Assembly (NCBI GenBank): GCA_041666185.1 | Contig: JBAYHL010000004.1 | Span: 105 to 64,104 of the forward strand | Direction of reading: 5' to 3' | DNA: 64,000 bases | DNA from: Patescibacteria group bacterium | GTDB taxonomy: Bacteria > Patescibacteriota > UBA1384 > UBA12157 > JAENIV01 | Part shown: one piece after another, positions 1 to 64,000 of the stretch | Position numbering within the stretch: position 1 is the first letter of the stretch | Layout of the letters: the number at the start of each line of letters is the position of its first letter | Notes under the pieces: generated by a model | Told to the model about the DNA's origin: nothing | The model's database searches: none | Seen by the model: the letters and a program-made list of their open reading frames with translations, nothing else | Made by a program: the position numbers and the translations under genes

Positions 1-188
1 ACCTTCAGCAATTACAAAATCGGTTAAACAAAAAAGCTCTAAGTGACCTGCGAGTTTTGACAAAGTTTTCCTAATCCCCTTAGCGACGGCTTTTATCCTG
101 CCATTATTTTCAGTAAAAATTGTTAAAATTCGATCAGCCTCATTTAGATTAGTTCGTTTTAAAATTATACCCCGGGTTTTGTAGTTCA
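1..188 (-). CDS. recO: DNA repair protein RecO, N-terminal part (gene runs off the window start)
   Basis: Reverse translation from the ATG at 186-188 gives MNYKTRGIILKRTNLNEADRILTIFTENNGRIKAVAKGIRK..., a typical RecO N-terminal OB-fold sequence. Confidence 0.7.
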
Positions 189-935
189 TCACTTTAAGGC
201 TTTGCGCATATGAACATTAGCAGCTTCTAGTTGCTCTAAAGTATTAATACCGTGCCAGTTAGCTTGCCTGGTCTTGTAAGCCTTAACTTTAAAATTGCCT
301 TTATTAGCGATTTCTACCAAATCAGTTAAAAAGTATTCGCCGGTAGGATTTTTCTTTACTTTTTTTAAATTTAACCACAGAAAACTAGCTTCAAAAACAT
401 AACAACCGGTATTTATTTCTTTAATTTTTAAAATAGATGGTGTGGCTAACTTTTCCTCAACAATTGCTTCAACATTACCGTCAGAATTTTTAACAATTCG
501 CCCCAGGCCTTTTGGGTCAGCAACCTCAACTGTCAAAAGCGTCATGTCTACCCCACTTTGAAGATGATCTTTAACTAGCTTTTCGATCATCTCAGGTTCA
601 TAAAAAGCACTATCATCGCCACCAATGACTAAAATTGTTTTAGCACCATTTGCTGCTTTTTTAGCGCAGCTAACTGCATGAGCAGTTCCTAAACGTTTTT
701 TTTGCCAAGCAAAAAAGGCTTTGCTTCCAAGATGCTTTTCAATTATTTCCCCCTTATAACCAATAACAACAATCGGTTTAAAAAAACCAGCTTTTTTTAA
801 ATTAACTAAAGAATAATCAATCATTGGCTTACCACCAAGCTCGAACATCACTTTAGGAATCGGTGATGACTTGCCTTTATTCATCCGTGTACCCTTACCG
901 GCTGCTAGAACTATTGCTTGGATTTTTTCCATCAT
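189..935 (-). CDS. Sugar-1-phosphate nucleotidyltransferase resembling the GlmU N-terminal (uridylyltransferase) domain only, with no acetyltransferase domain
   Basis: 248 aa. It has LAAGKGTRM, the PKV..L.GKPM and LGTAHAV motifs, GGD and a C-terminal EYFLTD signature. glmS lies nearby. Confidence 0.8.
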   Translation of the reverse strand: MMEKIQAIVLAAGKGTRMNKGKSSPIPKVMFELGGKPMIDYSLVNLKKAGFFKPIVVIGYKGEIIEKHLGSKAFFAWQKKRLGTAHAVSCAKKAANGAKTILVIGGDDSAFYEPEMIEKLVKDHLQSGVDMTLLTVEVADPKGLGRIVKNSDGNVEAIVEEKLATPSILKIKEINTGCYVFEASFLWLNLKKVKKNPTGEYFLTDLVEIANKGNFKVKAYKTRQANWHGINTLEQLEAANVHMRKALK

Positions 936-953
936 AAATCCTGTCTATTAATT

Positions 954-1430
954 TTATATACAAGTTGGAACAATTGTTTTTGGAAAATCGCTAGTTTCTG
1001 AACAAGACGGACTATCTTGCGTGCCTTTGATTATTGTTGTCCACGTGCCATCAACTTTTTTAGCATACCAAATAGCACCACCGCCAGTTCCACCAGCACT
1101 GCCATAAGCATAATTTCCATCAATCTTTATTACTTCACACGTAATATCAGGAAAATTATTTTCTTTCTGGCAAAGAGATATTAGCAAACTTTCATCGTTT
1201 TTAGCTGAAGAAGCTAAAGGGCTAGATGTTACCGCTGAAGACGGACTAGCTAAAACTGAAGTTTTGTTATTTTTAAAATGATTCCACCCAAAATAGCCAA
1301 TACCGACAAACAGTAACACAAAAACCAAGATAATTGTTACCAGCAACCATGTTGCAATCGTACCTTTTTTTCGTTGGTTCATAAAACCCCTTTCTTTTAT
1401 TAGTATACTTATTTCTGGCAAATGGGACAA
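954..1430 (-). CDS. Hypothetical membrane-anchored protein
   Basis: 158 aa with an N-terminal TM helix followed by a Ser/Thr-rich linker and a Gly-rich C-terminal domain. No recognisable family. Confidence 0.5.
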   Translation of the reverse strand: MSHLPEISILIKERGFMNQRKKGTIATWLLVTIILVFVLLFVGIGYFGWNHFKNNKTSVLASPSSAVTSSPLASSAKNDESLLISLCQKENNFPDITCEVIKIDGNYAYGSAGGTGGGAIWYAKKVDGTWTTIIKGTQDSPSCSETSDFPKTIVPTCI

Positions 1431-2263
1431 TAAAATGAACCCCTACCGCCAATTTTTAATCTTTTAATAACGTGTCCTTTAGGATCTTTATTTTTTTGAT
1501 AAACCGCTGTCACTTCCATATAGTGACCTTTTTGACCTTCAATATTAACATAAGTATTCTCTGACGATCCACCATATTTTAGACCTAAATTAATCACCTT
1601 TTCAATTGCTTCTTTTAGATTTTTTACTTCCTCTTTGTCTAAAGAATCTGCTTTGCGATAAGGCAAAATTCCAGCCCAATACAAAGCATCGTTAACATAA
1701 ATATTTCCGAGTCCAGAGATTTTTGCTTGATCCATTAAAACTTCTTTAATTTTTTTGCCAGATTTGGAAAATATTTTTTCTAAGTATTTTAAATTAAAAT
1801 CTTTGTTATTAGGTTCAGGACCAAATTTATCAGGACTTAAAATTTCTCCCACTTCGGGAGTCTTAACCACCCGATTCCAACCAAATTTTCTTAAATCATT
1901 AAAATAAAGTTTTGAACCATCGGTAAAAGTATAAATAATATGAGTGTGAGCATGAGGCAAGACTTGACCGTAAGCTTTTTGCATATGACCACCAACACTC
2001 GCTTTACAATCTTTTTCGTGGCAATCTTGAAAAACTAATTGACCAGTGAGTTTTAAATGAATCAAAATTGAATAACCATTATCTAAAACAATTTCTAAAA
2101 TCTTAGCGACTCTTTTAGCGTCAACAACTTCACCACCAATAACGTCTTCTAAATTGCCAATAAAAAGTTTTGATGCCTTAATTTCCACACCATCAATTTT
2201 TTTACCTTTGATTTTTTTTATAATCCCTTTTCTAATTGTTTCAACTTCGGGAAGTTCGGGCAT
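1409..2263 (-). CDS. mutM: Formamidopyrimidine-DNA glycosylase (Fpg/MutM)
   Basis: N-terminal MPELPEVE with the catalytic Pro2 and Glu, an H2TH region, and a C-terminal zinc finger (...CPICQK). Confidence 0.9.
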   Translation of the reverse strand: MPELPEVETIRKGIIKKIKGKKIDGVEIKASKLFIGNLEDVIGGEVVDAKRVAKILEIVLDNGYSILIHLKLTGQLVFQDCHEKDCKASVGGHMQKAYGQVLPHAHTHIIYTFTDGSKLYFNDLRKFGWNRVVKTPEVGEILSPDKFGPEPNNKDFNLKYLEKIFSKSGKKIKEVLMDQAKISGLGNIYVNDALYWAGILPYRKADSLDKEEVKNLKEAIEKVINLGLKYGGSSENTYVNIEGQKGHYMEVTAVYQKNKDPKGHVIKRLKIGGRGSFYCPICQK

Positions 2264-2276
2264 AAATAATCCTTTC

Positions 2277-4043
2277 TTATTTCACGGTTACCGATTTGGC
2301 TAAATTACGTGGTTTGTCAGGATCCAAACCTTTTTCTAAAGCCAAAAAATAAGCCAAAACTTGGATTGGAACAATATTTACAATCGGCGAAAGTTCAGGA
2401 ACATCGGCAACTTTGAACCAATAGTCAAAAACTTTATGATTTTCTGGAGCGACACCAATAATATAACCACCACGAGCTTTTACTTCTTCGGCATTAGAGA
2501 GAATTTCTTCTTTTGTTTCATCGTTTGCGACAAAAACAATACAAGGAACATCTTTTTCGATCAAAGCGATCGTTCCGTGTTTTAGTTCACCGCCGGCAAA
2601 ACCTTCAGCATGAATATAGGAAGCTTCTTTAATTTTTAAAGCTGCCTCAAGCGCTGTTGGATAATTTAAGCTTCTGCCAATAGTAAAAAGATTTTTATTA
2701 TTTTTAATTTTTTGCGCCAAGATTTTGATTTTATCAATATTGGCTTGCTTCAAAGATTCTTTAATTCCTAAGGCAGTTTTTTGAACAACTTTTCTTCCTG
2801 TTTCTAATTTGCCAATGATCGCTAACGAAAGAAGATATAAAACCGCTACTTGTGAGGTAAAAGCTTTGGTGGAAAGCACTGCAATTTCTCGACCAGCAGG
2901 GGTGAGCATTGTAACATCGGAAATTCTTGCCAAAGTTGAATCCGGGTTATTTAATAATGAAAAAATCTTAGCTTTTTTACGCTTAACTGATTTTACCGCT
3001 TCCAAAACATCGGCTGTTTCACCGGATTGAGAGATAGCAAAAAATAAAGTTTTATCAGTAATAAAGTTTTCAAAAGTTGGAAATTCGCTCGCCAAGCTCG
3101 TGTTGACATGCATCTTCGCATATTTAGCAAAAAGATATTCAGCCATTAAAGCCGCGTGATAAGCCGTTCCGCAGGCAACAAAAAAAGTTCCAAAAGAATT
3201 CCTAATTAAGGCAGCATTTGTTTCAATCTCTTTAGACTCTTTTGTATTGGCAATTTTTTCTAAAATTTCTGGCTGTTCATTAATTTCTTTAAACAAAAAG
3301 TGTTTGTACGAACCTTTGCCAATTTCATATTCGGAGGTAGCAATTTTCGAACTAGCAATTTTTTTAAGATCACCAGTTTTAATATCGAAAAAATTAATTT
3401 CTTTTTCAATTTCTGACAAAATACCATCTTTAAGAAAAAAAACATCGGTAGTTAAATTAGAAAAAGCAATTGGATCAGAAGAAATATAAAAATTTTCCTT
3501 GCCAACACCAATTACTAAAGATAAACCGCTAGTAGCTAAATAAAGTTTTTTTGAAGTATTATCAATTAGTAAAATTGCGTAATCACCTTGCAAATCATTT
3601 AAAGCGGAGCGGAAGGCTTCCCTGATTGGCATTTTTTTTAAATATTCCTCAACTAAATGAGGAATAACTTCTGTATCAGTTTGCGATGAAAATTTATGTC
3701 CAGATTTAATTAATTTTTCTTTAAGTAATTGATAATTATTAATAATACCATTGTGGACAACAGCAATATCTCCTCGACAATCAGTGTGTGGATGAGCGTT
3801 TTCTTTTGCTACTACTCCATGAGTTGCCCAACGAGTATGACCAATAGCTATTTGAGCATTTGACGTTACTTTACTTAACGAAACTTCGCCAATTTTCCCG
3901 GTTTCTTTAACGACTTTAAGCTCACCATCCTCTACAAAACTTATCCCCCAAGAATCGTAACCACGATATTCGAGTTTTTTTAGAGCCTTAATAACAAAGT
4001 CTGTTGCATTTCCCTTACCAATAAACCCAACTATCCCACACAT
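2277..4043 (-). CDS. glmS: Glutamine--fructose-6-phosphate aminotransferase
   Basis: 588 aa. N-terminal MCGIVG with the Ntn amidotransferase Cys, two SIS domains, and a C-terminal ...KSVTVK ending typical of GlmS. Confidence 0.95.
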   Translation of the reverse strand: MCGIVGFIGKGNATDFVIKALKKLEYRGYDSWGISFVEDGELKVVKETGKIGEVSLSKVTSNAQIAIGHTRWATHGVVAKENAHPHTDCRGDIAVVHNGIINNYQLLKEKLIKSGHKFSSQTDTEVIPHLVEEYLKKMPIREAFRSALNDLQGDYAILLIDNTSKKLYLATSGLSLVIGVGKENFYISSDPIAFSNLTTDVFFLKDGILSEIEKEINFFDIKTGDLKKIASSKIATSEYEIGKGSYKHFLFKEINEQPEILEKIANTKESKEIETNAALIRNSFGTFFVACGTAYHAALMAEYLFAKYAKMHVNTSLASEFPTFENFITDKTLFFAISQSGETADVLEAVKSVKRKKAKIFSLLNNPDSTLARISDVTMLTPAGREIAVLSTKAFTSQVAVLYLLSLAIIGKLETGRKVVQKTALGIKESLKQANIDKIKILAQKIKNNKNLFTIGRSLNYPTALEAALKIKEASYIHAEGFAGGELKHGTIALIEKDVPCIVFVANDETKEEILSNAEEVKARGGYIIGVAPENHKVFDYWFKVADVPELSPIVNIVPIQVLAYFLALEKGLDPDKPRNLAKSVTVK

Positions 4044-4058
4044 ATACCCCCAACCTTT

Positions 4059-5000
4059 CTATTGGACTAATTTAATAATAACTTTGGCTAATTTTTCCGA
4101 ATCATGATACAAAGGTTTTTTTTCATCAATAATATTTGCTTGCTCAATTTTGTATCTGCCAAAAGTTTTTTCATCAGTTGTTATATTTTTTACTTCACCC
4201 AATCTTTTGCCACTAGATTTCAAAATTAGTTTAGAATTAACCAAACAAATATCAAAAATTTGCGGATCAGAATGTCCAGTTAAAGTTTTAATATGATCGG
4301 CAACAGCGTAACCTTCTGTTTCCCCTCTTTCGGTAGAAATATTACAAATAAAGATTTTTTTGGCCCGTGACGAGGCAACTGCTCGACAAATTTCTTTAAG
4401 TAAAAAATTAGGAATAATACTTGTATACAAGCTGCCAGGACCAATTAGAATTACGTCGGCCTTCTCAATTGCCTTAACAGCATCTGGATTAGCCTTGGCG
4501 CTTTCTGGATGCAATTGAACTTGTTTGATCGATGATCTGTGACCAGCAACAGAAATGGTCGATTCCCCCCAAACGACTCGACCGTTAGCTAGTTTAGCAG
4601 AAATAATCGCATCTTCGTAAGTCGACGGCATTACCTGACCCTTAATTGCTAAAATTTTAGAAAATTCTCCAATAGCCTTTTTGAAGCTACCAGTAATGTC
4701 CTCTAAGGCAATTAATAATAAGTTGCCTAAGTTATGGCCTTTTAGACCTCGCCCATGAGGAAAACGATAACTTAACAATTTATGATAAAGATGCTCTTCG
4801 TCAGAAAGAGCAACAATACAGCTTCTAATATCACCTGGGGGCAAAACATTTAGATCGTGACGTAAGCTCCCAGTTGAACGACCGTCGTCAGCCATTGTCA
4901 CAACGGCTGTTAATTTTTCGAAATCGTTTTTTAGGCCACGAAGCAAGCTCGATAAGCCTGTCCCGCCACCAATAACAACGACTTTTAAATTCTTATACAT
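4059..5000 (-). CDS. Gluconeogenesis factor YvcK / CofD-like (UPF0052) protein
   Basis: 313 aa. VVIGGGTGLSSLLRGLK at the N-terminus, LPPGDIR, and a GPGSLYTSIIPNFL signature. Confidence 0.85.
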   Translation of the reverse strand: MYKNLKVVVIGGGTGLSSLLRGLKNDFEKLTAVVTMADDGRSTGSLRHDLNVLPPGDIRSCIVALSDEEHLYHKLLSYRFPHGRGLKGHNLGNLLLIALEDITGSFKKAIGEFSKILAIKGQVMPSTYEDAIISAKLANGRVVWGESTISVAGHRSSIKQVQLHPESAKANPDAVKAIEKADVILIGPGSLYTSIIPNFLLKEICRAVASSRAKKIFICNISTERGETEGYAVADHIKTLTGHSDPQIFDICLVNSKLILKSSGKRLGEVKNITTDEKTFGRYKIEQANIIDEKKPLYHDSEKLAKVIIKLVQ

Positions 5001-5056
5001 TTAAAACAAATATCTCACTTATGTGAGTTATTTGTCAATAGTGATACCTTAAAAGC

Positions 5057-6067
5057 CTATCTACCAATAGTAACATTAACATTTTTTACATTTTCGCCCG
5101 GGACTAAATCAACTGTTGTCGAGCCTCCGGGAAAAACTAAAACACTGGCAGTAATTTTATGCTTTCCTTCACGAACATTGGGAATAGTATAATCACCAGT
5201 AATACTAGAAACCCCTACCGTTCGATCGTCAAGAGAAATTGTTGCTGGTACTAAAAGTGGATAGTTGCCAGCCATTTGGACTTTTCCAGTAATTGAACCT
5301 GCTAAATTAGAAGGTAACGGTTCCATAGCAATATCTAGCTTTGTCGCAGAAAAGCAAGCCAAGGAAACCGAAAAACTTGAATCTTGATAGCCACGAGACT
5401 TGGCAGTAATCGTATGAGAACCAAAAGGTACAATCCAAGAATAACTGCCGTTCGCATTAGGCGAACCTACACCATCAACATCAGTTGCAACTGAAAGAAT
5501 TTTCTGTGAACTTGTTTTGTCTAAAATAGAACCGCTAATTTCCGCCCCATACCACTCAAAATGCATCGCATCACGTTCACCAGGCCAATCACCTCCCCAA
5601 GCAAAACCATATTTTTTAAAGATATCTATAACAACTTGTGGAATATCTGTTTGTGACGGTCCGTAGTTTCCCGGTTGATAAGGATTGGCTTCAGGATTTA
5701 TATCAATAGCAATTCCCCATGAATGTAAAGATTTACCCCCACCACCTACCTTAGAACGATTATTATATGTCTGAATGTTGGTAAAATTATAACCAGTTTT
5801 TGCGTCATTAACATCTTTTTGGATATGATCTAAGTATGGTGCGACAAGTTTATTTATAAGGACTTCGTTGCCAAATAAATTATAACTTTCTAAATTAGTC
5901 CCTGGTTTACCAAAAAAACTCGAAATATCTCTCGAGTTTTGACACCCAATAACCGCTTCGGCGCCAGTTTTGATAATACCTGCAGCACGCAGATATAAGT
6001 AGACACCAAAGCTTACACCAACAAATAGGATAATTATTAAAATTATAACTCTGGTTTTAATTGCCAT
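5057..6067 (-). CDS. Membrane-anchored peptidase M15 (VanY / D-Ala-D-Ala carboxypeptidase-like) with a C-terminal carboxypeptidase-regulatory-like beta-sandwich
   Basis: N-terminal TM helix. Zn-binding motifs HSWGIAIDINP and AWGGDWPGERDAMHFEW. Confidence 0.8.
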   Translation of the reverse strand: MAIKTRVIILIIILFVGVSFGVYLYLRAAGIIKTGAEAVIGCQNSRDISSFFGKPGTNLESYNLFGNEVLINKLVAPYLDHIQKDVNDAKTGYNFTNIQTYNNRSKVGGGGKSLHSWGIAIDINPEANPYQPGNYGPSQTDIPQVVIDIFKKYGFAWGGDWPGERDAMHFEWYGAEISGSILDKTSSQKILSVATDVDGVGSPNANGSYSWIVPFGSHTITAKSRGYQDSSFSVSLACFSATKLDIAMEPLPSNLAGSITGKVQMAGNYPLLVPATISLDDRTVGVSSITGDYTIPNVREGKHKITASVLVFPGGSTTVDLVPGENVKNVNVTIGR

Positions 6068-6123
6068 AAACAGCTCTTTTTTATTGTACTAAATTTTTTA
6101 CAAAAGAGCTAATTATATTAAAC

Positions 6124-9100
6124 TTAATTATTTAATATTTCTCTTGTCTTTGGCCCAACTCGTCCAGCCCCACCTTGCGAAGTATCAATATTGTGATAAT
6201 TCTGATACTCAATCACCGCTTTTTGAGTTATGAAACCAAAATATCCTGTAACATAACGAGAGTCAAGAAACCCTTCACTTACTAGTCTTTCCTGAAGTTT
6301 AGTAACATAATAGCCAGAACTTTCAATGTCTAAATCATAAGGAAAATATACTTTATTAGAATCATCACAAGTTCCCTCAATAGCACAATTTGGGATTATT
6401 CCGTTTTCAATATCTTCATTTAAGGCTGCTCTTGTTCTTGGACCAAAGAAACCAGCTCCCCAATCCCACCAACTGGCAACTATTGCTTTTGACTTCTGAT
6501 ATAGGAATACTGCTTGTTTAGTAATACTGCCATAGAAACCAGTAGAATCTACCCAAAATGGAAAATAACCAAGATATCTTAAAACATTTTGCAAAATTCG
6601 AACATTTGCTTGGTTGTCCCCAGAAAAATAAGGCGCTTGATCGTTATTAAAACGAAATGAAGATTGTTGACCACTTTCTTGAGAAGAAGGACTAGTACTA
6701 GGAATTGGGGTAGGCGTAGGTTTTGAAGACTTACTACCATGACCTTGAGACAATGTTGTTTCTGAGCTAGATGGAGAAACTGCTGTTTCAATATTGTTGC
6801 CATTCCTAGCTTTAACTCTGTAAGCATAAGTTGTTGAGTGGACTAACCCAGTATTAGTTATACCAGTTGCTTCACCCCAAGTAGCGTAATCTTGCCAAAC
6901 GGCGGTATCACCATTACTACCATCAGCTTGGACATATTTACCTAAAGCTTCATTGGAAATAGCAAATTGAGTTGCTGCTGAATTGCCATTAACATTAATA
7001 ATTACCTTAAGCGAAGTGCTTGAAGATCGATTTACTGTTGACGCTAAAGGCACGTTAGCCAAAGTATAAGTTGAAGCGGCTGTACCAGAATGAGGAGATT
7101 GACCGGAATCATTATAAGAAACAACATAACGACCAGAATACTCCGTATTAACCGAAAGTCCAACCTCGTCACAAGAAGTTAAATCAACTCCTACACAAGT
7201 TGCCTTTAAAGTGTCTGTCGCATCATATACTTTAAAACCTACTTCATTTGGATTTACGTCAGTAAATTTCCAACGAATAGCAGCTACTGAAATTGCTTCT
7301 GGTGTGCCAATCGTTGGTGCATCTGGTGGGAAAAAATTCCAACCAGGATTATTGTTACCCGAATCAGTAACGTTATCTCCCGGGGTAATTCTAAAAGCAT
7401 TGTTTATATTTTGACTATCGGAAACATCAATATAATCGCCAGAAATCATATCGCCAGAAATAACAAAATACCAAGCCGTATCTGGCACTGAGCTACGAAG
7501 AGCCAAAACATTCCCAACAGAACCGTCTAAAGTCCATGTATCATTTATGGTCTGAGTTGCCCCCGCGGCAAAAGTAATAGTTTTAGCCCCATCAACTGAA
7601 GTATCCATAATTAAATTGTTGAAAGTCGTTGAGCCAGAAATTGCCGCAGCGTTGGTCGAATCAAAAGTAATAGTTTGTGTTCCAGGAGTTGTTCCAGCAG
7701 TAAATGAACCACCAGAAATATTCCAATTTTTAGCCATATTTATATTCAACCCATCAGCATTAAATACGCCATCTGAATTAGTAAAATTACCATCGATATT
7801 CAAAGCATTGGTAGAAAGTTGTAATGTGCCAGCGCCAGAGTGAGTTAAATTGTTGAATAACTTACCAATGCCTGTGCCACCCGAATCAAGAGTTTGAGTA
7901 CCAGAGGATTTAGTAAAATCCACTATGCCACTACCCGGAGTAAAAGTACCAGAATTTATCCAATTACCACCAACATTTATCGTACCGGAAGTAGCAAAGA
8001 GTATAGTATTTAAATTAATTGTTATATCACCATTTACTGTTAAAATATTTGAAGAAATATCTAGAGTATTAGGACCAATCGACAAAACATAAAGCGAAAG
8101 ATTGCCTTCCGCTACTGTTGTACCGGATAGACTATAAGTTACGCTCTGTTCTTCTGCTAGAGCAGCGGAGTTGTATAAATTTATATTATGATAAATATCA
8201 TTGGGTAAAATATTTGAACCGTAGGCATAATAAGCAAATGTTGCATTATTAGTCGTCCAGTCAACTGTACCACCATTATGAGTATAACTACCAAAAACTG
8301 AAAAACTTCCTACATTAACCTGACCACTGCCAGCTGTAAAAGTTCCATTTGTTACATTAAAAATTTTTCCAACGATCGAACCACTCCCACCAATCAAAAC
8401 TCCACCATTTATAGTAATAGTAGTCGCTGAAGATAGTATGGAAGCGCTGCCAAGACTAACTGTTCCTGTATTTAATGTGCCAGCGGTAACATTTAAATTC
8501 CTAATAGTAGTTAAATTACTAGTATTTAGAGTCCAACCACCACCAGCACCATTAACAGTTAAAGTATAGAAACCAGAAGCACCGCCATTGATTGTTTTCC
8601 CTGTTGCGCCGCCATCTAAAGTAACAGTTCTTGTTTCTTTATCAAAAGTCGCCGTGTTGCTCCATGACCCCGCAACGGTCATATCGCGACTATTAACATC
8701 AAAAGTACCAGCAGAGTTAGTGAAGTCACCATCAATGTTTATGTTATTAGTCAAAAGCTGCAAAATTCCAGCACCAGAGTGAGTAATGTTATTAAAAATT
8801 TTCCCTACGCCCGTACCACCAGAATCAAGAGTTTGAGTACCAGAGGATTTGGTAAAATTAACAGTAGAAGAACCAGAAACAAAAACACCACCAGCAGCAT
8901 TTGACCAATTACCACCGACTGCAATAGTAGACAATGAATCGCTTGCATCAAGAGTTCCATTAATGGTTACATTTACTGCTGTTAGATTATAATCAATTGT
9001 TGAAGGTCGTAGATCTAAAGTTGCATTAGCATTAACAGTCAAGTTGCCAGACATGGCTTTAGTGCCTGTAAGATTTCCTGTTAATGAGTAAGTTGTTGGA

Positions 9101-11529
9101 GTGGTTGGAGCAACAGTCAGGTTGTTGTAAGCATAAGTAATAATGTTTGTACTAGAACCAGTTCCCGTATAAGTGAAAGTTGAGTTAGTGCCTTTATTGA
9201 AAATAGCCACTGATATAGGACTTCCAGTTCCAGTTAAATTTAAATTATAACCACCACTTCCCATGTTAAAACTATAAACCATAACTCGGGTTGCTGTAAT
9301 ACTTGAGCCCAAAGTAATTGTAGCTAATCCAGAATCTAATGTTCCCAAATCATCAGCATTTGAAGAAGAATCTGTCAGAGTCGTTGTGCCATCAAAGTAA
9401 AATAAGCCAGAACCCCTTATAAATATAGCAGTACCGGTATTATTCCAGTGTCCGGCAAAATTCATGTTCAAATTATTGGAATCGAAAGTGCCAGCCGAGT
9501 TGGTAAAAATGCCATTAACATCAAGATTATTGGTTATAAGCTGAAGCGTTCCAGTTCCAGAATGAGTAAGATTATTAAAAAATTTTCCAGCATCTACACC
9601 ACCAGAGCTTAAGGTTTGAGTGCTAGAAGCTTTATTGAAAATAACTGTTGAAGTGTTAGCGGTGAAAGTACCTGAATTAGCCCAGTTTCCAGTACAGGTA
9701 ATAGTTGAAGCATTTGCTGTCAAAGTTCCAGCAATAGTAACGTTGCCAGTAACCGTAATATTTCTATTAGTCGTTCCATCATTAGTTGTTAGGGTGCCAG
9801 CGGTCACATCTAAATCACCATTAACCGTGGTTGTAGCAGTGGCTGGTAATCTGAATGTGCCACCCGTACCATTAATTTTTAAATTATAATATGTCCAATT
9901 TCTAATGTTTCTTGTACCAGAAGTGGCAGAATACTCAACCGTGCCGTGAGCTGTGTCATTTGTTAAGCTGACAGTTGTTTCGTCACCAGTTTGTTTTAAT
10001 GTGCCATTATTAGTAAAAACACCCGTAACAGTAAGATTGTGACCATTAATGTCTAATGTTTTACTTGCTCCTATAGTTAAAGTACCAGAAGCAGTAATAT
10101 CTGCTCCGGCAGTTAAACTTGTGCCATTCAAATTCATGACAGTGGATGTTGTTATTGTATTAGCACCTTGAGTAATGGCACCTATGTAAGCAGCTTGAAA
10201 ATCAAGCGTTGCAACATCAATAGCAGTATCAATTGTTAACGCGCCATTGTGAGCGCTGCCGGCATTGTCAAAAATGGCTGTATCTCCGGCTACTGGCACT
10301 GTTGCGCCACCCGTACCGCCAGATGTATCTGACCAGTTAGCAGTATCATTCCAATTGCCGCTTGTGTTATTAATCCAGTAGCGAGTAGCTGGGCCAGAAG
10401 AAGTTGCTATGCTATTGTCGAAATAAACATTGTAAGGACTAGCAGCACCGTTAGTCCAAGAAAGAAAAGCTTTGCTACCAGTCGTTTGATAACTTGCAGA
10501 AGGGCTAACATTGGTTCCTGTTCCATAAAGAGATGTGGCGGCGGCATCCCAATTGGCTAAAGCATAAGGAGAAACACCTTTTTTGTAATATATTGTATTC
10601 GTGTTTGCATAAAAAGCGTAAAGATCGCCAGACGCTGTATCTATAGTAATTGAAGGATGGGTAGCACTACCAGATTGAATTGTTACAGCACTCGACCATG
10701 TCCCGGAATATTTTGTGTAATAGATTGAACCGGAAGAAAGATATTCTAAATGAATATTGCCCGATGCATCTGATACTAAAGAATAGTCTGTGGTCGCGGT
10801 GCTGACCACAGTAGTTGCAGAAGCATCCCAACTAGAGCTAGCATTAGTATATTTTTTCCCAGCTAAAGTAGTTCCGCTAACCCAGGCTGCATATATATCT
10901 CCTCCTGTAAGAGGAACAATATTAACGCTAGTAAGGTCTGTGCTAAGAGTGTTAATAGCATCCCAAGCAGTTATGTCATTAACATTCGTTGATCTTCTGG
11001 CAAAAATTCCACTTGCTCCATAACCACCATCATCATAAGGCCAAGCCACCCATATTTTGTTGTTTGTATCCTGAGTAATAACGGGAGCACCAGTAATCGA
11101 ATATGCACCACTTGCTGTCACGGGAGAACCCCATGTAATAGAGGTAGCAGCGGCAGTGCCTTGTCTGACATTAAGAACGATCCCATTTGATGTTGCAAGA
11201 TATACAGTTGTGCCGTTGGCCCAAATTGAAAAATCAGAAGTATTTTCAGCAATTGTGCCTGTTCCATTCCATGTCACTCCATCAGTTGAGTATTTGTAAG
11301 CAATAGCCGAGCCATTATAATAAAACGACCAATAGGTAGAATTCGTGCTGTCATAAAAGCTCTTTCTATATTCGGCTCCAGTGGTGGCACTAGCGCTAGT
11401 TGATGTTCCAATCGTTACTGGCGCTGCGTAAGCAGTTTCATAAGGAGGACCAAAAATACCATAAACTATGGTAAATAATAAAAAAATTAGTAGAAAAAAT
11501 TTATAAATATTGCGTACCGGAATTATCAC
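6124..11529 (-). CDS. Giant (1801 aa) cell-wall-associated surface protein: Asp-box/BNR N-terminal region, long Thr/Ser/Asn/Gly-rich beta-helix-like repeats, FN3-like modules, two C-terminal peptidoglycan-binding domains
   Basis: Signal/TM at the N-terminus. The Asp-box motif is YSTDGVTW. A ~70-aa unit (FTKSSGTQTLDSGGTG.GK.FNN.THSGAG.LQL..N.) occurs three times. The C-terminus has PG_binding_1-like ...LQERLVSEGFLDSRYVTGYFGFITQKAVIEYQ and VLRYLGYFP...GSITKQAVFLYQ. It has a GTG start with an AAGGAGG RBS, ~80 nt downstream of 5S. Confidence 0.85.
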   Translation of the reverse strand: MIIPVRNIYKFFLLIFLLFTIVYGIFGPPYETAYAAPVTIGTSTSASATTGAEYRKSFYDSTNSTYWSFYYNGSAIAYKYSTDGVTWNGTGTIAENTSDFSIWANGTTVYLATSNGIVLNVRQGTAAATSITWGSPVTASGAYSITGAPVITQDTNNKIWVAWPYDDGGYGASGIFARRSTNVNDITAWDAINTLSTDLTSVNIVPLTGGDIYAAWVSGTTLAGKKYTNASSSWDASATTVVSTATTDYSLVSDASGNIHLEYLSSGSIYYTKYSGTWSSAVTIQSGSATHPSITIDTASGDLYAFYANTNTIYYKKGVSPYALANWDAAATSLYGTGTNVSPSASYQTTGSKAFLSWTNGAASPYNVYFDNSIATSSGPATRYWINNTSGNWNDTANWSDTSGGTGGATVPVAGDTAIFDNAGSAHNGALTIDTAIDVATLDFQAAYIGAITQGANTITTSTVMNLNGTSLTAGADITASGTLTIGASKTLDINGHNLTVTGVFTNNGTLKQTGDETTVSLTNDTAHGTVEYSATSGTRNIRNWTYYNLKINGTGGTFRLPATATTTVNGDLDVTAGTLTTNDGTTNRNITVTGNVTIAGTLTANASTITCTGNWANSGTFTANTSTVIFNKASSTQTLSSGGVDAGKFFNNLTHSGTGTLQLITNNLDVNGIFTNSAGTFDSNNLNMNFAGHWNNTGTAIFIRGSGLFYFDGTTTLTDSSSNADDLGTLDSGLATITLGSSITATRVMVYSFNMGSGGYNLNLTGTGSPISVAIFNKGTNSTFTYTGTGSSTNIITYAYNNLTVAPTTPTTYSLTGNLTGTKAMSGNLTVNANATLDLRPSTIDYNLTAVNVTINGTLDASDSLSTIAVGGNWSNAAGGVFVSGSSTVNFTKSSGTQTLDSGGTGVGKIFNNITHSGAGILQLLTNNINIDGDFTNSAGTFDVNSRDMTVAGSWSNTATFDKETRTVTLDGGATGKTINGGASGFYTLTVNGAGGGWTLNTSNLTTIRNLNVTAGTLNTGTVSLGSASILSSATTITINGGVLIGGSGSIVGKIFNVTNGTFTAGSGQVNVGSFSVFGSYTHNGGTVDWTTNNATFAYYAYGSNILPNDIYHNINLYNSAALAEEQSVTYSLSGTTVAEGNLSLYVLSIGPNTLDISSNILTVNGDITINLNTILFATSGTINVGGNWINSGTFTPGSGIVDFTKSSGTQTLDSGGTGIGKLFNNLTHSGAGTLQLSTNALNIDGNFTNSDGVFNADGLNINMAKNWNISGGSFTAGTTPGTQTITFDSTNAAAISGSTTFNNLIMDTSVDGAKTITFAAGATQTINDTWTLDGSVGNVLALRSSVPDTAWYFVISGDMISGDYIDVSDSQNINNAFRITPGDNVTDSGNNNPGWNFFPPDAPTIGTPEAISVAAIRWKFTDVNPNEVGFKVYDATDTLKATCVGVDLTSCDEVGLSVNTEYSGRYVVSYNDSGQSPHSGTAASTYTLANVPLASTVNRSSSTSLKVIINVNGNSAATQFAISNEALGKYVQADGSNGDTAVWQDYATWGEATGITNTGLVHSTTYAYRVKARNGNNIETAVSPSSSETTLSQGHGSKSSKPTPTPIPSTSPSSQESGQQSSFRFNNDQAPYFSGDNQANVRILQNVLRYLGYFPFWVDSTGFYGSITKQAVFLYQKSKAIVASWWDWGAGFFGPRTRAALNEDIENGIIPNCAIEGTCDDSNKVYFPYDLDIESSGYYVTKLQERLVSEGFLDSRYVTGYFGFITQKAVIEYQNYHNIDTSQGGAGRVGPKTREILNN
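7700..9640 (-). repeat. Three intragenic coding repeats (~210 nt each, at ~7700-7925, ~8650-8860 and ~9430-9640) inside the giant surface-protein gene
   Basis: A 29-nt stretch gaatcaagagtttgagtaccagaggattt is identical at 7883-7911 and 8822-8850. The third copy, at 9604-9633, has diverged. The antisense ORFs at 7616-7843 and 8588-8782 both end in ...SC.(I/V)PAPE, mirroring the repeat. Confidence 0.8.
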
Positions 11530-11621
11530 AACCTCCTTTTTTCGTCTCTTACATTATACAAAAAATTTACAGATATTACTAACCTAGGAAATATAAGTAC
11601 TAAAAAATCCCTCGTAAGCTA

Positions 11622-11743
11622 AGTGCTGGCGTCGATCTACTTTCCCGGGACCTTGCGGTCCGAGTATCATCGACGCTATGGTGCTTAACTTCTCTGTTCG
11701 GAATGGAAAGAGGTGTACCCACCACGCTAAAACACCAGCACTT
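11622..11743 (-). rRNA. rrf: 5S ribosomal RNA
   Basis: The reverse complement reads AGUGCUGGUG...CCGAACAGAGAAGUUAAGC...CGCCAGCACU, with helix I ends pairing and the conserved CCGAAC...GAAGUUAAGC loop. Confidence 0.85.
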
Positions 11744-11865
11744 AAATTGCGAAGGATTATATTAACTTACAACTTACAATCACCAACTACAACAAGTTGT
11801 AGATTGTTTGTTGTGAATTATTAGTTATTTTTCATCAGTACCTTAGTAGTTGTTTCGTCAAAAAA

Positions 11866-14780
<2,915 letters not shown>

Positions 14781-14893
14781 CAACTACCAAGGCACTGATG
14801 ATTCTGTTGTTAAAGTAGCCAGATTACTGGATAATCGGATGAATAGAGCAATCTCTAATCCTCTGATTATCTAACAACCTTTATTTATGATGT

Positions 14894-14918
14894 TAAAAAA
14901 ACCGCCTTGACGGCGGAC
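14894..14918 (-). terminator. Rho-independent terminator downstream of the pilin-LTD gene
   Basis: The minus strand reads CCGCCGUCAAGGCGG followed by UUUUUUU. Confidence 0.6.
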
Positions 14919-15052
14919 AAAACACAAAGTTAGCTTAAAAAAGCTTACGTTGTTAGCCGCGCGCCCCCTCTCCTAGATTGTCTTTTCCATACATCAGTTT
15001 TAACTCCTTTTTGATTTTAACAAGACCTTTGATTATTGTCAATAGTTTTCTA

Positions 15053-16213
15053 TTAAAAAGAACCTGGATTTGGACTTGCGTCATCGACAAAGCCACTGGT
15101 TGCACTAGTTCTAGCCAATGAATGGCCTTCAGCAACATCGGCTAAATGAGGAAGGGGTGTTGCAGTTGTTCCCCAGCTTAATTGATCAACTACCTGATCA
15201 TATGGATTCTTCAATTCAAGAGAGTCGCCATTGTTGTTTAAAAAAAAAGCGCTTGCTACGAAAATTTTTGCGTCAGGATATCCTGGCCATTTAGCAATAA
15301 ACCCCACTCCTGTAGTAGGTATTATCATAGCGAACTCATGAGACCCAATAGTAGTTGTGCGACCAGCAGCTTTTTCGAGTCCGGCTATATTGCCTACAGA
15401 TCCATAGAGGGAAGAAATTTTCCATCCATCCATATCAACAGATCCAGACGTTGGGTTGTAAAGTTCAATCCATTCAAAACTTTGTTCCATACCATCATTC
15501 CCCCCTGGTCCATAACTTCCTGACGGACCTTTGTCTGGGGCAACATCGTAATAAACCTCAGAAATTATCACATTCCCACCATTACTAATTGCTGGGGGAG
15601 GAGGATCTGACGGCTTCCATGTAGAGGCATCTAAACTATAAACTTCATACATTTTTGACGAAACACCAGTAGACGGCATTACTCCGCCATCATTAATCAT
15701 TAGTTCGTTTCCTTCTTCCAACCGTGCCATCAATTTGTAACCTGAACCATTAGAACCGTAATAATAGGCATAGGTTTCTGTTGTGCCCGCTTCATCACTA
15801 TAAGCTTTACCTTGAAGAGGATCTTGTGGTAAAGGTGATAAATAAACTTTTAAAATATTATGAAGCGAATTAGCGTTGTCAGTAAACCAAGAACGCACAG
15901 TCGCTGACGAATCACAACTTGCCTCGCATGTATTACTACTTAAAACCCAACTTGAACCAGTGCTTGGATAAGTACCTTTTTCATTTTTATATGTCTCTAG
16001 CGCTCCACGAATTGCATCCAAATTAGTAACTCTTTTACTGTCACGACTTTTTCTTCTGGCAGGAGCAAGACTAGTAATTACAAGACCAGCAACAACCACA
16101 ACAATCATTACCACTACTAAGAGTTCTATTAAGGTAAACCCCGACACCAATCGATGATTGGTTGTGGGGGTAAAACTACGTTTTTTTTGCTTAAGATATT
16201 TTTCTTGTCGCAT
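15053..16213 (-). CDS. Type IV pilin / pseudopilin with a C-terminal lamin-tail domain (LTD)
   Basis: Class III (prepilin) signal: basic leader then G|FTLIELLVVV. The C-terminus has LTD motifs VIISEVYYD, EWIELYNPT..VDMDGWKI and NNGDSLELKNPYDQVVDQLSWG. Confidence 0.85.
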   Translation of the reverse strand: MRQEKYLKQKKRSFTPTTNHRLVSGFTLIELLVVVMIVVVVAGLVITSLAPARRKSRDSKRVTNLDAIRGALETYKNEKGTYPSTGSSWVLSSNTCEASCDSSATVRSWFTDNANSLHNILKVYLSPLPQDPLQGKAYSDEAGTTETYAYYYGSNGSGYKLMARLEEGNELMINDGGVMPSTGVSSKMYEVYSLDASTWKPSDPPPPAISNGGNVIISEVYYDVAPDKGPSGSYGPGGNDGMEQSFEWIELYNPTSGSVDMDGWKISSLYGSVGNIAGLEKAAGRTTTIGSHEFAMIIPTTGVGFIAKWPGYPDAKIFVASAFFLNNNGDSLELKNPYDQVVDQLSWGTTATPLPHLADVAEGHSLARTSATSGFVDDASPNPGSF

Positions 16214-16327
16214 TTTTCCCCATTTATATTTATATCTTAAACTTTTTATTTTTTTTAATCAATAAAAAAATGGAGAAAAATTACTTTTAGCAAAAATTTC
16301 TCCATTTTTTCTCTGTTACTTAACAGA

Positions 16328-17020
16328 CTATTTTAATTCTTTACGAATTTTTTCCAAAATGTCTTGGGCCACGTCTTTACCGCCCAAACCAAAAGCAAGT
16401 CCACCAGCAATTGCCAAGAAAGCTACCAAACCAATAAACATGGTTCTAATAAGCGCTTCGGCAATACCTAGTTGGACCAAAACAGCCAAGAATGTGAAAA
16501 CAATAATTGCATAACGGACAATTGCTGCAATTGCGTCTGACATGGCAAAATCAGCTGCCGCCATGGCACCTTTAATCACATTTGACAAGAAATGAGCTAA
16601 AACTAACCCAATAAGCAAAATGGCACCAGCAGCAACAGCTGTTGGGACATAAGCAAGAATCTTGTCTAAGAATAATGCGACATCAGGCAATTTTAAGGTA
16701 TTAGCAGCCGCAATAAAGACAACTAGATAAATTATCCATTTAGCTACTGACGACAATAAAGCTGTTGTGTCTTTATCAATATTGCCTTTTTTCAAAACAT
16801 CTTCGACTTTAGCTTTTTCAAACAAGGTTTGTAAACCAATAATTCGAAAAAGTCGGTCGATAACAATCGCAACAATTATACCAATAAGCCAACCAATAAC
16901 TAAAATGATAATTGCGCCAATAAGATTAGGCAAGAAATTTACAAAACGATCCCAAATTGCTGTCCAACTGTCGGTTACCGCAGTTGTCCAATCTTGTAAA
17001 ACCATTTTTTCCTCTTTCAA
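16328..17020 (-). CDS. Polytopic membrane protein with MscS-associated 'TM-helix' type repeats (function unknown)
   Basis: 230 aa with repeated hydrophobic segments and short K/E-rich termini. Family assignment is weak. Confidence 0.5.
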   Translation of the reverse strand: MKEEKMVLQDWTTAVTDSWTAIWDRFVNFLPNLIGAIIILVIGWLIGIIVAIVIDRLFRIIGLQTLFEKAKVEDVLKKGNIDKDTTALLSSVAKWIIYLVVFIAAANTLKLPDVALFLDKILAYVPTAVAAGAILLIGLVLAHFLSNVIKGAMAAADFAMSDAIAAIVRYAIIVFTFLAVLVQLGIAEALIRTMFIGLVAFLAIAGGLAFGLGGKDVAQDILEKIRKELK

Positions 17021-17216
17021 AAATTAGAACTAAACTCTCGGATAGCTCGACCTCACTTTCTACCTTAATTAGATATTAAATTAAGGTAGCTCTATCCACA
17101 CTCAAGATATTTCAGATTTGAATATAATTCAAGAAGTTTGTCAAGAGCAAGGAGTATTTTAAAAGGGATGTATTAATACATCCCTTGTTTGTTTGTATAC
17201 CTTATGTTGTAGCAAT

Positions 17217-17795
17217 TTACTTGACAAAAACCCTATTCACCGCATCCCATATTCGGACAATACCAGGATGAGCCTGGACACCTAGTAACTTTTGTCTGTT
17301 AAACAATACTATTCCTTTTTCCGGATAATATTCGCTCGCTCGCAAATGATTTTGAGCGAAAGCCAATTCTTGCGGCGTCATTTCGAAAGCAAAAGTGTCT
17401 GCGAAAACATGCATTGAATATCCACCGACACCATCGGACCAAAGATATTGCTGAATATCACTAGAAGCGAAAAGTCTTCTTAGCCTTTCGACACCAATCA
17501 AAAGGCCCGTGTCATCTTCAAAGTGACGACGAGCGGTTTCCAGCAAAGACTCTCCAGGATTCATACTGCCACCATAAACCCACCATTCATTTTTAGCGGG
17601 CTTTATGCATCTTTTGGCTAAGCAGAGATTGATCTGACGCGTTGGCCGATCATACATCCAAGGCACAACATCACAGCAATGGTAAACAAGTCTCGATACT
17701 GCTCGAGGATATTCTTCGTCAGTTAGTCTAACTTTTGACGGTTGATAACCGTTTTCTACAAAAACACTGCCACCAATAGCTCTGTATTTTTCCAC
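17217..17795 (-). CDS. NUDIX-family hydrolase
   Basis: It has a Nudix-box-like GGSMNPGESLLETARRHFEDDTGL. GC is visibly higher (~45%) than the flanking DNA. Confidence 0.7.
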   Translation of the reverse strand: MEKYRAIGGSVFVENGYQPSKVRLTDEEYPRAVSRLVYHCCDVVPWMYDRPTRQINLCLAKRCIKPAKNEWWVYGGSMNPGESLLETARRHFEDDTGLLIGVERLRRLFASSDIQQYLWSDGVGGYSMHVFADTFAFEMTPQELAFAQNHLRASEYYPEKGIVLFNRQKLLGVQAHPGIVRIWDAVNRVFVK

Positions 17796-17884
17796 AACAA
17801 GGTAACCTCCTCTTTTAACTATTAGAACATGTTACTATACCATAAAAACCCCTTTTCGTCAAGGATTTTAGAGAAGTTGCAACC

Positions 17885-17912
17885 TTGACATTTTGGCAAT
17901 AACAAGTATATT
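17885..17912 (+). promoter_or_regulatory. Sigma70-like promoter for the C-type lectin gene
   Basis: TTGACA (17885-17890), a 16-nt spacer, then TATATT (17907-17912). An AGGAG RBS lies 8 nt before the ATG at 17945. Confidence 0.45.
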
Positions 17913-17944
17913 AGAATAAGTTCTTTAACAGATAGGAGACGAAC

Positions 17945-18694
17945 ATGAAAAAAGTTTTGTTTACCGCTCTTGCTTGCACAGTGTTTTCTCTGCCAAGCAA
18001 TATTTATGCTAGTAGTCATTCTTGGGTATTGTGCCCTCTTAATGGTCACTACTATTCCAAAACAGTTTCACCAGTAATGACATGGAATGAAGCAGAAACT
18101 GAAGCAATAAGTGTTGGTGGTCATTTAGCTACTATTCGCAATACAGCAGAAGAAGAATGGATACTCAAAACTTTTCCGCCAGAAAGACTCTGGATAGGGT
18201 TGACAGATTCAGTCTCGGAAGGTAATTGGTTATGGACTAGTGGTGAACCGGTTACTTACACCAATTGGTCAGCTGGCCATCCTAATAATTCTTCCGAAAA
18301 CCAAGATTTTGCTACAATTTGGGGATCACCACCAACATATCCCGCATACTGGGAATCGCGTTCTGGATACGAAAGAACATCTGGAATAATAGAGATAACA
18401 TCTCTACCGCTGCAAATTGTAAATCTTTTTGGTACAATTTATCAAAAAGATTTACAAGAGCAAGTCATTACAGCACCAGATGTCTTTATAGACATCCTGG
18501 ATGTGAATAGAGAACATTTTGTAGTGTCTGGCAAAACTGATGGTAACGGCAAATTCACTATTCTTGCTGATAACTGGCAAGATAGTACATATATCATTCG
18601 GATAAGAAAAACTGGTTACAAAACAAAAGAAGTAGGGGCTACTCTAAAGAATAGTTCCTCAACACCCTTTTCGACAACATTGGAAACAGAATAA
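17945..18694 (+). CDS. Secreted C-type lectin domain (CTLD) protein with a C-terminal carboxypeptidase-regulatory-like beta-sandwich
   Basis: Signal peptide. CTLD hallmarks are WNEAE..A...GGHLATI, WIGLTD, EGNWLWTSGEPVTYTNW, GHPNN and QDFATI. One of very few plus-strand genes here, and GC is slightly elevated. Confidence 0.85.
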   Translation: MKKVLFTALACTVFSLPSNIYASSHSWVLCPLNGHYYSKTVSPVMTWNEAETEAISVGGHLATIRNTAEEEWILKTFPPERLWIGLTDSVSEGNWLWTSGEPVTYTNWSAGHPNNSSENQDFATIWGSPPTYPAYWESRSGYERTSGIIEITSLPLQIVNLFGTIYQKDLQEQVITAPDVFIDILDVNREHFVVSGKTDGNGKFTILADNWQDSTYIIRIRKTGYKTKEVGATLKNSSSTPFSTTLETE

Positions 18695-18713
18695 ATAGAC
18701 AGATCCTTACTTT

Positions 18714-18751
18714 GGTCAATCAGAGATAACTTCAAGATTGACCTTTTTTAT
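18714..18751 (+). terminator. Bidirectional rho-independent terminator between the lectin gene (+) and the receiver gene (-)
   Basis: GGTCAATC...GATTGACC hairpin followed by TTTTTTA. Confidence 0.6.
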
Positions 18752-18766
18752 TCTTAAAATATTTTT

Positions 18767-19186
18767 TTACTCTAAATACTGTCTAATTTTGTCTACCACT
18801 TGATTTGGCGTAAGATTTGCTTTCACTAAATAGTCGTCGGCACCAAGTTTTCTTGCCATATTAATATCTGTAGCATCACCAAGATTAGAAAAAACGATAA
18901 CTGGTTTTTTGGAAGCTGGCCATCCAGAAGAACGAAGCTGTTTTAAAACATCAAGGCCATTAATTTTCGGAAGTATCAGATCAAGTAAAATCAGATCGTA
19001 ATCAATGGATCCTAATTTTTGAATTGCCTCCAAACCATCGAAAGCACTATCCATTTCAAAACCTTCCATAGCTAGCTTGTCCTGATAGGCTCTGACTAAC
19101 ATTCTATCATCTTCGATGAAAATAATTTTTTTTCTTGTTTGCTGAAATTGACCAGACTGATCTCCATTGTTTTGATTGTTTGTCAT
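18767..19186 (-). CDS. Stand-alone response-regulator receiver (CheY-like) protein
   Basis: 139 aa with the acidic pocket DD and phospho-acceptor D (LILLDLILP), T/S (VIVFSN) and K (LVK) signatures, and no output domain. Confidence 0.9.
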   Translation of the reverse strand: MTNNQNNGDQSGQFQQTRKKIIFIEDDRMLVRAYQDKLAMEGFEMDSAFDGLEAIQKLGSIDYDLILLDLILPKINGLDVLKQLRSSGWPASKKPVIVFSNLGDATDINMARKLGADDYLVKANLTPNQVVDKIRQYLE

Positions 19187-19206
19187 ATTCCCTCCATTTT
19201 TATTTT

Positions 19207-22200
19207 TTACATATCTTTTTCTTTATTAATTTTTAAAATTGGCAATGAAAAGTAAAATGTACTACCTTTACCAAGCTCTGCCTCGACCCAAATTTTACCT
19301 CCACAACCTTCTATAATTTTTCGAGCAATATATAAACCCAAACCAAGTCCCGTTCCTTTACCAAGAGGTATTTTCTTACCATCACTAACCTGGGCATATT
19401 TTTGGAATAGTTCTTTTTGTCGATCTTTAGCTATTCCTATACCCGTGTCCTTTATTGCCACAATAACTGAGTTCTCTTTAGCTAAAACTTCTAAGCTAAT
19501 TGAACCTTTGTCAGTATATTTAATAGCATTATCAAGTAAATTAACAATGGCCTCAGGAATTTTTTCACAATCTGCCATAACTTTAGGTATTTTTGTTGGT
19601 ATTTTATAATTAAATTTTAAACCTTTTTTTTCTATCAATGGTTTTGTTTGCTTAACTATATAACCTAAGATTGGCACTAAATCAATCAATTTAGGAACAA
19701 TAGTAATTTTCCCTTTTTCTATTCGAGACATAGTTAGAAAATCATTAATTATGTTTATTAAATTCGTATTGGCCCTACTAACATCTTCTAAAGGCACTTT
19801 TAACTTAGGAGGAATTTCACCATAGTCACCATCTAGTATCATTTCTGTATTGGCTCTTATAACAGACACGGGAGTTCGTAAATCGTGGGTTGCCATATTT
19901 AAAAAGTCATCTTTAGCCTGTTCCATTCTATTTCGCTCAGTAACGTCACGAAAGCTACCCAGAAGATACATTTTTCTATTAACAATCAACCGCGATATAT
20001 TTATATCAGCATAAAAAATACTACCGTCTTTTCTTAACACCGGAAGGTTTGAAACAAGTTTAAGTTTTCCTTTTACCTGTTCTCTAAATATTTTTTTAAC
20101 AAATGGTGCATCTTTTTTAGGATGAATATCGTCAACCCCTAAATCCAACAATTCTTTTTTTGTATATCTTAGCATATTACATATTGCTGTATTACACGTA
20201 CTAAATTTACTAGTTTCCGGATCAGCAACTAGTAAACCATCTTTAGAATCTTCAAATATAGTTTCGAATTTTATTTCTGATTCTTTTAATTTTTGTTCAA
20301 TTTTTCCATGTTCAACACGAACACGTTGTGAGGTAACACCAAAAGCAAGATCGTCCACTAATTCCTTCAATAGCTTAATTTCATCCAGAGCAAATGTATT
20401 TGATTTAATCGAATAAATACCAATTACACCAAATACTTTATCATCGCCAACAAGTGGTAAAGCAATAATTGACTTATAACCTCGTTTTAAAGCATCTTCC
20501 TTCCATGGGGACATAGTTGGATCTGTAGCAATATCGTGTACAATACTAGGATTGCCTGTACGAATAGCTATCCCTCCTGGCCCGCGACCACGCTCAGTAT
20601 CTGCCCATGTTAACTTGGCTTTTTTAATGTAGCCTGATTCGAGTCCAGCATGAGCTATAGGAAGTATGGTTTTTGCTTCATCATGTTTGACATAACCAAC
20701 CCACGCTAAGCGGTAACCACCAGTTTCAACAATAATACGACACGCCTCACTCAATAAGTCTATTTCGTCTGTAACATGAATTAGCATCTGATTAATTTCA
20801 CCCACCATCCGTAACGCACGGTTTAGTTTTATAAGGTTTACTTCCGCAAGTTTGGCCTCAGTAATATCCCAAGTAAGATCAGCGAAAAAGGAGACTAATT
20901 TAACATCCTGCTCGTCATAATTGCTCGATTTATTTCCAACACCTAGCACAGCCATAATTTTATCACCACGGATCACTGGTACTACTAATTCGCGAACTAC
21001 TTTTGCATGACCTTTTGGCATACCTTTTTTATTCAAAAGAGACTCATAATCATTGTGAATAACCGGCTTGCGCTGATAAACACAATCTACCCAAACACCA
21101 GCTTTTTCTATTGCATAATGTGATCCTTTGCCTTCAGCTTTGCAAAATTCTTTTTTTGTTCTAGTTGACCAATTTTGCAATGTTAGCGTTTTTTGATCGG
21201 AATTTACAAAATGGAAAAAACCAATAAGACTACCTGTGAGTTTTTCTATTTCGTTTAGTGCCTCTTCCAACAGCTCATCCATAGAGTGACTATTGGCAAA
21301 CACTAAAAGACGGGCACGAGCTTTAAGAATATTTTCTGTCTGTTTGCGCTCGGTAATATCTCTAATAATCGCCATGATCGCCGGTTTATCTTTATAAATA
21401 ATCCTGGAAGAATTCACTTCAACCGGTAGCTTATTTCCAGTTTTTGATAAAATTTCTATTTCATATCTATTTGGCGCGTCTTGACCCTTTAATCTTTTTT
21501 CGTACCTTTCCGCGACAATTTTTTTATACTCGGGAGACAAAAAATCTAGAAATGATTTTCCAATACTTTCCTCTTTTGTAAAACCTGTCATTTGGCAAAT
21601 TACTGAGTTTACGTACTCAAGCACACCTGCACCCTGTATAACTAAAATGCCATCGTTTCCTTTTTCTACCAAAGTTGAGTATTTTAGTTCGGAAGCTTTT
21701 AACTCCTCTTCTGTCTGTTTGCGCTTGGTAATATCACGAATATTGCATTGAATTATTAATTCCCCATCTGTCCTATAAGCATTGGCAATAAATTCAACTT
21801 CAATTTTTTTTCCATTTTTAGTTTCTAATAGTAAATTATTGAAATGAACATGTTTTTTGGCTTGCAAGGCAAGAAAATGCTTTTTCGACATAATAATGTC
21901 TTTAAAAACACCAATTTCCCAAAGATGTTTTTTTTGAAAATCAGCTTTAGAGTAGTTAAGTAAATTAATTAAAAACGGATTAACGTCTTTAATTATTCCT
22001 GTCTTAAAATCGACCAAAAGTATACCGTCTTGAGCCGTTTCAAATAACCGACGATAACGCAACTCTGATGTTTCTAGCTTGTCTTGTTCCTTTTTTTTGC
22101 GGTAAGTAATATCTTCAATAGCTAAAAGTATTATTTTCGGCTTTTTTGGCGGTCGAGGTATGCGTCGAGCATTCAATAACATCGCTTTTGGCCCAATGGT

Positions 22201-22542
22201 CTCAAAATTATGATCGACTTCGAAACTGTCAAAGAAATTATTTTTAGGAAGAATATCTTCCAACAATTTTTTTAATTTGGGAATATTCCATTGACCATTG
22301 CCTAAATCGTAAATAAACTGATTCGTGGTTTCCTTAGGGTTAACTTTAAAAGTCTGATAGAAGGCTTTATTAGCTAAGATTACTTTTAAATCAGTATCCA
22401 GTACCACCAAAGGTTCTCGTATCGTTGTAATAATTTCTTCAGCATACTCACGAGCTTCCTTTTCCTCTTTAAACAGTTCGGCAAAACGACGTTTTTCCAA
22501 AAAAACGTCGTTTAATTTTTCATTTAACTTCTTTTTGGACAC
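19207..22542 (-). CDS. Multi-domain PAS/GAF sensor histidine kinase (1111 aa)
   Basis: Several PAS (e.g. ...RDITERK...) and GAF modules. HisKA H-box is ATHDLRTPVSVI. HATPase G-boxes are DTGIGI and GTGLGLGLYIARKIIEGCGGKIWV. Confidence 0.9.
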   Translation of the reverse strand: MSKKKLNEKLNDVFLEKRRFAELFKEEKEAREYAEEIITTIREPLVVLDTDLKVILANKAFYQTFKVNPKETTNQFIYDLGNGQWNIPKLKKLLEDILPKNNFFDSFEVDHNFETIGPKAMLLNARRIPRPPKKPKIILLAIEDITYRKKKEQDKLETSELRYRRLFETAQDGILLVDFKTGIIKDVNPFLINLLNYSKADFQKKHLWEIGVFKDIIMSKKHFLALQAKKHVHFNNLLLETKNGKKIEVEFIANAYRTDGELIIQCNIRDITKRKQTEEELKASELKYSTLVEKGNDGILVIQGAGVLEYVNSVICQMTGFTKEESIGKSFLDFLSPEYKKIVAERYEKRLKGQDAPNRYEIEILSKTGNKLPVEVNSSRIIYKDKPAIMAIIRDITERKQTENILKARARLLVFANSHSMDELLEEALNEIEKLTGSLIGFFHFVNSDQKTLTLQNWSTRTKKEFCKAEGKGSHYAIEKAGVWVDCVYQRKPVIHNDYESLLNKKGMPKGHAKVVRELVVPVIRGDKIMAVLGVGNKSSNYDEQDVKLVSFFADLTWDITEAKLAEVNLIKLNRALRMVGEINQMLIHVTDEIDLLSEACRIIVETGGYRLAWVGYVKHDEAKTILPIAHAGLESGYIKKAKLTWADTERGRGPGGIAIRTGNPSIVHDIATDPTMSPWKEDALKRGYKSIIALPLVGDDKVFGVIGIYSIKSNTFALDEIKLLKELVDDLAFGVTSQRVRVEHGKIEQKLKESEIKFETIFEDSKDGLLVADPETSKFSTCNTAICNMLRYTKKELLDLGVDDIHPKKDAPFVKKIFREQVKGKLKLVSNLPVLRKDGSIFYADINISRLIVNRKMYLLGSFRDVTERNRMEQAKDDFLNMATHDLRTPVSVIRANTEMILDGDYGEIPPKLKVPLEDVSRANTNLINIINDFLTMSRIEKGKITIVPKLIDLVPILGYIVKQTKPLIEKKGLKFNYKIPTKIPKVMADCEKIPEAIVNLLDNAIKYTDKGSISLEVLAKENSVIVAIKDTGIGIAKDRQKELFQKYAQVSDGKKIPLGKGTGLGLGLYIARKIIEGCGGKIWVEAELGKGSTFYFSLPILKINKEKDM

Positions 22543-22639
22543 ATTACCCCCTCACCTATTTTATTAATTTTTAGTTATATTAGCTTAAAAAACTAATGCT
22601 TGTTTGTTTTTGTTTTTTACAAATTACATTTTTATTATA

Positions 22640-22667
22640 TCAAAAAAACTACAATTGTTGTAGTTTC
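22640..22667 (-). terminator. Rho-independent terminator between the tRNA-Ala islet and the sensor-kinase gene
   Basis: A perfect 9-bp stem, aaactacaa / ttgtagttt, followed on the minus strand by UUUUUUU. Confidence 0.5.
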
Positions 22668-22687
22668 AAATACATTATGGTGGACCT

Positions 22688-22700
22688 GAGGCTAAAAACT
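22688..22700 (-). repeat. 13-bp direct repeat of the tRNA-Ala 3' end (partner at 23361-23373)
   Basis: tggtggacctgag is identical at both sites. The flanks are partly similar (ttggaacccc versus ttgaacctcc). Confidence 0.7.
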
Positions 22701-22886
22701 TGGAACCCCTTCTTCGAGTATATATTCGAATGGTATCCAATACTAAAAGAAATATACGAACCTTAATAAGTTTCCACTAATCAACTCCAAAGAATTAGTA
22801 TCAAAAAAACTGTCACAACACTAGGAAGTGACAGTCAATAGAGATATATCGAATCTCCACCGGTTAAAAGCACTCGATGCTTGAAG

Positions 22887-23213
22887 TTATTGCAACAGCC
22901 CTTCTTTGAGAGTCGTCTCCACAACAACTCTATCAGCCATTGTCTTGACGGGCTGTCGATCTGTGCCCACTTGCCAGTTTAGATGCATTCCTCCCTCTGT
23001 CGCCTGAGTGACAAAACCATCTCCATTGGGGTGAACAACGACATCATTATGCCCCTTCTTCTTGAAAGTTATTCTCAATTTTTGATTCCTATGAAACTGG
23101 TGACATAGACTCAACACTAGATCCTGAGCGGCATGTAACCCTTGGACCTTCGATACCCTTAGCACAAACTTCATTAGCGTCTCACCTCCCTTATCCTGCA
23201 CATTATATAACAA
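22887..23213 (-). CDS. Hypothetical protein (108 aa) inside the tRNA-Ala-associated GC-rich islet
   Basis: Open frame with ~48-50% GC against ~35% background and no recognisable family. The start may be the internal MKFVLRV. Confidence 0.4.
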   Translation of the reverse strand: MLYNVQDKGGETLMKFVLRVSKVQGLHAAQDLVLSLCHQFHRNQKLRITFKKKGHNDVVVHPNGDGFVTQATEGGMHLNWQVGTDRQPVKTMADRVVVETTLKEGLLQ

Positions 23214-23360
23214 AACACTGATATTGTCAATATTTTAGCGCCTAGATTTAACCAGAGTGAATATAAACTAAATTAAGGATATGCAAACATGATCGACATA
23301 AAGGGTTCCAGCTCCTCTCAAGTATATACAAAAAAAGCAGGACTAAACCTGTTAATTTCG

Positions 23361-23435
23361 TGGTGGACCTGAGAGGATTTGAACCTCCGACCTTCTCCTT
23401 GCAAAGGAGTTGCTCTACCACTGAGCTACAGGCCC
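23361..23435 (-). tRNA. tRNA-Ala (anticodon UGC)
   Basis: The reverse complement is GGGCCUGUAGCUCAGUGGUAGAGC...CUCC-UUUGCAA-GGAG...GGUUCAAAUCC...CAGGUCCACCA. It has the G3:U70 identity pair and an encoded CCA. Confidence 0.9.
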
Positions 23436-23469
23436 ATGATGATAAGTTTTAAGAAAAGAAATACAAGTT

Positions 23470-23727
23470 TTACCAAGCAGCTGATGTTAAATAGACCAAA
23501 CTTCCAACTATCAGCAATATGGCTATCAACTTCCAAGCTGTATAAGTACCCCCCATTCCTAAATGTCTTTCTGCCCAATCCATTTTGCCAACTATTCTTA
23601 CAACTCGATCAGTATACTTCAAAATAAGAATCGCTACTGCCGTACATGCCAAAAAAATTAAAATTTTAATAAATACCATACGCTTACTCCTATAACTATT
23701 ATTTGGGTAATTGCCCCCAAAAACCAC
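23470..23727 (-). CDS. Small hypothetical membrane protein (2 TM)
   Basis: 85-aa ORF with two hydrophobic helices. Its 5' end overlaps the upstream ORF, so the true start may be the internal MVFIKIL. Confidence 0.4.
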   Translation of the reverse strand: MVFGGNYPNNSYRSKRMVFIKILIFLACTAVAILILKYTDRVVRIVGKMDWAERHLGMGGTYTAWKLIAILLIVGSLVYLTSAAW

Positions 23728-24128
23728 TTTTCTTTCGGTAGATCAAAATGAAATTTTTTATGAATCGAATGGATTTGTTTAAGCAGCGGTAACTGTCGTA
23801 AAGATCTAAATGGGTTATTGTCTATAATATCAACGGCAATTCCACCCATTCCACCAGCGATAATAACATCGAAATTTGATTTATGTTGAAACAAAATAAT
23901 AATTATTGCCCAAATTATTATAAATTCTGAAAGAGCGTAAATGTATATCCAAGTTGGCCAAGGTTTATTTTCATCTCTTTCTGGGTTAAAAAATGTACCC
24001 GGATCAACGTGAGGAACTGCATCTAAAATAAAGTGCAGAAAAAAGCCAACTAAAAATGCTAACAGCCAGTTATCAGTTACAGCTGCGGCTACCGCCGATC
24101 CTGCTAATAGGTGAGGTGTAATAATCAT
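23658..24128 (-). CDS. Membrane-bound metal-dependent-hydrolase-like protein (YdjM/DUF457-like)
   Basis: 156 aa, mostly TM helices, with H..LD..PH and HxxH-type motifs. Lies between tRNA-Ile and tRNA-Ala. Confidence 0.5.
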   Translation of the reverse strand: MIITPHLLAGSAVAAAVTDNWLLAFLVGFFLHFILDAVPHVDPGTFFNPERDENKPWPTWIYIYALSEFIIIWAIIIILFQHKSNFDVIIAGGMGGIAVDIIDNNPFRSLRQLPLLKQIHSIHKKFHFDLPKEKWFLGAITQIIVIGVSVWYLLKF

Positions 24129-24154
24129 AACTTAATCATCTAACCTTGATAACT

Positions 24155-24234
24155 TGGTGGGCGCACCTGGACTCGAACCAGGGACCTCGTCATTATCAGT
24201 GACGCGCTCTAACCAGCTGAGCTATGCGCCCACC
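24155..24234 (-). tRNA. tRNA-Ile (anticodon GAU)
   Basis: The reverse complement is GGUGGGCGCAUAGCUCAGCUGGUUAGAGCGCGUCA-CUGAUAA-UGACG...GGUUCGAGUCC...GCGCCCACCA. Confidence 0.9.
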
Positions 24235-24349
24235 AAATTATCAAGCAATGCCACGCTCCTTACTGAGCTAATCGTCCGCTAAACCAATAAAAGTTTTACC
24301 TTCCTTTTACTTTCTAATTTTATACCAATCTGTTAATTTTTTCAAGAAG

Positions 24350-24982
24350 CTAAGGTAATAATTGAAATGATTTGCTAAGCTCACTTAATAAATCGTTTTT
24401 ACTACTATCTTGATAGTTGGTGCCAAATTCAAAAATATAATTATCTTCAGAAACCGCGTAAGCATAATTATAATTTTCCGGATTAATATTTTGAACTGTA
24501 TAACCTTTTTGACCTGCCATCTCAATTTCTGAACCTAACTTAAAACCATTTGAAGAATTATAACTTTTATTAATCCATTCTAACAAAGTTAATTGTTTTT
24601 TTGGTTCGTAGATTTTAAGGTAAATATTTTTCTTTAAATTAGAGACATCTGTTTTATCTGCTTGACTCGCATCTTGGGCACTGCTCGAATTATTAAAACC
24701 CACTTGAAAAATTAATTCTTTATTAGACGAACCAGCACCGCTCTTTTGCTCTTGCCAAGTTGAAGGGTACTTAAAAGAAAAGCCATAAATTTCATTAGTA
24801 TAAGTTTTATAATTTACTTCTTGCGATTTAGTCACAACAGGTGTTATTGATACAGATGCCGACTTAACTGATTTATTAGTTTTTAAATACTTTGCTAATA
24901 AAAAACTTGAAACTGCTGAAATAATTAAAACTAAAAAGAAAATAAAAACCCAAAATATTTTTTTAGACGCCTGGGATCTCAT
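24350..24982 (-). CDS. Hypothetical membrane-anchored/secreted protein (210 aa) in the 16S to tRNA-Ile spacer
   Basis: N-terminal TM or signal segment, Ser/Asn-rich, no family match. Confidence 0.5.
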   Translation of the reverse strand: MRSQASKKIFWVFIFFLVLIISAVSSFLLAKYLKTNKSVKSASVSITPVVTKSQEVNYKTYTNEIYGFSFKYPSTWQEQKSGAGSSNKELIFQVGFNNSSSAQDASQADKTDVSNLKKNIYLKIYEPKKQLTLLEWINKSYNSSNGFKLGSEIEMAGQKGYTVQNINPENYNYAYAVSEDNYIFEFGTNYQDSSKNDLLSELSKSFQLLP

Positions 24983-25159
24983 TATCCCTACCTTTTACTA
25001 AATTATTTTTTACTATTTTAAGGATATCAAAAATTAGACCAATTAAAAAGAGGCATTCAGATCTTTTACGGCTGCAAGAAAGACGTCTCCATTACAAAAT
25101 CATAATGCACGACGATCGACACTGCTATCCTCACAAAAAGTGAGGCTAGGTGTTTACTC

Positions 25160-26622
<1,463 letters not shown>

Positions 26623-26959
26623 AGATATTCAAGCTAGATTACTCTAGATGAACATCTGGGTAAATTTTTATTTAAAGTCTTCTAAAATTTTTTAAAAAGA
26701 AGTTTTCTTGCAACCGTAAAAACCCTGAAATGCCTCCAAAATTCTTACGATCTAGTTGTTAAAGTTCTTTCTCACTTCAATCTGAATGAAGGACAAACAA
26801 AAAAGCTCCGAGACAGTCGGAACCTTTTTGACTATCCTCGATTTAATAAAGCACGATTAATTTTTTAATTTAAGGCAATATAAAATATCATCTCCTTAAA
26901 CTTAACAGACTAAGCCCATTATAACTTGAGTCAAAAACTATGTCAACCCCCACAAGTCC

Positions 26960-27178
26960 TTACTCTTTGCTACCACCAGCAGCAGTAATGCCAACATAAA
27001 TAGCCGAAACCCCAACTAAGGTGTAAATAACCCTTGAAAAAGTTGAAAGATCTCCGAAAATAGCAGCTACTAGATCCCAACCAAAAATACCAACTAACCC
27101 CCAATCGAGACCACCAATGATTAGAAGAATAAGTGCTACCCAATAAATGGTACCTTTTTGCATTTTTATCACCCCCAT
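26960..27178 (-). CDS. DUF378-family small membrane protein
   Basis: 72 aa: ...GGLDWGLVGIFGWDLVAAIFG..., typical of DUF378. Confidence 0.6.
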   Translation of the reverse strand: MGVIKMQKGTIYWVALILLIIGGLDWGLVGIFGWDLVAAIFGDLSTFSRVIYTLVGVSAIYVGITAAGGSKE

Positions 27179-27239
27179 TCTTGATTACATTATATCATAA
27201 TTTGTCAAATCGTGCGCGGAAATTAAAAAAGCGCCTGAA

Positions 27240-27668
27240 TTACTCGGACGCTTTGATTGTTTCTTTTTCAAGATATCTTGAAAATCTCTGATCAAAAAAT
27301 AGCTTTTCAACCTTTTCAACAATTGTTGAATCTTTGATATTAATGGGGAAATGCATCTGAAGCCTGTCTGAGTGCTTCAGCTTACTTTCTTCACAATGCT
27401 TTCGAGATATACTAATTCCGAAAGAAATTGAATGAATAGCCTCGTCAGCAATCTTTATAACTGTAAAGTCAGCTCCGTCTCGATCCATAATACCATTTGG
27501 TTCGTGATAGATTACTTTTGAAAAACAAGGTTGACCATTTTTCAAAGCTTGGTTCAACACCTGATAAACTCTAGCCTCCATATCACGACCTACTTTAGAA
27601 TATCTTTCGGCTTTACGATTTCCAAAAGCGATTCTGGCAGCCTTGTTAAAAACCAATTTTTTCACCAC
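27240..27668 (-). CDS. Hypothetical protein (142 aa)
   Basis: ORF only, no recognisable family. Confidence 0.4.
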   Translation of the reverse strand: MVKKLVFNKAARIAFGNRKAERYSKVGRDMEARVYQVLNQALKNGQPCFSKVIYHEPNGIMDRDGADFTVIKIADEAIHSISFGISISRKHCEESKLKHSDRLQMHFPINIKDSTIVEKVEKLFFDQRFSRYLEKETIKASE

Positions 27669-27684
27669 CTTACTTTAAAAAATT

Positions 27685-27771
27685 GGTGCCCCCGGCGGGA
27701 TTCGGACCCGCGTGTCCAACCCTTGATCCTGATAGATCTCGGTAGTCTTGCCAATATTAGACGACGGGGGC
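27685..27771 (-). tRNA. tRNA-like gene (class II length, ~85 nt plus CCA) with a non-canonical anticodon arm; identity unresolved, possibly a pseudo-tRNA
   Basis: The reverse complement is GCCCCCG-UC-GUCU-AAUAUUGGCA-AGAC-U-ACCGAGAUCUAUCAGGAUCAAGGGUUGGACAC-GCGGG-UCCGAAU-CCCGC-CGGGGGC-ACCA. Acceptor, D and T arms fold well. The 32-nt anticodon/variable region shows no 5-bp stem. Confidence 0.5.
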
Positions 27772-27779
27772 AAATTCAA

Positions 27780-28004
27780 CTAATAATTTCGATTCAGCTC
27801 AATTCCAACTAGGCTTCTAAAGTCAGGATATTCCCCGCGCAAAATATCTTCAACTTGATCATATACTTGACGAATCGTAAGACTGTCAGGCACTGATAAT
27901 TGTCCATGAAATGGCACTCTTACTACATCACTCTCGGCGCTCCTACTACCTTCTCTGTTATACTTAGCACAAACACGAAAAGTTATCATCCCCATATCCA
28001 GCAT
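27780..28004 (-). CDS. Hypothetical protein (74 aa)
   Basis: ORF only. Confidence 0.35.
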   Translation of the reverse strand: MLDMGMITFRVCAKYNREGSRSAESDVVRVPFHGQLSVPDSLTIRQVYDQVEDILRGEYPDFRSLVGIELNRNY

Positions 28005-28041
28005 CTCCTTTTCTGGAAAGTTTTAAATCCCAATCGTAAGA

Positions 28042-28647
28042 TTATGATTTTTTTATAACTTCGTCAATTAGACCGTATTTTTTGGCCTCTTGTGCCGACA
28101 TATAAAAATCTCTATCAGAATCTTTTTCAATCTTATCAACTTTTTGACCAGTGTGTTTAGCTAAAATTTCATTAATAGTTTTTTTGATTCGTAAAATTTC
28201 CCGAGTTTGAATTTCTACATCCGTTGCTTGACCTTCGGCTCCACCCATAACTTGGTGAATCATAACTCGAGAGTTTGGCAAAGCATATCTTTTACCTTTA
28301 GTACCAGCTGCAAGCAAAACCGCGGCAGCAGAGGCAGCTTGGCCTATACAAATAGTCGAAACATTAGCCCCTAAATATTGAATCGTGTCGTAAATTGCGA
28401 GTCCTGCCGAGACAACTCCACCAGGAGAATTAATATAAATTGAAATATCTTTTTTTGAATCTTCACTATCTAAAAACAAAAGTTGGGCCATAACTAAATT
28501 AGCCACATGGTCATCAATCGGCCCACCAATAAAAATTATCCTATCTCTTAAAAGACGGGAGTAAATATCATAAGCCCGCTCACCAAATTGTGATTTTTCC
28601 AAAACCGTTGGCACTAAATATTGATTTGTGAGTTCTTTTTTTGACAT
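28042..28647 (-). CDS. clpP: ATP-dependent Clp protease proteolytic subunit
   Basis: 201 aa: [28 protein letters not shown], with the catalytic Ser context GQAASAAA and His/Asp downstream. Confidence 0.95.
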
Positions 28648-28739
28648 AATACCCTTTCAACGTAAATCATACTTTACATATTCATAAAAGTCAATGCATA
28701 TAAAAAGCGGCACAATTTTCGTACCGCCCGTATTGGTCA

Positions 28740-29045
28740 TTACCCCTGCGTATATAATTCAGGACAATATTCTGGATAAAATTCTTCGAATACAATCCTG
28801 GAACCAAAAATACCAGCATTATGCTCTATCCTATATTCATCAGGAAGTTCGCTAGCTAATCGACGAATTAAACCTAATAATAGCATTTTTTCACCTGAGC
28901 CAAGCATAATTGGTCCAGGATCTTTGCCAGAATAGCCACAACATCGATAATAGTAAGTAATTGATTTATCAGGTTTTTCGATATAACGTACAGCCTCATC
29001 AAAAACAATCTTGATAAAATTATCTGTTGTTATTATAGACAACAA
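28740..29045 (-). CDS. Hypothetical protein (101 aa)
   Basis: ORF only. Confidence 0.4.
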   Translation of the reverse strand: MLSIITTDNFIKIVFDEAVRYIEKPDKSITYYYRCCGYSGKDPGPIMLGSGEKMLLLGLIRRLASELPDEYRIEHNAGIFGSRIVFEEFYPEYCPELYTQG

Positions 29046-29094
29046 ACTATCCCCCTATATCTTGGACGTATTTGTTTGCATTATAACATTTTTT

Positions 29095-29967
29095 TTATTT
29101 ATGTAAATTATAATATTTGTAGGTATCTTTAAGAGTTTTTTCGAAAGTTATTTTTGGCTGCCAACCCAATTTTCGAACTTTATTTGAGTTCACACAATTC
29201 TTTTTTATATCCGATGGTCGCATACGATTTGGATCTATTTTATAAGTAAGTTTTTTTCTTGAAATTCTAACTAATGTTTCTAGAACTTCTTTAATTTTAA
29301 CGGTTTTGCCCGTACCGATATTATAGATTTCACCAGACTTACCTTTTTGCATTACAAGCTCATAGGCTTTGACACAATCGCGAACATCAAAAAGATCACG
29401 CTTAGCCTCTAAGTTGCCAATAAGAATTTCTTCACCAGATTTAGCTTTTGTAATTTGATAGCAAAAATCCGGAGTGGCAAAACCTAATTTTTGTCCAGGA
29501 CCAGTGTGATTTGTTGCTCGCGTTATAACAATTTCAATATTTCCACCAAGATACTTCAAAGCCTGTTTTTCCATTTCAATTTTACTTTTGTCGTAAAAAC
29601 TCTTGGCATCAATAATACCCGCTTCCGTCACGCAAGTCGGTGTATTACCGTAAACGTAAGCAGTGGAGGCAAGCAAAACTTTTACGGGTTTTTCTACTTC
29701 TTTGAGTGCTTTTAAAATATTCGAAGTTCCATCAACATTAATTTTAAAAATAAGATCCTTGTCTTTACCAGCACCTGAAGCAAAACCAGCTAAATGATAA
29801 ACTTGATCAGGTTGAATCTTGCTTAAATAATCTTTAACTTGTGAGTACTTGGTAATATCTGCTTGTTTTAGGTCTAAAGGAAAAATTCGATTACGAGAAT
29901 CTTTTTTTAGGAGTTCAATCAAATGTTGACCAACAAAGCCATTTGATCCAGTCACAATGATTTTCAT
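29095..29967 (-). CDS. NAD(P)-dependent epimerase/dehydratase, likely GDP-4-keto-6-deoxy-D-mannose reductase (Rmd/Fcl-like) paired with gmd
   Basis: MKIIVTGSNGFVGQHL Rossmann start and a YxxxK catalytic context. It is adjacent to, and co-oriented with, GDP-mannose 4,6-dehydratase. Confidence 0.75.
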   Translation of the reverse strand: MKIIVTGSNGFVGQHLIELLKKDSRNRIFPLDLKQADITKYSQVKDYLSKIQPDQVYHLAGFASGAGKDKDLIFKINVDGTSNILKALKEVEKPVKVLLASTAYVYGNTPTCVTEAGIIDAKSFYDKSKIEMEKQALKYLGGNIEIVITRATNHTGPGQKLGFATPDFCYQITKAKSGEEILIGNLEAKRDLFDVRDCVKAYELVMQKGKSGEIYNIGTGKTVKIKEVLETLVRISRKKLTYKIDPNRMRPSDIKKNCVNSNKVRKLGWQPKITFEKTLKDTYKYYNLHK

Positions 29968-29986
29968 AATATTTCCCCTGATTACC

Positions 29987-31027
29987 TTATATTCTATATT
30001 CTTGGAGTTTGTCTAAATCTTTTTTAACACGTTCAGTAAGTAGCAATTTAATATCGCGTTCAACCATCATCTTAACCAATGATTCAAAATCGGTTTCCGG
30101 AACCCAATTTAATTTCTTTTTTGCTTTAGTAATATCGGCTTTTAGTTCAACTACTTCGGCTGGTCGCAAAAATTTAGGGTCAACTTTAACATATTTTTCC
30201 CAATCTTTAATTTCCGCGGCTTCAAAAGAGGCTTTAACAAAATCTCTAACCGAATAATTGACACCTGTGCCAATAACATAATCGTCCGGTTTGTCTTGCT
30301 GAAGCATTAACCACATTGCCTTAATGTAGTCACCAGCAAAACCCCAGTCTCGTTTGGCATCAAGGTTACCCAATCTTAGTTCATCGGCTAACCCTAATTT
30401 GATTCTGGCAACACCATCGGTAATTTTACGAGTTACAAATTCAATTCCTCTTCGTGGTGATTCGTGATTAAACAAAATTCCAGAACAGGCAAATAAATTA
30501 TAACTTTCTCGATAATTTACCGTAATATAGTGACCAAAAGCCTTGCTAACTGCATATGGGCTTCGTGGCTGAAAACGTGTTTTTTCACTTTGAGGAGCAG
30601 GTGCTGAACCAAACATTTCTGAACTGGAAGCTTGATAAAACCTAGCTTTAGGACAGATTTGACGCATAGCCTCTAACACTCGCAAAACCCCGAGTCCAGT
30701 AAACTCACTAGTTGCTAAAGGTTCGTTCCAAGAATCTTTAACGAAACTTTGAGCGGCTAAATTATAAATTTCGTCTGGTTGAACTTCTTGTAAAATTGCC
30801 GCAATTGAAGATTGATCTAATAAATCACCATAAACAAGTTCAATTTTATCTAAAATATGGTTAATTCTTTCTAAATTCGGTGTACTTGTTCTGCGAACCA
30901 TTCCATAAACTTTATAACCTTTACTAACCAAAAATTCGGCCAAGTAAGAACCGTCTTGACCGGTAATACCGGTAATTAAAGCGACTTTTTGTTTTTTCGA
31001 TTGAATTTCTTTTGAGTTATTGGACAT
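29987..31027 (-). CDS. gmd: GDP-mannose 4,6-dehydratase
   Basis: 346 aa: [35 protein letters not shown]..., the conserved Gmd N-terminus, plus a YAVSK catalytic motif. Confidence 0.9.
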
Positions 31028-31052
31028 TTGTTATTTCCTAAATTTATGATTT

Positions 31053-32282
31053 TTAATTATTAATCTTAGCATATTTAATCAATTTGTCAAGAGCAAGCTT
31101 GCCCGCTTCCTTGTCTTTAGAATCAATTTTCTCTAACTTTACAATTTCGCCAAGAGCTAAACCAATCTTAATTGTTTTTTCAGCTTGAGGAATTAACTCT
31201 TTTCTGAATTCTTCTTCTGTTTTTTTAATACTTTCTAAATATTTTTCAAACGGCATTCCCATACCTGCCGCACGTGTACGAATGTCATTTACTTGCCGCT
31301 CAATTTCTTGGTTTATTAGACCTTCAGGGACTTCAGTATCTGTTATTTTCAAAAGCTCATCTAAAACTTGGTTTTCGGTATTTCTTTTTTCCACTTCTTG
31401 TTTTTGCAAAATAATATCATCACCAATAGCTTTTTTAAGATCTTCTAAAGATTTTTTTTCAAAAGTTTTAGCAAATGTATCATTTAATTCTGGTAAGATC
31501 ACTTCTTGAGTTTCTAGAACTTCAACCTTAAAATCAATTGATTTTTTGGGTTGTTTTTCATCTTTTGGATCAGCTAATTTAATAGTAAACTCTTTTTTAT
31601 CACCTTTTTTTAAACCTATTAAATTCTTTTCAAAATCAGGAATCAGCGAACCACTACCCAAAATTACCGGATAGTGATTTGAGGAAAGATTCTCTAGCTT
31701 TACACCTTTTTCAAAACCTTCAAAATTAACTTCTACTCGATCTCCATTTTTTAAAGGACGATCAATATCGGTAAAAGTCGCTTTTTGGCGCTGTAGATGT
31801 GATAAAACCTGTTTAATTTCTTCATCAGTTGTCTTAGAACTTTCCGAAGATTTCTTAATTTTTATTTTCTTATAATCGCCAACTTTGACAACTGGTAAAA
31901 TATCAACTTCGACAGTGTATTCTAATTCTGCCGTATCAGCTGTTAGATCTTTTAGAACTTTAATATCAACTTTTGGTTGAGATACTGGTAAAATATCTTC
32001 TTTTTTTAAAGCCTTACCATACGTTTCCTGTAAAGCAATGTCTAAAATTTCGGAATTAAGTCTATTTTCCCCAATAGCCGAGATTGTTAAACTTTTTGGG
32101 GCTGTTCCCGTTCGAAAACCCTTAACTTCAACAGTTGGAGCTAATTTTTCATAAGCACGTGCAAAAAACTCTCGCATCTCTGGAGAGCTCACTTTAATCG
32201 ATAATTTAACTTTTGATTTTGATAAATTTTCTTTTTTTATTTCCATAGAGTTTACACTACCATAAAAAGTGCTATTTGACAA
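31053..32282 (-). CDS. tig: Trigger factor
   Basis: 409 aa. The N-terminal ribosome-binding signature is GFRTGTAPK; a PPIase-like middle domain follows. Confidence 0.8.
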   Translation of the reverse strand: MSNSTFYGSVNSMEIKKENLSKSKVKLSIKVSSPEMREFFARAYEKLAPTVEVKGFRTGTAPKSLTISAIGENRLNSEILDIALQETYGKALKKEDILPVSQPKVDIKVLKDLTADTAELEYTVEVDILPVVKVGDYKKIKIKKSSESSKTTDEEIKQVLSHLQRQKATFTDIDRPLKNGDRVEVNFEGFEKGVKLENLSSNHYPVILGSGSLIPDFEKNLIGLKKGDKKEFTIKLADPKDEKQPKKSIDFKVEVLETQEVILPELNDTFAKTFEKKSLEDLKKAIGDDIILQKQEVEKRNTENQVLDELLKITDTEVPEGLINQEIERQVNDIRTRAAGMGMPFEKYLESIKKTEEEFRKELIPQAEKTIKIGLALGEIVKLEKIDSKDKEAGKLALDKLIKYAKINN

Positions 32283-32293
32283 GTGATTACACC

Positions 32294-33427
32294 TTAACCA
32301 AGTACTTCTAGTCCAGGTAAGGTCTTGCCAGCTAAAAATTCCAAGGTTGCGCCACCACCAATTGAAAGAAAGTCAAATTTATCTTCCAAGTTATGTTGGC
32401 GAATAAAAGAGGTTGTATCGCCACCGCCAGCATATTTTTTAGCCGGCGAATCAACAATTGCTTTAGTAATTGCCAATGTCCCATGACTGAATTCTTCTAT
32501 TTCAGATATCCCCATATTACCGTTAAAAAAGATGGTTTTGGAATCAGCAATAATTTGAGCAAATTCTTTAATTGTTTTAATCCCAACATCAACAGCTGAG
32601 GAATTATCGATATCTAATAAATTATCTAATGCGAGAGTCTTTAAGTTTTCTTCTTTTTCTAACGACTCTGAAAAAACTAGATCCTGAGGTAACTTAATCT
32701 GATCATCTAAATTTTTAATTATTTCCCGAGCTTCTTTCAAAACTTCTTTCTCAATCAAAGATTTGCCTAAATAATAATCACATGCCGCTAAAAAAGTATT
32801 TGCCACTACTCCACCAAGTAAGAAATTTTCACATTTTTGGGATAAATTTTTTATTACTGGCAATTTTGTTTCTGCTTTTTTACCACCAATTATAATAGTA
32901 AAGCCATCTGAACTTTCTAAAATTTTACTTAAATTTTCCACCTCACGTTGCACCGAAAAACCGGCATAAGTCGGTAGTAACTTAGCAACACCTACTGTCG
33001 AAGCATGAGCCCTGTGACAAGTAGCGAAAGCATCTTGGATAAATAAATCTTGTCCTGTTGATAAAAGTTTTGAAAATTCTGGATCATTTTCTTCTTCACC
33101 TAAATTGAAACGTAAATTTTCTAAAATTTGCCAATTTTGATGTGTTCCCAAAAGTTCAATTAATTTATCTTCCACTGGTCGCATTTTAAGTTCTGATACC
33201 TCTTTACCATTAGGCCTGCCAATATGGCCAATAATTGTTATCTTGGCATTATTTTCTATCAAATACCTAAGAGTCGGTACACTTGCTTGCAATCTTTCGT
33301 CATCAATTACCACCCCATTTTCAATCGGGACGTCGCCATCAATGCGAATCAGAACATTTTTATTATTTACATCTATTTGATTAATAATTTTCATTTTTTT
33401 ATTTCGTAATCCAGCCACCGTCAACAA
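32294..33427 (-). CDS. pgk: Phosphoglycerate kinase
   Basis: 377 aa with N- and C-domain motifs (LENLRFN..E, GGGD...). Confidence 0.9.
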   Translation of the reverse strand: MLTVAGLRNKKMKIINQIDVNNKNVLIRIDGDVPIENGVVIDDERLQASVPTLRYLIENNAKITIIGHIGRPNGKEVSELKMRPVEDKLIELLGTHQNWQILENLRFNLGEEENDPEFSKLLSTGQDLFIQDAFATCHRAHASTVGVAKLLPTYAGFSVQREVENLSKILESSDGFTIIIGGKKAETKLPVIKNLSQKCENFLLGGVVANTFLAACDYYLGKSLIEKEVLKEAREIIKNLDDQIKLPQDLVFSESLEKEENLKTLALDNLLDIDNSSAVDVGIKTIKEFAQIIADSKTIFFNGNMGISEIEEFSHGTLAITKAIVDSPAKKYAGGGDTTSFIRQHNLEDKFDFLSIGGGATLEFLAGKTLPGLEVLG

Positions 33428-34142
33428 CCAAAACTTGGCCGGTAATATAACTGGCTTCGTCTGAGGCTAAAAACAAAACCGCATTAGCAATATCTTCCGG
33501 CTCGCCCATTCGCCCTAAAGGAATACTAGCAATAGTCTGAGCTTTAGTTTCCTCAGTCATCCCCATGCTAGCCCCCGGCGTACTAATTGCGCCCGGAGCC
33601 ACTGCATTAACATTGATTTTTTTGCTTGCTAATTCCAATGCTAGTGCACGGATAAACCCATTCACCCCACCTTTTGAGGCACAATAATGAGACAGACCAG
33701 AAAAACCAACAAAAGAAGCAATGGATGAAATATCCACAATTTTCGAGCCTTCTTTCATAACCTTTACAGCCGACTTCGAACACAAAAAAACGCTTTTTAA
33801 ATTAACATCCAAAACTCGATCCCAATCCTCTTCCGTCATTTCCAAAAACGGTTTGTACGGAAAAATTCCAGCATTATTAACTAAAATATCTAGTTTTCCG
33901 AAGCTTTCTATTGTCTTAGTAATTAAATTATCCACTTCCTGATTTTTGGAAACATCGCATTTAATTGCCATAGCTTTTTGACCGGATTGATTTATTTCAT
34001 CGGCAACTTTTTGAGCGCTTTCTTCGTTTAGATCGCTTACCACAACTGAGCAACCTTCGTTTGCTAACTTTTTCGCAATTCCTTGACCGATCCCTTGACC
34101 AGATCCAGTCACAATTGCTACTTTATCTTTAAGACGATCCAT
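33399..34142 (-). CDS. Short-chain dehydrogenase/reductase (FabG-like)
   Basis: TGSGQGIGQGIA glycine motif, NNAG, and S...YxxxK (YCASK). Confidence 0.85.
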   Translation of the reverse strand: MDRLKDKVAIVTGSGQGIGQGIAKKLANEGCSVVVSDLNEESAQKVADEINQSGQKAMAIKCDVSKNQEVDNLITKTIESFGKLDILVNNAGIFPYKPFLEMTEEDWDRVLDVNLKSVFLCSKSAVKVMKEGSKIVDISSIASFVGFSGLSHYCASKGGVNGFIRALALELASKKINVNAVAPGAISTPGASMGMTEETKAQTIASIPLGRMGEPEDIANAVLFLASDEASYITGQVLVVDGGWITK

Positions 34143-34170
34143 TTCTATCTCCTTCTTTTAAAAACTATGG

Positions 34171-35583
34171 TTAAATTTTACAAATTCTTGCCTGTTGAGT
34201 GTTGTAACTTGTGTGTAAATATTTCTGCGCAAGCTCTGAACCAGCACAGCCGAAAAATTCATCGTAAACTTGTTTTACAATTGGATTTTCATGCGCTTTC
34301 CTGACGGGTTTGTGAGCATCAATTTCATATAAAGCTTTTCGACGTTTATTAATAGTATCTACCGTTGCTGGTTTTGGTTGTCCACCACCACCAACGCAAC
34401 CACCAGGACAAGCCATCACTTCAACATAATGATAAGTTTCACCATTTTTAATTTCTTCGATTATCTTTTCTGCATTGGCAAGACCTGTAGCAATAGCTAT
34501 TTTAATTTCTTTATCACCAATATTTAGAGTTGCTTTTTTAATTCCTTCCATTCCTCGAAATTCTTCATAATCAATTTTATCAATTTTAATATTTCTAAAG
34601 ATATCAGCAAAAGTTCTCACAGCAGATTCCATTACTCCGCCAGAAGCACCATAAATCGCTCCCGCGCCACTTGCTTTACCTAAAGGGGCATCAAAATCAA
34701 CTGACTCTAATTCTGGTAAATTTATTTGGGCTTCTTTTATCATTTTTATAAATTCACGAGTTGTCAAAACCCAGTCAACATCAAATTGGCCAGATTTGTC
34801 TTCACCTTCTCTTTTGGATTCAAACTTTTTAGCGACACAAGGCATAATCGAAACAACGGAAATTTTTGCCGGATCAATTTTCATTTTTTTGGCAAAAAAG
34901 GTTTTAATAATAACCGCTAAACATTCTTGCGGTGAACGCACCGAGGTAATATTTGGAATCAATTCTGGATGAAAATCTTCAATAAATTTAACTCTTGCCG
35001 GGCAGCAAGAAGTAAATAAAGGAGTTTTACCCTCTAGTACCCTGTCCTTCAAATCATAGGCTTCTTCGTAAGTAGTAAAGTCAGCCCCTAGATTAACATC
35101 AAAAACATAATCAAATCCCATTTTTTTCAAAGCCGCTACCATCTGACCTTCTAAAATATCTTCTGGATTTTTGCCAAACGACTCACCCAAACTTACACGA
35201 ATTGAAGGAGCGATTTGGGCGATAACAATTTTGTCTTTATTTTCAAGATCTTTTTTAACATCTTCAATATTTTCTTTTTCGGAAAGTGTGCCTGTAGGAC
35301 AAGCAAGTATGCATTGCCCGCAACGAGTACAATTACTTTCAGAAACTTTTAATTTCCCATCAGGTCTAAAATAAGAACACTCGCCAACTTTTACTTCAAC
35401 TGGTATACCTAAATTATTATGCTCTAAGCAAGCTGTTCGACAAAGTCCGCAACTAATGCATTTTTTTTCATCACGAATAATTGCGACATCATCAAAATCT
35501 TGAAAAGTTTCACATTTTTGATTCTGGAGAACATTTTGCTTTGGTTTTATTTCAAAATCTTTACCATTTATTTCTACTGCCAT
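34171..35583 (-). CDS. [FeFe]-hydrogenase catalytic subunit (HydA-like) with two N-terminal 4Fe-4S ferredoxin motifs
   Basis: CISCGLCRTAC and CTRCGQCILACP clusters. H-cluster motifs are L1 FTSCCPAR (variant of TSCCPxW), L2 MPCVAKKFE and L3 EVMACPGGCVGGGGQP. Confidence 0.85.
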   Translation of the reverse strand: MAVEINGKDFEIKPKQNVLQNQKCETFQDFDDVAIIRDEKKCISCGLCRTACLEHNNLGIPVEVKVGECSYFRPDGKLKVSESNCTRCGQCILACPTGTLSEKENIEDVKKDLENKDKIVIAQIAPSIRVSLGESFGKNPEDILEGQMVAALKKMGFDYVFDVNLGADFTTYEEAYDLKDRVLEGKTPLFTSCCPARVKFIEDFHPELIPNITSVRSPQECLAVIIKTFFAKKMKIDPAKISVVSIMPCVAKKFESKREGEDKSGQFDVDWVLTTREFIKMIKEAQINLPELESVDFDAPLGKASGAGAIYGASGGVMESAVRTFADIFRNIKIDKIDYEEFRGMEGIKKATLNIGDKEIKIAIATGLANAEKIIEEIKNGETYHYVEVMACPGGCVGGGGQPKPATVDTINKRRKALYEIDAHKPVRKAHENPIVKQVYDEFFGCAGSELAQKYLHTSYNTQQARICKI

Positions 35584-35592
35584 TTGTCCTTT

Positions 35593-35790
35593 CTATTTGC
35601 TCTTATAAATAACCCTGAAAAACACAACTACACCGACCAAGAAAAAGAAAAGCGAAACTGTTGTAAGCACTGTCACCGATTGGCTATAAGTTGCTGCGCT
35701 AGCCGAAACAAATAGTCTGTCTGCTCCTAAAAGCAAAGTACCAATAATTAAAGAGGCAAGACCAATTACAAGTTGGTTACTTTTTTTCAT
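35593..35790 (-). CDS. Small hypothetical membrane protein (65 aa)
   Basis: Two hydrophobic helices. It sits immediately downstream of the hydrogenase, so it may be spurious. Confidence 0.35.
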   Translation of the reverse strand: MKKSNQLVIGLASLIIGTLLLGADRLFVSASAATYSQSVTVLTTVSLFFFLVGVVVFFRVIYKSK

Positions 35791-35825
35791 AATAATTCCC
35801 CATTTTCCAGACTTAAAGCTTTGAG

Positions 35826-36242
35826 CTATTTATGCTCATCAAGCCATTTCTTTAAAACATCTTTGGTTTGAAATCCCACCAATCGATCACCATTAGAAGC
35901 AATAAAAGTTGGTGTACCAGTTACGTTTGCTTGAGTTGCCAGTTCTGGTTTTTCACCAATGTTCATTGACTTAACTTTATAGCCTTCATTACCAAGAGGT
36001 GCTAAAACTTCGTCTTTTTCTTTTTGGCACCAATGACAAAAATCGGAATAATAATAAGCTACTTTAGCATCTTCGGCAAAATATGATTGATTTGTTGCAG
36101 CCCCTGCAACTTGTTGATTATCATTTGAAGGTAGAGGGTTAGCAACAATTTCTTTTTTTGACAGTTTTAAATAACCGACTAATCCTAAACCTACTACTAA
36201 GATCAAAACTATGATACTAATTAATGCCCAATCTTTACGCAT
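35826..36242 (-). CDS. Membrane-anchored thioredoxin-fold protein (CxxC)
   Basis: N-terminal TM helix, CHWC redox motif, thioredoxin-like length. Confidence 0.7.
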   Translation of the reverse strand: MRKDWALISIIVLILVVGLGLVGYLKLSKKEIVANPLPSNDNQQVAGAATNQSYFAEDAKVAYYYSDFCHWCQKEKDEVLAPLGNEGYKVKSMNIGEKPELATQANVTGTPTFIASNGDRLVGFQTKDVLKKWLDEHK

Positions 36243-36251
36243 TTTAACTCC

Positions 36252-37262
36252 TCATTTATTTATTTTTTCTTCAATATATTGGCAAAATTTGGTTAATCTT
36301 TTGGAATAACCCATTTCATTATCATACCAAGCAACAACCCTTATCAAATTACCATCAATCACCTGTGTTGACAAGAGATCAACAATCGCTCCATGAGGAT
36401 CACCTTTAAAATCAATACTCACCAACGGTTCTTCTGTTACTGCTAAAGCTTCTCGATACTTTGGGTCTAAGGAAGCGGTAATGAAAGCATCATTTACTTC
36501 AGAAACACTAGTCTCCTTACTCACTAAGGCAACGAAATCAATCATTGAAACAGTTGAAGTTGGTACACGATAAGACATTCCATCCATAGTTCCACGAAGT
36601 TCAGGTAAAACTTCGCAAGCCGCTTTGGTGGCTCCAGTTGTCGTCGGAATAATTGAAACTGTCGCCGATCTTGCTCGTCTTAAATCTTTATGGACATCAT
36701 CTTGCAACCTTTGATCCATTGTATATGAATGAATAGTCGACATTGAAGATTTCTTAATATTAAAACTTTTGTGCAAAACGTCAGCAACTGGCACTAAACA
36801 ATTAGTAGTACAAGAAGCCATTGAAAGAACTTTATCTTCTTTCAGGTCGAGTTTTTCTTCGTTTACACCTAAAACAAAAGTTTTAACTTTTTTTTCACCT
36901 TTAGCCGGAGCAGAAATTATTACATGCTTAGCGCCTGCTTTAAGATGATTGGAAGCTCCTTCGTGATCCGTAAAAACTCCCGTTGACTCAATCACGATAT
37001 CAACGTCTAATTTTTCCCAAGGTAATTTTGTAGGATCTTTCTCAGCAAATACAGAAATAGGCTTATTATCAACCAAAAGCTGACCATCAACTATCTCAAC
37101 CTTACTGCCAAAAAGACCATAAGTTGAATCATGCTTTAACAAATGAACCAGTGTTTCAATATCCGTCAAATCATTAATAGCGACAATATCCAACTTTTCT
37201 TCATAAGCCGCTCTAAAAAAAGTTCGCCCGATTCGACCAAAACCATTAATGGCAATTTTCAT
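36252..37262 (-). CDS. gap: Glyceraldehyde-3-phosphate dehydrogenase
   Basis: MKIAINGFGRIGR and the catalytic S-C-TTNC context (ASCTTNCLVP). Confidence 0.95.
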   Translation of the reverse strand: MKIAINGFGRIGRTFFRAAYEEKLDIVAINDLTDIETLVHLLKHDSTYGLFGSKVEIVDGQLLVDNKPISVFAEKDPTKLPWEKLDVDIVIESTGVFTDHEGASNHLKAGAKHVIISAPAKGEKKVKTFVLGVNEEKLDLKEDKVLSMASCTTNCLVPVADVLHKSFNIKKSSMSTIHSYTMDQRLQDDVHKDLRRARSATVSIIPTTTGATKAACEVLPELRGTMDGMSYRVPTSTVSMIDFVALVSKETSVSEVNDAFITASLDPKYREALAVTEEPLVSIDFKGDPHGAIVDLLSTQVIDGNLIRVVAWYDNEMGYSKRLTKFCQYIEEKINK

Positions 37263-37301
37263 TATAACCTCCGTTATTATTTATTATAATACATTTACGT
37301 T

Positions 37302-38309
37302 TCAAGAAAATCTTAAGCCTGCTGCCGGCCAACGATATTCTTTAACTTTTCTTTTAATTACGCTACTTGAAAGCAGTCCTTCTTGAGCCCCAATTTTACC
37401 AACAACTGAAGCAGAATTAACAACTCCCCACTTCAAACAATCTTGAAGTGGTTGACCTTGCATAAGACCAGCCAGAAAACCAGCAGAAAAAGAATCGCCA
37501 GCGCCAGTCGCATCAAGTCTTGCACCAGGATAAATTCCAACTTTTAAAAATGTTTCTTTGGTGTAAACATAGGCACCTTCTTGACCATCAGTGATAACAA
37601 CCATCTTAGGGCCACGAAGACTTATTGCTTTAGCAATATCTTTTATTTGCGGTGTCCCAGAAAGCCCCGAAAGACGTTGAGCTTCTTCACGATTAAGAAA
37701 TATAACCTCTAGCAATTCCTTTAAACCACCAAAGCTTTCTAAACCGGCATTGATTTGAACCGAACCAGGGTTAACAGCTACTTTAAGATTATTTTTAACA
37801 ACTAGTGCTGTAATTTGGTTATAAATTCTTTCGTAACCTTTTGCCATCGGCCCAAGAAAAACCCATGAGCTATTAAACTCTTTTGGCAAAACAAAATCTT
37901 CTGGCTTAAAAGAATGATAAACAAAAATTGTTCTTTCACCTTTATAAGAAACTATTACTGAAAAACTACTTTTTCTCAACTTAAAAACTTTAAGATTTTC
38001 TGTACCAACTTTTTTTTCTTCAAGATTGTCGATGATTTCACTACCATTACTGTCACCACCAACAGATGAAATAATCTTTGTTTTGAATCCTAATTTTGCC
38101 ATACCTACGGCCACGTTAGTTGCCGTACCACCATTAGAAAAACAAACATCAGAAACATTAATTTTATCACCCAGACCAAAAACTAAGTATTTATCAAAAT
38201 GATCTTCAGCACTAATTTTTTCGTCAGTTACTGGTTTTTCCATATCTTCAAGCTCAGGAAAAACAAAAATATCACGCATTGCATCGCCAATTGTAATTAT
38301 GTCATACAT
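37302..38309 (-). CDS. PfkB-family carbohydrate kinase, a possible 6-phosphofructokinase of the glycolytic cluster
   Basis: GG motif near the N-terminus and the C-terminal DTTGAGDSFSAGFLAGL signature. It sits between fba and gap. Confidence 0.8.
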   Translation of the reverse strand: MYDIITIGDAMRDIFVFPELEDMEKPVTDEKISAEDHFDKYLVFGLGDKINVSDVCFSNGGTATNVAVGMAKLGFKTKIISSVGGDSNGSEIIDNLEEKKVGTENLKVFKLRKSSFSVIVSYKGERTIFVYHSFKPEDFVLPKEFNSSWVFLGPMAKGYERIYNQITALVVKNNLKVAVNPGSVQINAGLESFGGLKELLEVIFLNREEAQRLSGLSGTPQIKDIAKAISLRGPKMVVITDGQEGAYVYTKETFLKVGIYPGARLDATGAGDSFSAGFLAGLMQGQPLQDCLKWGVVNSASVVGKIGAQEGLLSSSVIKRKVKEYRWPAAGLRFS

Positions 38310-38328
38310 AATAGTTAATTCTCAGTTT

Positions 38329-39159
38329 TTAAGCTTTGTTATTACTACCAAATAGCTTGATTTTTCTCTCTACTAAGTTCTGTACTCCCACCATCACCTC
38401 TTCCAAAATCTCACGAGGATCTTGTTCTTCCGGATGATCTTTTAGAACTTCTCGTAAATCTTTGGTAAATTCATGTCGTATATCGGTATCAATGTTTACC
38501 TTACAAATACCATTAGCAATAACTTTTTTAACATCGTTATCTGGTATGCCCGATCCACCATGCAAAACTAAAGGAATGTCAGTAAAAGCTTTTATTTGAT
38601 TAAGAAGATTTAAATTTAATTTTTCATCGTCAGCGACGCCATGAGATGAACCGATCGAAATTGCTAAAAAATCAACTTCTGTTTTTTTTACAAATTCTAA
38701 AACATCTTCTGGGTTAGTGAATTGACTTTCGCTTTTACCTGCTTTCCCCAAAGCACCCAATTCTCCTTCGCAAGGAACATCTGCAACGTGTGCCATCATT
38801 GCCGCTTGATGAGTTAAGGCGATATTTTCTCCCAACAGCATGTCTGACCCGTCAATCATCACAGAAGTATAACCAGCCTCAAGACACACTTTAACAATAT
38901 GTAAACTTTTGCCGTGATCTAAATGTAAAGCTACTGGCACTTTAGCATTTTCAGCTTCCTGGCGAATTAAAGCGGCTAACGTTTCAATACCACCATACTG
39001 AATTGCTTTCTCTGAAGTTGCGACCATAACTGGTGAGAGTTGGGCTTCCGCTGCTTTAATAATTGCCTTTGTAATTTCTAAATCAGAAGTGTTAAAACAA
39101 CCAACAGCGTAACCACCCCTTTTTGCATCTAAAATCATTTGTTTGGATGTAACTAACAT
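38329..39159 (-). CDS. fba: Class II fructose-bisphosphate aldolase
   Basis: LHLDHG and the HGGSG Zn/phosphate-binding motifs. Confidence 0.9.
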   Translation of the reverse strand: MLVTSKQMILDAKRGGYAVGCFNTSDLEITKAIIKAAEAQLSPVMVATSEKAIQYGGIETLAALIRQEAENAKVPVALHLDHGKSLHIVKVCLEAGYTSVMIDGSDMLLGENIALTHQAAMMAHVADVPCEGELGALGKAGKSESQFTNPEDVLEFVKKTEVDFLAISIGSSHGVADDEKLNLNLLNQIKAFTDIPLVLHGGSGIPDNDVKKVIANGICKVNIDTDIRHEFTKDLREVLKDHPEEQDPREILEEVMVGVQNLVERKIKLFGSNNKA

Positions 39160-39179
39160 ATTTTTTCTTTCTATCTACT

Positions 39180-39330
39180 TCTTAATTTTCAAAAGCGAGC
39201 CATATATCTATCAAAGTAAATCGCGCAGCCGAGCGGGCAAGGTGTGAACGCAGTGAACGAGCGAGGCGAGCGCTTAGGACCAAAATTCTCGCTGGGAATT
39301 TTGAGTCCGGTACTTTGATGGATATTGGCA
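39180..39330 (-). ncRNA. Candidate structured RNA (GC-rich intergenic block between tpiA and fba)
   Basis: ~150 nt at roughly 55-60% GC in a ~35% genome, with nested complementary segments (GCGAG...CUCGC, GAGCGGGC / GCCCGCUC). It has no ORF and no match to the SRP, RNase P or tmRNA motifs I could test by eye. Confidence 0.25.
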
Positions 39331-39334
39331 AGCG

Positions 39335-40126
39335 TCAGTCTTCCCCCGCCGCTTGCTTACAAATTTCAATAAATTCTTTTGCTTTTAAAGACGCTCCACC
39401 AACTAGCGCACCATCAATTTCAGGCTGAAGAGTAAATTCACAAATATTTTTTGAATCAACTGAACCACCATATAGAATCCTAACTCTTTCAGAAAGTGAT
39501 TGACTATATTTACGAGCAAAAACCAGGCGGAGTTTTTCAATAACTACAGCAGCATAATCACCAGTAGCCGCATTACCTGTACCAATTGCCCAAACTGGTT
39601 CATAAGCAACAATAATTTTTTCTGCTTTTTCAGCTGATATACCTTTTAAAGCCGCTTCCAATTGATGAACGACGTCCGATTTCAGCTCAACTGAATCTGG
39701 CCTGCCGCGTCCTCTTTTTTGTTGCGTTTTTTTAAGTTCACCAACACAAACAATCGGTGTAATTCCAAAACTTAAAGCAGCATGAATTTTATCATTAATT
39801 AAAGCATTTGATTCACCAAAATGAGAACGGCGTTCACTATGACCTAAAATTACATATTTGACTAAACCCTTAATCATTGTTGGTGAAATTTCTCCGGTCA
39901 TTGCCCCAGACTGCGCAAACCACATATTTTGAGCACCTAAATGGAGATTTTTAGGAGCATGCTCCAAATCTTCCGAAAGTGGCACTAACCAAACAAACGG
40001 CGGGCAAAGAACAACTTCTACAGAATCCAAATCTTCCGCTGCACGTCTTATAGAGCTCACTAACACAACAGCATCAGAAAGCGAAGTGTTCATTTTCCAA
40101 TTACCAATAATAAGAGGACGGCGCAT
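39335..40126 (-). CDS. tpiA: Triosephosphate isomerase
   Basis: IIGNWKMN, VILGHSERR, and the C-terminal GGASLK. Confidence 0.9.
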   Translation of the reverse strand: MRRPLIIGNWKMNTSLSDAVVLVSSIRRAAEDLDSVEVVLCPPFVWLVPLSEDLEHAPKNLHLGAQNMWFAQSGAMTGEISPTMIKGLVKYVILGHSERRSHFGESNALINDKIHAALSFGITPIVCVGELKKTQQKRGRGRPDSVELKSDVVHQLEAALKGISAEKAEKIIVAYEPVWAIGTGNAATGDYAAVVIEKLRLVFARKYSQSLSERVRILYGGSVDSKNICEFTLQPEIDGALVGGASLKAKEFIEICKQAAGED

Positions 40127-40184
40127 AAAAAACTCCTTTTTTATCTTCTATTTAAATATACAGCAGAGAGTCCAAAAAACAAAA

Positions 40185-41396
40185 TTACTTTAAGCTTTTC
40201 CTGTGTTTTTTTCGATAATATTCTATAGCAAAACGATGAGCTTCGTCACGAACTCGAAGCAATAATTTTTTGTCAACACTTAAGTTGTCATCGGTAACAA
40301 TCTCGTCCTTATTTCGATCCGGACCTTTAGCAATTCCTATCACCGGAATATTAAGTTTTTTATTTTTTAAAACTTCTTTTGCGGCATTTACTTGCCCCTT
40401 ACCACCATCAACTAATACTAAATCCGGTTTTGGCCACTCTAAGTGCTCGAATCGACGAGAAATTATTTCTTTCATCGAGGAAACATCATTTGCCCCCTCA
40501 ACAGTTTTGATTTTAAATTTTCTATACTGTCCTTTATCAATCAGCCCTTCACTAAAAACCACCATTGAACCAACAGCGAACGCCCCAGAGATATTGGAAA
40601 CATCGTAAGCCTCAATTCTTGCCGGGACATCTTCAGGATGAGATAAGTCATCTTCGGCAATTAAAGAAACATCTTGAATATGGCGAAGAGCAAAAATTTT
40701 ATCCCGAAGTTTTGCCGCACGCTCGAATTCTTGCATTTTTGCCGCCTGTTTCATTTCTTGTTCAATATCTTTAATAACTTGTTTTTTGTGTCCTTTTAAA
40801 AATAAAAGAATTTGTTTAATAGTTCTTTGGTAGTCTTGTTTTTCTACTTTGCCAGCACAAACCCCTGGGCACATACCTAAATGGTATTCAAAACAAGCTT
40901 TCCCGGAAAGTGGTTTGCAAGATACCCTAAAAGGGAAAATTTTTCTAATAATTTGCAAAGCTTCACGAACTTGACCACTAGAAGGATATGGACCAAAAAA
41001 TTCACCAGCCGGTAATTTTTGAGTAATTCGCGCTGGCATTATCCGTGGCCATTCTTCTTTAGTGACAAAAATACCCAAAAAAGTTTTATCGTCTTTAAGT
41101 TTAATATTATATTTTGGCTTATATTTTTTAATTAAATTACTTTCCAAAATAAGAGCTTCGATAACAGAATCTGTTTTTAAAGTATCGATAGTTTTTACCT
41201 GTTCGAGCATCTTTTCAATTCGTGTTTCTTGAGGTCGCTGAAAATAAGAAATTACCCGGCGTTTTAAAGATGAGGCTTTACCAATATACAAAGGACTACG
41301 CCTCACATCGCGCATAATATAGACCCCTGGTAAGTCTGGGAACTTTTTAATTTTAGTAATTATTTTAGAATTATCCATAGCGTTTAATTTTATCAC
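40185..41396 (-). CDS. uvrC: Excinuclease ABC subunit C, shortened form (403 aa, no C-terminal HhH region)
   Basis: GIY-YIG N-terminus (PGVYIMRD...LYIGKASSLKRRVISYF), a UvrC middle region and an RNase H-like endonuclease domain. It ends before the usual (HhH)2 domain. Confidence 0.8.
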   Translation of the reverse strand: MIKLNAMDNSKIITKIKKFPDLPGVYIMRDVRRSPLYIGKASSLKRRVISYFQRPQETRIEKMLEQVKTIDTLKTDSVIEALILESNLIKKYKPKYNIKLKDDKTFLGIFVTKEEWPRIMPARITQKLPAGEFFGPYPSSGQVREALQIIRKIFPFRVSCKPLSGKACFEYHLGMCPGVCAGKVEKQDYQRTIKQILLFLKGHKKQVIKDIEQEMKQAAKMQEFERAAKLRDKIFALRHIQDVSLIAEDDLSHPEDVPARIEAYDVSNISGAFAVGSMVVFSEGLIDKGQYRKFKIKTVEGANDVSSMKEIISRRFEHLEWPKPDLVLVDGGKGQVNAAKEVLKNKKLNIPVIGIAKGPDRNKDEIVTDDNLSVDKKLLLRVRDEAHRFAIEYYRKKHRKSLK

Positions 41397-41470
41397 CCTT
41401 ATTGCGATTTGACAATTTAGAAGGAATCAAGATAAAATCAGGTCAGAACAAATCAGGGGGTGTACATATA

Positions 41471-41941
41471 ATGGAAAGAGAATTTACTTATAAGATTTCA
41501 CCCGGACTTTACGAGATTCTGCTAAAATCTTGCTCGGTCTTTCAAGAAATACTTAAGAAAGCACGCGAGGCAATTGCTAATGACAATAGCATTTCTGACT
41601 TAGCTGAAAAATTCCATCTTTCTACCGATATATACGTCAGCAATTACACTGAAGACAAGAGACCAATCTTTGTGCTTTCTGGGCTTTTTCATGTTTGTTT
41701 TGATACTACCGAATGGCTTACGAATAAAGCTAGTGAACAAAAACGATATAATCATGCCGAACATTTAGTTCAGAAGATTATAAGTGAAGCGGAAACAGTA
41801 AGTGCTATTGATTACCAAGGTAGAGTTGCCGTTACAAGACATGTCGAAAACGCGGACAAATATTACTGTCTTCCAGATGAAGCAAAGGCGATTAAAAACA
41901 AAATGCTAGAGAATCTAGCTAGCTCCAAAGAATACGAATAG
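41471..41941 (+). CDS. Hypothetical protein (plus strand, ~156 aa from the ATG at 41471; the ORF is open from 41402)
   Basis: AGGGGGTG RBS 8 nt before the ATG at 41471. No family recognised. Confidence 0.45.
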   Translation: MEREFTYKISPGLYEILLKSCSVFQEILKKAREAIANDNSISDLAEKFHLSTDIYVSNYTEDKRPIFVLSGLFHVCFDTTEWLTNKASEQKRYNHAEHLVQKIISEAETVSAIDYQGRVAVTRHVENADKYYCLPDEAKAIKNKMLENLASSKEYE

Positions 41942-41983
41942 AATCTACTCTTGATCATCTTACTACTAACTTTTTCATTCATT

Positions 41984-42012
41984 CCCGCTATTCAAGCGGG
42001 ATTTTTATTTTC
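41984..42012 (+). terminator. Bidirectional rho-independent terminator between the 41471 ORF and uvrA
   Basis: CCCGCUAUUCAAGCGGG hairpin plus AUUUUUAUUUU. It overlaps the last codons of uvrA. Confidence 0.5.
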
Positions 42013-44844
42013 TAAGACTTTTTGCAAAAACTGGCCGGTATATGATTTTTCAATTTTAGCTACTTCTTCCGGAGTACCAGTAGCAACAATCTTACCGCCA
42101 CCATCACCACCTTCTGGTCCAAGATCAATAACATAATCGCAAGTCTTAATAACATCCAGGTTATGTTCAATCACGATTACGGTATTACCCCCATCAACTA
42201 AGCGATGTAAAACAACTAACAGTTTATTAATATCATCAAAATGAAGACCGGTTGTAGGCTCATCTAAAATATATAAGGTTTTGCCAGTTGCACGCTTGGA
42301 AAGTTCAGAAGCAAGCTTTATTCTTTGAGCTTCCCCACCAGACAAAGTTGTCGCTGCTTGTCCCAAATGAATATAGCCCAAACCAACATCTTCTAAAGTT
42401 TTTAAAACATCGGCAATTTTTGGAATTGGTTTAAAAAATTCTAAAGCATCAGAAACCGTCATCTCCAAAACATCGGCAATCGATTTTCCCTTATATAGAA
42501 CTGATAATGTTTCGCGATTAAAACGCTTGCCGGCACAAACATCACAAGGAATATAAACGTCTGGCAAAAAGTGCATTTCAATTTTTGTAAATCCATCACC
42601 CTGGCAATTATCACAGCGACCACCAGCAACATTAAATGAAAATCTGCCCGGCTGATAACCACGAGCTTTTGCTTCACGAGTTGCAGAGAAAAGCTCACGA
42701 ATATATGTAAAAACACCGGTATAAGTTGCTGGATTAGAGCGAGGTGTTCGGCCAATTGGTGACTGATCGATAACAATACATTTATTAAGATGTTCGGCAC
42801 CTTCAATTCTTGCGTGTTTGCCTGGCCGATCAAGACTCCTGGAAATTTTTCTTGCCAACGCTTTATATAAAATTTCATTGACTAAACTTGATTTACCGCT
42901 CCCAGAAACTCCTGTCACACAAGTAAAAACACCTAGCGGAAAATGAACTGTTAGGTTTTTTAAATTGTTTTCGTTAGCGCCAACAATACTTAAAAAATTA
43001 TCTTTTATTTTTCGACGATTGCCTGGCACAAGAATTTTTTTCTCTCCCGATAAATACTGACCAGTAATTGATCTTGGCTCTTTTTTAATTTCTTCCAAAT
43101 TTCCTTGAGCGACGATTTCTCCACCATTACTTCCTGCTCCTGGGCCAATATCAACAATTAGATCTGCTCGACGCATTGTTTCTTCGTCATGCTCAATAAC
43201 AATCATCGAATTACCTAAATCACGTAAGTATTCTAAAGTGTCTAGTAATTTATCATCATCCCTTGGATGAAGACCAACTGACGGTTCGTCAAGAATATAC
43301 AAAACACCAACTAATCCGGAACCAATTTGAGAAGCTAAACGAATACGTTGAGCTTCCCCACCAGCCAAAGTAAAGGCGGGGCGATCTAAAGTTAAATAAT
43401 CCAAACCAACATCAACCAAAAATTTCAAACGGGCTTTTATTTCTTTTAAAATTCTTTCGGCAATCAATTTTTCTTTAGCAGTAGTCTCAAGATTTTCAAA
43501 AAAATCTAAAGTTTGCTTGATTGATAAATTAGTAATTTGAGAAATATTTTTGGCTTGTCCTGAGCTTGTCGAAGGGTTACCAATTCTTACAAGTAAACTT
43601 TCTTTTTTTAAGCGCTTTCCTTCACACTGACCACAAGGTGTTTGACTCATATATTTTTCAATATCTGTTCTGACACTTTCGGACTCTGTTTGATGATACC
43701 TTCTTTCGAGTAACGGAATGATTCCTTCAAAACGTACCCAGAAAACGTTTGAATGACCATGAGAAAAATAACGCACTTTTAATCGTTCTGGCAAATTAGA
43801 TCCGTAAAGAATGTTTTGCAAATACTCTGGATGAATATTTTTAATTGGTGTGTGTTCCGAAAAACCAAAATGCTCAACAACTGCTCGTAAAATCGCCCCA
43901 TAATAATTATTAGTTTTGTAACTTAATGGCATGATTGCCCCTTGAGCAATTGAAAGATTTTTATCCGGAATAACCAAGTTAGGATCAATATTTTTCTCAA
44001 CTCCGAGTCCTCCACATTTTTCGCAAGCGCCATAAGGACTATTAAAAGAAAAAATTCGCGGTTCAATTTCCGAAATACCAACACCATGTTCTGTGCATTG
44101 TAAGTTTTGATTTAATAAAATTTCTTTATCATCAACACTAATAAGAACTAATCCGTCAGCTAATTTTAAAGATTGTTCAACTGCCTCGCTTATACGACCA
44201 ATGTTTTCTGCTTTGATTTCCAAATTATCAATTAAGATTTCGATTTCGTGTTGCTTATAACGGGCTAAAGGAATTTTTTCGGAAAGATTTTTTATCACAC
44301 CATTAATTCTAGCTTTTGAAAAACCACCCTTAAATAGATCATTTAACAATTGATGATATTCACCTTTTCTACCACGAACAACGGGCGCTAAGATCATAAT
44401 TTTTTTGCCTTCGCCCAAATCAAGAATTTGTTCAATCATTTGTTCTAGAGAAAGTTTAGTAATTGGTTTGTCGCAAATCGGACAATGAGGAATACCAATG
44501 CGAGCAAAGAGAACTCTTAAATAATCGTAAATTTCCGTAACCGTACCAACTGTTGAACGAGGGTTATGAGTGGCAGCTTTTTGATCAATGGAAATTGCCG
44601 GAGAAAGCCCTTCAATCGAATCAACATCTGGTTTTTCCATTTGACCCAAAAACTGTCGAGCGTAAGAAGAAAGCGACTCCAAGTAACGACGTTGACCTTC
44701 GGCATAAATTGTATCAAACGCCAAAGTAGACTTGCCGGAACCGGAAAGCCCTGTAAAAACTATAAATTTATTGCGCTGTAATTCAAGATTAATATTTTTT
44801 AAATTATGTTCTCGCGCACCTTTGATGACAATTTTATCTTGCAT
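41992..44844 (-). CDS. uvrA: Excinuclease ABC subunit A
   Basis: 950 aa with two ABC ATPase modules (GLSGSGKS and GVSGSGKSSL Walker A, LSGGE signatures) and zinc-finger Cys clusters. Confidence 0.95.
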   Translation of the reverse strand: MQDKIVIKGAREHNLKNINLELQRNKFIVFTGLSGSGKSTLAFDTIYAEGQRRYLESLSSYARQFLGQMEKPDVDSIEGLSPAISIDQKAATHNPRSTVGTVTEIYDYLRVLFARIGIPHCPICDKPITKLSLEQMIEQILDLGEGKKIMILAPVVRGRKGEYHQLLNDLFKGGFSKARINGVIKNLSEKIPLARYKQHEIEILIDNLEIKAENIGRISEAVEQSLKLADGLVLISVDDKEILLNQNLQCTEHGVGISEIEPRIFSFNSPYGACEKCGGLGVEKNIDPNLVIPDKNLSIAQGAIMPLSYKTNNYYGAILRAVVEHFGFSEHTPIKNIHPEYLQNILYGSNLPERLKVRYFSHGHSNVFWVRFEGIIPLLERRYHQTESESVRTDIEKYMSQTPCGQCEGKRLKKESLLVRIGNPSTSSGQAKNISQITNLSIKQTLDFFENLETTAKEKLIAERILKEIKARLKFLVDVGLDYLTLDRPAFTLAGGEAQRIRLASQIGSGLVGVLYILDEPSVGLHPRDDDKLLDTLEYLRDLGNSMIVIEHDEETMRRADLIVDIGPGAGSNGGEIVAQGNLEEIKKEPRSITGQYLSGEKKILVPGNRRKIKDNFLSIVGANENNLKNLTVHFPLGVFTCVTGVSGSGKSSLVNEILYKALARKISRSLDRPGKHARIEGAEHLNKCIVIDQSPIGRTPRSNPATYTGVFTYIRELFSATREAKARGYQPGRFSFNVAGGRCDNCQGDGFTKIEMHFLPDVYIPCDVCAGKRFNRETLSVLYKGKSIADVLEMTVSDALEFFKPIPKIADVLKTLEDVGLGYIHLGQAATTLSGGEAQRIKLASELSKRATGKTLYILDEPTTGLHFDDINKLLVVLHRLVDGGNTVIVIEHNLDVIKTCDYVIDLGPEGGDGGGKIVATGTPEEVAKIEKSYTGQFLQKVLENKNPA

Positions 44845-44927
44845 ATATTTATTTTACCCAGATTTTTTATATTTAATTTAGCGGATATATTGTAACAAAA
44901 AGTTTCAGATAAATCCAGTCATGTCTC

Positions 44928-44958
44928 TTGACTAGATTAAATAAAAATGATATATAAT
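44928..44958 (+). promoter_or_regulatory. Sigma70-like promoter for the two-gene plus-strand cassette
   Basis: TTGACT (44928-44933), a 17-nt spacer, then TATATA/TATAAT (44951-44958). A GAGGAGG RBS sits at 44981-44987. Confidence 0.4.
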
Positions 44959-44996
44959 ATAGAAGTAGTTTAGAAAATCTGAGGAGGTGAAGTAAG

Positions 44997-45260
44997 TTGA
45001 AAGCTAAAGTCGCACCACCGCCAAAAACAGTTTTGTCATCGACACCACCAACGTCAGAAGAGCTAAAAACAGACGAGTTTCCAATACCCGTCTCCGCTGA
45101 CTACACCGAGATTGTCCAAAAAGCCGATCTCACTGCCAGGATCATTGACCAGCATCTTGATTTCGAAGAAAGAAGTCAAGGCCGCAAAATGCGACCAATG
45201 ACCCTCTGCCCAGAGCAAGGAAATAGCCTTGCCTCCGACCTCTCTGAGGTAACAAGGTGA
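44997..45260 (+). CDS. Hypothetical small protein (87 aa), first gene of a GC-elevated plus-strand cassette
   Basis: TTG start with a strong GAGGAGG RBS. Pro/Ser/Thr-rich N-terminus, no family. Confidence 0.4.
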   Translation: MKAKVAPPPKTVLSSTPPTSEELKTDEFPIPVSADYTEIVQKADLTARIIDQHLDFEERSQGRKMRPMTLCPEQGNSLASDLSEVTR

Positions 45261-45264
45261 AGTA

Positions 45265-45519
45265 ATGAAAAAGATGCTTTACGGCGCCGATCTTGACAGA
45301 AAAACCATTAATCGAGCAATGCGCCTAGTTGAGAAGCACCTTTGGCTTTACCGGACAAATCGAGCCCAAAATCTACCAGAAGAAGCCAGAGTTAGGCTCT
45401 ATCTCGATCTTCAAAAGCTTTTTCGTGGAGAATTACCAGCCCCTGATCAGCTAATATGGCGTTTCAAAAATGCATTTGGGCGCCTCTACCAAAAAGTTGA
45501 AGATTTACTCGCCGCTTGA
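45265..45519 (+). CDS. Hypothetical small protein (84 aa), second gene of the cassette
   Basis: ATG with an AGGTGA RBS. The aggtgaagtaa context recurs before both genes. It is basic and probably helical. Confidence 0.45.
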   Translation: MKKMLYGADLDRKTINRAMRLVEKHLWLYRTNRAQNLPEEARVRLYLDLQKLFRGELPAPDQLIWRFKNAFGRLYQKVEDLLAA

Positions 45520-45531
45520 TCCCCGCCCACC

Positions 45532-45558
45532 GACCCTGTCATTCGACAGGGTCTTTTA
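45532..45558 (+). terminator. Rho-independent terminator (bidirectional with uvrB)
   Basis: GACCCUGUCAUUCGACAGGGUC plus UUUU. Confidence 0.65.
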
Positions 45559-45564
45559 AATTAT

Positions 45565-47520
45565 TTAAAACCTTAATTTTTTAAGTTGAACTATTTCGTC
45601 ACGCAAAATGGCTGCTTGTTCAAATTCTAAATTCTTGGCAGCTTTTTTCATTTCACTTTCTTTAAAACGTAAGATTCTTGGTAAATCTTCCAAGTTTTCA
45701 ATTTTTACATATTCTCGCGGAATTTCTGGTTTGAGTTCATGATCGATAATACTTTCAATAGATTTTTGAATCGTTTTAGGAGTAATATGATGTTTTTTAT
45801 TATAAGCAGTTTGAATTTTTCTGCGTCTTTCAGTTTCAAAAATTGCTCGCTCCATTGAACCAGTAATATTGTCAGCATATAAAATAACTTTACCGGAGAC
45901 ATTTCTCGCTGCCCGACCTATTGTTTGAACTAAAGAAACTTCACTACGCAAAAAACCTTCTTTGTCGGCATCTAGTATTGCTACCAATGTTACCTCCGGC
46001 AAATCTAAACCTTCACGAAGTAAATTTACGCCCACCAAACAATCAATTTTGCCACGTCGTAAATTTTCTAAAATTCCTACTCTGTCTAAAGTGTCAACTT
46101 CACTATGAATATATTCTGATTTTATTTTACTTTCTTTTAAATGCTCTGATAAATCTTCAGCCATTCGTTTAGTAAGAGCGGTTACTAATATTCTTTCATT
46201 TTTAGCGGCCCTGATTTTGATTTCCGAAATTAAATCGTCAATTTGATTCTGCGTTGGTCTAATTTCTAACTCAGGGTCAACTAGACCAGTTGGGCGAATA
46301 ATTTGCTCAACAAACCCTCTAGAATGTTCGTGTTCATATAAGGACGGTGTCGCGGTTGTAAATATTACTTGATTAACTTTTTCTTCAAATTCAGGAAATT
46401 TCAAAGGACGATTATCGTAAGCGCTAGGTAACCGAAAACCATTTTTAACCAAAGCGTCCTTTCTTGATTTATCGCCAGCAAACATACCTCTAATTTGAGG
46501 GATGGTTACATGAGACTCGTCAATTACCATCAAAAAATCTTCAGGAAAAAAATCTAACAAAGTATACGGTGCTTGGCCCGGACTACGACCAGTTAAGTAC
46601 CGCGAGTAGTTTTCAATTCCCGAACAATAACCAACCTCTCTTAACATTTCTAAATCAAAGTCTGTTCTGCGACGCAATCTTTCTGCTTCTAAAACTTGGC
46701 CTTTGCTTTCAAAATATTTCAATCTTTCTTCCAGCTCTTTTTGGATACCATTGAATGATTTTTCAAGTTCTGCCCCTTCAACAACAAAATGTTTTGCCGG
46801 ATAAATAGTTATTTCTGACCTTTCGGAAATTTTCTTCATTGTTAAGTTTTCAAAAATAGTAATCGCAAAAACTAAATCTTGATCAAACTCGATCCTTATA
46901 ATTACTTCTTGATCTATCGGCATAATTTCTAAAGTAGACCCATGTAAACGAAATCTTCCTCTTTCCAAAATTTCACTGCGAGTAAAATAAAGTCCAACTA
47001 AACGCTTGGTAACTTCTGTAAGTTTTAGATTTTCACCTTTACGAAAATTCAAAAACGATTGGGCGTAAACTTCGGGGCTTCCTAAACCATAAATACAAGA
47101 AACCGAGGCAACGATTATCACATCTTTCCGTGTCAGAAGAGCCTGAGTAGCCGCATGACGAAGTCTTTCGATTTCTTTATTTATCTCAACTTCTTTTTCA
47201 ATATAAACATCGCTTGTTTCAAGATAAGCTTCCGGTTGGTAGTAATCGTAATAAGAAACAAAATATTCAACGGCGTTTTCAGGAAAAAAAGTTCTAAATT
47301 CTTGTGTTAGCTGCGCCGCTAAAGTTTTGTTATGAGCAACGACTAAGGTTGGCTTTTGAACATTTTTAATCACGTTGGCAATTGTAAAAGTTTTCCCAGA
47401 ACCAGTCACACCTAAAAGGGTCTGATATTTCAGGCCATCGTTTAACCCCTTCGACAACTTAGCGATTGCTTTTGTTTGATCACCAGCTGGTTTAAATTTT
47501 GAATTAATCTTAAATTCCAT
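45565..47520 (-). CDS. uvrB: Excinuclease ABC subunit B
   Basis: 651 aa with a Walker A GVTGSGKT, helicase motifs, and a C-terminal UVR domain (...EFEQAAILRDEIVQLKK). Confidence 0.95.
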   Translation of the reverse strand: MEFKINSKFKPAGDQTKAIAKLSKGLNDGLKYQTLLGVTGSGKTFTIANVIKNVQKPTLVVAHNKTLAAQLTQEFRTFFPENAVEYFVSYYDYYQPEAYLETSDVYIEKEVEINKEIERLRHAATQALLTRKDVIIVASVSCIYGLGSPEVYAQSFLNFRKGENLKLTEVTKRLVGLYFTRSEILERGRFRLHGSTLEIMPIDQEVIIRIEFDQDLVFAITIFENLTMKKISERSEITIYPAKHFVVEGAELEKSFNGIQKELEERLKYFESKGQVLEAERLRRRTDFDLEMLREVGYCSGIENYSRYLTGRSPGQAPYTLLDFFPEDFLMVIDESHVTIPQIRGMFAGDKSRKDALVKNGFRLPSAYDNRPLKFPEFEEKVNQVIFTTATPSLYEHEHSRGFVEQIIRPTGLVDPELEIRPTQNQIDDLISEIKIRAAKNERILVTALTKRMAEDLSEHLKESKIKSEYIHSEVDTLDRVGILENLRRGKIDCLVGVNLLREGLDLPEVTLVAILDADKEGFLRSEVSLVQTIGRAARNVSGKVILYADNITGSMERAIFETERRRKIQTAYNKKHHITPKTIQKSIESIIDHELKPEIPREYVKIENLEDLPRILRFKESEMKKAAKNLEFEQAAILRDEIVQLKKLRF

Positions 47521-47616
47521 CCAGTGTATATTAACATATTTTTTTTAAATACAAAATCCCTCCGCGGAAATCGTTGGAGGGATTTTGATAATTTTTTTGA
47601 TAAGAAACCTAAGTGA

Positions 47617-47775
47617 TTACTCTGCTACTTCTTCATCATCATCGTCTTCTGAATCACTATCCATTTCTTCTTCACCATCTTCTCCTGGTTCTTCCATTGT
47701 CATGTCATCATCAGTTTCTTCTTCAGTAGCATCGTCTGTTTGATCAGCGGCTACATCTTGTGTTGGATCGTCCAT
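47617..47775 (-). CDS. Unannotated hyper-acidic small protein (52 aa)
   Basis: The minus-strand ATG at 47775 sits 5 nt after an AAGAGGAGG RBS. The product is MDDPTQDVAADQTDDATEEETDDDMTMEEPGEDGEEEMDSDSEDDDDEEVAE, with a TAA stop. It is absent from the ORF track because it is under 60 aa. Confidence 0.5.
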   Translation of the reverse strand: MDDPTQDVAADQTDDATEEETDDDMTMEEPGEDGEEEMDSDSEDDDDEEVAE

Positions 47776-47828
47776 GTGCCTCCTCTTGCTCGACCAATCT
47801 GCTAGACACAGATTGCCGAGAAATTACT

Positions 47829-49073
47829 TTACTTTTCATCATTATCAAAAATATCAATTATTTTGTCAATATCAACAAGATTTGACTCTTCTTGATCCCT
47901 CTTTTTAAATTCGATTTTTTTGTCTTCTAAAGTTTTGGCGCTTAAAACTAATCTATAGGGAGCTCCTAATAAATCGGCATCGGAAAATTTTACTCCCGCA
48001 GAAACTTCTCTATCATCAAAAAGAACTCCAATCCCAGCTTTTACTAATCCGTCATAAACTTTTTCACCTTGCGAACCTTCTAAATCAATCAAATAAACAT
48101 CAAAAGGAGCAACTTCTTTCGGCCAAACCATTTTGTTTTTCGAAACATCAAAAAACATTTCAACTAATGACGCCAAACATCTGGTTATACCAATACCGTA
48201 CGACCCCATAACAATATCTTTTTCTTGGCCATTTTCGTCAACAAAAACCGCTCCCATTGATTTCGAATATTTTGTTTTTAATTTAAAAATATTACCAACT
48301 TCAATACCGTTATCCTTGGCAATTTTACCGTCACATTTTGGGCAATTATCACCTTCTTCCACCTTAGCTATTTCTTTATTTTGAGCAAAATCACATTTTG
48401 TACAATAAAAAACCGTGTCTTCGCCAGCTGGCGCTAAAACTTGAAATTCATGAGAATATTCTTTGCCAAAAGGTCCGCCAGAGGCTTCAACTATTTTTAC
48501 CGGCATTTCAAGCCGAGCGAAAATTTTTAAATACGCTTTTTTAACAATTTCGTAAAACTGATTTAAATCTTCTTCGTCTTGATGAAAACTATACAAATCT
48601 TTCATCAAAAATTCGCGACCACGAAGCAATCCGGACTTCGCTCGAGGTTCATTGCGAAATTTAGTTTGAATTTGATAAAGATATTGGGGTAAATCCTTAT
48701 AAGAGTGAATTTTGTGCCGGACAATACTTGTTAACTGCTCTTCATGGGTTGGACTAAGAGCCAATTCTTTATCTCTTGCGTCTTTAAAAGCGTACAAAAT
48801 ATCTTTCATCTCTTGCCAACGACCAGTTTCTTCCCAAAGCTCTTTAGGGGAAAGAACATTCATCAATATTTCTTGAGAATCAATAGTGTTCATTTCCTCA
48901 CGAATAATATTTTCAATTTTTTGATAAACCTTAAAACCAAGAGGCAAGAGAGCATAAACACCCGCCATTTGTTTTTCCACAAATGAAGCTCTCTCTAAAT
49001 AAGAAGCATTAATTGAGTCTGAGTCCGATGGGGTTTCTTTTTGAGTTTTAATAAATGATTTTGAGTATCTCAT
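47829..49073 (-). CDS. proS: Prolyl-tRNA synthetase, short form without the editing (INS) domain
   Basis: Class II motifs (...LSPTHEE, FRNEPRAKSGLLRGREFLMKDLYSF) and a Zn-binding C-terminal region (CTKCDFA...CPKCDG). It is 414 aa. Confidence 0.85.
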   Translation of the reverse strand: MRYSKSFIKTQKETPSDSDSINASYLERASFVEKQMAGVYALLPLGFKVYQKIENIIREEMNTIDSQEILMNVLSPKELWEETGRWQEMKDILYAFKDARDKELALSPTHEEQLTSIVRHKIHSYKDLPQYLYQIQTKFRNEPRAKSGLLRGREFLMKDLYSFHQDEEDLNQFYEIVKKAYLKIFARLEMPVKIVEASGGPFGKEYSHEFQVLAPAGEDTVFYCTKCDFAQNKEIAKVEEGDNCPKCDGKIAKDNGIEVGNIFKLKTKYSKSMGAVFVDENGQEKDIVMGSYGIGITRCLASLVEMFFDVSKNKMVWPKEVAPFDVYLIDLEGSQGEKVYDGLVKAGIGVLFDDREVSAGVKFSDADLLGAPYRLVLSAKTLEDKKIEFKKRDQEESNLVDIDKIIDIFDNDEK

Positions 49074-49081
49074 AGTTTAAA

Positions 49082-50137
49082 TTACCTAAACTTTAAAATA
49101 TCTCGAAAAACTATTGCTAACATTAGAATAATTAAAATGATAAAACCAATTGTATGAATTAAGTTTTCCACTTCTTGGCGAACGACTTTCTTACGGAAAA
49201 TTCCTTCCAAAGCTAGAAATAAAAGCTTACCACCATCTAAGGCCGGAAAAGGTAAAATATTGATTATTCCTAAATTAATCGAAAGAATTGCTAGAAGTTG
49301 TAAAATATAGATCCAACCAACCTTGATAGCGCTTGCGGTAAAGTTATAAATGCCAACTGGGCCGACAACCCCATCACCAGCTTCACCAGCTGTGCCAGTT
49401 GTAAATAAGCTTTTAATAATTTGCCAAAGAACAGTGAAAATTACACCAATACTTTTGCCTACTTCAACAGTCGCCGTTACAACTGCTTTGTATACAGGCT
49501 GTTTTACTTTGGTAACAGAAACAACACCAACTCCTAAAGGCGCCTCGCTGGAAGCTAAAGTCACTTGATAAGTTTGGGTTTCCTTACCTTTTTGAACTTC
49601 TAAAGAAACTTGTTGACCGGCATGACTTTTAGTAAATTCTTGGAGCTCAGAAGGTGTGGAGAAACCTTTTAAAATATTTCCCGGTTCTAAACCAATTCCT
49701 GAAGCAGCCGAATTAGGAGCAACCTCTGCTATCATCACTTGAGAAGTTTTTGTTCCCCCTAAATTCGTTGGATCAGAAACTAATGGCGTCATACCAACAC
49801 TAAAACCAATTGTTAAAACAACAATTGCCAAAATAAAGTTCATTAGCACACCGCTTAGAATAACGGTCATTTTTTGCCAAACTTTTTTAGAATAATAAGA
49901 ACCCGGCTTTTTAATGTCTTCGTTCTCACCTAAAAGACTGACGTAACCACCTAATGGTATTAGGTTAAAAGCATATCGAGTGCCATGATATATTTTACTA
50001 AAAAGCCTTGGCGGAAAACCAAAAGCAAATTCTTCTACTTTAATACCATTAAGTTTTGCCGCTATAAAATGGCCAAACTCATGAATTAAAATGAGAATGA
50101 CTAAGATAGCAACAAAAATGATAATTGTTAAAAACAT
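49082..50137 (-). CDS. rseP: RIP zinc metalloprotease (RseP / site-2 protease family)
   Basis: HEFGHF zinc motif in TM1, a PDZ-like middle region and a C-terminal LDGG motif. Confidence 0.85.
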   Translation of the reverse strand: MFLTIIIFVAILVILILIHEFGHFIAAKLNGIKVEEFAFGFPPRLFSKIYHGTRYAFNLIPLGGYVSLLGENEDIKKPGSYYSKKVWQKMTVILSGVLMNFILAIVVLTIGFSVGMTPLVSDPTNLGGTKTSQVMIAEVAPNSAASGIGLEPGNILKGFSTPSELQEFTKSHAGQQVSLEVQKGKETQTYQVTLASSEAPLGVGVVSVTKVKQPVYKAVVTATVEVGKSIGVIFTVLWQIIKSLFTTGTAGEAGDGVVGPVGIYNFTASAIKVGWIYILQLLAILSINLGIINILPFPALDGGKLLFLALEGIFRKKVVRQEVENLIHTIGFIILIILMLAIVFRDILKFR

Positions 50138-50140
50138 TAT

Positions 50141-50698
50141 TTAAATAGTCCTAATTTCTTTTTCTTTATCTTCAATTAATTTATTAATTTTTAAATTAAA
50201 ATCTTCAATCAATTTGTTTAAATCTTTTTCTGCTCGATAACGATCATCTTCTGTGATTTGCTTGCTCGATTCTAATTTTTTAATATCTTTCCACGAGTCT
50301 TCGCGCAAATTTCTAAGTATCACTCTCGCCTCTTCGGCCATTTTATGGATCATACGAACTAATTCTTCTCGACGCTCAGCTGTCATTGGTGGTAGAGATA
50401 GCCTAATAGTTCGACCATCGCTTGTAGGGTTAAGGCCAACTTCTGAATTCTGAATTGCTAGTTTTATATCACCCAAAGAATTTGTATCCCATGGTTGAAT
50501 AACAATTGACGAAGGATCAGGCGTGCTAATATTAGCCACCTGTTTTAATGGTGTCATCGAACCATAATAAGAAACTAAAATATTTTCAACTAGCGCAGAG
50601 TTTGCCTTACCCGTTCTTACACCTTTTAAATTCTCTGATAACTTTTCCGTTATCTGCTGCATTTTGGGGTTAAGACCACGAAGAATACTTTGATACAC
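50141..50698 (-). CDS. frr: Ribosome recycling factor
   Basis: 185 aa, RRF signature throughout (...KGVRTGKANSALVENILVSYYG...). Confidence 0.95.
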   Translation of the reverse strand: MYQSILRGLNPKMQQITEKLSENLKGVRTGKANSALVENILVSYYGSMTPLKQVANISTPDPSSIVIQPWDTNSLGDIKLAIQNSEVGLNPTSDGRTIRLSLPPMTAERREELVRMIHKMAEEARVILRNLREDSWKDIKKLESSKQITEDDRYRAEKDLNKLIEDFNLKINKLIEDKEKEIRTI

Positions 50699-50724
50699 AT
50701 TCCTCCTAAAATAATATTTCTACT

Positions 50725-51183
50725 TTAGAGCTCTTCTCCTAATTCGTATCTTATAAATCTTTTAACTTTAATATTTTCACCAATTTTAGCAGTTGCTTGA
50801 TCGATTAAATCTTTAATAGTTAATGAGTCATCTTTAATATAACTTCCCTCTAATAGTTCTGGCAAGTCTTTAGGATTGATTGAAGCAATTTGCATAGCAA
50901 TATTGTGAGCTAAATCCTTAAATTCATCATTTTTAGCAACAAAATCACTTTCGCAAGCAATTTCCAAAACTACACCAATTTTACTTGCATGATTATAAGT
51001 TTCAATTAAACCTTGGTTAGCTGCTCGCTCAGCTTTTTTTTGAGCAATGCTTTGAGCATTGGAAGCTAAGATTTTTTGAGCTTTGTCAAAATCTCCGTTT
51101 GATTCTTCTAAAGCCTTCTTGCAATCCATTACGCCAGCACCGGTTACTGTGCGAAGTTTGGCAACATCTTGGGCAGAGGTCAT
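50725..51183 (-). CDS. tsf: Elongation factor Ts (short, 152 aa)
   Basis: N-terminal UBA-like ...LRTVTGAGVMDCKKALEESNGD.. motif. It lies just downstream of rpsB. Confidence 0.75.
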   Translation of the reverse strand: MTSAQDVAKLRTVTGAGVMDCKKALEESNGDFDKAQKILASNAQSIAQKKAERAANQGLIETYNHASKIGVVLEIACESDFVAKNDEFKDLAHNIAMQIASINPKDLPELLEGSYIKDDSLTIKDLIDQATAKIGENIKVKRFIRYELGEEL

Positions 51184-51869
51184 TTACTCTCCTTTTTGTT
51201 TTCTTTTACCCCTTCTTCAATATTTTCCAAAATAAGTTTAATGGAATTTTGTGAATCGTCGTTAGCAGGAATAGGAATATCGATTAAATCTGGGTTAGCA
51301 TTAGTGTCACAAATTCCAACGATTGGAATATTAATTTTTCTAGCTTCAAGTACACCAACAGATTCTTTGGCTGTGTCAACCACAAAAAGAATATCTGGAA
51401 CTTTTTTCAAATCTTTAATACCATCAAAAACTGAATTTAATTTTGAAATTTTTTCCTCAATCCTTTTTCTTTCTTTTTTAGTAAAAGCAGAGAATTCCGG
51501 CGATTTAACTTGAGCTTCTAAATCAGCTAAAGTTTTGAGTGATTTATAAATAGTTTCAAAATTTGTAAGCATTCCCCCTGGCCAACGTTCAGTCATATAA
51601 GGCATATTTAAATTAGTAGCAATTTTCTTAACAGCTTCTTTAGCCTGCATTTTTGTTCCCAAAAAGAGAACTGTTTTACCACTAGAAATTTCCTTTTTTA
51701 AATATTTGATCGCTTCCTCGAGTTGTTCAAGCGTTTTTTCCAAATTAATAATATAAACACTATCACGAATTGTATAGGTAAATTGCTTCGCCCGTGGAAA
51801 TGATTTTTCTTTTTTATGACCGAAGTGAGTTCCGGCCTCCAGAAGTTCAGTTAATGTTGGCATTGCCAT
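51180..51869 (-). CDS. rpsB: 30S ribosomal protein S2
   Basis: LLEAGTHFGH N-terminus and S2 family motifs. Overlaps tsf by 4 nt. Confidence 0.95.
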   Translation of the reverse strand: MAMPTLTELLEAGTHFGHKKEKSFPRAKQFTYTIRDSVYIINLEKTLEQLEEAIKYLKKEISSGKTVLFLGTKMQAKEAVKKIATNLNMPYMTERWPGGMLTNFETIYKSLKTLADLEAQVKSPEFSAFTKKERKRIEEKISKLNSVFDGIKDLKKVPDILFVVDTAKESVGVLEARKINIPIVGICDTNANPDLIDIPIPANDDSQNSIKLILENIEEGVKENKKESK

Positions 51870-51971
51870 GTTTCCTTTCGCTCCTATTAGACTAATTATT
51901 CTATCATAGAAATAGTATCATATCTTTTAATTTTTGACAAGAGAAGAAGTTTAAGCAACAATATTATTAAG

Positions 51972-52247
51972 ATGAAAATTAAATCAAAAATCAAACAAAA
52001 AACTCTTATTATAACTATTTTAATATTAAGTTTTAGTTGTCTAGCAACCGCTTTATATTTTTCGCCATTTATTCAAAATAATCGCTACATAAAAGCACAT
52101 AGAATAGAACAGCAAGCGAAAAAATATTCTCTTGGAAGTAATGAGTATCAAAGATTAATGGCTATTGCCAACGCCATTCGCAAGGGTGAAAAAAATTATA
52201 CCTATACACCAAATTCTGCACCAGTAAACTCAGTAAGCCATCCTTAA
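51972..52247 (+). CDS. Hypothetical small membrane/secreted protein (91 aa)
   Basis: N-terminal TM/signal segment, no family. Confidence 0.4.
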   Translation: MKIKSKIKQKTLIITILILSFSCLATALYFSPFIQNNRYIKAHRIEQQAKKYSLGSNEYQRLMAIANAIRKGEKNYTYTPNSAPVNSVSHP

Positions 52248-52256
52248 TCTTAGTAT

Positions 52257-52922
52257 TTAATTCACAGTCCCTTTGACCACCCATTTACTTGGATTAAAAT
52301 GATTGTTTAGCTCAAGAAGTGCATCGTAAGCTTTATTAGGACAAGTGTACGACTTACCACTTACAGCGCAACCATTTGCCAGATTTTGAAAATCATTTAA
52401 ACTCGCATCCTCAGCAACCCATGCAGTTTTTGCAGTTGTACAAGTACCATACAACAAAGAAGGATTGCGATATGTTACTTCGTACTCTCTTTTTAAACCA
52501 TCTGTAGAAGAGTCAACTAATCCTCTACCAGCAGTTCCCCCAATTCGACCATTCCCAGTAAATTGAAATGTCGTCTGTTGTGACCAGCAGTTCACTCCTG
52601 CCGTAGCTTTTATAGTCTCGAATTCAGAAGCAACCCATGTTTCGCTCGCCAGCTGATTTCCCCAGCCTTGATCATATACTTTTACATCCCATGCATACAC
52701 AAATGGCTCAATTTTGTTACCATATACAACAATATCACCTAATGAATCTCCCCAGCTTGGTTGAGCTGCATTACGAGCTGACTGAACAATATGGCTAGTA
52801 TATTCTATATTATAATCTTTTTGAGCTGCTTGAGCCGATCTATAATAGGAAAAACTTAGTAGCATTAAACCAAAACTAATCAAAAATAACGAAAAACTTA
52901 AACGTAAAAAATGCTTATTCAC
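52257..52922 (-). CDS. Hypothetical secreted protein (221 aa)
   Basis: Signal/TM N-terminus, Trp/Tyr-rich body with several Cys, no family. Confidence 0.5.
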   Translation of the reverse strand: MNKHFLRLSFSLFLISFGLMLLSFSYYRSAQAAQKDYNIEYTSHIVQSARNAAQPSWGDSLGDIVVYGNKIEPFVYAWDVKVYDQGWGNQLASETWVASEFETIKATAGVNCWSQQTTFQFTGNGRIGGTAGRGLVDSSTDGLKREYEVTYRNPSLLYGTCTTAKTAWVAEDASLNDFQNLANGCAVSGKSYTCPNKAYDALLELNNHFNPSKWVVKGTVN

Positions 52923-53027
52923 TATACCCCACCCTTAACTTAAATTTCAAAAAATTAATATCGACATATTAATTATAAGTTGCTCGTAGATATTGTCAAA
53001 CTATTAATCTTGTGCTAAGATAGACTT

Positions 53028-53276
53028 ATGAAAAAAGATATACACCCTAAATATTTCGAAAACACTAAAGTTACCTGTTCTTGCGGTAACTCATTTGAGG
53101 TAGGCTCAACTGTACCAGAGATTCATGTTGAAGTCTGCTCAGCTTGCCATCCATTCTATACCGGAACAGCTAAATTTATTGATACTGCTGGTCGCGTAGA
53201 CAAATTCCAAGAGAAAGTTAAAATTGCCGAAGCAATGCGACAAGCCAGTCAGAAAAAAGATAAGAAAGAAAAATAA
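53028..53276 (+). CDS. rpmE: 50S ribosomal protein L31
   Basis: MKKDIHPKY...CSCGN...[10 protein letters not shown]: the zinc-ribbon (type A) L31 signature. Confidence 0.9.
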
Positions 53277-53340
53277 GACAGTTAAAAATTAAGAACTCAA
53301 TTACTCAGTTATATTAACTGTCTTAATTATCTTAAATATT

Positions 53341-54225
53341 ATGAATGACGATCACTTATTAAAACAACTTCAGGAAGCTGAAGAGCTCTACAAAACCAGT
53401 GACGACCCTAGTATTCGTGAACTCGCTAAAAGAGAAATTGAAAGTTTACAAAACAGGGTTTTTATTGGTAACCAAACTGATAAAAATCTAATTTTAGAAA
53501 TACGAGCCGGTACTGGCGGACAAGAAGCTGAGCTTTTTGCTAGCGAACTTTTTAGAATGTATCAAAAGTTCGCCGAAAGAAGCGGTTGGCAAATTAGTGT
53601 TCTAAACTCTAACAGAACACCCCTTGGTGGAGTAAGAGAAATTATTGCTGAAATAAAAGGTGATAAATCTTTCCAAATGCTACAATACGAATCAGGTGTT
53701 CACAGGGTTCAACGAGTACCAAAAACTGAAAAATCGGGTCGTTTACACACATCGGCGGCAACTGTCGCTGTCCTTCCAGAAGTAGAGGAAACGGAAATTC
53801 AAATAAATCCCCAAGATTTGAGAGTTGATGTTTATCATGCTCAAGGACATGGCGGTCAAGGTGTTAACACGACCGACTCAGCCGTTCGTATCACCCATTT
53901 ACCAACAGGTCTAGTTGTCACCTGCCAAGATGAACGCTCGCAAATTAAAAATCGCGCTAAAGCCTTAGGCGTCCTTCGCTCAAGACTCTACGAAATTGAA
54001 GAAGAAAAGAAGAGAAAAGAACAAGGAACGAAGCGTCAATCACAAATTGGCAGCGGGGACAGAAGTGAAAAAATTAGAACTTATAATTTTCCTCAAGATA
54101 GAATTACTGATCATCGAATCAAGAAATCTTGGAGCAAAATTTCTCAAATTCTTGATGGCGACTTAGAGCCGATTATTAAAGCTTTACAAAAAGCCGATCT
54201 AGAACTCAAACTTCAAGAAAATTAA
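53341..54225 (+). CDS. prfA: Peptide chain release factor 1 (short N-terminus)
   Basis: GGQ motif ([21 protein letters not shown]) and an RF1-type PxT tripeptide (RVPKTE). 294 aa. Confidence 0.85.
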
Positions 54226-54226
54226 T

Positions 54227-55399
54227 TTATTCAGTTGAACCCAATTTCAATTTAGTAGTTTGTTCTTTACCATCTCTTTGAAATTTTACATCCAATTCAT
54301 CACCAACTTGATAATTTTGAATAACCGCTCCTAATGGATGATTCTCGTCGATTCTTGTGCCATTTATTTCCAAAATAATATCATTGGCACGAATACCGGC
54401 TTTGTCTGCTGGCGACCCAGAAACAACAGCAGGATTACTATTACTACCGGTTACTAATGCACCATAGTCAACTGACAAGTTGTAACTTTTTGATATTTCT
54501 TTATTTAAAGTAATATATCTAACTCCCATTTGCGGTTTAATAATTTTTCCAGTTTTTTTGTAAGATTCGAGGGCAACTTTAGCTTGATTAACAGGAATTG
54601 CAAAACCAATGCTTTGAGCATTACCGGCAATAGCCGTATTGATACCTACCACTTGACCAGCCAAATTAATTAACGGTCCACCAGAATTACCAGAATTAAT
54701 AGCGGCGTCTGTTTGAAGCAAATTATTCAATTGTTCCTGTGTCGTACCGCTACCAACCGTAAGTTGTCTTTCTCTCGCCGAAATAACTCCCACTGTCAAA
54801 GTGTTTTGTAATTGACCTAAAGCATTACCGATAGCTAAAACCCACTGACCAATCTGCAAATCATTTGAATCACCCAAATCAACTACCGGAAGACCGCTAG
54901 CTTCAATTTTTAAAATTGCTAAATCGTTAGTTGGATCTAGAGCAACAACTTTAGCCGGATAACTTTTATCATCAGTGGTCAGAACCGTTAAATTTTCACC
55001 CGCCTGGGCAACATGTTTATTTGTTAAAATTAAACCGTCGTTAGTAATAATAAATCCTGTCCCACCACCTTCTTGCTGACTAACTTGACCAAAAATATCT
55101 TGGACATTTTTCGAAGTGGTAATGGAAACAACTGCTGGAGCAACCTTTTTGGCGGCATCAATAATAGTAGACGATTCTTCCAATTTTAATTTTTCTGTTT
55201 TAGTCGTTGTAATATTAAATGATCCGCCTTTTATTCCTAAAGCTTCCTGTAAACGACTATTGGAGGTTAAAAGCAAAGTTGCTCCCGTCCCACCCAAAAG
55301 ACCCATCAAAAAACTTAAAACTAAAAATAAAACAACAAAAGTTCCCCCACGCTTTAAACCAGAATTTTTACTACCATCTAAATAATGGATTTTTGACAT
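54227..55399 (-). CDS. HtrA/DegP-family serine protease with a PDZ domain
   Basis: N-terminal TM. His/Asp/Ser catalytic contexts are TNKHV, ...DLAIL and GNSGGPL. C-terminal PDZ. Confidence 0.9.
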   Translation of the reverse strand: MSKIHYLDGSKNSGLKRGGTFVVLFLVLSFLMGLLGGTGATLLLTSNSRLQEALGIKGGSFNITTTKTEKLKLEESSTIIDAAKKVAPAVVSITTSKNVQDIFGQVSQQEGGGTGFIITNDGLILTNKHVAQAGENLTVLTTDDKSYPAKVVALDPTNDLAILKIEASGLPVVDLGDSNDLQIGQWVLAIGNALGQLQNTLTVGVISARERQLTVGSGTTQEQLNNLLQTDAAINSGNSGGPLINLAGQVVGINTAIAGNAQSIGFAIPVNQAKVALESYKKTGKIIKPQMGVRYITLNKEISKSYNLSVDYGALVTGSNSNPAVVSGSPADKAGIRANDIILEINGTRIDENHPLGAVIQNYQVGDELDVKFQRDGKEQTTKLKLGSTE

Positions 55400-55410
55400 A
55401 TATCCTCTTT

Positions 55411-55743
55411 CTATTTATTTTTGGAAGCTATTTCTTCTTCTTTTTTTTCATCTTCTTTTTTTTCTTCTTCAGCCGCTTCTTGAGTACTTTTGCCTAAAAG
55501 ATAGGTTATCGTAACAGCCAAAAAAGTTACGATTAAAGCATAAATTAATTTTGAATAAAAACCAGTACCAGATTTAATAAAATGATTAATAAAAGTTTGA
55601 ATTGTTTCATTCCACGCTAAAGCAGCGACTAATCCAAAGCTAGCCGTTGCCAGTTGAGTCATAGTCTTTAAAAATTCGCTACGTAAGTTTTTACCATTTT
55701 TTTTCATACTATAATTCCTTTTTAAATTTAATAAGATTTTCAA
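55411..55743 (-). CDS. Small membrane protein with a K/E-rich C-terminal tail
   Basis: 110 aa, two TM helices, then ...EEEKKEDEKKEEEIASKNK. Confidence 0.45.
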   Translation of the reverse strand: MKILLNLKRNYSMKKNGKNLRSEFLKTMTQLATASFGLVAALAWNETIQTFINHFIKSGTGFYSKLIYALIVTFLAVTITYLLGKSTQEAAEEEKKEDEKKEEEIASKNK

Positions 55744-57142
55744 TTAACTCTTTAACCAATTTTGGATCTGCCTGACCCTTCATTTGCCCCATTACTTGAC
55801 CAACCAAAAATCCCAATGCTTCTTTTTTACCGTTATTTATATCATCAACTACCTTGGAATTGTCCTCCACTACTTTATTTACTATGTTAGCAATTTCACT
55901 CTGATCTTTAGGTGGCGTAATTCCTTTTTCTTGAATAATAGTACTTGCATTTTTACCAGTTTCCATCATAATCTCTAAAACTTCCTTAGCGTTAGAACCT
56001 GTTATCTTATGGTTTTCCAACAAACTCAGCAATTCACCTAATTTTTGACAATCCACCTTGTCTATATTTTCAACCCCTAGGATATTTATTATCCAATTAG
56101 CCGCAGTAACTGGATGAACTAATTTTGCTAATTTTTCAAAATATTCAGCTGTTGCCTTTTCTTGTACTAGAATGTCAGCAACTTCTTTTGTAGGGATTTT
56201 GAAACCTTTTTCCCAATCCAAATATCTCTTCCTTTTCTCAGCCGGCAATTCTGGAATTTCTTTTCTTATCTCTTCGATTTCTTCGTCAGAAATTTCAAAA
56301 GGTGGAATATCTGGTTCTGGAAAATAACGATAATCTTGGGCGAACTCCTTACTTCTTTGCGAATAAGTCTCACCACTTACATCATTCCAACCGCGCGTTT
56401 CTTTAACTATTTTTTCACCCTTTTCAAGTAATTCTTTTTGGCGCTTTTCTTCGTATAAAAGTGCTCTTTCAACCATTCGAAAGCTATTCATATTTTTAAT
56501 TTCTACCGGCACGCCCATTTCCCATTTGTCATTTTTATTTTCCGATACACTAATGTTAGCATCACATCGCATGTGTCCTTTTTCCATACTAGCCTCAGTT
56601 ACTGATAAATACCTTAGAATTGACCGTAATTCTTGCATAAAAATCTTCGCTTCTTCAGGTGAAGAAATATCTGGATTGGTAACAATTTCCATTAAAGGTG
56701 TGCCTGCACGATTTAGATCAATTAAAGTCCCGTCATCTGCATGGATAAGCTTTCCTGCATCTTCTTCAAGATGAATTCTGGTTAAACTAATCTTTCTTAT
56801 CTCTTCTTTATTATTTCTTATCTCCAAATACCCACCTTCACAAAAAGGCATATCGTACTGTGAAATTTGATAATTTTTAGGAGAATCTGGATAAAAATAA
56901 TGCTTGCGATCGAATTTAGAAAAATTGGCAATTTTTGAATTTAAAGCTAGGCCTGTTTTTAGTGTCCATTCAATCGCTTGTTTGTTTGCTACGGGAAGTA
57001 CACCTGGCAGACCAAGACAAACTGGGCACACCAAAGAATTTGGCTCCGCTTGCTCTGCCTTATTGTCGCAGCCACAAAACATTTTTGATTTAGTTTTTAA
57101 TTGGACATGGATTTCCAAGCCAATAACAGTTTTAAATTCCAT
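55709..57142 (-). CDS. gatB: Asp/Glu-tRNA(Asn/Gln) amidotransferase subunit B
   Basis: N-terminal MEFKTVIGLEIHVQL...MFCGC, and a GatB/YqeY C-terminus. Confidence 0.95.
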   Translation of the reverse strand: MEFKTVIGLEIHVQLKTKSKMFCGCDNKAEQAEPNSLVCPVCLGLPGVLPVANKQAIEWTLKTGLALNSKIANFSKFDRKHYFYPDSPKNYQISQYDMPFCEGGYLEIRNNKEEIRKISLTRIHLEEDAGKLIHADDGTLIDLNRAGTPLMEIVTNPDISSPEEAKIFMQELRSILRYLSVTEASMEKGHMRCDANISVSENKNDKWEMGVPVEIKNMNSFRMVERALLYEEKRQKELLEKGEKIVKETRGWNDVSGETYSQRSKEFAQDYRYFPEPDIPPFEISDEEIEEIRKEIPELPAEKRKRYLDWEKGFKIPTKEVADILVQEKATAEYFEKLAKLVHPVTAANWIINILGVENIDKVDCQKLGELLSLLENHKITGSNAKEVLEIMMETGKNASTIIQEKGITPPKDQSEIANIVNKVVEDNSKVVDDINNGKKEALGFLVGQVMGQMKGQADPKLVKELIENLIKFKKEL

Positions 57143-57157
57143 AATTTACCCGAAAAC

Positions 57158-57640
57158 TTATACTAATTCCTCAATTGCTTTTTTAAAATTTTTTATTGCT
57201 TCACGAGCAACAAAATCAGTAATTTCATATTGACTACTATGAACAATCTCGTTTCTAACTTTGTGGCCTCGCCAAGCAGCATCAAGTCCTTCTGGTGAAA
57301 AACGATTTTTGGAAGCTTTTAAGCGATCTCCCATAGTTAGACCTGGTGCTCGCAAGCCTTTTAAAACATGATCTAAAAGTTTATCTGCTTCCAAAACTGC
57401 TCTGGAATAATTCGAAGGATGACCCAAACGCATAAGTTCTTCAATTTCTTGCCACTTATTTTCAACAAAATTTTTATCTAATCTCTCACTGTTAGCAAAA
57501 CCTTTTTGACCTCCACCTCTTTTTTTGCCAAAAAGTAATTTAAATGGTGCGGAAATAAACCACCACAATGCTTTTAAAAACCCTTCGACAATTTTTTGTT
57601 CAGTTGTTTTTTTGTGATATTTATGCACCCTGTAGCCCAT
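57158..57640 (-). CDS. Hypothetical protein inserted between gatA and gatB; possible HEPN-like (Rx4H) domain
   Basis: 160 aa. It has a hydrophobic N-terminal segment. The C-terminus carries HKVRNEIVHSSQY (R-x4-H-x3-Y), as in HepT/HEPN RNases. Confidence 0.45.
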   Translation of the reverse strand: MGYRVHKYHKKTTEQKIVEGFLKALWWFISAPFKLLFGKKRGGGQKGFANSERLDKNFVENKWQEIEELMRLGHPSNYSRAVLEADKLLDHVLKGLRAPGLTMGDRLKASKNRFSPEGLDAAWRGHKVRNEIVHSSQYEITDFVAREAIKNFKKAIEELV

Positions 57641-59075
57641 CTCTTACCCCCTCGTATATTTTTGCTAACCCTAAAACCCTAAAGTCAGAAAGCTGTGGAC
57701 CAATAATTTGCAAACCAACTGGCAAACTATTTACTTTTCCACAAGGAATAGAAATTGCTGGAAGACCTGCTAAATTTACAGCGATTGTGTAGATGTCTGA
57801 TAAATACATTGTTAAAGGATCTGATTTTTGACCAATTTTAAAAGCAGTTTCTGGCGAGACAGGACCCAAAATAAAATCTACTTCCTCGAAAACCTTATCA
57901 AAATCTTTTTTGATTAAAGCTCTGACTTTTTGAGCCTTATTGTAATACTGATCGATATAACCAGATGAAGATGTGTAAGTCCCAAGCATTACTCGTCTTT
58001 TTACTTCCTTACCAAAACCATTAGATCTTGTCTCTAAATAAATATCTAATAGATTTTGGGCTGTAAGTTTCGAGCTTTGTTTTTGGGCCGAAAATCCATA
58101 TTTTATGCCATCATAGCGAGCTAGGTTAGAGGCAACTTCTACCGGCATAATAATATAGTAGCAAGAAAGAGCGTATTTGGAGTTTGGCAAGCTAACCTCT
58201 TTAATCTGCGCTCCGATTTCTTTAAATTTCTCAATTGCTCTTTCGATTACTTTTTTTACCTCTGGATCCAACCCTTCAGCAAAATATTCTTTTGGAATCC
58301 CAATTTTTAAATCCTTTAGATTTATTTTCTCTTTTTTTATTTCTTCTTTTAGACTTGTTGAATCTTTCACATCATGCCCTCGAATAACATCATAAAGTAT
58401 TTCAGCATCTTCGACAGTTTTAGCCATCGGACCAATCTGATCTAATGAAGAGGCCATGGCAAATAATCCATAACGTGAAACCGTACCATAAGTTGGTTTG
58501 AAACCAACTATACCAGTAAAACTGGCTGGCTGACGAATCGAACCACCAGTATCCGAACCTAAAGCTAATGGCGCCATATCAGCAGCAACAGCCGCCGCTG
58601 AGCCGCCAGACGAACCACCAGGTACCCGATCTTTATCAGACGGATTTTTCGTTGGCCCAAAAACAGAATTTTCTGTCGACGAACCCATGGCGAATTCATC
58701 CATATTAGTTTTACCCAGAATCACCGCTCCAGCAGCTTTTAACTTCTTTATAACTGTTGCTTCGTAAGGCGGAATAAAACCTTCAAGAATTTTTGAAGCA
58801 GCAGTTGTCTCTATCCCCTCGATAGCAATATTATCTTTTATGGCAATTGGAATACCATCCAATAAACCCTTCTGACTTTTCGACTCAAATCTTTTTTGTG
58901 ACTCTTCAGCCATTTTAAGAGCATCATCACCCAAAACCTTTATAAAAGCATTAAGCTCTTGATTAGTAGAAGAGATTTTTTCTAAATAACTTTGTACCAC
59001 CTCAACAGACTTCAACTTTCCGGCAGCATAAAGTTCGGATATTTTCTTGATATTTAAGTCTTTATTTTCCATCAT
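57621..59075 (-). CDS. gatA: Glutamyl-tRNA(Gln) amidotransferase subunit A
   Basis: Amidase signature GGSSGGSAAAVAADMAPLALGSDTGGSIRQPAS. Confidence 0.95.
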   Translation of the reverse strand: MMENKDLNIKKISELYAAGKLKSVEVVQSYLEKISSTNQELNAFIKVLGDDALKMAEESQKRFESKSQKGLLDGIPIAIKDNIAIEGIETTAASKILEGFIPPYEATVIKKLKAAGAVILGKTNMDEFAMGSSTENSVFGPTKNPSDKDRVPGGSSGGSAAAVAADMAPLALGSDTGGSIRQPASFTGIVGFKPTYGTVSRYGLFAMASSLDQIGPMAKTVEDAEILYDVIRGHDVKDSTSLKEEIKKEKINLKDLKIGIPKEYFAEGLDPEVKKVIERAIEKFKEIGAQIKEVSLPNSKYALSCYYIIMPVEVASNLARYDGIKYGFSAQKQSSKLTAQNLLDIYLETRSNGFGKEVKRRVMLGTYTSSSGYIDQYYNKAQKVRALIKKDFDKVFEEVDFILGPVSPETAFKIGQKSDPLTMYLSDIYTIAVNLAGLPAISIPCGKVNSLPVGLQIIGPQLSDFRVLGLAKIYEGVRDGLQGA

Positions 59076-59137
59076 TTTTATCTAACCTTATCTTACTACT
59101 AGATTAGCTATTTTGGCAATAATTATCAGGTTAGAGC

Positions 59138-59166
59138 TTGACAAAAGCCAAATTTTATGCTATTAT
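59138..59166 (+). promoter_or_regulatory. Sigma70-like promoter for the STAS-domain gene
   Basis: TTGACA (59138-59143), a 17-nt spacer, then TATTAT (59161-59166). An AAGGAGG RBS sits at 59203-59209. Confidence 0.4.
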
Positions 59167-59220
59167 TGATTTTTGTGGCGCAAACACAAAAACACTCAAT
59201 TCAAGGAGGATAAAGACCGA

Positions 59221-59586
59221 GTGAAAATCCAATCACCCCAAGAAATCTTAAAAATCCGTGTTCAGGACGATCATCCTGAACATCCAGGAAAAACAGTGCT
59301 CACGGCAGCAGGCGAGATAGATATTTATACCCAACCCTGCCTCGAAGAGCATTTCGGGATCGTTGATACCGCCAAAAAGGGTGTGGTCATCGATCTCAGA
59401 AAGACTACTTATCTTGGCGGCGAAGGTGTTGGCTTTCTAATTCGCATGTTCAAACGTGCGAAAGAAAAAGAGAAGGACTTCTGCCTCAAAGTCTGCAAAA
59501 AAGGAATTGTAAGCAGAATGCTCAAGATGACAGAGGTTGACCGATTTATACCGGTCAAATATCATGACGGGATCAACAACAACTAA
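59221..59586 (+). CDS. STAS-domain protein (anti-sigma-factor-antagonist, SpoIIAA-like)
   Basis: GTG start after the RBS. Sequence ...VLTAAGEIDIYTQPCLEE...KKGVVIDLRKTTYLGGEGVGFLIRMFK... It is plus-strand, ~47% GC, and inserted between gatC and gatA. Confidence 0.7.
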   Translation: MKIQSPQEILKIRVQDDHPEHPGKTVLTAAGEIDIYTQPCLEEHFGIVDTAKKGVVIDLRKTTYLGGEGVGFLIRMFKRAKEKEKDFCLKVCKKGIVSRMLKMTEVDRFIPVKYHDGINNN

Positions 59587-59614
59587 CCTTCTCGCTTGCG
59601 CGCCACAAAGATCT

Positions 59615-59642
59615 CCCCGTGTCATTCGACACGGGGATTTTC
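59615..59642 (+). terminator. Rho-independent terminator after the STAS gene
   Basis: CCCCGUGUCAUUCGACACGGGG plus AUUUU. Its loop and stem closely resemble the terminator at 45532. Confidence 0.65.
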
Positions 59643-59656
59643 ATATTATAGAAAAG

Positions 59657-59947
59657 TTACTCAAAAACTTTTTTAACTTTAATAAAATTATTTTGTTTTT
59701 CGGGAGCATTTTGTAAAACTTTTTCTACCAATAAACTTTCCTGAATTTCATCAGTACGACTAATATTTTCGAGTCCGCTAATTTGGGAAATGCTTTGTAA
59801 ATTTTCCGTCGGGGCGCTCTCTAGTTCTTCAACGTAATCTAAAATTGGCGTCAATTCTTGATCGTAATTATCAACATCACTTGAATCTAATTTAATACGC
59901 GAGAGTTGACCAATATGTTCAATTTCTTCTTTTGAGATTTTTGTCAT
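59657..59947 (-). CDS. gatC: Asp/Glu-tRNA amidotransferase subunit C
   Basis: 96 aa: ...ISKEEIEHIGQLSRIKL..., typical GatC. Confidence 0.85.
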   Translation of the reverse strand: MTKISKEEIEHIGQLSRIKLDSSDVDNYDQELTPILDYVEELESAPTENLQSISQISGLENISRTDEIQESLLVEKVLQNAPEKQNNFIKVKKVFE

Positions 59948-60069
59948 AATTATAAATTAATCTTTTTACTATTTTATTCTAGTTTAAGACATGGGTTAGC
60001 ACAAGCCCTTGTAATTTTTGAAAATTTAGCCTAAAATATAGCTTATTGAGCATGGAGGTGTACCTTACA

Positions 60070-60873
60070 ATGAAAAAGTACGCGAACCGACCAGCTTTAA
60101 GAGCGGTTGATGTTTGTCGCTGGGTTGGTAAGGAAATTTTTGAAATTAAAAGAATTAAAGACACGACAATCTTTTATTCAACTTGCGGCAAAACAGTTAG
60201 ACAAACCTGGGTTAGAAAAACCCGTCGCGGTGAAATTAAGAAATTGTCAGCTCTTACCTATCTTCGCAAAGGAATCTTTCTAACACCAGTTTGGCAAATT
60301 GTTCCTGATTGGGAAATTAAATATCTGCAAGAAAAACAGATCAATCCGAGAGATATTGGCATTATTTTTTTCAAAAGAAGAGGTTATGTCCGTCTTGCTT
60401 TTCGACAAGTGGAAGATTTGGACCACGCTATTCGCCAGCAGGATCATATTATTGATAACTACTTAAGTCTTGATTTTCTTAAAGTCCAGCTTCCTGAACT
60501 TATAGACATTTTGATTTCTCACGCGCAAATCATCCACAAGACAACTCTTAACAAAGTTGGTGTAGAAAGTTCGCAAGTTATTCTCAAAAATCTTTTGCTT
60601 TCTTATCAAAGAAGCTTGCGATCTATTTTAGAAAACGCGCCAACGTTTAGAAATAATAACACCCCAAAAAACACAGAAATTCTTTCAAATGTCTTGGCAA
60701 AAATCGTCAAGGAATGTCGCAACCACAAGTTCAGGCCTGTTGGCCGAAGACTAGAACACGCTGCTCGCTCACTAGAAAGAGCGGTTATTCATATTCAAAA
60801 CAACAGGTTAGCCCTTGCGCAAGCTCGAATAAAATCGGCTCTTAAAAACCTGGAATACCCAGAAGAAACTTAA
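60070..60873 (+). CDS. Hypothetical basic protein (~267 aa from the ATG at 60070), plus-strand insertion between gatC and ligA
   Basis: GGAGGTG RBS. Arg/Lys-rich N-terminal half, helical C-terminal half. No family recognised. Confidence 0.5.
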   Translation: MKKYANRPALRAVDVCRWVGKEIFEIKRIKDTTIFYSTCGKTVRQTWVRKTRRGEIKKLSALTYLRKGIFLTPVWQIVPDWEIKYLQEKQINPRDIGIIFFKRRGYVRLAFRQVEDLDHAIRQQDHIIDNYLSLDFLKVQLPELIDILISHAQIIHKTTLNKVGVESSQVILKNLLLSYQRSLRSILENAPTFRNNNTPKNTEILSNVLAKIVKECRNHKFRPVGRRLEHAARSLERAVIHIQNNRLALAQARIKSALKNLEYPEET

Positions 60874-60879
60874 ATATCC

Positions 60880-60906
60880 ACCCTGTCAGTTGACAGGGTT
60901 TTTTAA
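60880..60906 (+). terminator. Bidirectional rho-independent terminator (60070 ORF and ligA)
   Basis: ACCCUGUCAGUUGACAGGGU plus UUUUUU: the same stem (CCCUGUCA...GACAGGG) as the terminator at 45532. Confidence 0.6.
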
Positions 60907-62903
60907 TCTTTAATAGTTTCTAAAAACTCTTCTTCGGAAATTATTTTGACACCAAGTTTTTTAGCTTTCTCGTATTTTTCTCCAGGATCAGAGCCCGCAA
61001 CAACATAAGAAGTTTCTTTCGAAACAGATTCGGAAATGTTACCGCCCAAATCACGAATTTTTTGTTTAGCCTCATCACGCGTTAATGATTCTAGACCACC
61101 CGTAAAAACAAAAGTTTTATTATTTAATTTACTATTTGTTATATGTTGTTTATTATTAGCAATATCTACACCATGCTTTAGTAACCTTTCAATAAAATCC
61201 AGGTTATGTTTGTCTTGGAAAAAATCAAAAATACTTTTAGCAACAACATTGCCAATATCACGAATTAAATCAATTTCTTCAAGCGTAGCTTTTTGTAAAT
61301 TTTCAATTGACTCAAATTTATTAGCCAAATCATAAGCTGTCTCTTCTCCGACATTGTGAATACCTAAAGCATAAATAAAGCGAGGAAAAGTAATTTTTTT
61401 GTGAGACTCGATTGTTTCAATAATATTTTGAGCCGACTTTTCAGCAAATCTTTCTAATGGCTCTATATCACCTTTTTTAAGTTCAAATAAATCAGAAGCA
61501 TCTTTAATCAAACCTTCTTCGATAAATTTACTAATAATTTTCGGGCCTAATCCCACCATGTCAAAAGCTGTCCTGGAAACAAAATGTTCTAATGATCGAC
61601 GCTGAATAACAAAACATTTTTTATTGGTACACTTGTAAGCTGCTTTACCTTCTTCGCGCAAAACTTTACCACCGCACTTTGGACAAACTTTTGGGAATTT
61701 AAATTCTTTTTCTTTACCGGTTCTTAATTCCTTAATAACTTTCTCAACTTCTGGAATAACATCACCGGCCTTGTGAATAATAACCGTATCGCCAATACGA
61801 ATATCTTTTTTTCTAATTTCGTCCTCATTATGCAGTGTTGCTCTAGAAACCGTTGAGCCCGCAACCAAAACTGGTTCTAAAACCGCTACGGGAGTGAATA
61901 CTCCCGTACGACCAACTTGAACTCGGATATCCTGAACGACTGTTGTTGCCTGCTCCGGCGCAAATTTGTAAGCAATCATCCCTCGCGGCGCTTTGCCAAC
62001 AACGCCCAATTTTTCACGAATTTGATTATTATTTATCACCGCCACCAGACCATCAATTTGATAAGGTAATTTTTCTCTCAGTCTTTCAACTTTAACTTTA
62101 AGCTTTTCAATTTCGTCTAAACTTTTACAATATTGATTTTGAGAAAGAGTTTTAAAACCAAGCTCTTTTATAATTTCGTGAGACTTTTGATGATTTTCTG
62201 TCTTAGTCCCCAACAAATCCCAAGCAACAAAAGAAAGTTTGCGTGAAGCAGAAATTTTTGGATCAAGTTGACGAATAGAACCAGCGGCAGCATTCCTCGG
62301 ATTAGCTAATAATGATTTACCTTCTTTCTTATATTGCTGATTTAACTTTTCAAAAACCTCGATTGGCATGTAAACCTCACCTCGGATTTCCATCCGAGGA
62401 ATTTTAAATTTTAAATTTTCAATTTTCAATTTTAAAGGAATTGACTCAATTGTTTTTAAATTTTCTGTAACATCTTCACCAATTTTACCATCACCACGAG
62501 TTGCTCCGCGAACAAAAAGACCATTTTCGTAAATTAAAGAGACTGCTAAGCCATCCATTTTTAATTCGCAAAAATACTCATATTTTTCATCAAGAATTTT
62601 TTGATTACGTTTTTGCCAATCTGCTAATTCTTCAAAAGAAAAAACATCCACCAAAGAAAGCATTGGTTGTAAATGGCTTATTTTTTTAAATTTATCCAAG
62701 GCTTTACCGCCAACTCTTTGCGTTGGTGAATCTGGCGTAATAAATTTAGGAAATTTATCCTCTAAACTTGCGAGTTCATGCTTTAAAGAATCATTTACGG
62801 CATCGGAAACTAGAGATTTGTCCAAAACATGGTAAGAGTAACGATATTTTTCAATTAGATCTTTTAGCTTTTCTATTCGATTTTTGGCTTCTTTTTCTGT
62901 CAT
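60903..62903 (-). CDS. ligA: NAD-dependent DNA ligase
   Basis: 666 aa with adenylation KMDG (CELKMDGLAV), an OB fold, a 4-Cys Zn finger (CPKCGG...C), HhH repeats and a C-terminal BRCT domain. Confidence 0.95.
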   Translation of the reverse strand: MTEKEAKNRIEKLKDLIEKYRYSYHVLDKSLVSDAVNDSLKHELASLEDKFPKFITPDSPTQRVGGKALDKFKKISHLQPMLSLVDVFSFEELADWQKRNQKILDEKYEYFCELKMDGLAVSLIYENGLFVRGATRGDGKIGEDVTENLKTIESIPLKLKIENLKFKIPRMEIRGEVYMPIEVFEKLNQQYKKEGKSLLANPRNAAAGSIRQLDPKISASRKLSFVAWDLLGTKTENHQKSHEIIKELGFKTLSQNQYCKSLDEIEKLKVKVERLREKLPYQIDGLVAVINNNQIREKLGVVGKAPRGMIAYKFAPEQATTVVQDIRVQVGRTGVFTPVAVLEPVLVAGSTVSRATLHNEDEIRKKDIRIGDTVIIHKAGDVIPEVEKVIKELRTGKEKEFKFPKVCPKCGGKVLREEGKAAYKCTNKKCFVIQRRSLEHFVSRTAFDMVGLGPKIISKFIEEGLIKDASDLFELKKGDIEPLERFAEKSAQNIIETIESHKKITFPRFIYALGIHNVGEETAYDLANKFESIENLQKATLEEIDLIRDIGNVVAKSIFDFFQDKHNLDFIERLLKHGVDIANNKQHITNSKLNNKTFVFTGGLESLTRDEAKQKIRDLGGNISESVSKETSYVVAGSDPGEKYEKAKKLGVKIISEEEFLETIKD

Positions 62904-63018
62904 TTTTATTTCCTCTAGATCTAATTTTACTCCTTAAAATTGTTCGACGCAATAACAAAAACCGCCCTTTTCCTTAGACAGTTTTTGAAAATATCCTTAG
63001 AAATGTTGGTTAAAATTA

Positions 63019-63744
63019 TTACCAATAATAGGCTCTGCCGCTAGAAGTTAGAGAGACAACATTTTGCCAAAAATGATAATGAGCATCAGTGCATCGCCAG
63101 TCTAATATGTCACGAAGGGAAGCTGAAGCTTCGCACTTGGTGCCACTACCTGCACCCGTACCACCTGTATTAATCGTCTCCATTATGCCATAGCCTCTTA
63201 TTTTATAATCGGTTCCGTCACTTTTGTACACAATACACTGATCACCTTTCAATGAAAACTTCGGATCATTGGGCAAAGATTGCATAAACTCTTTTGTCAA
63301 ACCGGGTATCCAGCTAGAATAACCATCTGCGCTACTATCTTGCGAATCGTAAAAACCCCAGTCCGAACATGCCCCACAATAACCATCTTGGCAAAAATGT
63401 AAATTAGTTCCACTTGGCACCGCTGAATTATAGTGAGGACTCGGATTGGCTGGCCGACAATATACCGGCGCATTACCAATCCCCCAAACACTACCACCAC
63501 AATCAATAAATCCAGTAACAGCTGTTTTAGAAACTGTCATTGGATATGTTCCGTACTTTTCGTTGTACTGTTCCAAAGCACCTTGAATAGTTTTCATATT
63601 AGCCACCCTTTTGGCGTCGCGAGCAGATGCTCGAGCACCGCTGACATTGACAATCACCAAGGAAGCCAAAACAGCAATGATAAAAACTACTACTAAAAGT
63701 TCTATTAAAGTAAAGCCTTTTAATCGTGATAAATTTTTTTTCAT
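63019..63744 (-). CDS. Type IV pilin-like protein (Cys-rich C-terminal domain)
   Basis: MKKNLSRLKG|FTLIELLVVVFIIAVLASLV class III signal, the likely start (the ORF is open from 63792). The C-terminus ends ...GRAYYW. Confidence 0.75.
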   Translation of the reverse strand: MKKNLSRLKGFTLIELLVVVFIIAVLASLVIVNVSGARASARDAKRVANMKTIQGALEQYNEKYGTYPMTVSKTAVTGFIDCGGSVWGIGNAPVYCRPANPSPHYNSAVPSGTNLHFCQDGYCGACSDWGFYDSQDSSADGYSSWIPGLTKEFMQSLPNDPKFSLKGDQCIVYKSDGTDYKIRGYGIMETINTGGTGAGSGTKCEASASLRDILDWRCTDAHYHFWQNVVSLTSSGRAYYW

Positions 63745-63783
63745 TCGTATCTCCTCTTTAATAAATTTATTTTTTATTTGATA

Positions 63784-64000
63784 AATTACCAACTAACAGT
63801 ATTAACGGTAATCGAAGCCTCTTCATAACCTGGTCTATCCATCTCTTGCATTGAAGTAGGATTACAATCGTCTCCAGGATCAGCGGTAGTATCTGCATCA
63901 GTTCCATCACAAACCGTTTCCATTGTGTGATAAGCAAGTAGACCATAATTATTGCCATCACTTCTGTATATATAGCACCCATAAGTGCTAACTTCTTTCG
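63784..64000 (-). CDS. C-terminal fragment of a second, paralogous pilin-like protein (gene continues beyond the window end)
   Basis: The minus-strand frame ends ...METVCDGTDADTTADPGDDCNPTSMQEMDRPGYEEASITVNTVSW*. The preceding pilin's C-terminus is similar (METINTGGTG..., ending W). Confidence 0.4.

What the first reader, a model, noticed from the sequence alone, without database searches (positions are those of the whole stretch)
6124..11760. Giant 1801-aa cell-wall-anchored surface protein encoded immediately downstream of 5S rRNA on the same strand
The ORF starts ~80 nt after the 5S 3' end with an AAGGAGG RBS and a GTG start. No terminator is evident between 5S and the gene. Its domain order is signal/TM, an Asp-box (YSTDGVTW) sialidase-like beta-propeller, ~1000 aa of Thr/Asn/Gly-rich beta-helix repeats, FN3-like modules and two peptidoglycan-binding domains at the extreme C-terminus. 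The PG-binding domains are at the C-terminus and the putative glycan-binding propeller is at the N-terminus. This reads as a wall-tethered fibre with an adhesive tip. Possible co-transcription with the rRNA would make it very highly expressed. An M15 peptidoglycan peptidase gene follows.
Basis: partly seen in the sequence, partly recalled or inferred. Interest (0 to 1): 0.65.

Follow-up and report, generated by a model that had tools for sequence, protein, structure and literature searches.

The report
Wall-binding surface fibre gene beside 5S rRNA
An intact 1801-residue secreted protein of an uncultured ultra-small (Patescibacteria) bacterium is built like a long surface fibre, with a cell-wall-binding foot and a propeller-shaped head; it is an ordinary kind of bacterial surface protein, and its position next to a ribosomal RNA gene looks incidental.

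Summary
The ORF is real. It lies on the minus strand at 6124-11529 (1801 aa, GTG start), 94 nt downstream of a 5S rRNA gene (11624-11739). An identical protein is deposited at NCBI as 'MAG: peptidoglycan-binding protein [Patescibacteria group bacterium]'.

- Residues 1-35 are a Sec signal peptide.
- Residues 36-377 model as a seven-bladed beta-propeller, not a six-bladed sialidase. It carries one non-canonical Asp-box-like motif and has no Pfam, NCBIfam or PHROG hit. Its best fold matches are GH145/PL42 enzymes, Photorhabdus lectins and phage structural proteins.
- Residues 378-1400 are a beta-solenoid of about 1000 aa, modelled confidently over about half its length.
- Two FN3-like modules follow, scoring below the Pfam threshold.
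- A Pro/Ser/Thr linker leads to two PG_binding_1 domains.

There is no LPXTG motif, so any wall attachment is non-covalent. DNA repeats inside the gene are at most 70% identical, which makes assembly collapse unlikely.

The rRNA link has no positive support. About 90% of genes in the window share that strand. Terminator-like sites are not enriched anywhere in the region scanned. None of three homologues sits near rRNA.

Verdict: a new member of a known kind, a giant surface fibre or adhesin-like protein. Interest is low to moderate.

The parts
11624..11739 (-). 5S rRNA gene, immediately upstream of the ORF on the same strand
   Evidence: Rfam RF00001, 88.9 bits, full length 1-120
11863..14768 (-). 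23S rRNA gene. It is preceded by the best promoter-like site of the region (TTGACA-17-TAAAAT with TG) at 15042-15014.
   Evidence: Rfam RF02541, 2395 bits; promoter scan
11530..11623 (-). 94-nt AT-rich gap between the 5S gene and the ORF. It holds a T6 run just after 5S, a perfect TATAAT at 11553-11558 with only a 3/6 -35 match, GGAGG at 11532-11536, and two in-frame stops.
   Evidence: Read from the sequence; no terminator-like site; unstructured RNA; upstream stops
6124..11529 (-). Whole ORF, 1801 aa plus stop codon, GTG start
   Evidence: identical NCBI protein MFA6492891.1
11425..11529 (-). aa 1-35: Sec-type signal peptide (MIIPVRNIYK, then a hydrophobic core, then AYA|AP). It is the only hydrophobic segment of the protein.
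   Evidence: Kyte-Doolittle scan. An AxA|A motif directly before the conserved domain start recurs in homologues P0002, P0005, P0006 and P0022. Cleavage is inferred.
10399..11424 (-). aa 36-377: seven-bladed beta-propeller head domain with one Asp-box-like motif (STDGVTW, aa 81-87). It belongs to a family not described in Pfam, NCBIfam or PHROGs.
   Evidence: AF2 pLDDT 84.5, pTM 0.87, 27 strands of 3 or more residues. Foldseek against PDB and the viral library BFVD. 519 cluster representatives at E<=1e-3. No Pfam hit at E<=10. Conservation analysis.
7330..10398 (-). aa 378-1400: Thr/Asn/Gly-rich beta-solenoid shaft. It has a conserved N-cap (RYWINNTSGNWNDTANW), three large internal repeats (about 541-770, 795-1028 and 1135-1327) and a conserved C-terminal cap ending in DSGNNNPGWNF.
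   Evidence: Self-comparison. AF2 shows only short strands; pLDDT is 80-95 for model residues 40-330 and 780-1020 and below 50 for 336-450 and 697-752. Only weak PDB matches, nearly all beta-helix proteins. Homologues share the caps.
6757..7329 (-). aa 1401-1591: two FN3-like modules
   Evidence: Pfam fn3 E=1.4e-4, 22.5 bits, below the gathering score of 25, two stretches. The region is 44% identical to repeated modules of P0003, which carry a precomputed PF00041 hit. The same pair follows the propeller directly in P0052.
6658..6756 (-). aa 1592-1624: Pro/Ser/Thr-rich linker
   Evidence: Read from the translation
6127..6657 (-). aa 1625-1801: two PG_binding_1 domains (about 1637-1704 and 1741-1799), the inferred non-covalent peptidoglycan anchor
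   Evidence: Pfam PF01471, E=1.2e-16, 61 bits, two stretches. Weak match (E=0.18, not significant) to the 207-aa ErfK/YbiS/YcfS/YnhG family protein 4lpq. No LPXTG near the C-terminus.
5057..6067 (-). Downstream gene: membrane-anchored Peptidase_M15_4 (VanY-like) plus CarboxypepD_reg domain. CofD/YvcK-like, GlmS, Fpg and NTP-transferase genes follow.
   Evidence: Pfam

Best explanation
The gene encodes a secreted surface fibre of a Patescibacteria (CPR) cell.

Proposed mechanism:
- After Sec export and probable signal-peptidase cleavage at AYA|AP, the two C-terminal PG_binding_1 domains hold the protein non-covalently on the cell's own peptidoglycan.
- A Pro/Ser/Thr linker, two FN3-like spacers and a beta-solenoid shaft of about 1000 residues project an N-terminal seven-bladed beta-propeller away from the wall. 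The shaft has about 42 coils, giving roughly 20 nm.
- The propeller is most likely a carbohydrate- or surface-recognition head that mediates attachment to a partner cell, host cell or substrate.

Shown: ORF integrity; the N-terminal hydrophobic signal-like segment; the propeller fold (confident model); the beta-solenoid character (partly confident model); the PG_binding_1 domains.

Inferred: signal-peptide cleavage; polarity (foot at the C-terminus, head distal); glycan binding; the adhesion role.

The position behind the 5S gene is probably an accident of gene order in a genome whose rRNA genes are dispersed among protein genes.
For: - Intact 1801-aa ORF with homologues.
- The only hydrophobic segment is N-terminal. 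AxA|A precedes the conserved first strand in four homologues.
- Propeller model: pLDDT 84.5, pTM 0.87, 27 strands of 3 or more residues.
- Best PDB fold matches are seven-bladed GH145/PL42 enzymes, Photorhabdus fucose-binding lectins and a PL25 lyase (TM 0.60-0.75).
- Best viral matches are phage structural and tail-fibre proteins.
- A stand-alone family member sits in a phage tail module.
- Family members carry the propeller on many different stalks, which is modular use typical of a recognition head.
- The shaft model contains only short beta strands and matches only beta-helix adhesins, S-layer proteins and lyases, weakly.
- PG_binding_1 x2 is above the Pfam threshold.
- Relatives P0051, P0004, P0006, P0014 and P0025 end in a TM helix plus basic tail instead, which puts the C-terminus next to the cell.
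- Neighbouring genes are envelope-related: M15 peptidase, YvcK/CofD-like, GlmS, NTP-transferase.
- Cultivated Patescibacteria are episymbionts with predicted surface adhesins (PMC11665869).
Against: - There is no experimental or expression evidence.
- The ligand of the propeller is unknown.
- About 45% of the shaft is modelled with low confidence, and its fold search gave no significant hit (best E = 0.03).
- Signal-peptide cleavage is inferred only.
- Conserved R55, R122, D154, H260, Y271 and Y304 could form a catalytic pocket rather than a binding pocket.
- PG_binding_1 could bind another cell's wall rather than the cell's own.
Confidence: 0.55

Rival explanations
1. Wall-tethered enzyme. 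The propeller is a catalytic polysaccharide lyase or glycosidase of the PL42/GH145-PL24-PL25 type, held on a stalk to degrade a host, prey or environmental glycan rather than merely to bind it.
For: - The top PDB fold matches are GH145/PL42 proteins (5mum, 5mvh, 5muk) and the PL25 ulvan lyase 5uas.
- These families use Arg, His and Tyr residues in the anterior pocket (PMC8377490).
- The propeller family conserves R55 (93%), R122 (69%), H260 (73%), Y271 (80%) and Y304 (83%).
- The adjacent gene is a peptidoglycan peptidase.
Against: - No hit to BNR_4 (PF15892) or any other Pfam family even at E<=10.
- No sequence-profile hit to any solved structure; only spurious antibody matches.
- The lectins match at equal or higher TM (0.70-0.75).
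- The inactive GH145 members 5mum and 5mvh are themselves the best hits.
Confidence: 0.2
2. Reversed polarity. The N-terminal hydrophobic segment is an uncleaved signal anchor in the CPR membrane, and the C-terminal PG_binding_1 pair is the distal tip that grips the peptidoglycan of a host cell.
For: - PG_binding_1 domains are at the extreme C-terminus.
- The next gene is an M15 peptidoglycan peptidase.
- Patescibacteria have an episymbiotic lifestyle.
- In the phage-encoded relative P0046 the propeller is N-terminal, the end that is usually virion-proximal in tail fibres (my own knowledge).
Against: - The AxA|A motif is conserved immediately before the first propeller strand in P0002, P0005, P0006 and P0022.
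- Relatives have C-terminal TM anchors.
- A propeller pressed against the membrane would have no evident role.
Confidence: 0.12
3. The gene is a distal member of the 23S-5S transcription unit, and read-through from the rRNA promoter is a functional way to express it at very high level.
For: - Same strand and a 94-nt gap, with no terminator-like hairpin detected.
- A strong promoter-like site lies upstream of the 23S gene.
Against: - Terminator-like sites are not enriched anywhere in the scanned region (11 against 7.6 +/- 3.4 expected), so their absence is uninformative.
- A T6 run follows the 5S gene, and a perfect TATAAT lies 23 nt before the start codon.
- About 90% of ORFs in the window are on this strand.
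- The adjacency is not conserved in homologues.
- rRNA precursors are processed at the 5S 3' end (my own knowledge).
Confidence: 0.1
4. The long ORF is an assembly artefact of collapsed or chimeric repeats.
For: The gene comes from a metagenome-assembled genome, and its protein is internally repetitive.
Against: - The longest DNA repeat is 199 nt at only 62-70% identity.
- There is no frameshift over 5.4 kb of a window with about 36-37% G+C.
- Homologues of 2100-2700 aa have the same module order.
- The identical sequence is held by NCBI/ENA and by JGI/IMG.
Confidence: 0.03

Closest known systems
Giant beta-helix surface fibres and adhesins (for example EtpA and FHA-type TPS exoproteins, autotransporter passengers, Caldicellulosiruptor tapirins, RTX ice/diatom adhesins) and the large repeat proteins of Omnitrophota and Patescibacteria
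   Same: Long beta-solenoid shaft, Ig/FN3-like spacers, and a ligand-recognition module at one end with a cell-attachment module at the other. Sequence homologues of the shaft and its caps occur in 1400-3100-aa proteins of Patescibacteria and Omnitrophica. The weak fold matches are to EtpA, Hbp, HMW1, RsaA and tapirin.
   Different: No TPS, autotransporter or type I secretion signals, as expected for a cell without an outer membrane. Anchoring is by PG_binding_1. No significant structural or Pfam match of the shaft to any of these families. At 1801 aa it is far below the Omnitrophota 'giant genes' discussed in 10.1101/2023.11.21.568195.
GH145/PL42 (Pfam BNR_4) and PL24/PL25 seven-bladed beta-propeller glycan-active enzymes
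   Same: Seven-bladed propeller. Foldseek E = 3e-12 to 1e-8, TM 0.60-0.70. An Asp-box-type motif in one blade (PMC8377490).
   Different: 12-14% identity to the GH145 chains and 8% to PL25, with no BNR_4 hit. The motif is SxDGxTW rather than SxDxGxTW. The catalytic constellation was not verified. The domain here is fused to a fibre and a wall anchor.
Photorhabdus PLL/PHL seven-bladed propeller lectins
   Same: Highest TM-scores (0.70-0.75) over the whole domain, similar size (about 340 aa), and a non-enzymatic sugar-binding function that fits a fibre tip.
   Different: 12-16% identity and no detectable sequence relationship. The PLL/PHL binding-site repeats were not examined.
   Same: Beta-propeller with an Asp-box-like loop. 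Sialidases appear in the fold list.
   Different: Sialidases are six-bladed and match at TM of only about 0.45-0.52. No BNR or BNR_2 Pfam hit, no FRIP motif, one degenerate Asp-box only.
PG_binding_1-containing wall proteins (for example the M15 Zn D-Ala-D-Ala carboxypeptidase of Streptomyces albus, L,D-transpeptidases)
   Same: The same three-helix PG-binding module, in tandem and above the Pfam threshold. Weak match (E=0.18, not significant) to the ErfK/YbiS/YcfS/YnhG family protein 4lpq.
   Different: Here the module is attached to a 1600-aa non-enzymatic fibre rather than to a hydrolase. The M15 enzyme is a separate neighbouring gene.

Membership tests
Sialidase / BNR (GH33) | Six-bladed beta-propeller | tested here: not met
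   The model has 27 strands of 3 or more residues, about 7 blades. Sialidase chains align at TM 0.44-0.52, against 0.67-0.75 for seven-bladed proteins.
Sialidase / BNR (GH33) | Several canonical Asp-boxes (SxDxGxTW) and a match to Pfam BNR/BNR_2 | tested here: not met
   The strict regular expression finds none. One SxDGxTW motif lies at aa 81-87. No Pfam hit for aa 36-377 at E<=10.
Sialidase / BNR (GH33) | FRIP motif, Arg triad and Tyr/Glu nucleophile pair | tested here: inconclusive
   There is no RIP motif. A conserved QRK (R55 93%) sits at the analogous N-terminal position. The 3-D arrangement could not be inspected.
GH145 / PL42 (Pfam BNR_4, PF15892) | Seven-bladed beta-propeller fold | tested here: met
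   5mum, 5mvh and 5muk at E = 3e-12 to 1.6e-10, TM 0.67-0.70.
GH145 / PL42 (Pfam BNR_4, PF15892) | Sequence membership (BNR_4 profile) | tested here: not met
   No Pfam family at E<=10. No PDB profile hit.
GH145 / PL42 (Pfam BNR_4, PF15892) | Anterior-pocket Arg neutraliser, His base/acid and Tyr (PMC8377490) | tested here: inconclusive
   R55, R122, H260, Y271 and Y304 are conserved in 69-93% of 108 domain copies. Their spatial clustering was not testable here.
PLL/PHL propeller lectins | Seven-bladed propeller of about 340 aa | tested here: met
   TM 0.70-0.75, rmsd 3.2-3.5 A for the best chains.
PLL/PHL propeller lectins | Detectable sequence homology and inter-blade sugar sites | tested here: not met
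   12-16% identity. No sequence-profile hit. The binding sites were not examined.
PG_binding_1 (PF01471) | Profile match above the gathering score | tested here: met
   51.5 bits in the whole protein and 61 bits on the segment, against a cut-off of 23; two stretches.
PG_binding_1 (PF01471) | Actual binding to peptidoglycan | not testable with these tools
   Needs a pull-down with purified sacculi.
Fibronectin type III (PF00041) | Profile match above the gathering score | tested here: inconclusive
   22.5 bits against a cut-off of 25, E=1.4e-4, two stretches. Homologous modules in P0003 carry a precomputed PF00041 hit.
Parallel beta-helix / beta-solenoid surface proteins | Solenoid of short beta strands over the repeat region | tested here: met
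   DSSP shows only 3-10-residue strands and one 4-residue helix. pLDDT is 80-95 over model residues 40-330 and 780-1020 but below 50 over about 23% of residues. The weak matches are nearly all beta-helix proteins.
Parallel beta-helix / beta-solenoid surface proteins | Membership of a named family (Beta_helix/PbH1, PATR, TPS, autotransporter) | tested here: not met
   No such Pfam or NCBIfam hit in this protein. The best Foldseek E-value is 0.03.
Covalently wall-anchored (sortase/LPXTG) proteins | C-terminal LPXTG, hydrophobic stretch and basic tail | tested here: not met
   The only LPxTx-like string is internal (aa 561). The C-terminus is ...GPKTREILNN, with no hydrophobic segment.
rRNA operon (co-transcribed member) | Conserved linkage to 5S/23S in relatives | tested here: not met
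   Loci L001, L002, L004 and L005 of homologues contain no Rfam rRNA hit.
rRNA operon (co-transcribed member) | Continuous transcript from 5S into the ORF | not testable with these tools
   No transcriptome data are available.

The most novel reading that the evidence does not exclude
The N-terminal seven-bladed propeller represents an undescribed, widespread recognition-domain family. It has 519 cluster representatives and no Pfam, NCBIfam or PHROG model. It is shared by giant surface proteins of Patescibacteria and Omnitrophota and by phage tail modules, and it would serve as the partner-cell or host-glycan recognition head that ultra-small episymbiotic bacteria use for attachment. In this genome it would also be driven by read-through from the 23S-5S promoter.
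Probability: 0.25. Interest if true: 0.55.

Novelty: new member of a known kind. Interest (0 to 1): 0.27.

Why it matters
How Patescibacteria/CPR cells recognise and hold on to their hosts is largely unknown, and large surface proteins are prime candidates. This gene gives a clean, complete example with a testable layout: a PG-binding foot, a shaft of about 20 nm and a propeller head. It also draws attention to an unannotated propeller family that occurs in phage tail modules too. Beyond that it is an ordinary giant surface protein. The eye-catching position next to the 5S rRNA gene has no support as a functional feature.

Tried and rejected
- A whole-protein self-BLAST reported only the self-hit. 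Windowed queries then showed the repeats.
- The repeat finder refuses minus-strand regions, so it was rerun on the plus strand.
- NCBIfam gave nothing for the giant protein.
- PHROGs gave nothing for the propeller.
- The PDB sequence search with the whole protein and with the propeller profile gave only spurious antibody or marginal hits.
- The search for related loci with alignment A1 failed because no stretch was conserved enough. With the single propeller sequence it found no relative in the GTDB representative genomes, so taxonomic spread and wider synteny could not be surveyed that way.
- My first reading of the gap as containing an extended -10 promoter was wrong. TG abuts TATAAT directly, without the TGnTATAAT spacing, so the pattern search does not list it. 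It is only a perfect -10 hexamer with a 3/6 -35 match.
- Sialidase membership was considered and rejected (see Membership tests).
- A covalent sortase anchor was considered and rejected.
- A longer upstream ORF carrying the 'WYYKWH' leader seen in homologues was considered and rejected, because there are in-frame stops in the gap.
Full report
**The observation**

The window carries an uninterrupted ORF on the minus strand at 6124-11529, of 1801 codons with a GTG start. Rfam finds a complete 5S rRNA at 11624-11739 and a 23S rRNA at 11863-14768, both on the minus strand. The ORF therefore begins 94 nt after the 5S 3' end, not about 80 nt.

The gap reads ...GCCAGCAC-TTAGCTTACGAGGGATTTTTTAG...TTTTTTGTATAATGTAAGAGACGAAAAAAGGAGGTT-GTG. 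GGAGG (11532-11536) is only 2 nt from the GTG. In-frame ATA and ATT codons 3 and 6 nt further on would have more usual spacing, but the N-terminus would change by at most two residues. Two in-frame stops in the gap exclude a longer ORF.

The consensus scan lists no terminator-like hairpin in the gap, and the gap RNA folds worse than its shuffles (z = +2.2).

The gene is not a collapsed-repeat artefact as far as sequence can show. The longest direct DNA repeat is 199 nt at 62-70% identity, although the protein has three large repeats at 46-58% identity. An identical protein is deposited as MFA6492891.1, 'MAG: peptidoglycan-binding protein [Patescibacteria group bacterium]', on a 64.8-kb contig.

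**Anatomy: signal peptide and head domain**

Residues 1-35 are the only hydrophobic stretch of the protein and end in AYA|AP. The same AxA|A junction precedes the conserved 'AP.TVGTSTS' strand in homologues P0002, P0005, P0006 and P0022. I therefore infer a cleaved Sec signal peptide.

Residues 36-377 were modelled with an eight-sequence alignment. The model has pLDDT 84.5 and pTM 0.87 and is all-beta, with 27 strands of 3 or more residues, which corresponds to a seven-bladed propeller.

Foldseek against the PDB gives three groups of seven-bladed matches:
- GH145/PL42 proteins (5mum, 5mvh, 5muk; E down to 3e-12, TM 0.67-0.70).
- Photorhabdus lectins PLL and PHL (TM 0.70-0.75).
- PL25 ulvan lyase (5uas).

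Sialidases appear only at TM of about 0.45-0.52. In the viral structure library the best matches are Bacillus phage G Gp425 and Gp424 (TM 0.74-0.76) and assorted tail-fibre and structural proteins.

At the sequence level the domain hits nothing:
- No Pfam family even at E<=10.
- No NCBIfam model.
- No PHROG family.
- No solved structure.

The family is nevertheless large. It has 519 cluster representatives at E<=1e-3 and 285 at E<=1e-10 among 1.8 billion representatives.

It is SxDGxTW, one residue shorter than the canonical SxDxGxTW, and it is the only such motif. It is conserved in the family: S81 93%, G84 87%, W87 96%.

Most conserved positions are one Trp per blade, which looks structural. 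The conserved polar positions are R55 (93%), K56 (85%), D154 (87%), R122 (69%), H260 (73%), Y271 (80%) and Y304 (83%).

**Anatomy: shaft, spacers and foot**

Residues 378-1400 are 45-58% Thr+Ser+Asn+Gly, with very few charged residues. The region starts with a conserved 'RYW..(N)W.D..NWS..SGG.GGA.VP..GD.A.FD' cap. It ends with a conserved '...TFNNL...DGAKTI.F.AG.TQTI...W.L.G..G..L.LRS....W.F......DY.DV.DS.N......DSGNN.GW.F' cap. Both caps recur in 1400-3100-aa proteins from Patescibacteria, Omnitrophica and others.

An AF2 model of aa 378-1420 with a 31-row fragment alignment has mean pLDDT 69. Two long stretches, model residues 40-330 and 780-1020, score 80-95. Two stretches, 336-450 and 697-752, score below 50. 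The secondary structure consists only of 3-10-residue strands.

Foldseek finds no significant PDB match (best E = 0.03). Nearly all of the 43 weak matches are beta-helix or beta-solenoid proteins, including RsaA, EtpA, VacA, Hbp, the HMW1 and FHA TPS domains, PL6 lyases, antifreeze proteins and tapirin.

From 35 strands in 286 confident residues I estimate about 24.5 aa per three-strand coil. That gives about 42 coils and roughly 20 nm for the shaft (the 0.48 nm rise per coil is textbook knowledge).

Residues 1401-1591 are two FN3-like modules:
- Pfam fn3 scores E = 1.4e-4 at 22.5 bits, below the cut-off of 25.
- The region is 44% identical to repeated modules of P0003, which carry PF00041.
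- The same pair follows the propeller directly in P0052.

A Pro/Ser/Thr linker (aa 1592-1624) leads to two PG_binding_1 domains, at 61 bits against a cut-off of 23. There is no C-terminal LPXTG, hydrophobic stretch or basic tail. 'Cell-wall-anchored' can therefore only mean non-covalent binding.

**Context**

The next genes downstream on the same strand are envelope-related:
- Peptidase_M15_4 with a CarboxypepD_reg domain (5057-6067).
- A CofD/YvcK-family protein.
- GlmS, Fpg and a sugar-phosphate nucleotidyltransferase.

Upstream, the rRNA genes are dispersed. The 16S gene (25165-26619) is separated from the 23S gene by 10.4 kb. That interval holds tRNA-Ile, tRNA-Ala and nine protein ORFs, including a PAS/GAF histidine kinase, a response regulator, NUDIX, a mechanosensitive-channel protein, a pilin-like N_methyl+LTD protein and a C-type lectin on the plus strand. 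Unlinked rRNA genes are a described feature of many bacteria, including this group (10.1101/705046).

**The rRNA link**

Nothing positive supports functional co-transcription:
1. Nearly all credible ORFs of the window are on the minus strand, so same-strand placement is the default.
2. Terminator-like sites are not enriched in the 10.5 kb scanned (11 found, 7.6 +/- 3.4 expected). The absence of one in a 94-nt gap is therefore uninformative for this genome.
3. A T6 run follows the 5S gene, and a perfect TATAAT (11553-11558) lies 23 nt before the GTG.
4. The -35 match for that TATAAT is only 3/6. It is not a proper TGnTATAAT extended -10, so the pattern search does not list it. Three of the four true TGnTATAAT sites in the window do sit just upstream of genes, including the 16S gene.
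5. The three homologues whose contigs I fetched (P0002, P0005, P0022) have no rRNA gene nearby.

Read-through remains possible but is undecidable from sequence.

**Mechanism**

The best-supported reading is a secreted fibre. The PG_binding_1 pair holds it on the cell's own wall, and the linker, FN3 pair and beta-solenoid project the propeller some 30-40 nm outward as a recognition head.

Polarity is inferred from two observations:
- The signal-peptidase-type junction before the propeller is conserved.
- Relatives P0051, P0004, P0006, P0014 and P0025 replace the PG-binding end by a C-terminal TM helix with a basic tail.

A binding role for the head is suggested by three observations:
- The fold matches to lectins and phage fibre proteins.
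- The modular reuse of the propeller on many different stalks.
- A stand-alone family member located after HK97-gp10-like and YqbQ-like tail genes in a phage-like contig.

A catalytic (PL42/PL25-like) head and a reversed polarity, with PG-binding domains gripping a host wall, are not excluded.

**Comparison and novelty**

By design this is a familiar kind of object: a large beta-helical surface fibre or adhesin with Ig-like spacers, a wall-binding module and a ligand head. It is not a member of the sialidase/BNR, BNR_4, TPS, autotransporter or LPXTG families by the tests I could run. Only PG_binding_1 membership is established, and FN3 is borderline.

The undescribed element is the propeller family. 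I rate the finding a new member of a known kind, of low to moderate interest. The rRNA adjacency is most probably incidental.

Noticed in passing
window 14769-25164: The rRNA genes are unlinked. The 16S gene (25165-26619) and the 23S gene (11863-14768) are 10.4 kb apart on the same strand. tRNA-Ile and tRNA-Ala are each flanked by small ORFs. Nine protein genes lie in between, including a PAS/GAF histidine kinase, a response regulator, NUDIX, a mechanosensitive-channel protein and a PsbP-like protein.
   Followed up: partly
window 15053-16213 (-) and 17945-18694 (+): Just upstream of the 23S gene lies a pilin-like protein with an N-terminal methylation motif and a Lamin Tail Domain. One of the few plus-strand genes encodes a C-type lectin domain with a CarboxypepD_reg-like tail. 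These are further candidate surface or attachment proteins in the same neighbourhood.
   Followed up: no
window 27189-27197, 22634-22642, 29080-29088 (all -): Three of the four TGnTATAAT extended -10 motifs in the window lie in intergenic DNA just upstream of genes: the 16S rRNA, the histidine kinase, and the ORF starting at 29045. The total count (4) is no higher than chance (3.7 expected), but the placement suggests that this promoter type is used.
   Followed up: no
window 6068-6123: The 56-nt spacer between the giant ORF's stop codon and the M15 peptidase start contains a 9-bp inverted repeat, AGCTCTTTT...AAAAGAGCT. On the minus strand no U-run follows it. It could be a processing or attenuation hairpin.
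   Followed up: no
homologues P0002, P0005, P0006 (N-termini; L001 6318-, L002 8001-): These relatives carry a conserved cytoplasmic leader of about 40-100 aa, 'P[IL]H..[LF]R....WYY.WH[LI]', before the signal-peptide core. It recalls the specialised signal-peptide extensions of Gram-positive surface proteins. The window's protein lacks it and cannot be extended upstream.
   Followed up: partly
propeller-family members P0057, P0058, P0062, P0068, P0073, P0076, P0090, P0126 (C-termini): Many 500-850-aa members combine the propeller with Cys-containing FN3-like repeats. They end in a conserved C-terminal motif, roughly '(V/I).I.GG..I.GGT.I', that matches no family I know. It may be a lineage-specific sorting or anchoring signal.
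   Followed up: no
L003 3696-5405 (protein P0046): A stand-alone propeller followed by 'SDSVGLSDAVLRNK'-type repeats (PHROG 12240, unknown function). It sits after HK97-gp10-like and YqbQ-like genes, that is, in a phage tail module, where a receptor-binding protein is expected.
   Followed up: partly
homologues P0006 and P0022: In these two proteins the propeller is split by an insertion of about 200-700 aa made of repeats of the type 'Y(V/A)GG.F...GG', which look Kelch-like or like a second propeller. This would be a domain-in-domain arrangement.
   Followed up: no

What the first reader, a model, noticed from the sequence alone, without database searches (positions are those of the whole stretch)
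15053..22542. Gene block embedded in the rRNA spacer: pilin-LTD fusion, C-type lectin, NUDIX hydrolase, giant PAS/GAF kinase and orphan receiver
The genes inserted between tRNA-Ala and 23S are accessory rather than core. They include a prepilin-type protein fused to a lamin-tail domain and a secreted C-type lectin with its own strong promoter. They also include a NUDIX enzyme with elevated GC and a 1111-aa multi-PAS/GAF histidine kinase with only a stand-alone receiver as partner. For a reduced-genome organism that is probably host- or particle-associated, a pilus with a glycan-binding lectin and an elaborate sensor forms a plausible attachment/sensing module. The co-location is seen directly. 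The functional link is inference.
Basis: inference. Interest (0 to 1): 0.65.

Follow-up and report, generated by a model that had tools for sequence, protein, structure and literature searches.

The report
Accessory genes inside a split rRNA locus
The genes between tRNA-Ala and 23S rRNA are real and correctly named, but they look like a lineage-specific mix of separately transcribed accessory genes sitting in two variable slots of a split rRNA locus shared by Berkelbacteria-like bacteria, not a conserved attachment and sensing module.

Summary
All five domain calls pass curated Pfam thresholds: prepilin motif plus LTD, C-type lectin, NUDIX, PAS/GAF histidine kinase, and a stand-alone receiver. 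The arrangement recurs in three assemblies from different datasets.

None carries the kinase, receiver, lectin, NUDIX or pilin-LTD gene there. Their slots hold unrelated genes such as a GH5-like protein, cmk and envelope enzymes.

Only fragments recur elsewhere: NUDIX→MscTM in one contig, and pilin-LTD next to the 23S leader in two. Promoter- and terminator-like sites suggest each gene or pair is its own transcription unit. The kinase has no membrane segment, the lectin lacks the canonical EPN/WND calcium-sugar motifs, and the 64-kb window holds no pilus machinery.

23S-5S has its own conserved promoter, hairpin and boxA leader, so this is a split ("unlinked") rRNA locus, which is already known in Patescibacteria.

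The most novel by-product is a conserved 12-15-codon micro-ORF inside the 23S leader.

The parts
25165..26619 (-). 16S rRNA. Its leader lies upstream: consensus promoter at 26918-26946, a hairpin plus U-run at 26798-26829, and boxA CTTTAACAAC at 26755-26764.
24350..24982 (-). PsbP-like 210-aa ORF with an N-terminal membrane anchor, between 16S and tRNA-Ile. It is specific to this lineage.
24155..24231 (-). tRNA-Ile (GAT)
23658..24128 (-). TM156: a 156-aa membrane protein between tRNA-Ile and tRNA-Ala, conserved at this position in all nine related genome loci. It gives only weak, sub-threshold YdjM/Zn_dep_PLPC-like matches.
23470..23679 (-). A 69-aa protein with two hydrophobic segments. ORFs of similar size sit at the same position in four relatives (cluster C6), but homology of the window ORF to them was not tested.
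23361..23435 (-). tRNA-Ala (TGC), followed by a weak terminator-like hairpin at 23330-23351.
22803..23230 (-). orf95 unit: a perfect TTGACA-17-TATAAT promoter (23202-23230), SD GGGAGGTGA, a 95-aa ORF (22887-23174), and a terminator (22803-22836). Its GC3 of 0.469 is an outlier (z = 3.6).
19207..22542 (-). Soluble 1111-aa histidine kinase with four PAS-fold stretches, 2 GAF, HisKA and HATPase_c. An extended -10 candidate, TGATATAAT, lies at 22634-22642.
18767..19186 (-). Stand-alone receiver of 139 aa, starting 20 nt after the kinase stop.
17885..18749 (+). Lectin unit on the opposite strand: promoter at 17885-17912, a 249-aa secreted C-type lectin domain protein at 17945-18694, and a terminator-like hairpin at 18714-18749.
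17161..17862 (-). NUDIX unit: promoter at 17834-17862 (divergent from the lectin promoter), a 192-aa ORF at 17217-17795, and a terminator hairpin at 17161-17186.
16264..17144 (-). MscTM unit: promoter region at 17126-17144, a conserved 5'-UTR motif at 17040-17101, a 225-aa ORF at 16328-17005 (the ORF listing version starts at TTG 17020 and is 230 aa), and a terminator at 16264-16310. This is the conserved skeleton gene of the locus.
15053..16213 (-). Modular type IV pilin: class III signal peptide (VSG|FTLIE), a pilin module, a PPPP linker, and a C-terminal lamin-tail domain.
14774..15042 (-). 23S leader. In order: promoter TTGACA-17-TGTTAAAAT (15014-15042), SD, a 13-codon micro-ORF (14953-14994), hairpin H1 (14929-14948), GC hairpin plus U-run H2 (14895-14916), boxA (14806-14815), and the 5' arm of the processing stem (14774-14798).
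11624..14768 (-). 23S rRNA (11863-14768) and 5S rRNA (11624-11739). The 23S processing stem arms are 11832-11872 and 14761-14801.

Best explanation
**What it is.** The interval is the variable part of a split rRNA locus that is ancestral to a Berkelbacteria-like clade of Patescibacteria.

**The clade-wide skeleton.** 16S ... tRNA-Ile, TM156, a small membrane protein (in several genomes), tRNA-Ala | slot 1 | MscS-TM-like protein | slot 2 | promoter-leader-boxA-23S-5S.

**What this lineage added.**
- Slot 1 accumulated orf95, the kinase-receiver pair, the lectin (opposite strand) and NUDIX.
- Slot 2 accumulated the pilin-LTD gene.

**Independent expression (inferred from consensus scans).** Each gene or gene pair has its own promoter-like and terminator-like signals. 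23S-5S is transcribed from its own promoter, not as part of a 16S-23S precursor. The genes are therefore neighbours by insertion history, not an operon or a conserved module.

**Likely individual functions (inferred from domains).**
- The pilin-LTD is a modular minor pilin that would display an Ig-like LTD module on a type IV pilus assembled by genes elsewhere in the genome.
- The lectin-like protein is secreted but lacks the canonical Ca2+-sugar site.
- The soluble PAS/GAF kinase senses an intracellular cue and phosphorylates a CheY-like receiver, which acts through protein contacts.
- The NUDIX-like protein has a non-canonical catalytic box.
For: **Skeleton.**
- MscTM homologues (64-86% identical) were found in nine related genome contigs, among them the complete Berkelbacteria GW2011_GWE1_39_12 genome.
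- In the seven contigs that reach 23S, MscTM lies 0.3-4.3 kb upstream of it. The other two contigs end first.
- TM156 sits by the tRNA-Ile/tRNA-Ala pair in all nine. It lies between the two tRNAs wherever both are on the contig.

**Variable slots.**
- tblastn at E<1e-5 finds no homologue of the kinase, receiver, lectin, NUDIX, pilin-LTD, orf95 or PsbP-like protein in any of the nine loci.
- Their slots instead hold a GH5-like protein, a TSP3-repeat protein, a DUF11 protein, cmk, an LPG_synthase/GT4/PIG-L set, and unknowns. A ClpB-like ATPase and LAGLIDADG endonuclease ORFs occupy other parts of these loci.
- The tRNA-Ala-to-23S distance ranges from 1.7 to 9.0 kb in relatives and is 8.6 kb here.

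**Backbone synteny.** ClpP, GMD and an epimerase lie upstream of 16S, and M15 peptidase, CofD and GlmS lie downstream of 5S. These flanks are conserved with L006 and L007.

**Partial recurrences only.** NUDIX (69% identical) precedes MscTM (81%) in L023. MscTM, a 99-aa ORF and pilin-LTD appear in that order in L004. In L005, pilin-LTD and a second pilin precede the 23S leader promoter.

**Separate transcription units.** Promoter- and terminator-like sites flank each unit.

**Independent 23S-5S unit.**
- The promoter-hairpin-boxA leader is conserved in every relative that reaches this position, including L008, which was not used to build the profile (nhmmer E = 1e-10).
- In L006, L007, L008, L010 and L012, a terminator after MscTM precedes that promoter.
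- In L012 and L006 there is no room for another promoter between the hairpin and boxA.

**Composition.** It is typical for all genes except NUDIX (z = 2.2) and orf95 (z = 3.0; GC3 z = 3.6).

**Known background.** Unlinked rRNA genes are documented as common in Patescibacteria (bioRxiv 10.1101/705046) and in symbionts (PMC7761764).
Against: - Only nine related genomes and a few short contigs could be examined. None is closer than about 86% MscTM identity or 92% 16S identity. A sister species carrying the same block cannot be excluded.
- Promoters and terminators are consensus matches, not mapped transcript ends. The overall counts of such sites in the region are close to shuffle expectation (46 vs 40.1 promoter-like; 17 vs 14.0 terminator-like).
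- RNA polymerase modified at the 16S boxA could read through the internal terminators. That would couple the same-strand genes to rRNA transcription.
- Six of the ten proteins between 16S and 23S are membrane or secreted proteins. This is a thematic bias that pure chance insertion does not explain.
Confidence: 0.75

Rival explanations
1. The pilin-LTD, lectin, kinase and receiver form one attachment and sensing module. In it, a glycan-binding lectin and a pilus mediate contact, and the kinase-receiver pair regulates them.
For: - The genes are co-located within 7.5 kb.
- The pilin-LTD and lectin are predicted surface or secreted proteins.
- CheY-like single-domain receivers regulate type IV pili in other bacteria (own knowledge of PilG/PilH).
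- Modular pilins are known adhesins (PMC8179133).
Against: - The block is absent from nine related loci, and the homologues examined (lectin, kinase-like) sit in contexts lacking the other block genes.
- The units appear separately transcribed, and the lectin is on the opposite strand.
- The kinase has no membrane or extracytoplasmic segment.
- The lectin lacks EPN/QPD and WND, which its own homologues keep.
- The window holds no pilus machinery.
Confidence: 0.1
2. The genes are deliberately placed downstream of the strong 16S promoter and boxA. Antitermination-modified RNA polymerase would then read through them, coupling their expression to growth rate. On this view the block is part of one long rRNA-driven transcript.
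For: - Nine of the ten protein genes between 16S and 23S are co-oriented with the rRNA genes.
- A perfect consensus promoter and boxA lie upstream of 16S.
- The boxA-nucleated complex makes polymerase termination-resistant (PMC10250234 and PMC4807359, listed; own knowledge).
Against: - Terminator-like hairpins with U-runs follow tRNA-Ala, orf95, NUDIX and MscTM.
- Strong independent promoters precede orf95, NUDIX and 23S.
- In relatives a strong terminator separates MscTM from the 23S promoter.
- In L013 the tRNA-Ile is inverted and no 16S lies within 10 kb. In L008 the tRNA unit is inverted relative to MscTM.
Confidence: 0.1
3. The block is a mobile genomic island that integrated at tRNA-Ala.
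For: - It starts immediately 3' of tRNA-Ala.
- NUDIX and orf95 have elevated GC.
- The contents differ between relatives.
Against: - No integrase, transposase or recombinase domain appears in any ORF.
- The tRNA-Ala 3' end is not duplicated anywhere in the window.
- Direct repeats do not flank the block.
- The kinase, receiver, lectin and pilin have host-typical GC and GC3.
- The conserved MscTM gene lies in the middle of the interval, splitting it into two slots.
Confidence: 0.04
4. The arrangement is a chimeric assembly across rRNA repeats.
For: rRNA genes are frequent sites of metagenome misassembly (own knowledge). The ENA contig differs from the window mainly inside 23S.
Against: Three contigs from different datasets give identical junctions. 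Nine related genomes, including a complete one, have the same skeleton.
Confidence: 0.01

Closest known systems
Unlinked (split) rRNA genes of reduced-genome bacteria. Examples: Patescibacteria in Brewer et al. (bioRxiv 10.1101/705046), and Buchnera and Wolbachia as cited in PMC7761764.
   Same: - 16S and 23S are more than 1500 bp apart (10,396 bp here).
- 23S-5S appears to form its own transcription unit.
- Protein genes lie between the rRNA genes.
- The organism has a small genome and is probably symbiotic.
   Different: - The two halves stay co-oriented and only about 10 kb apart.
- tRNA-Ile and tRNA-Ala stay with the 16S half.
- Two to three membrane-protein genes are fixed inside the locus across the clade, with two variable slots around one of them.
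- I found no description of this skeleton in the papers searched.
Modular type IV pilins, such as Streptococcus sanguinis PilB (vWA module) and PilC (lectin module) (PMC8179133, PMC9934059).
   Same: [quoted passage not shown]
- Such pilins are reported as widespread, with 264 architectures, several of the examples from candidate-phyla bacteria.
   Different: - The grafted module here is a lamin-tail (LTD) Ig-like domain.
- The leader is 24 residues long.
- No assembly genes are nearby.
- Binding specificity is unknown.
- The paper's text does not mention an LTD architecture ('LTD' has no occurrence, and the 'lamin' matches shown are 'laminin'). Its datasets were not read.
Animal C-type lectin carbohydrate-recognition domains (mincle, mannose receptor, langerin).
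   Same: The sequence matches the Lectin_C profile and many solved CTLDs (E down to 1e-31 for multi-CTLD receptors and about 1e-15 for single domains). The WIGL core motif is present.
   Different: - HPN replaces EPN/QPD and WES replaces WND.
- The mature protein has only one cysteine, so the canonical disulfides are absent (and sequence).
- A C-terminal beta-sandwich-like tail follows the domain.
rrn leader antitermination elements boxB-boxA-boxC of E. coli (PMC10250234, abstract listed).
   Same: A promoter is followed by a hairpin and then CTTTAACAA (boxA core), upstream of both 16S and 23S.
   Different: - A complete leader with its own promoter precedes 23S.
- The hairpin is followed by a U-run like an intrinsic terminator.
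- The 23S leader contains an SD plus a 12-15-codon ORF.

Membership tests
Type IV pilin (class III signal peptide proteins) | An N-terminal leader ending in Gly, followed by a hydrophobic segment with Glu at +5. | tested here: met
   The sequence reads ...HRLVSG|FTLIELLVV. PF07963 scores 22.5 against a cut-off of 21.2. TIGR02532 scores 20.3 against 16.3.
Type IV pilin (class III signal peptide proteins) | A long N-terminal alpha-helix packed on a beta-sheet head. | tested here: met
   The AlphaFold model has helices at 25-61 and 63-79, then beta strands (mean pLDDT 67). phmmer matches GspG 5wda and PilA chains over residues 26-87.
Type IV pilin (class III signal peptide proteins) | A prepilin peptidase and assembly ATPase/platform encoded in the genome. 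| not testable with these tools
   None is found in the 64-kb window. The rest of the genome is not available.
Lamin tail domain (PF00932) | A profile match above the curated cut-off and an Ig-like beta-sandwich fold. | tested here: met
   Pfam scores 50.3 bits against 34.3. The top Foldseek PDB hits are lamin tail domains 3jt0, 3gef and 1ifr (probability 1.0, TM-target 0.55-0.64).
C-type lectin domain | A profile match to Lectin_C or to solved CTLDs. | tested here: met
   Pfam scores 54.8 bits against 22.6. 137 PDB sequences match at E <= 0.001. The model core (residues 30-85) has pLDDT of about 80, but the whole model is poor (55.3).
C-type lectin domain | The Ca2+-dependent sugar site: EPN or QPD plus WND. 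| tested here: not met
   The window protein has HPN and WES. Its homologues P0064-P0067 keep QPD (NPN in P0067) and WND.
C-type lectin domain | Two conserved disulfides. | tested here: not met
   Only one Cys (C30) follows the signal peptide (sequence).
NUDIX hydrolase | A profile match above the cut-off. | tested here: met
   PF00293 scores 30.1 bits against 21.1. There are weak PDB matches to MutT proteins.
NUDIX hydrolase | The Nudix box GX5EX7REUXEEXGU with its catalytic glutamates. | tested here: not met
   The box reads GSMNPGESLLETARRHFEDDTGL. G-x5-E-x7-R is kept, but REUXEE is RHFEDD (sequence; consensus from own knowledge).
Two-component system (HisKA kinase plus receiver) | In the kinase: an H-box His and N/G1/G2 boxes. 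In the receiver: an acidic pocket, a phospho-Asp, a Ser/Thr and a Lys. | tested here: met
   HisKA scores 49.6 bits and HATPase_c 83.6 bits. The kinase has ATHDLRTP, NLLDNAIKYT, DTGIGI and GTGLGLGL. The receiver has IEDD, LLDLILP, VFSN and LVKA.
Linked rRNA operon (16S-ITS-23S) | A spacer of <= 1500 bp (criterion of bioRxiv 10.1101/705046) and co-transcription from the 16S promoter. | tested here: not met
   The spacer is 10,396 bp. A separate conserved promoter and leader precede 23S. Transcription itself was not measured.
tRNA-targeted genomic island | An integrase/recombinase gene and a duplicated tRNA 3' end (att). | tested here: not met
   No such domain is present. The tRNA-Ala 3' 25-mer occurs once with up to 3 mismatches allowed.

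The most novel reading that the evidence does not exclude
The conserved element between the block and 23S may be a translation-sensing attenuator of 23S-5S rRNA synthesis.

**Anatomy.** A consensus promoter is followed by a Shine-Dalgarno sequence and a 12-15-codon ORF (consensus MY..(D/N)NL.(E/K)G(V/A).G). Next come a stem that in several relatives includes the stop codon, an internal hairpin, and a GC hairpin plus U-run. boxA and 23S follow directly.

**Proposed mechanism.** Ribosomes translating or terminating on the micro-ORF remodel the downstream structure. This would set how many polymerases pass the hairpin into 23S-5S. In a lineage where 16S and 23S are no longer co-transcribed, that would link large-subunit rRNA output to translational capacity.

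**A second candidate.** The conserved 5'-UTR motif of the MscS-TM-like gene (GGATAG...GGUCGA.CUAUCC) would be another undescribed cis-regulatory RNA in the same locus.
Probability: 0.2. Interest if true: 0.75.

Novelty: new member of a known kind. Interest (0 to 1): 0.38.

Why it matters
**For the finding as given.** It matters little. It is another example of an unlinked rRNA locus in a reduced-genome bacterium, filled with lineage-specific accessory genes, and it includes one more architecture of modular pilin.

**Practical consequences.**
- 16S-ITS-23S amplicon methods will miss this clade.
- Annotating these genes as a functional module would be unsafe.

**The wider pattern is more useful.**
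- The split rRNA locus has a protein-coding skeleton conserved across rRNA divergence of 8-20%, with two slots where gene content turns over. This gives a defined place to study gene gain and loss in Patescibacteria.
- The conserved promoter, micro-ORF, hairpin and boxA leader in front of 23S offers a testable handle on how such bacteria balance 16S and 23S synthesis once the operon is broken.

Tried and rejected
1. **Synteny through the block genes themselves.**
   - The pilin-LTD search gave only two relatives at 32-34% identity, on contigs of 2.5 kb or less.
   - The lectin search gave ten hits, all CTLD-only and in unrelated contexts.
   - The NUDIX search gave one relative.
   - The kinase metagenome scan gave only domain-level matches.
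2. **dN/dS between the window and the 98.7%-identical ENA contig.** All ten genes are identical, and the differences lie in 23S. No information was gained.
3. **Lectin structure prediction.** Mean pLDDT was 55.3, too poor for a fold search. I relied on sequence matches to solved CTLDs instead.
4. **RNAalifold.**
   - On the 23S leader it recovered only the terminal hairpin, because the internal hairpin is not alignable by MAFFT. Single-sequence folds were used for the rest.
   - On the MscTM 5' UTR it predicted nothing.
   - The hand-specified helix there is 95.6% paired but has no double compensatory change, so it remains unproven.
5. **Rfam.** Searches at gathering and at E <= 5 found no family for either element.
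6. **Genomic-island idea.** Rejected: no integrase and no att repeat.
7. **Possible paralogy between the two GC3 outliers.** orf95 and the STAS gene at 59173-59586 show no similarity.
8. **orf95 homologues.** An exhaustive HMMER search found only single WD40-like blades in large TIR-WD40 and FG-GAP proteins. This is no functional lead.

Full report
**1. The observation**

Rfam and ARAGORN place all rRNA and tRNA genes on the minus strand. The order is 16S (26619..25165), tRNA-Ile (24231..24155), tRNA-Ala (23435..23361), 23S (14768..11863) and 5S (11739..11624).

Every domain call passes Pfam's curated cut-off:
- N_methyl plus LTD in the 386-aa protein.
- Lectin_C in the 249-aa protein, which lies on the plus strand.
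- NUDIX in the 192-aa protein.
- Four PAS-fold stretches, 2 GAF, HisKA and HATPase_c in the 1111-aa protein.
- Response_reg alone in the 139-aa protein.

NCBIfam agrees. The lectin's strong promoter is real (11 of 12). The NUDIX GC elevation is real but modest (0.430, z = 2.2).

- An MscS-TM-helix-like membrane protein inside the interval (16328-17020; PF05552).
- A 95-aa ORF with a perfect consensus promoter, just after tRNA-Ala.
- Three ORFs between 16S and tRNA-Ala.

The arrangement is not an assembly artefact. Looking up the pilin-LTD protein returned three contigs from different datasets. They are 98.7-100% identical to the window across the junctions into 23S.

**2. What the locus is**

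NCBI names the source a Patescibacteria group MAG. Searches with the block's own proteins gave almost no relatives. The overlooked MscTM protein did. It retrieved nine related genome contigs at 64-86% identity, labelled Patescibacteria group, Berkelbacteria or Saccharibacteria. One is the complete Berkelbacteria GW2011_GWE1_39_12 genome. The window's 16S is 90-92% identical to the three 16S genes held, and its 23S is 80-88% identical to the seven 23S genes held.

Annotating these loci shows one skeleton:
- tRNA-Ile, then TM156. A ~67-aa ORF follows in four relatives, and a 69-aa ORF of untested homology occupies that position in the window. Then tRNA-Ala.
- A variable stretch (slot 1).
- MscTM.
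- A second variable stretch (slot 2).
- 23S, then 5S.

In the seven contigs that reach 23S, MscTM lies 0.3-4.3 kb upstream of it. The other two end first.

None of the nine loci contains a homologue of the kinase, receiver, lectin, NUDIX, pilin-LTD, orf95 or PsbP-like protein (tblastn). Their slots hold a GH5-like protein, a TSP3-repeat protein, a DUF11 protein, cytidylate kinase, an LPG-synthase/GT4/PIG-L set, and unknowns. A ClpB-like ATPase and LAGLIDADG endonuclease ORFs sit elsewhere in these loci.

The tRNA-Ala-to-23S distance varies from 1.7 to 9.0 kb in relatives and is 8.6 kb here. Genes flanking the whole rRNA region are syntenic with L006 and L007. The simplest history is lineage-specific insertion into two slots of a conserved backbone.

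**3. Partial recurrences**
- A short Logan contig (L023) has NUDIX (69% identical) directly upstream of MscTM (81%).
- Contig L004 has MscTM, a 99-aa ORF, then a pilin-LTD (34% identical).
- Contig L005 has a pilin-LTD (32%), then a second pilin. Both L004 and L005 end in the conserved 23S leader promoter.
- MscTM identity does not predict NUDIX presence. L006 (86%) and L007 (83%) lack it, so these are patchy gains or losses.
- The lectin's nearest homologues (36-48% identical, CTLD only) lie among unrelated genes. Two of those contigs have about 58% GC and two have 39-44%.
- The kinase has only domain-level matches in the metagenome scan.

**4. Transcription architecture (consensus scans and reading of the sequence; inferred, not measured)**

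| Unit | Signals |
|---|---|
| 16S | Perfect TTGACA-17-TATAAT promoter, a hairpin plus U-run, and boxA CTTTAACAAC |
| tRNA-Ala | Weak terminator-like hairpin follows it |
| orf95 | Second perfect promoter (23230..23202), SD GGGAGGTGA, and a terminator (22836..22803) |
| Kinase and receiver | TGATATAAT extended -10 candidate; the two genes are 20 nt apart |
| Lectin and NUDIX | Diverge from a 150-bp region with a promoter on each strand; each ends in a hairpin |
| MscTM | Own promoter region, conserved 5' UTR, and a strong terminator |
| Pilin-LTD | Its stop codon is 10 nt from the -35 of the next promoter |

These site calls are individually plausible. However, the regional counts of promoter-like and terminator-like sites are close to shuffle expectation. 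The unit boundaries therefore need RNA data.

**5. 23S-5S is its own unit**

Upstream of 23S, every relative that reaches this position has the same leader. The order is:
- TTGACA-17-TGTTAAAAT.
- AAGGAG.
- A short ORF.
- A hairpin.
- A GC hairpin plus U-run.
- boxA.
- The 5' arm of the 23S processing stem. In the window this arm pairs with 11832-11872.

A profile built from eight leaders finds exactly one copy per locus and one in the 64-kb window. It also detects the leader in L008, which was not used to build it (E = 1e-10).

In L006, L007, L008, L010 and L012 a strong terminator after MscTM precedes this promoter. In L012 and L006 only 5-25 nt separate the hairpin's U-run from boxA, so no other promoter can serve 23S.

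The block therefore lies between two rRNA transcription units, not inside a transcribed spacer. By the 1500-bp criterion the rRNA genes are unlinked. That state is already reported as common in Patescibacteria (bioRxiv 10.1101/705046) and in symbionts with separate 23S-5S units (PMC7761764).

**6. The individual genes**

*Pilin-LTD.*
- It has a canonical class III signal peptide (G|FTLIE).
- The AlphaFold model shows a long N-terminal helix, a beta head, a PPPP linker and a C-terminal beta-sandwich (mean pLDDT 67).
- phmmer matches GspG and PilA chains. Foldseek's top hits are lamin tail domains.
- It fits the class of modular pilins, described as widespread with 264 architectures (PMC8179133).
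- No pilus assembly gene is in the window.

*Lectin.*
- It matches many solved CTLDs.
- Aligned with its homologues, it has HPN where they have QPD, EPD or NPN. It has WES where several have WND.
- Only one cysteine follows the signal peptide.
- Ca2+-dependent sugar binding is therefore doubtful.

*Kinase and receiver.*
- The kinase has all catalytic boxes but no hydrophobic segment, so it senses a cytoplasmic signal.
- The receiver has all conserved phospho-acceptor residues.

*NUDIX-like protein.* It keeps G-x5-E-x7-R but reads RHFEDD where the box requires REUXEE.

*orf95.* Its only remote similarity is to single WD40-like blades.

*TM156.* It gives recurrent sub-threshold matches to YdjM and Zn_dep_PLPC in five of eight family members. 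This is a lead only.

**7. Verdict on the interpretation**

The domain calls and the accessory character are right. The claim of one attachment and sensing module is not supported, for these reasons:
- Absence from relatives.
- Scattered homologues.
- Apparently separate transcription units.
- A cytoplasmic sensor.
- A degenerate lectin site.
- No pilus machinery nearby.

One residual point favours some theme: six of the ten proteins between 16S and 23S are membrane or secreted proteins. I put the module reading at about 0.1 and the 'cargo in a split rRNA locus' reading at about 0.75.

**8. By-products**

*Micro-ORF in the 23S leader.*
- It is intact, with ATG and an upstream SD, in nine of ten lineages. 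L013 has no canonical start.
- The peptides are MYGKDNLGEGARG, MYGNYNLGEGACG, MYRIDNLKGVCG, MYISNKLFEGVDG, MYQADNLSKGVSG, MYETNNEKGVDG, MGTNLNLEGVDD, MDITYKLVEGVDG and MYSNNNLTIGGGGNS.
- Among the eight ORFs aligned, length differences are 0 or 3 nt. The L008 ORF, found later, is 15 codons. All three stop codons occur at the equivalent position. Leu, Val, Gly, Tyr and Asn codons vary synonymously.
- Pairwise pN/pS is 0.52 in frame against 1.0-1.2 out of frame. This is a small, non-independent sample.
- Downstream, single-sequence folds give a stem that in several relatives includes the stop codon, plus an internal hairpin whose sequence differs between lineages (AAGCU..., CUCAAAA..., AGCUA..., CUAUUUU...).
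- They also give the GC hairpin, for which three of five pairs show compensatory changes.

The layout resembles a leader-peptide attenuator. The 16S leader has the same hairpin-then-boxA layout without a conserved ORF. The hairpin may therefore be a boxB-like or pause element common to both leaders.

*MscTM 5' UTR motif.* It reads GUGGAUAG, then a variable insert, then GGUCGA.CUAUCC, in all twelve loci. It occurs once per locus. The putative helix is 95.6% paired, against 28-46% when slid, but has no double compensatory change.

Neither element matches Rfam.

**9. Novelty and score**

The finding as given is a new member of known kinds: an unlinked rRNA locus, a modular pilin, a bacterial CTLD protein, and a PAS/GAF kinase with a CheY-like partner.

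The clade-wide protein-coding skeleton of the split locus and the 23S leader micro-ORF were not described in the papers I could search. That is absence of evidence from a limited library.

Overall interest is 0.38. The most novel reading not excluded, a translation-sensing attenuator of 23S-5S synthesis, gets probability about 0.2 and interest 0.75 if true.

Noticed in passing
window 14894-15042 (-); also L004, L005, L006-L010, L012-L014: The conserved 23S leader contains an SD plus a 12-15-codon micro-ORF (MY..(D/N)NL.(E/K)G(V/A).G). A structured region and a GC hairpin plus U-run follow it, directly before boxA and 23S. In-frame pN/pS is 0.52 against about 1.1 out of frame. There is no Rfam match. 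It may be a leader-peptide attenuator of rRNA transcription.
   Followed up: partly
window 17023-17144 (-); one copy in each of L004, L006-L014, L023: A conserved promoter region and 5'-UTR motif (GTGGATAG, a variable insert, then GGTCGA.CTATCC) lie upstream of the MscS-TM-like gene. It is a candidate cis-regulatory RNA or protein-binding hairpin. The helix is 95.6% paired but has no compensatory double changes, and there is no Rfam match.
   Followed up: partly
window 23470-24128 (-); L006-L014: A 156-aa membrane protein sits by tRNA-Ile and tRNA-Ala in every relative (between them where both are held). Four relatives also have a ~67-aa ORF there, and the window has a 69-aa ORF of untested homology at that position. 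The 156-aa family gives recurrent sub-threshold YdjM/Zn_dep_PLPC matches (metal-dependent membrane hydrolase-like). In L008 the tRNA-Ile/TM156/tRNA-Ala unit is inverted relative to MscTM. In L013 only tRNA-Ile is inverted.
   Followed up: partly
window 22803-23230 (-): orf95 has a perfect consensus promoter, a strong SD, its own terminator, and the highest GC3 in the block (0.469, z = 3.6). Its only remote similarity is to single WD40-like blades of large TIR-WD40 proteins. It may be a gene fragment or a novel small protein.
   Followed up: partly
window 26755-26946 (-); L007 3480-3846; L009 1290-1634: The 16S leader has the same promoter, hairpin plus U-run, and boxA layout. It also has an SD-like AAGGAG followed by very short ORFs (MIFYIALN, MEDMF, MEKSF) that are not conserved as peptides.
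   Followed up: partly
window 6124-11529 (-): An 1801-aa protein with C-terminal peptidoglycan-binding repeats lies directly after 5S. It is absent from the otherwise syntenic L006, L007 and L012, so it is another lineage-specific insertion next to the rRNA genes.
   Followed up: no
window 24350-24982 (-): A PsbP-like 210-aa anchored protein lies between 16S and tRNA-Ile. It has the lowest GC in the region (0.288) and is absent from relatives, which carry LAGLIDADG endonuclease ORFs or other genes there.
   Followed up: no
L009 14690-15004 and 3248-3330; L014 14936-19395; L006, L007, L009, L012 between 23S and 5S: Relatives carry a group I intron in 23S, a group II intron fragment after 16S, a 4.4-kb 23S gene (insertions), and ORFs of the LAGLIDADG cluster between 23S and 5S. 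The window's 23S (2906 nt) has none of these.
   Followed up: no
window 59173-59586 (+): A STAS-domain 137-aa gene on the opposite strand has the highest GC3 in the window (0.486, z = 3.9). It has no similarity to orf95.
   Followed up: partly
window 34171-35583 (-): An [FeFe]-hydrogenase large-subunit-like gene sits among the glycolysis genes (PGK, GAPDH, aldolase, TIM) of this small-genome bacterium.
   Followed up: no

What the first reader, a model, noticed from the sequence alone, without database searches (positions are those of the whole stretch)
15053..16213. Type IV pilin with a C-terminal lamin-tail domain
The N-terminus is a textbook class III (prepilin peptidase) signal, G|FTLIELLVVV. 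The C-terminal ~150 aa carries the LTD hallmarks VIISEVYYD, EWIELYNPT-x6-DMDGW and DSLELKNP...LSWG. An LTD presented on a pilin or pseudopilin scaffold would place an Ig-like binding module on a fibre. It is followed by its own terminator and sits directly upstream of the 23S gene.
Basis: partly seen in the sequence, partly recalled or inferred. Interest (0 to 1): 0.6.

Follow-up and report, generated by a model that had tools for sequence, protein, structure and literature searches.

The report
Pilus subunit carrying a lamin-tail domain
This gene from an ultrasmall (Patescibacteria/CPR) bacterium encodes a type IV pilus subunit with an extra lamin-tail, Ig-like domain at its end. It is a rare and variable example of the known "modular pilin" design, probably used for attachment, and is not a new kind of system.

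Summary
ORF 15053..16213 (-) encodes a 386-aa protein. It has a class III signal (…VSG|FTLIE, Glu at +5), a pilin module (aa 26-196), a Pro-rich linker (197-212) and a C-terminal LTD (213-386). Pfam LTD scores 50.3 bits (cut-off 34.3) and N_methyl 22.5 (cut-off 21.2). In the AlphaFold model, the top 16 PDB matches are all lamin Ig-folds.

This is a modular type IV pilin. That architecture (IPR012902-IPR001322) was already listed, uncharacterised, in Raynaud et al. 2021.

New here:
- The family is tiny: six singleton clusters among 1.84 billion representatives.
- At least four members occupy the same chromosomal slot in one CPR lineage, between a conserved PF05552 membrane-protein gene and the 23S rRNA.
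- Two related contigs lack the gene.
- The LTD half diverges faster than the pilin half.
- The LTD is acidic (pI 4.3), and its nearest relatives are secreted, SipW-type LTD proteins, not nucleases.

Most likely it is a minor, pilus-displayed adhesin. The ligand is unknown and DNA capture is disfavoured.

The "own terminator" belongs to a conserved promoter / mini-ORF / terminator leader of the 23S rRNA. That leader is the more unusual thing seen here.

The parts
15053..16213 (-). Complete CDS of the LTD-pilin (386 aa plus stop). It is identical to NCBI MFA6492892.1, 'MAG: lamin tail domain-containing protein [Patescibacteria group bacterium]'.
16139..16213 (-). Class III leader peptide, aa 1-25 (MRQEKYLKQKKRSFTPTTNHRLVSG), basic and ending in Gly-1. 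A GGGGA Shine-Dalgarno-like site sits at 16217-16221.
   Evidence: The orthologues have 5-7 aa leaders; a 22-aa leader occurs in the related pilin P0074.
16073..16138 (-). Hydrophobic alpha1-N of the mature pilin (FTLIELLVVVMIVVVVAGLVIT), with Phe+1 and Glu+5.
   Evidence: Pfam N_methyl aa 24-45; TIGR02532; aligns to residue 1 onward of solved pilins.
15626..16138 (-). Pilin module (aa 26-196): alpha1 helix 28-79 plus a small beta-sheet globular part. It is homologous to abundant stand-alone 150-220 aa pilins.
   Evidence: 35-45% identity to P0074, P0078, P0079, P0081 and others
15578..15625 (-). Pro-rich linker (STWKPSDPPPPAISNG, aa 197-212), predicted to be disordered.
   Evidence: pLDDT <50 for residues 196-211
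15056..15577 (-). Lamin-tail domain module (aa 213-386), a beta-sandwich. It is acidic: pI 4.3, 8 K+R against 20 D+E.
16234..16262 (-). Candidate promoter of the pilin gene (TTGATT-17 nt-TAAGAT). It is weak (8/12) and below the scan's threshold.
   Evidence: read from the sequence; not flagged
16264..16310 (-). Hairpin plus T-run that ends the upstream PF05552 gene. This makes the pilin gene its own transcription unit.
   Evidence: fold z = -3.5. The equivalent hairpin is present in the orthologous spacers.
16328..17020 (-). Conserved upstream neighbour: a 230-aa membrane protein with MscS-type 'conserved TM helix' repeats (PF05552).
   Evidence: 76-81% identical (93% in one 68-aa fragment) and adjacent in L081, L082, L083, L089 and L090
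14895..15042 (-). Conserved leader of the 23S rRNA. It is not part of the pilin gene. It comprises a promoter TTGACA-17-TAAAAT (15014-15042), an SD AAAGGAG (15004-15010), a 13-codon mini-ORF (14953-14994), a small hairpin (14932-14946) and a GC hairpin plus T7 (14895-14916). A boxA-like CTTTAACAA follows at 14807-14815.

Best explanation
The gene encodes a modular, low-abundance (minor) type IV pilin of a Patescibacteria/CPR bacterium.

Shown:
- The protein has a class III signal peptide with Gly-1, Phe+1 and Glu+5.
- It has a pilin module of a very common CPR pilin family, a flexible Pro-rich linker and a C-terminal lamin-tail Ig-like beta-sandwich.

Inferred mechanism:
1. The prepilin inserts into the membrane through its hydrophobic alpha1-N.
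2. The genome's prepilin peptidase removes the 25-aa leader.
3. The pilus machinery extracts the subunit into a filament built mainly from a smaller pilin. Its alpha1 is 55% identical over 69 residues to that of the pilin at 63019-63792, so co-assembly is plausible.
4. A 175-aa module cannot be packed at every subunit position. The protein would therefore sit at the tip or sparsely along the fibre, with the LTD held out on its linker as a binding module.

The ligand is unknown. I favour a surface component of a host or partner cell, or of a substrate (adhesion or host recognition), for four reasons:
- The gene is accessory.
- Its LTD half evolves faster than its pilin half and its neighbours.
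- The LTD is strongly acidic.
- Its closest LTD relatives are secreted or surface-displayed proteins without any nuclease domain.
For: - Domain calls are above curated thresholds.
- The alignment of F26 to residue 1 of solved mature pilins fixes the cleavage site and Glu5.
- The AlphaFold model (mean pLDDT 74) has alpha1 at 28-79, a disordered linker at 196-211 and a beta-sandwich. Its 16 best PDB hits are lamin Ig-folds, with GspG/EpsG and PAK pilin as weak hits for the other half.
- The pilin half alone matches many stand-alone 150-220 aa pilins. Other pilins of this family carry different C-terminal modules: LamG, fn3 and PF09603.
- The concept and the architecture are published. Raynaud et al. 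2021 (PMC8179133) describe modular pilins as a pilin module, a short linker and a functional module, likely tip-exposed. Their Dataset S1 lists IPR012902-IPR001322 six times.
- Positional orthologues exist. The same PF05552 gene lies upstream in L081, L082 and L083, and the 23S lies downstream in L082 and L085.
- The slot is empty in L089 and L090.
- Identity is 76-81% for the neighbour, 39-49% for the pilin module and only 26-29% for the LTD module.
- The LTD pI is 4.3-4.8 in all six members.
- The nearest LTDs are LTD-only proteins or fusions to SipW-type signal peptidase/signal peptide.
Against: - No prepilin peptidase, assembly ATPase or platform gene is in the 64-kb window. Processing and assembly are therefore assumed.
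- Nothing is known experimentally about what any bacterial LTD binds. Searches found only speculation about membrane association or DNA.
- The inter-domain geometry is uncertain (pTM 0.51).
- Fast divergence of the LTD could reflect relaxed constraint or module replacement rather than selection for new specificities.
- The 25-aa leader is atypically long for this family.
Confidence: 0.6

Rival explanations
1. It is a surface-display protein that borrows the class III signal. The prepilin-type N-terminus serves only for export, peptidase processing and membrane or envelope anchoring. The LTD is shown at the cell surface, and the protein is never polymerised into a pilus. From memory, this would resemble the archaeal sugar-binding proteins that carry class III signal peptides.
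For: The same LTD subfamily is exported and anchored by quite different devices in CPR bacteria: plain signal peptides, SipW-dependent signal peptides, and fusion to a SipW-like peptidase with TM segments. This suggests the anchor is interchangeable and that the LTD acts at the surface. The gene is an orphan, far from any pilus genes.
Against: The whole pilin module is conserved, not just the signal. It is 39-49% identical to the orthologues and 35-45% to stand-alone pilins over about 175 residues. This argues that the filament-forming fold is still under selection. In L084 the orthologue lies 48 nt from a stand-alone pilin gene of the same family.
Confidence: 0.2
2. It is a DNA-receptor pilin. 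The LTD captures extracellular DNA for pilus-mediated uptake, either for natural transformation or for nucleotide scavenging by an auxotrophic CPR cell. In that role it would be analogous to ComP, FimT or ComZ.
For: LTDs are recurrently fused to extracellular nucleases and to ComEC/ComA-like metallo-beta-lactamase proteins, and have been proposed to bind DNA. Deleting the LTD slows ExeM in vitro. Saccharibacteria are naturally competent (PMC10633639/PMC10187176 abstracts).
Against: The LTD module is strongly acidic in all six family members: pI 4.3-4.8, 8 K+R against 20 D+E in this protein. None of the ten closest LTD proteins scanned has a nuclease or nucleic-acid-binding domain. The ExeM LTD is dispensable for extracellular DNA degradation in vivo. 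A gene needed for DNA uptake would not be expected to be missing from close relatives.
Confidence: 0.1
3. It is a type II secretion-like pseudopilin (GspG homologue) of a secretion piston rather than of an extended pilus.
For: The best NCBIfam hit is TIGR01710 GspG, and the best PDB sequence hit is the GspG pseudopilus 5wda. Foldseek gives weak hits to EpsG/GspG.
Against: The GspG match covers only profile positions 1-63 of 134 and scores 47.2 against a cut-off of 88.85. That is the shared alpha1 helix only. The same helix matches T4P major pilins of Thermus, Myxococcus, Geobacter and Streptococcus. A pseudopilus confined to the envelope would gain nothing from a 175-aa binding module on a linker.
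Confidence: 0.05

Closest known systems
Modular type IV pilins: Streptococcus sanguinis PilB (vWA module) and PilC (lectin module) (Raynaud et al. 2021, PMC8179133; PMC9934059)
   Same: An N-terminal class III signal and small pilin module, a short linker and a C-terminal ligand-binding module. These are minor pilins thought to be tip-exposed. The strategy is described as widespread, with 264 architectures.
   Different: The module here is an LTD, not vWA or ConA-like. The host is a CPR bacterium. There is no structural or functional evidence for this protein.
InterPro architecture IPR012902 - IPR001322 (prepilin N-terminal motif plus lamin tail domain), 6 proteins in Dataset S1 of Raynaud et al. 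2021
   Same: Exactly this domain order. That IPR001322 denotes the lamin tail domain is from my own knowledge.
   Different: The entry is only a count in a supplementary table, with no description. I could not check whether those six belong to the same family or lineage as this protein.
Stand-alone CPR-type pilins of 150-220 aa (e.g. P0074, P0078, P0079, P0081; the 148-aa pilin in L084)
   Same: The same pilin module along its full length: GFTLIELLVV…SRDxKRxxNLxxIxxALExYK…YLxxLPxDP…YKLxAxLE…DGG…YEVYS, at 35-45% identity.
   Different: They end right after the pilin fold. This protein continues into a linker and an LTD.
CPR LTD proteins with a SipW-dependent signal peptide or fused to a SipW-like signal peptidase I (P0006, P0007, P0008, P0012, P0014; P0027 is named signal peptidase I, Candidatus Chisholmbacteria)
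   Same: These are the closest LTD sequences, at 33-37% identity. They include the C-terminal extension …AEGHSLxR…D(F/W)…(T/N)PG. The secreted P0004 shares the unusual loop YYDVAP(D/N)KGP…FEWIELYN.
   Different: Export and anchoring use a TasA/SipW-type route or TM segments instead of a pilin module.
ExeM/NucH-type extracellular nucleases and archaeal ComA-like proteins carrying an LTD
   Same: They contain a PF00932 domain and are extracellular or membrane-associated.
   Different: In those proteins the LTD accompanies nuclease or metallo-beta-lactamase domains. Here there is no catalytic domain, and the nearest LTD relatives have none either.
Eukaryotic nuclear lamin Ig-fold (e.g. 3jt0, 1ifr, 3gef)
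   Same: The same beta-sandwich fold by Foldseek: E 6.5e-5 to 1e-3, TM to target up to 0.66.
   Different: Sequence identity is 11-18%. The cellular context and partners are unrelated.

Membership tests
Type IV pilin / type 4 filament subunit | Class III signal peptide: short basic leader ending in Gly(-1), Phe(+1) and Glu(+5) | tested here: met
   The sequence is …HRLVSG|FTLIE. N_methyl scores 22.5 against GA 21.2, and TIGR02532 scores 20.3 against 16.3. Profile position 8 (F26) aligns to residue 1 of mature solved pilins. The leader is long at 25 aa.
Type IV pilin / type 4 filament subunit | About 20-residue hydrophobic alpha1-N continuing into a helix of about 50 residues packed on a beta-sheet | tested here: met
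   The AlphaFold helix spans 28-79 at pLDDT about 87-95, followed by strands 89-92, 146-152, 159-163 and 189-195. This is a prediction only. Parts of the globular region have low confidence.
Type IV pilin / type 4 filament subunit | Cognate prepilin peptidase and assembly machinery (PilD, PilB, PilC, PilM/N/O) in the genome | not testable with these tools
   None are found among the annotated genes of the 64-kb window. The contig is only 64,784 nt. Two other pilin genes lie at 63019-64000.
Type IV pilin / type 4 filament subunit | Processing, N-methylation and incorporation into filaments | not testable with these tools
   These need experiments.
Lamin tail domain (Pfam PF00932) | Profile HMM match above the gathering score | tested here: met
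   50.3 bits against 34.3, E=3.5e-13, aa 210-348 covering profile positions 3-108 of 109.
Lamin tail domain (Pfam PF00932) | Ig-like beta-sandwich fold resembling the lamin C-terminal globular domain | tested here: met
   The top 16 Foldseek PDB hits are all lamin A/C, B1 and B2 Ig-folds, found with a model of mean pLDDT 74.
Modular pilin (sensu Raynaud et al. 2021) | N-terminal pilin module joined by a short linker to a domain not specific to pilus biology | tested here: met
   Pilin module 26-196, disordered Pro-rich linker 197-212 and LTD 213-386. The definition is and the architecture is listed.
T2SS major pseudopilin GspG (TIGR01710) | Full-length match above the curated cut-off | tested here: not met
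   47.2 bits against 88.85, matching only profile positions 1-63 of 134.
DNA-receptor pilins (ComP / FimT / ComZ type) | Electropositive DNA-binding surface or homology to those modules | tested here: not met
   The LTD module has pI 4.31, with 8 K+R against 20 D+E, and all six orthologues have pI 4.3-4.8. There is no sequence or fold hit to ComP, FimT or ComZ. Net charge is only a proxy, and DNA binding itself was not tested.

The most novel reading that the evidence does not exclude
The slot between the PF05552 gene and the 23S rRNA is a presence/absence-polymorphic, fast-evolving host-recognition locus in one Patescibacteria lineage. The LTD on the pilus would be the specificity determinant that decides which partner cell the episymbiont's pili grab. 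Its LTD cassette would be exchanged with secreted, SipW-type LTD proteins. This would give the first function for a prokaryotic lamin-tail domain.
Probability: 0.15. Interest if true: 0.6.

Novelty: new member of a known kind. Interest (0 to 1): 0.3.

Why it matters
How CPR/Patescibacteria recognise and hold on to their hosts is largely unknown. Type IV pili are the best candidates for this. Modular pilins are the simplest way to give a pilus a new binding specificity. A pilin that displays an LTD also offers a handle on the prokaryotic lamin-tail domain, which is widespread on secreted proteins and nucleases but has no demonstrated ligand. On present evidence, though, this is one more catalogued architecture, in six metagenomic singletons and without functional data. 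Its value is as a candidate for binding studies rather than as a discovery. The conserved mini-ORF/terminator leader in front of the unlinked 23S rRNA, found while checking the "own terminator", may be the more original lead.

Tried and rejected
- **Genome scan.** I scanned GTDB species genomes for relatives. It returned 80 loci. A regex screen found no ORF combining a pilin motif with an LTD motif. L010, which matched the pilin half, is a plain 191-aa pilin.
- **Pilus machinery.** I looked for it across the whole window with five Pfam batches and found none.
- **DNA-receptor idea.** Tested by charge and by the domain partners of the nearest LTDs. It is disfavoured.
- **Alternative start codons.** A TTG/GTG start just before G25 would give a short leader, but neither has a Shine-Dalgarno site. 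The ATG at 16213 has GGGGA 5 nt upstream, so I kept the ATG. This reading is from the sequence.
- **Overlapping ORFs.** The 61-aa ORF 14953..15138 and the plus-strand ORFs inside the gene are spurious. Only the last 13 codons of the first coincide with the conserved mini-ORF.
- **23S leader.** Rfam finds no known family in the spacer. RNAalifold on 8 leaders gave only a weak consensus of -1.36 kcal/mol. A trimmed alignment for pair counting was mis-registered, so I did not use it.
- **Literature.** I found no work on pilin-LTD fusions or on LTD ligands in bacteria beyond speculation. I found none on leader-peptide control of rRNA.
Full report
**1. What is there**

The window is a chromosomal fragment of a Patescibacteria (CPR) bacterium, about 36% GC, with nearly all genes on the minus strand. 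ORF 15053..16213 (-) encodes 386 aa. An identical protein is deposited as MFA6492892.1, 'MAG: lamin tail domain-containing protein [Patescibacteria group bacterium]'. JGI calls it a prepilin-type N-terminal cleavage/methylation domain protein. It sits on a 64,784-nt contig.

Three details need correcting. The gap between EWIELYNPT and DMDGW is 4 residues, not 6. The LTD-homologous region is about 175 aa, not 150. The leader is 25 aa long.

**2. Domain evidence**

- Pfam gives LTD (PF00932) at E=3.5e-13, 50.3 bits against a gathering score of 34.3, over aa 210-348.
- Pfam gives N_methyl (PF07963) at 22.5 bits against 21.2, over aa 24-45.
- NCBIfam gives the IV_pilin_GFxxxE domain above its cut-off. 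It also gives sub-threshold, N-terminal-only matches to GspG, PilA, ComGC and others.
- A profile of the six full-length family members was searched against all PDB sequences. It aligns its position 8 (Phe26 here) with residue 1 of mature GspG (5wda), Thermus PilA4 (6xxd), Geobacter PilA-N, Myxococcus PilA (8tj2), S. sanguinis PilE1 (8pfb) and Neisseria PilE. The cleavage context G25|F26 and Glu5 (E30) are therefore as in bona fide pilins.
- AlphaFold2 with a 59-sequence alignment (mean pLDDT 74, pTM 0.51) predicts alpha1 at 28-79, a small sheet, a disordered stretch at 196-211 (the Pro-rich STWKPSDPPPPAISNG) and a beta-sandwich.
- With Foldseek against the PDB, the 16 best hits are all lamin A/C, B1 and B2 Ig-folds (E from 6.5e-5). 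EpsG/GspG and PAK pilin appear as weak hits for the other half.

**3. How common is it, and is it known**

I searched a three-sequence profile exhaustively against 1.84 billion cluster representatives. It gave 123,165 hits. Only six of the top 150 are full-length pilin+LTD: this protein, P0002, P0003, P0060, P0061 and P0066.

The other top hits were of two kinds:
- multi-LTD proteins that match only the C-terminal half;
- stand-alone 150-220 aa pilins that match only the N-terminal half.

All six full-length members are singleton clusters seen on one or two contigs among about 15 billion proteins. Among the 80 best LTD loci from 185,579 species genomes, none fuses a pilin motif to an LTD.

The design itself is published. 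Raynaud et al. 2021 (PMC8179133) define modular pilins as a pilin module, a short linker and a functional module, likely tip-exposed. They found more than 1,200 such proteins in 264 architectures. Their Dataset S1 lists 'IPR012902 - IPR001322' six times, plus one variant. That IPR001322 is the lamin tail domain is from my own knowledge. No paper in the library discusses a pilin-LTD protein.

Other pilins of the same family carry LamG, fn3 or PF09603 modules. The LTD is thus one of several cargoes grafted on this CPR pilin scaffold.

**4. Genomic context**

The gene is its own transcription unit.
- The upstream gene (16328..17020) encodes a PF05552 MscS-type 'conserved TM helix' membrane protein. 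It ends in a strong hairpin plus T-run at 16264-16310 (z = -3.5).
- A weak TTGATT-17-TAAGAT promoter candidate and a GGGGA Shine-Dalgarno-like site precede the ATG.
- No pilus machinery lies anywhere in the window.
- Two other pilin genes lie 47 kb away: 63019..63792 and a truncated one at 63800-64000. The first shares 55% identity over the first 69 aligned residues. Which one is the major subunit cannot be decided from sequence.

The contigs that carry the other family members show that these are positional orthologues.
- In L081, L082 and L083 the gene upstream on the same strand is the same PF05552 protein, at 76-81% identity. L083 has one small extra ORF in between.
- In L082 and L085 the 23S rRNA begins 284 and 231 nt downstream, against 285 nt in the window.
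- L082 also keeps the NUDIX gene (47% identity) and the two small genes and tRNAs found further upstream in the window.
- In L084 the orthologue is followed 48 nt later by a 148-aa stand-alone pilin of the same family. In L085 it is preceded by the C-terminus of another LTD protein.

A metagenome scan with a 23S-leader motif recovered two related contigs, L089 and L090. Their PF05552 proteins are 93% (a 68-aa fragment) and 82% identical to the window's. In both, that gene is followed after about 75 nt by the 23S promoter, with no pilin gene. The LTD-pilin is therefore an accessory gene in this lineage.

**5. Evolutionary pattern**

| Compared with the positional orthologues | Identity |
|---|---|
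| PF05552 neighbour | 76-81% |
| Pilin module | 39-49% |
| LTD module | 26-29% |

- Each pilin-borne LTD is as close, or closer, to non-pilin LTDs as it is to the other pilin-borne LTDs.
- This protein's LTD is closest (35-37% identity) to small secreted LTD proteins (P0004, P0179, P0012) and to LTDs fused to SipW-like signal peptidases (P0006-P0008).
- With P0004 it shares a distinctive loop: YYDVAPDKGPSGSYGPGGNDGMEQSFEW against YYDVAPNKGPLGNFGPHQNDNLESTFEW.
- NCBIfam confirms an archaeal/SipW-type signal peptidase I in P0006 and P0008. It also confirms SipW-dependent signal peptides (TIGR04088, above cut-off) in P0008 and P0012.
- All ten of the nearest larger LTD proteins I scanned contain only LTD domains, with no nuclease.

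**6. What it most likely does**

Shown: the architecture and the fold. Inferred: the steps that follow.

1. The protein inserts into the membrane through alpha1-N.
2. A prepilin peptidase removes the leader.
3. The subunit is incorporated as a minor subunit into a pilus made of a smaller pilin. A 175-aa appendage on every subunit is sterically implausible.
4. The LTD is presented on its flexible linker as a binding module.

I favour adhesion or partner recognition for four reasons: the gene is accessory, its binding half diverges fastest, its relatives are surface or secreted LTD proteins, and type 4 pili mediate host binding in cultivated Patescibacteria (PMC12206443 abstract).

DNA capture is the attractive alternative. 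LTDs accompany extracellular nucleases and ComA-like proteins, and have been suggested to bind DNA. Three observations weigh against it:
- the LTD is strongly acidic in all six members (pI 4.3-4.8);
- the ExeM LTD is dispensable for DNA degradation in vivo;
- the nearest LTDs lack nuclease partners.

A third possibility is that the class III signal serves only for surface display without polymerisation. The conservation of the whole pilin fold argues against that, but does not exclude it. The GspG pseudopilin reading fails its membership test.

**7. The 'own terminator'**

The GC hairpin plus T7 at 14895-14916 lies downstream of a near-consensus promoter, TTGACA-17-TAAAAT with an extended TG (15014-15042, 11/12). 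Between them sit an AAAGGAG Shine-Dalgarno and a 13-codon ORF (14953-14994).

This module is conserved in front of the 23S in ten related contigs, whether or not the pilin gene is present. It comprises an invariant TTGACA, a Shine-Dalgarno, a 12-14 codon ORF, a variable hairpin and a GC hairpin plus T-run. It is followed by a boxA-like CTTTAACAA; the E. coli boxA consensus is from memory.

- The peptide sequence is poorly conserved.
- In two contigs the conserved nucleotides GGGGGTCGACGGATAA are read in another frame. Conservation is therefore at the RNA level, plus the mere presence of an ORF.
- That stretch, including the stop codon, is complementary to the 5' flank and 5' arm of the terminator (UUAUCCGCCG).
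- In three contigs the minimum-energy fold forms this long helix instead of the terminator.
- Duplex energies beat shuffles clearly in five of nine sequences, but not in the window itself.

It looks like a translation-sensitive attenuator in the leader of an unlinked 23S-5S operon. This is a hypothesis only. Rfam has nothing there, and a literature search found no precedent. For the present finding, it means the hairpin is primarily part of the rRNA leader. It may incidentally stop read-through from the pilin gene.

**8. Verdict**

The protein is a new member of a known kind, the modular type IV pilins, in an architecture already counted in a 2021 survey but never studied. It is rare, accessory and fast-evolving in one CPR lineage. 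Its ligand is unknown.

The interest is modest (0.3). It would rise if the LTD proved to be the host-specificity or DNA-binding determinant of CPR pili.

Noticed in passing
window 14895-15042 (-), with boxA-like 14807-14815; also L081, L082, L085, L086, L088-L092: A conserved leader lies upstream of the unlinked 23S rRNA. It has a near-consensus promoter, a Shine-Dalgarno, a 12-14 codon mini-ORF (MYGKDNLGEGARG in the window), a variable hairpin, then a GC hairpin plus T-run. The mini-ORF's 3' end and stop codon are complementary to the terminator's 5' flank and arm. This is a possible ribosome-sensing attenuator of rRNA transcription. It is present in ten related contigs, with or without the pilin gene. 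No Rfam family or literature precedent was found.
   Followed up: partly
window 11624-26619 (-): The rRNA operon is split. The order is 16S (25165-26619), a PsbP-like ORF (24350-24982), tRNA-Ile, two small ORFs (23658-24128 and about 23473-23742), tRNA-Ala, about 8.5 kb of protein genes, then 23S (11863-14768) and 5S. The small ORFs between the tRNAs, the NUDIX gene and the PF05552 gene are conserved in the same order in L082 and L090.
   Followed up: partly
window 17945-22542: This block holds a PAS/GAF histidine kinase (1111 aa), a response regulator and a secreted C-type-lectin plus CarboxypepD_reg-like protein on the opposite strand. It lies between tRNA-Ala and the NUDIX gene. The syntenic contig L082 lacks it, so it appears to be an insertion into the rRNA spacer region.
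   Followed up: no
window 16328-17020 (-): A 230-aa membrane protein is made of MscS-type 'conserved TM helix' repeats (PF05552). It is 76-93% identical across related contigs and always sits just upstream of the LTD-pilin slot. Whether this reflects a functional link or mere synteny is unknown.
   Followed up: partly
proteins P0006, P0007, P0008, P0014, P0027, P0054 (not in the window): These CPR proteins fuse an archaeal/SipW-type signal peptidase I, TM segments, a SipW-dependent-type signal peptide (TIGR04088) and an LTD in one polypeptide. That puts a peptidase and what looks like its own substrate in the same chain.
   Followed up: partly
window 63019-64000 (-): Two tandem pilin genes lie here. 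One is 239 aa (MKKNLSRLKG|FTLIELL…, Cys-rich). The other is truncated by the window end, with a C-terminus …YIYRSDGNNYGLLAYHTMETV…. Their N-terminal helix is 55% identical to that of the LTD-pilin. They are candidates for the filament's main subunit, but this is unresolved.
   Followed up: partly
orthologues P0002, P0003, P0061, P0066 (L083, L084, L081, L082): Four of the six family members have Ser instead of Gly at position -1 of the prepilin cleavage site (…S|FTLIE). So do other pilins of this family (P0140, P0178). This suggests a peptidase in this lineage that accepts Ser at -1.
   Followed up: no
L084 1268-1714 and L085 1-243: In L084 the LTD-pilin is followed 48 nt later by a 148-aa stand-alone pilin of the same family. 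In L085 it is preceded by the C-terminus of a second LTD protein. This points to local duplication or shuffling of pilin and LTD cassettes at this locus.
   Followed up: no
window 6124-11529 (-): A giant 1801-aa protein has only C-terminal PG_binding_1 repeats recognised. It lies next to an M15 peptidase with a CarboxypepD_reg domain (5057-6067). It may be a large cell-surface or host-interaction protein.
   Followed up: no
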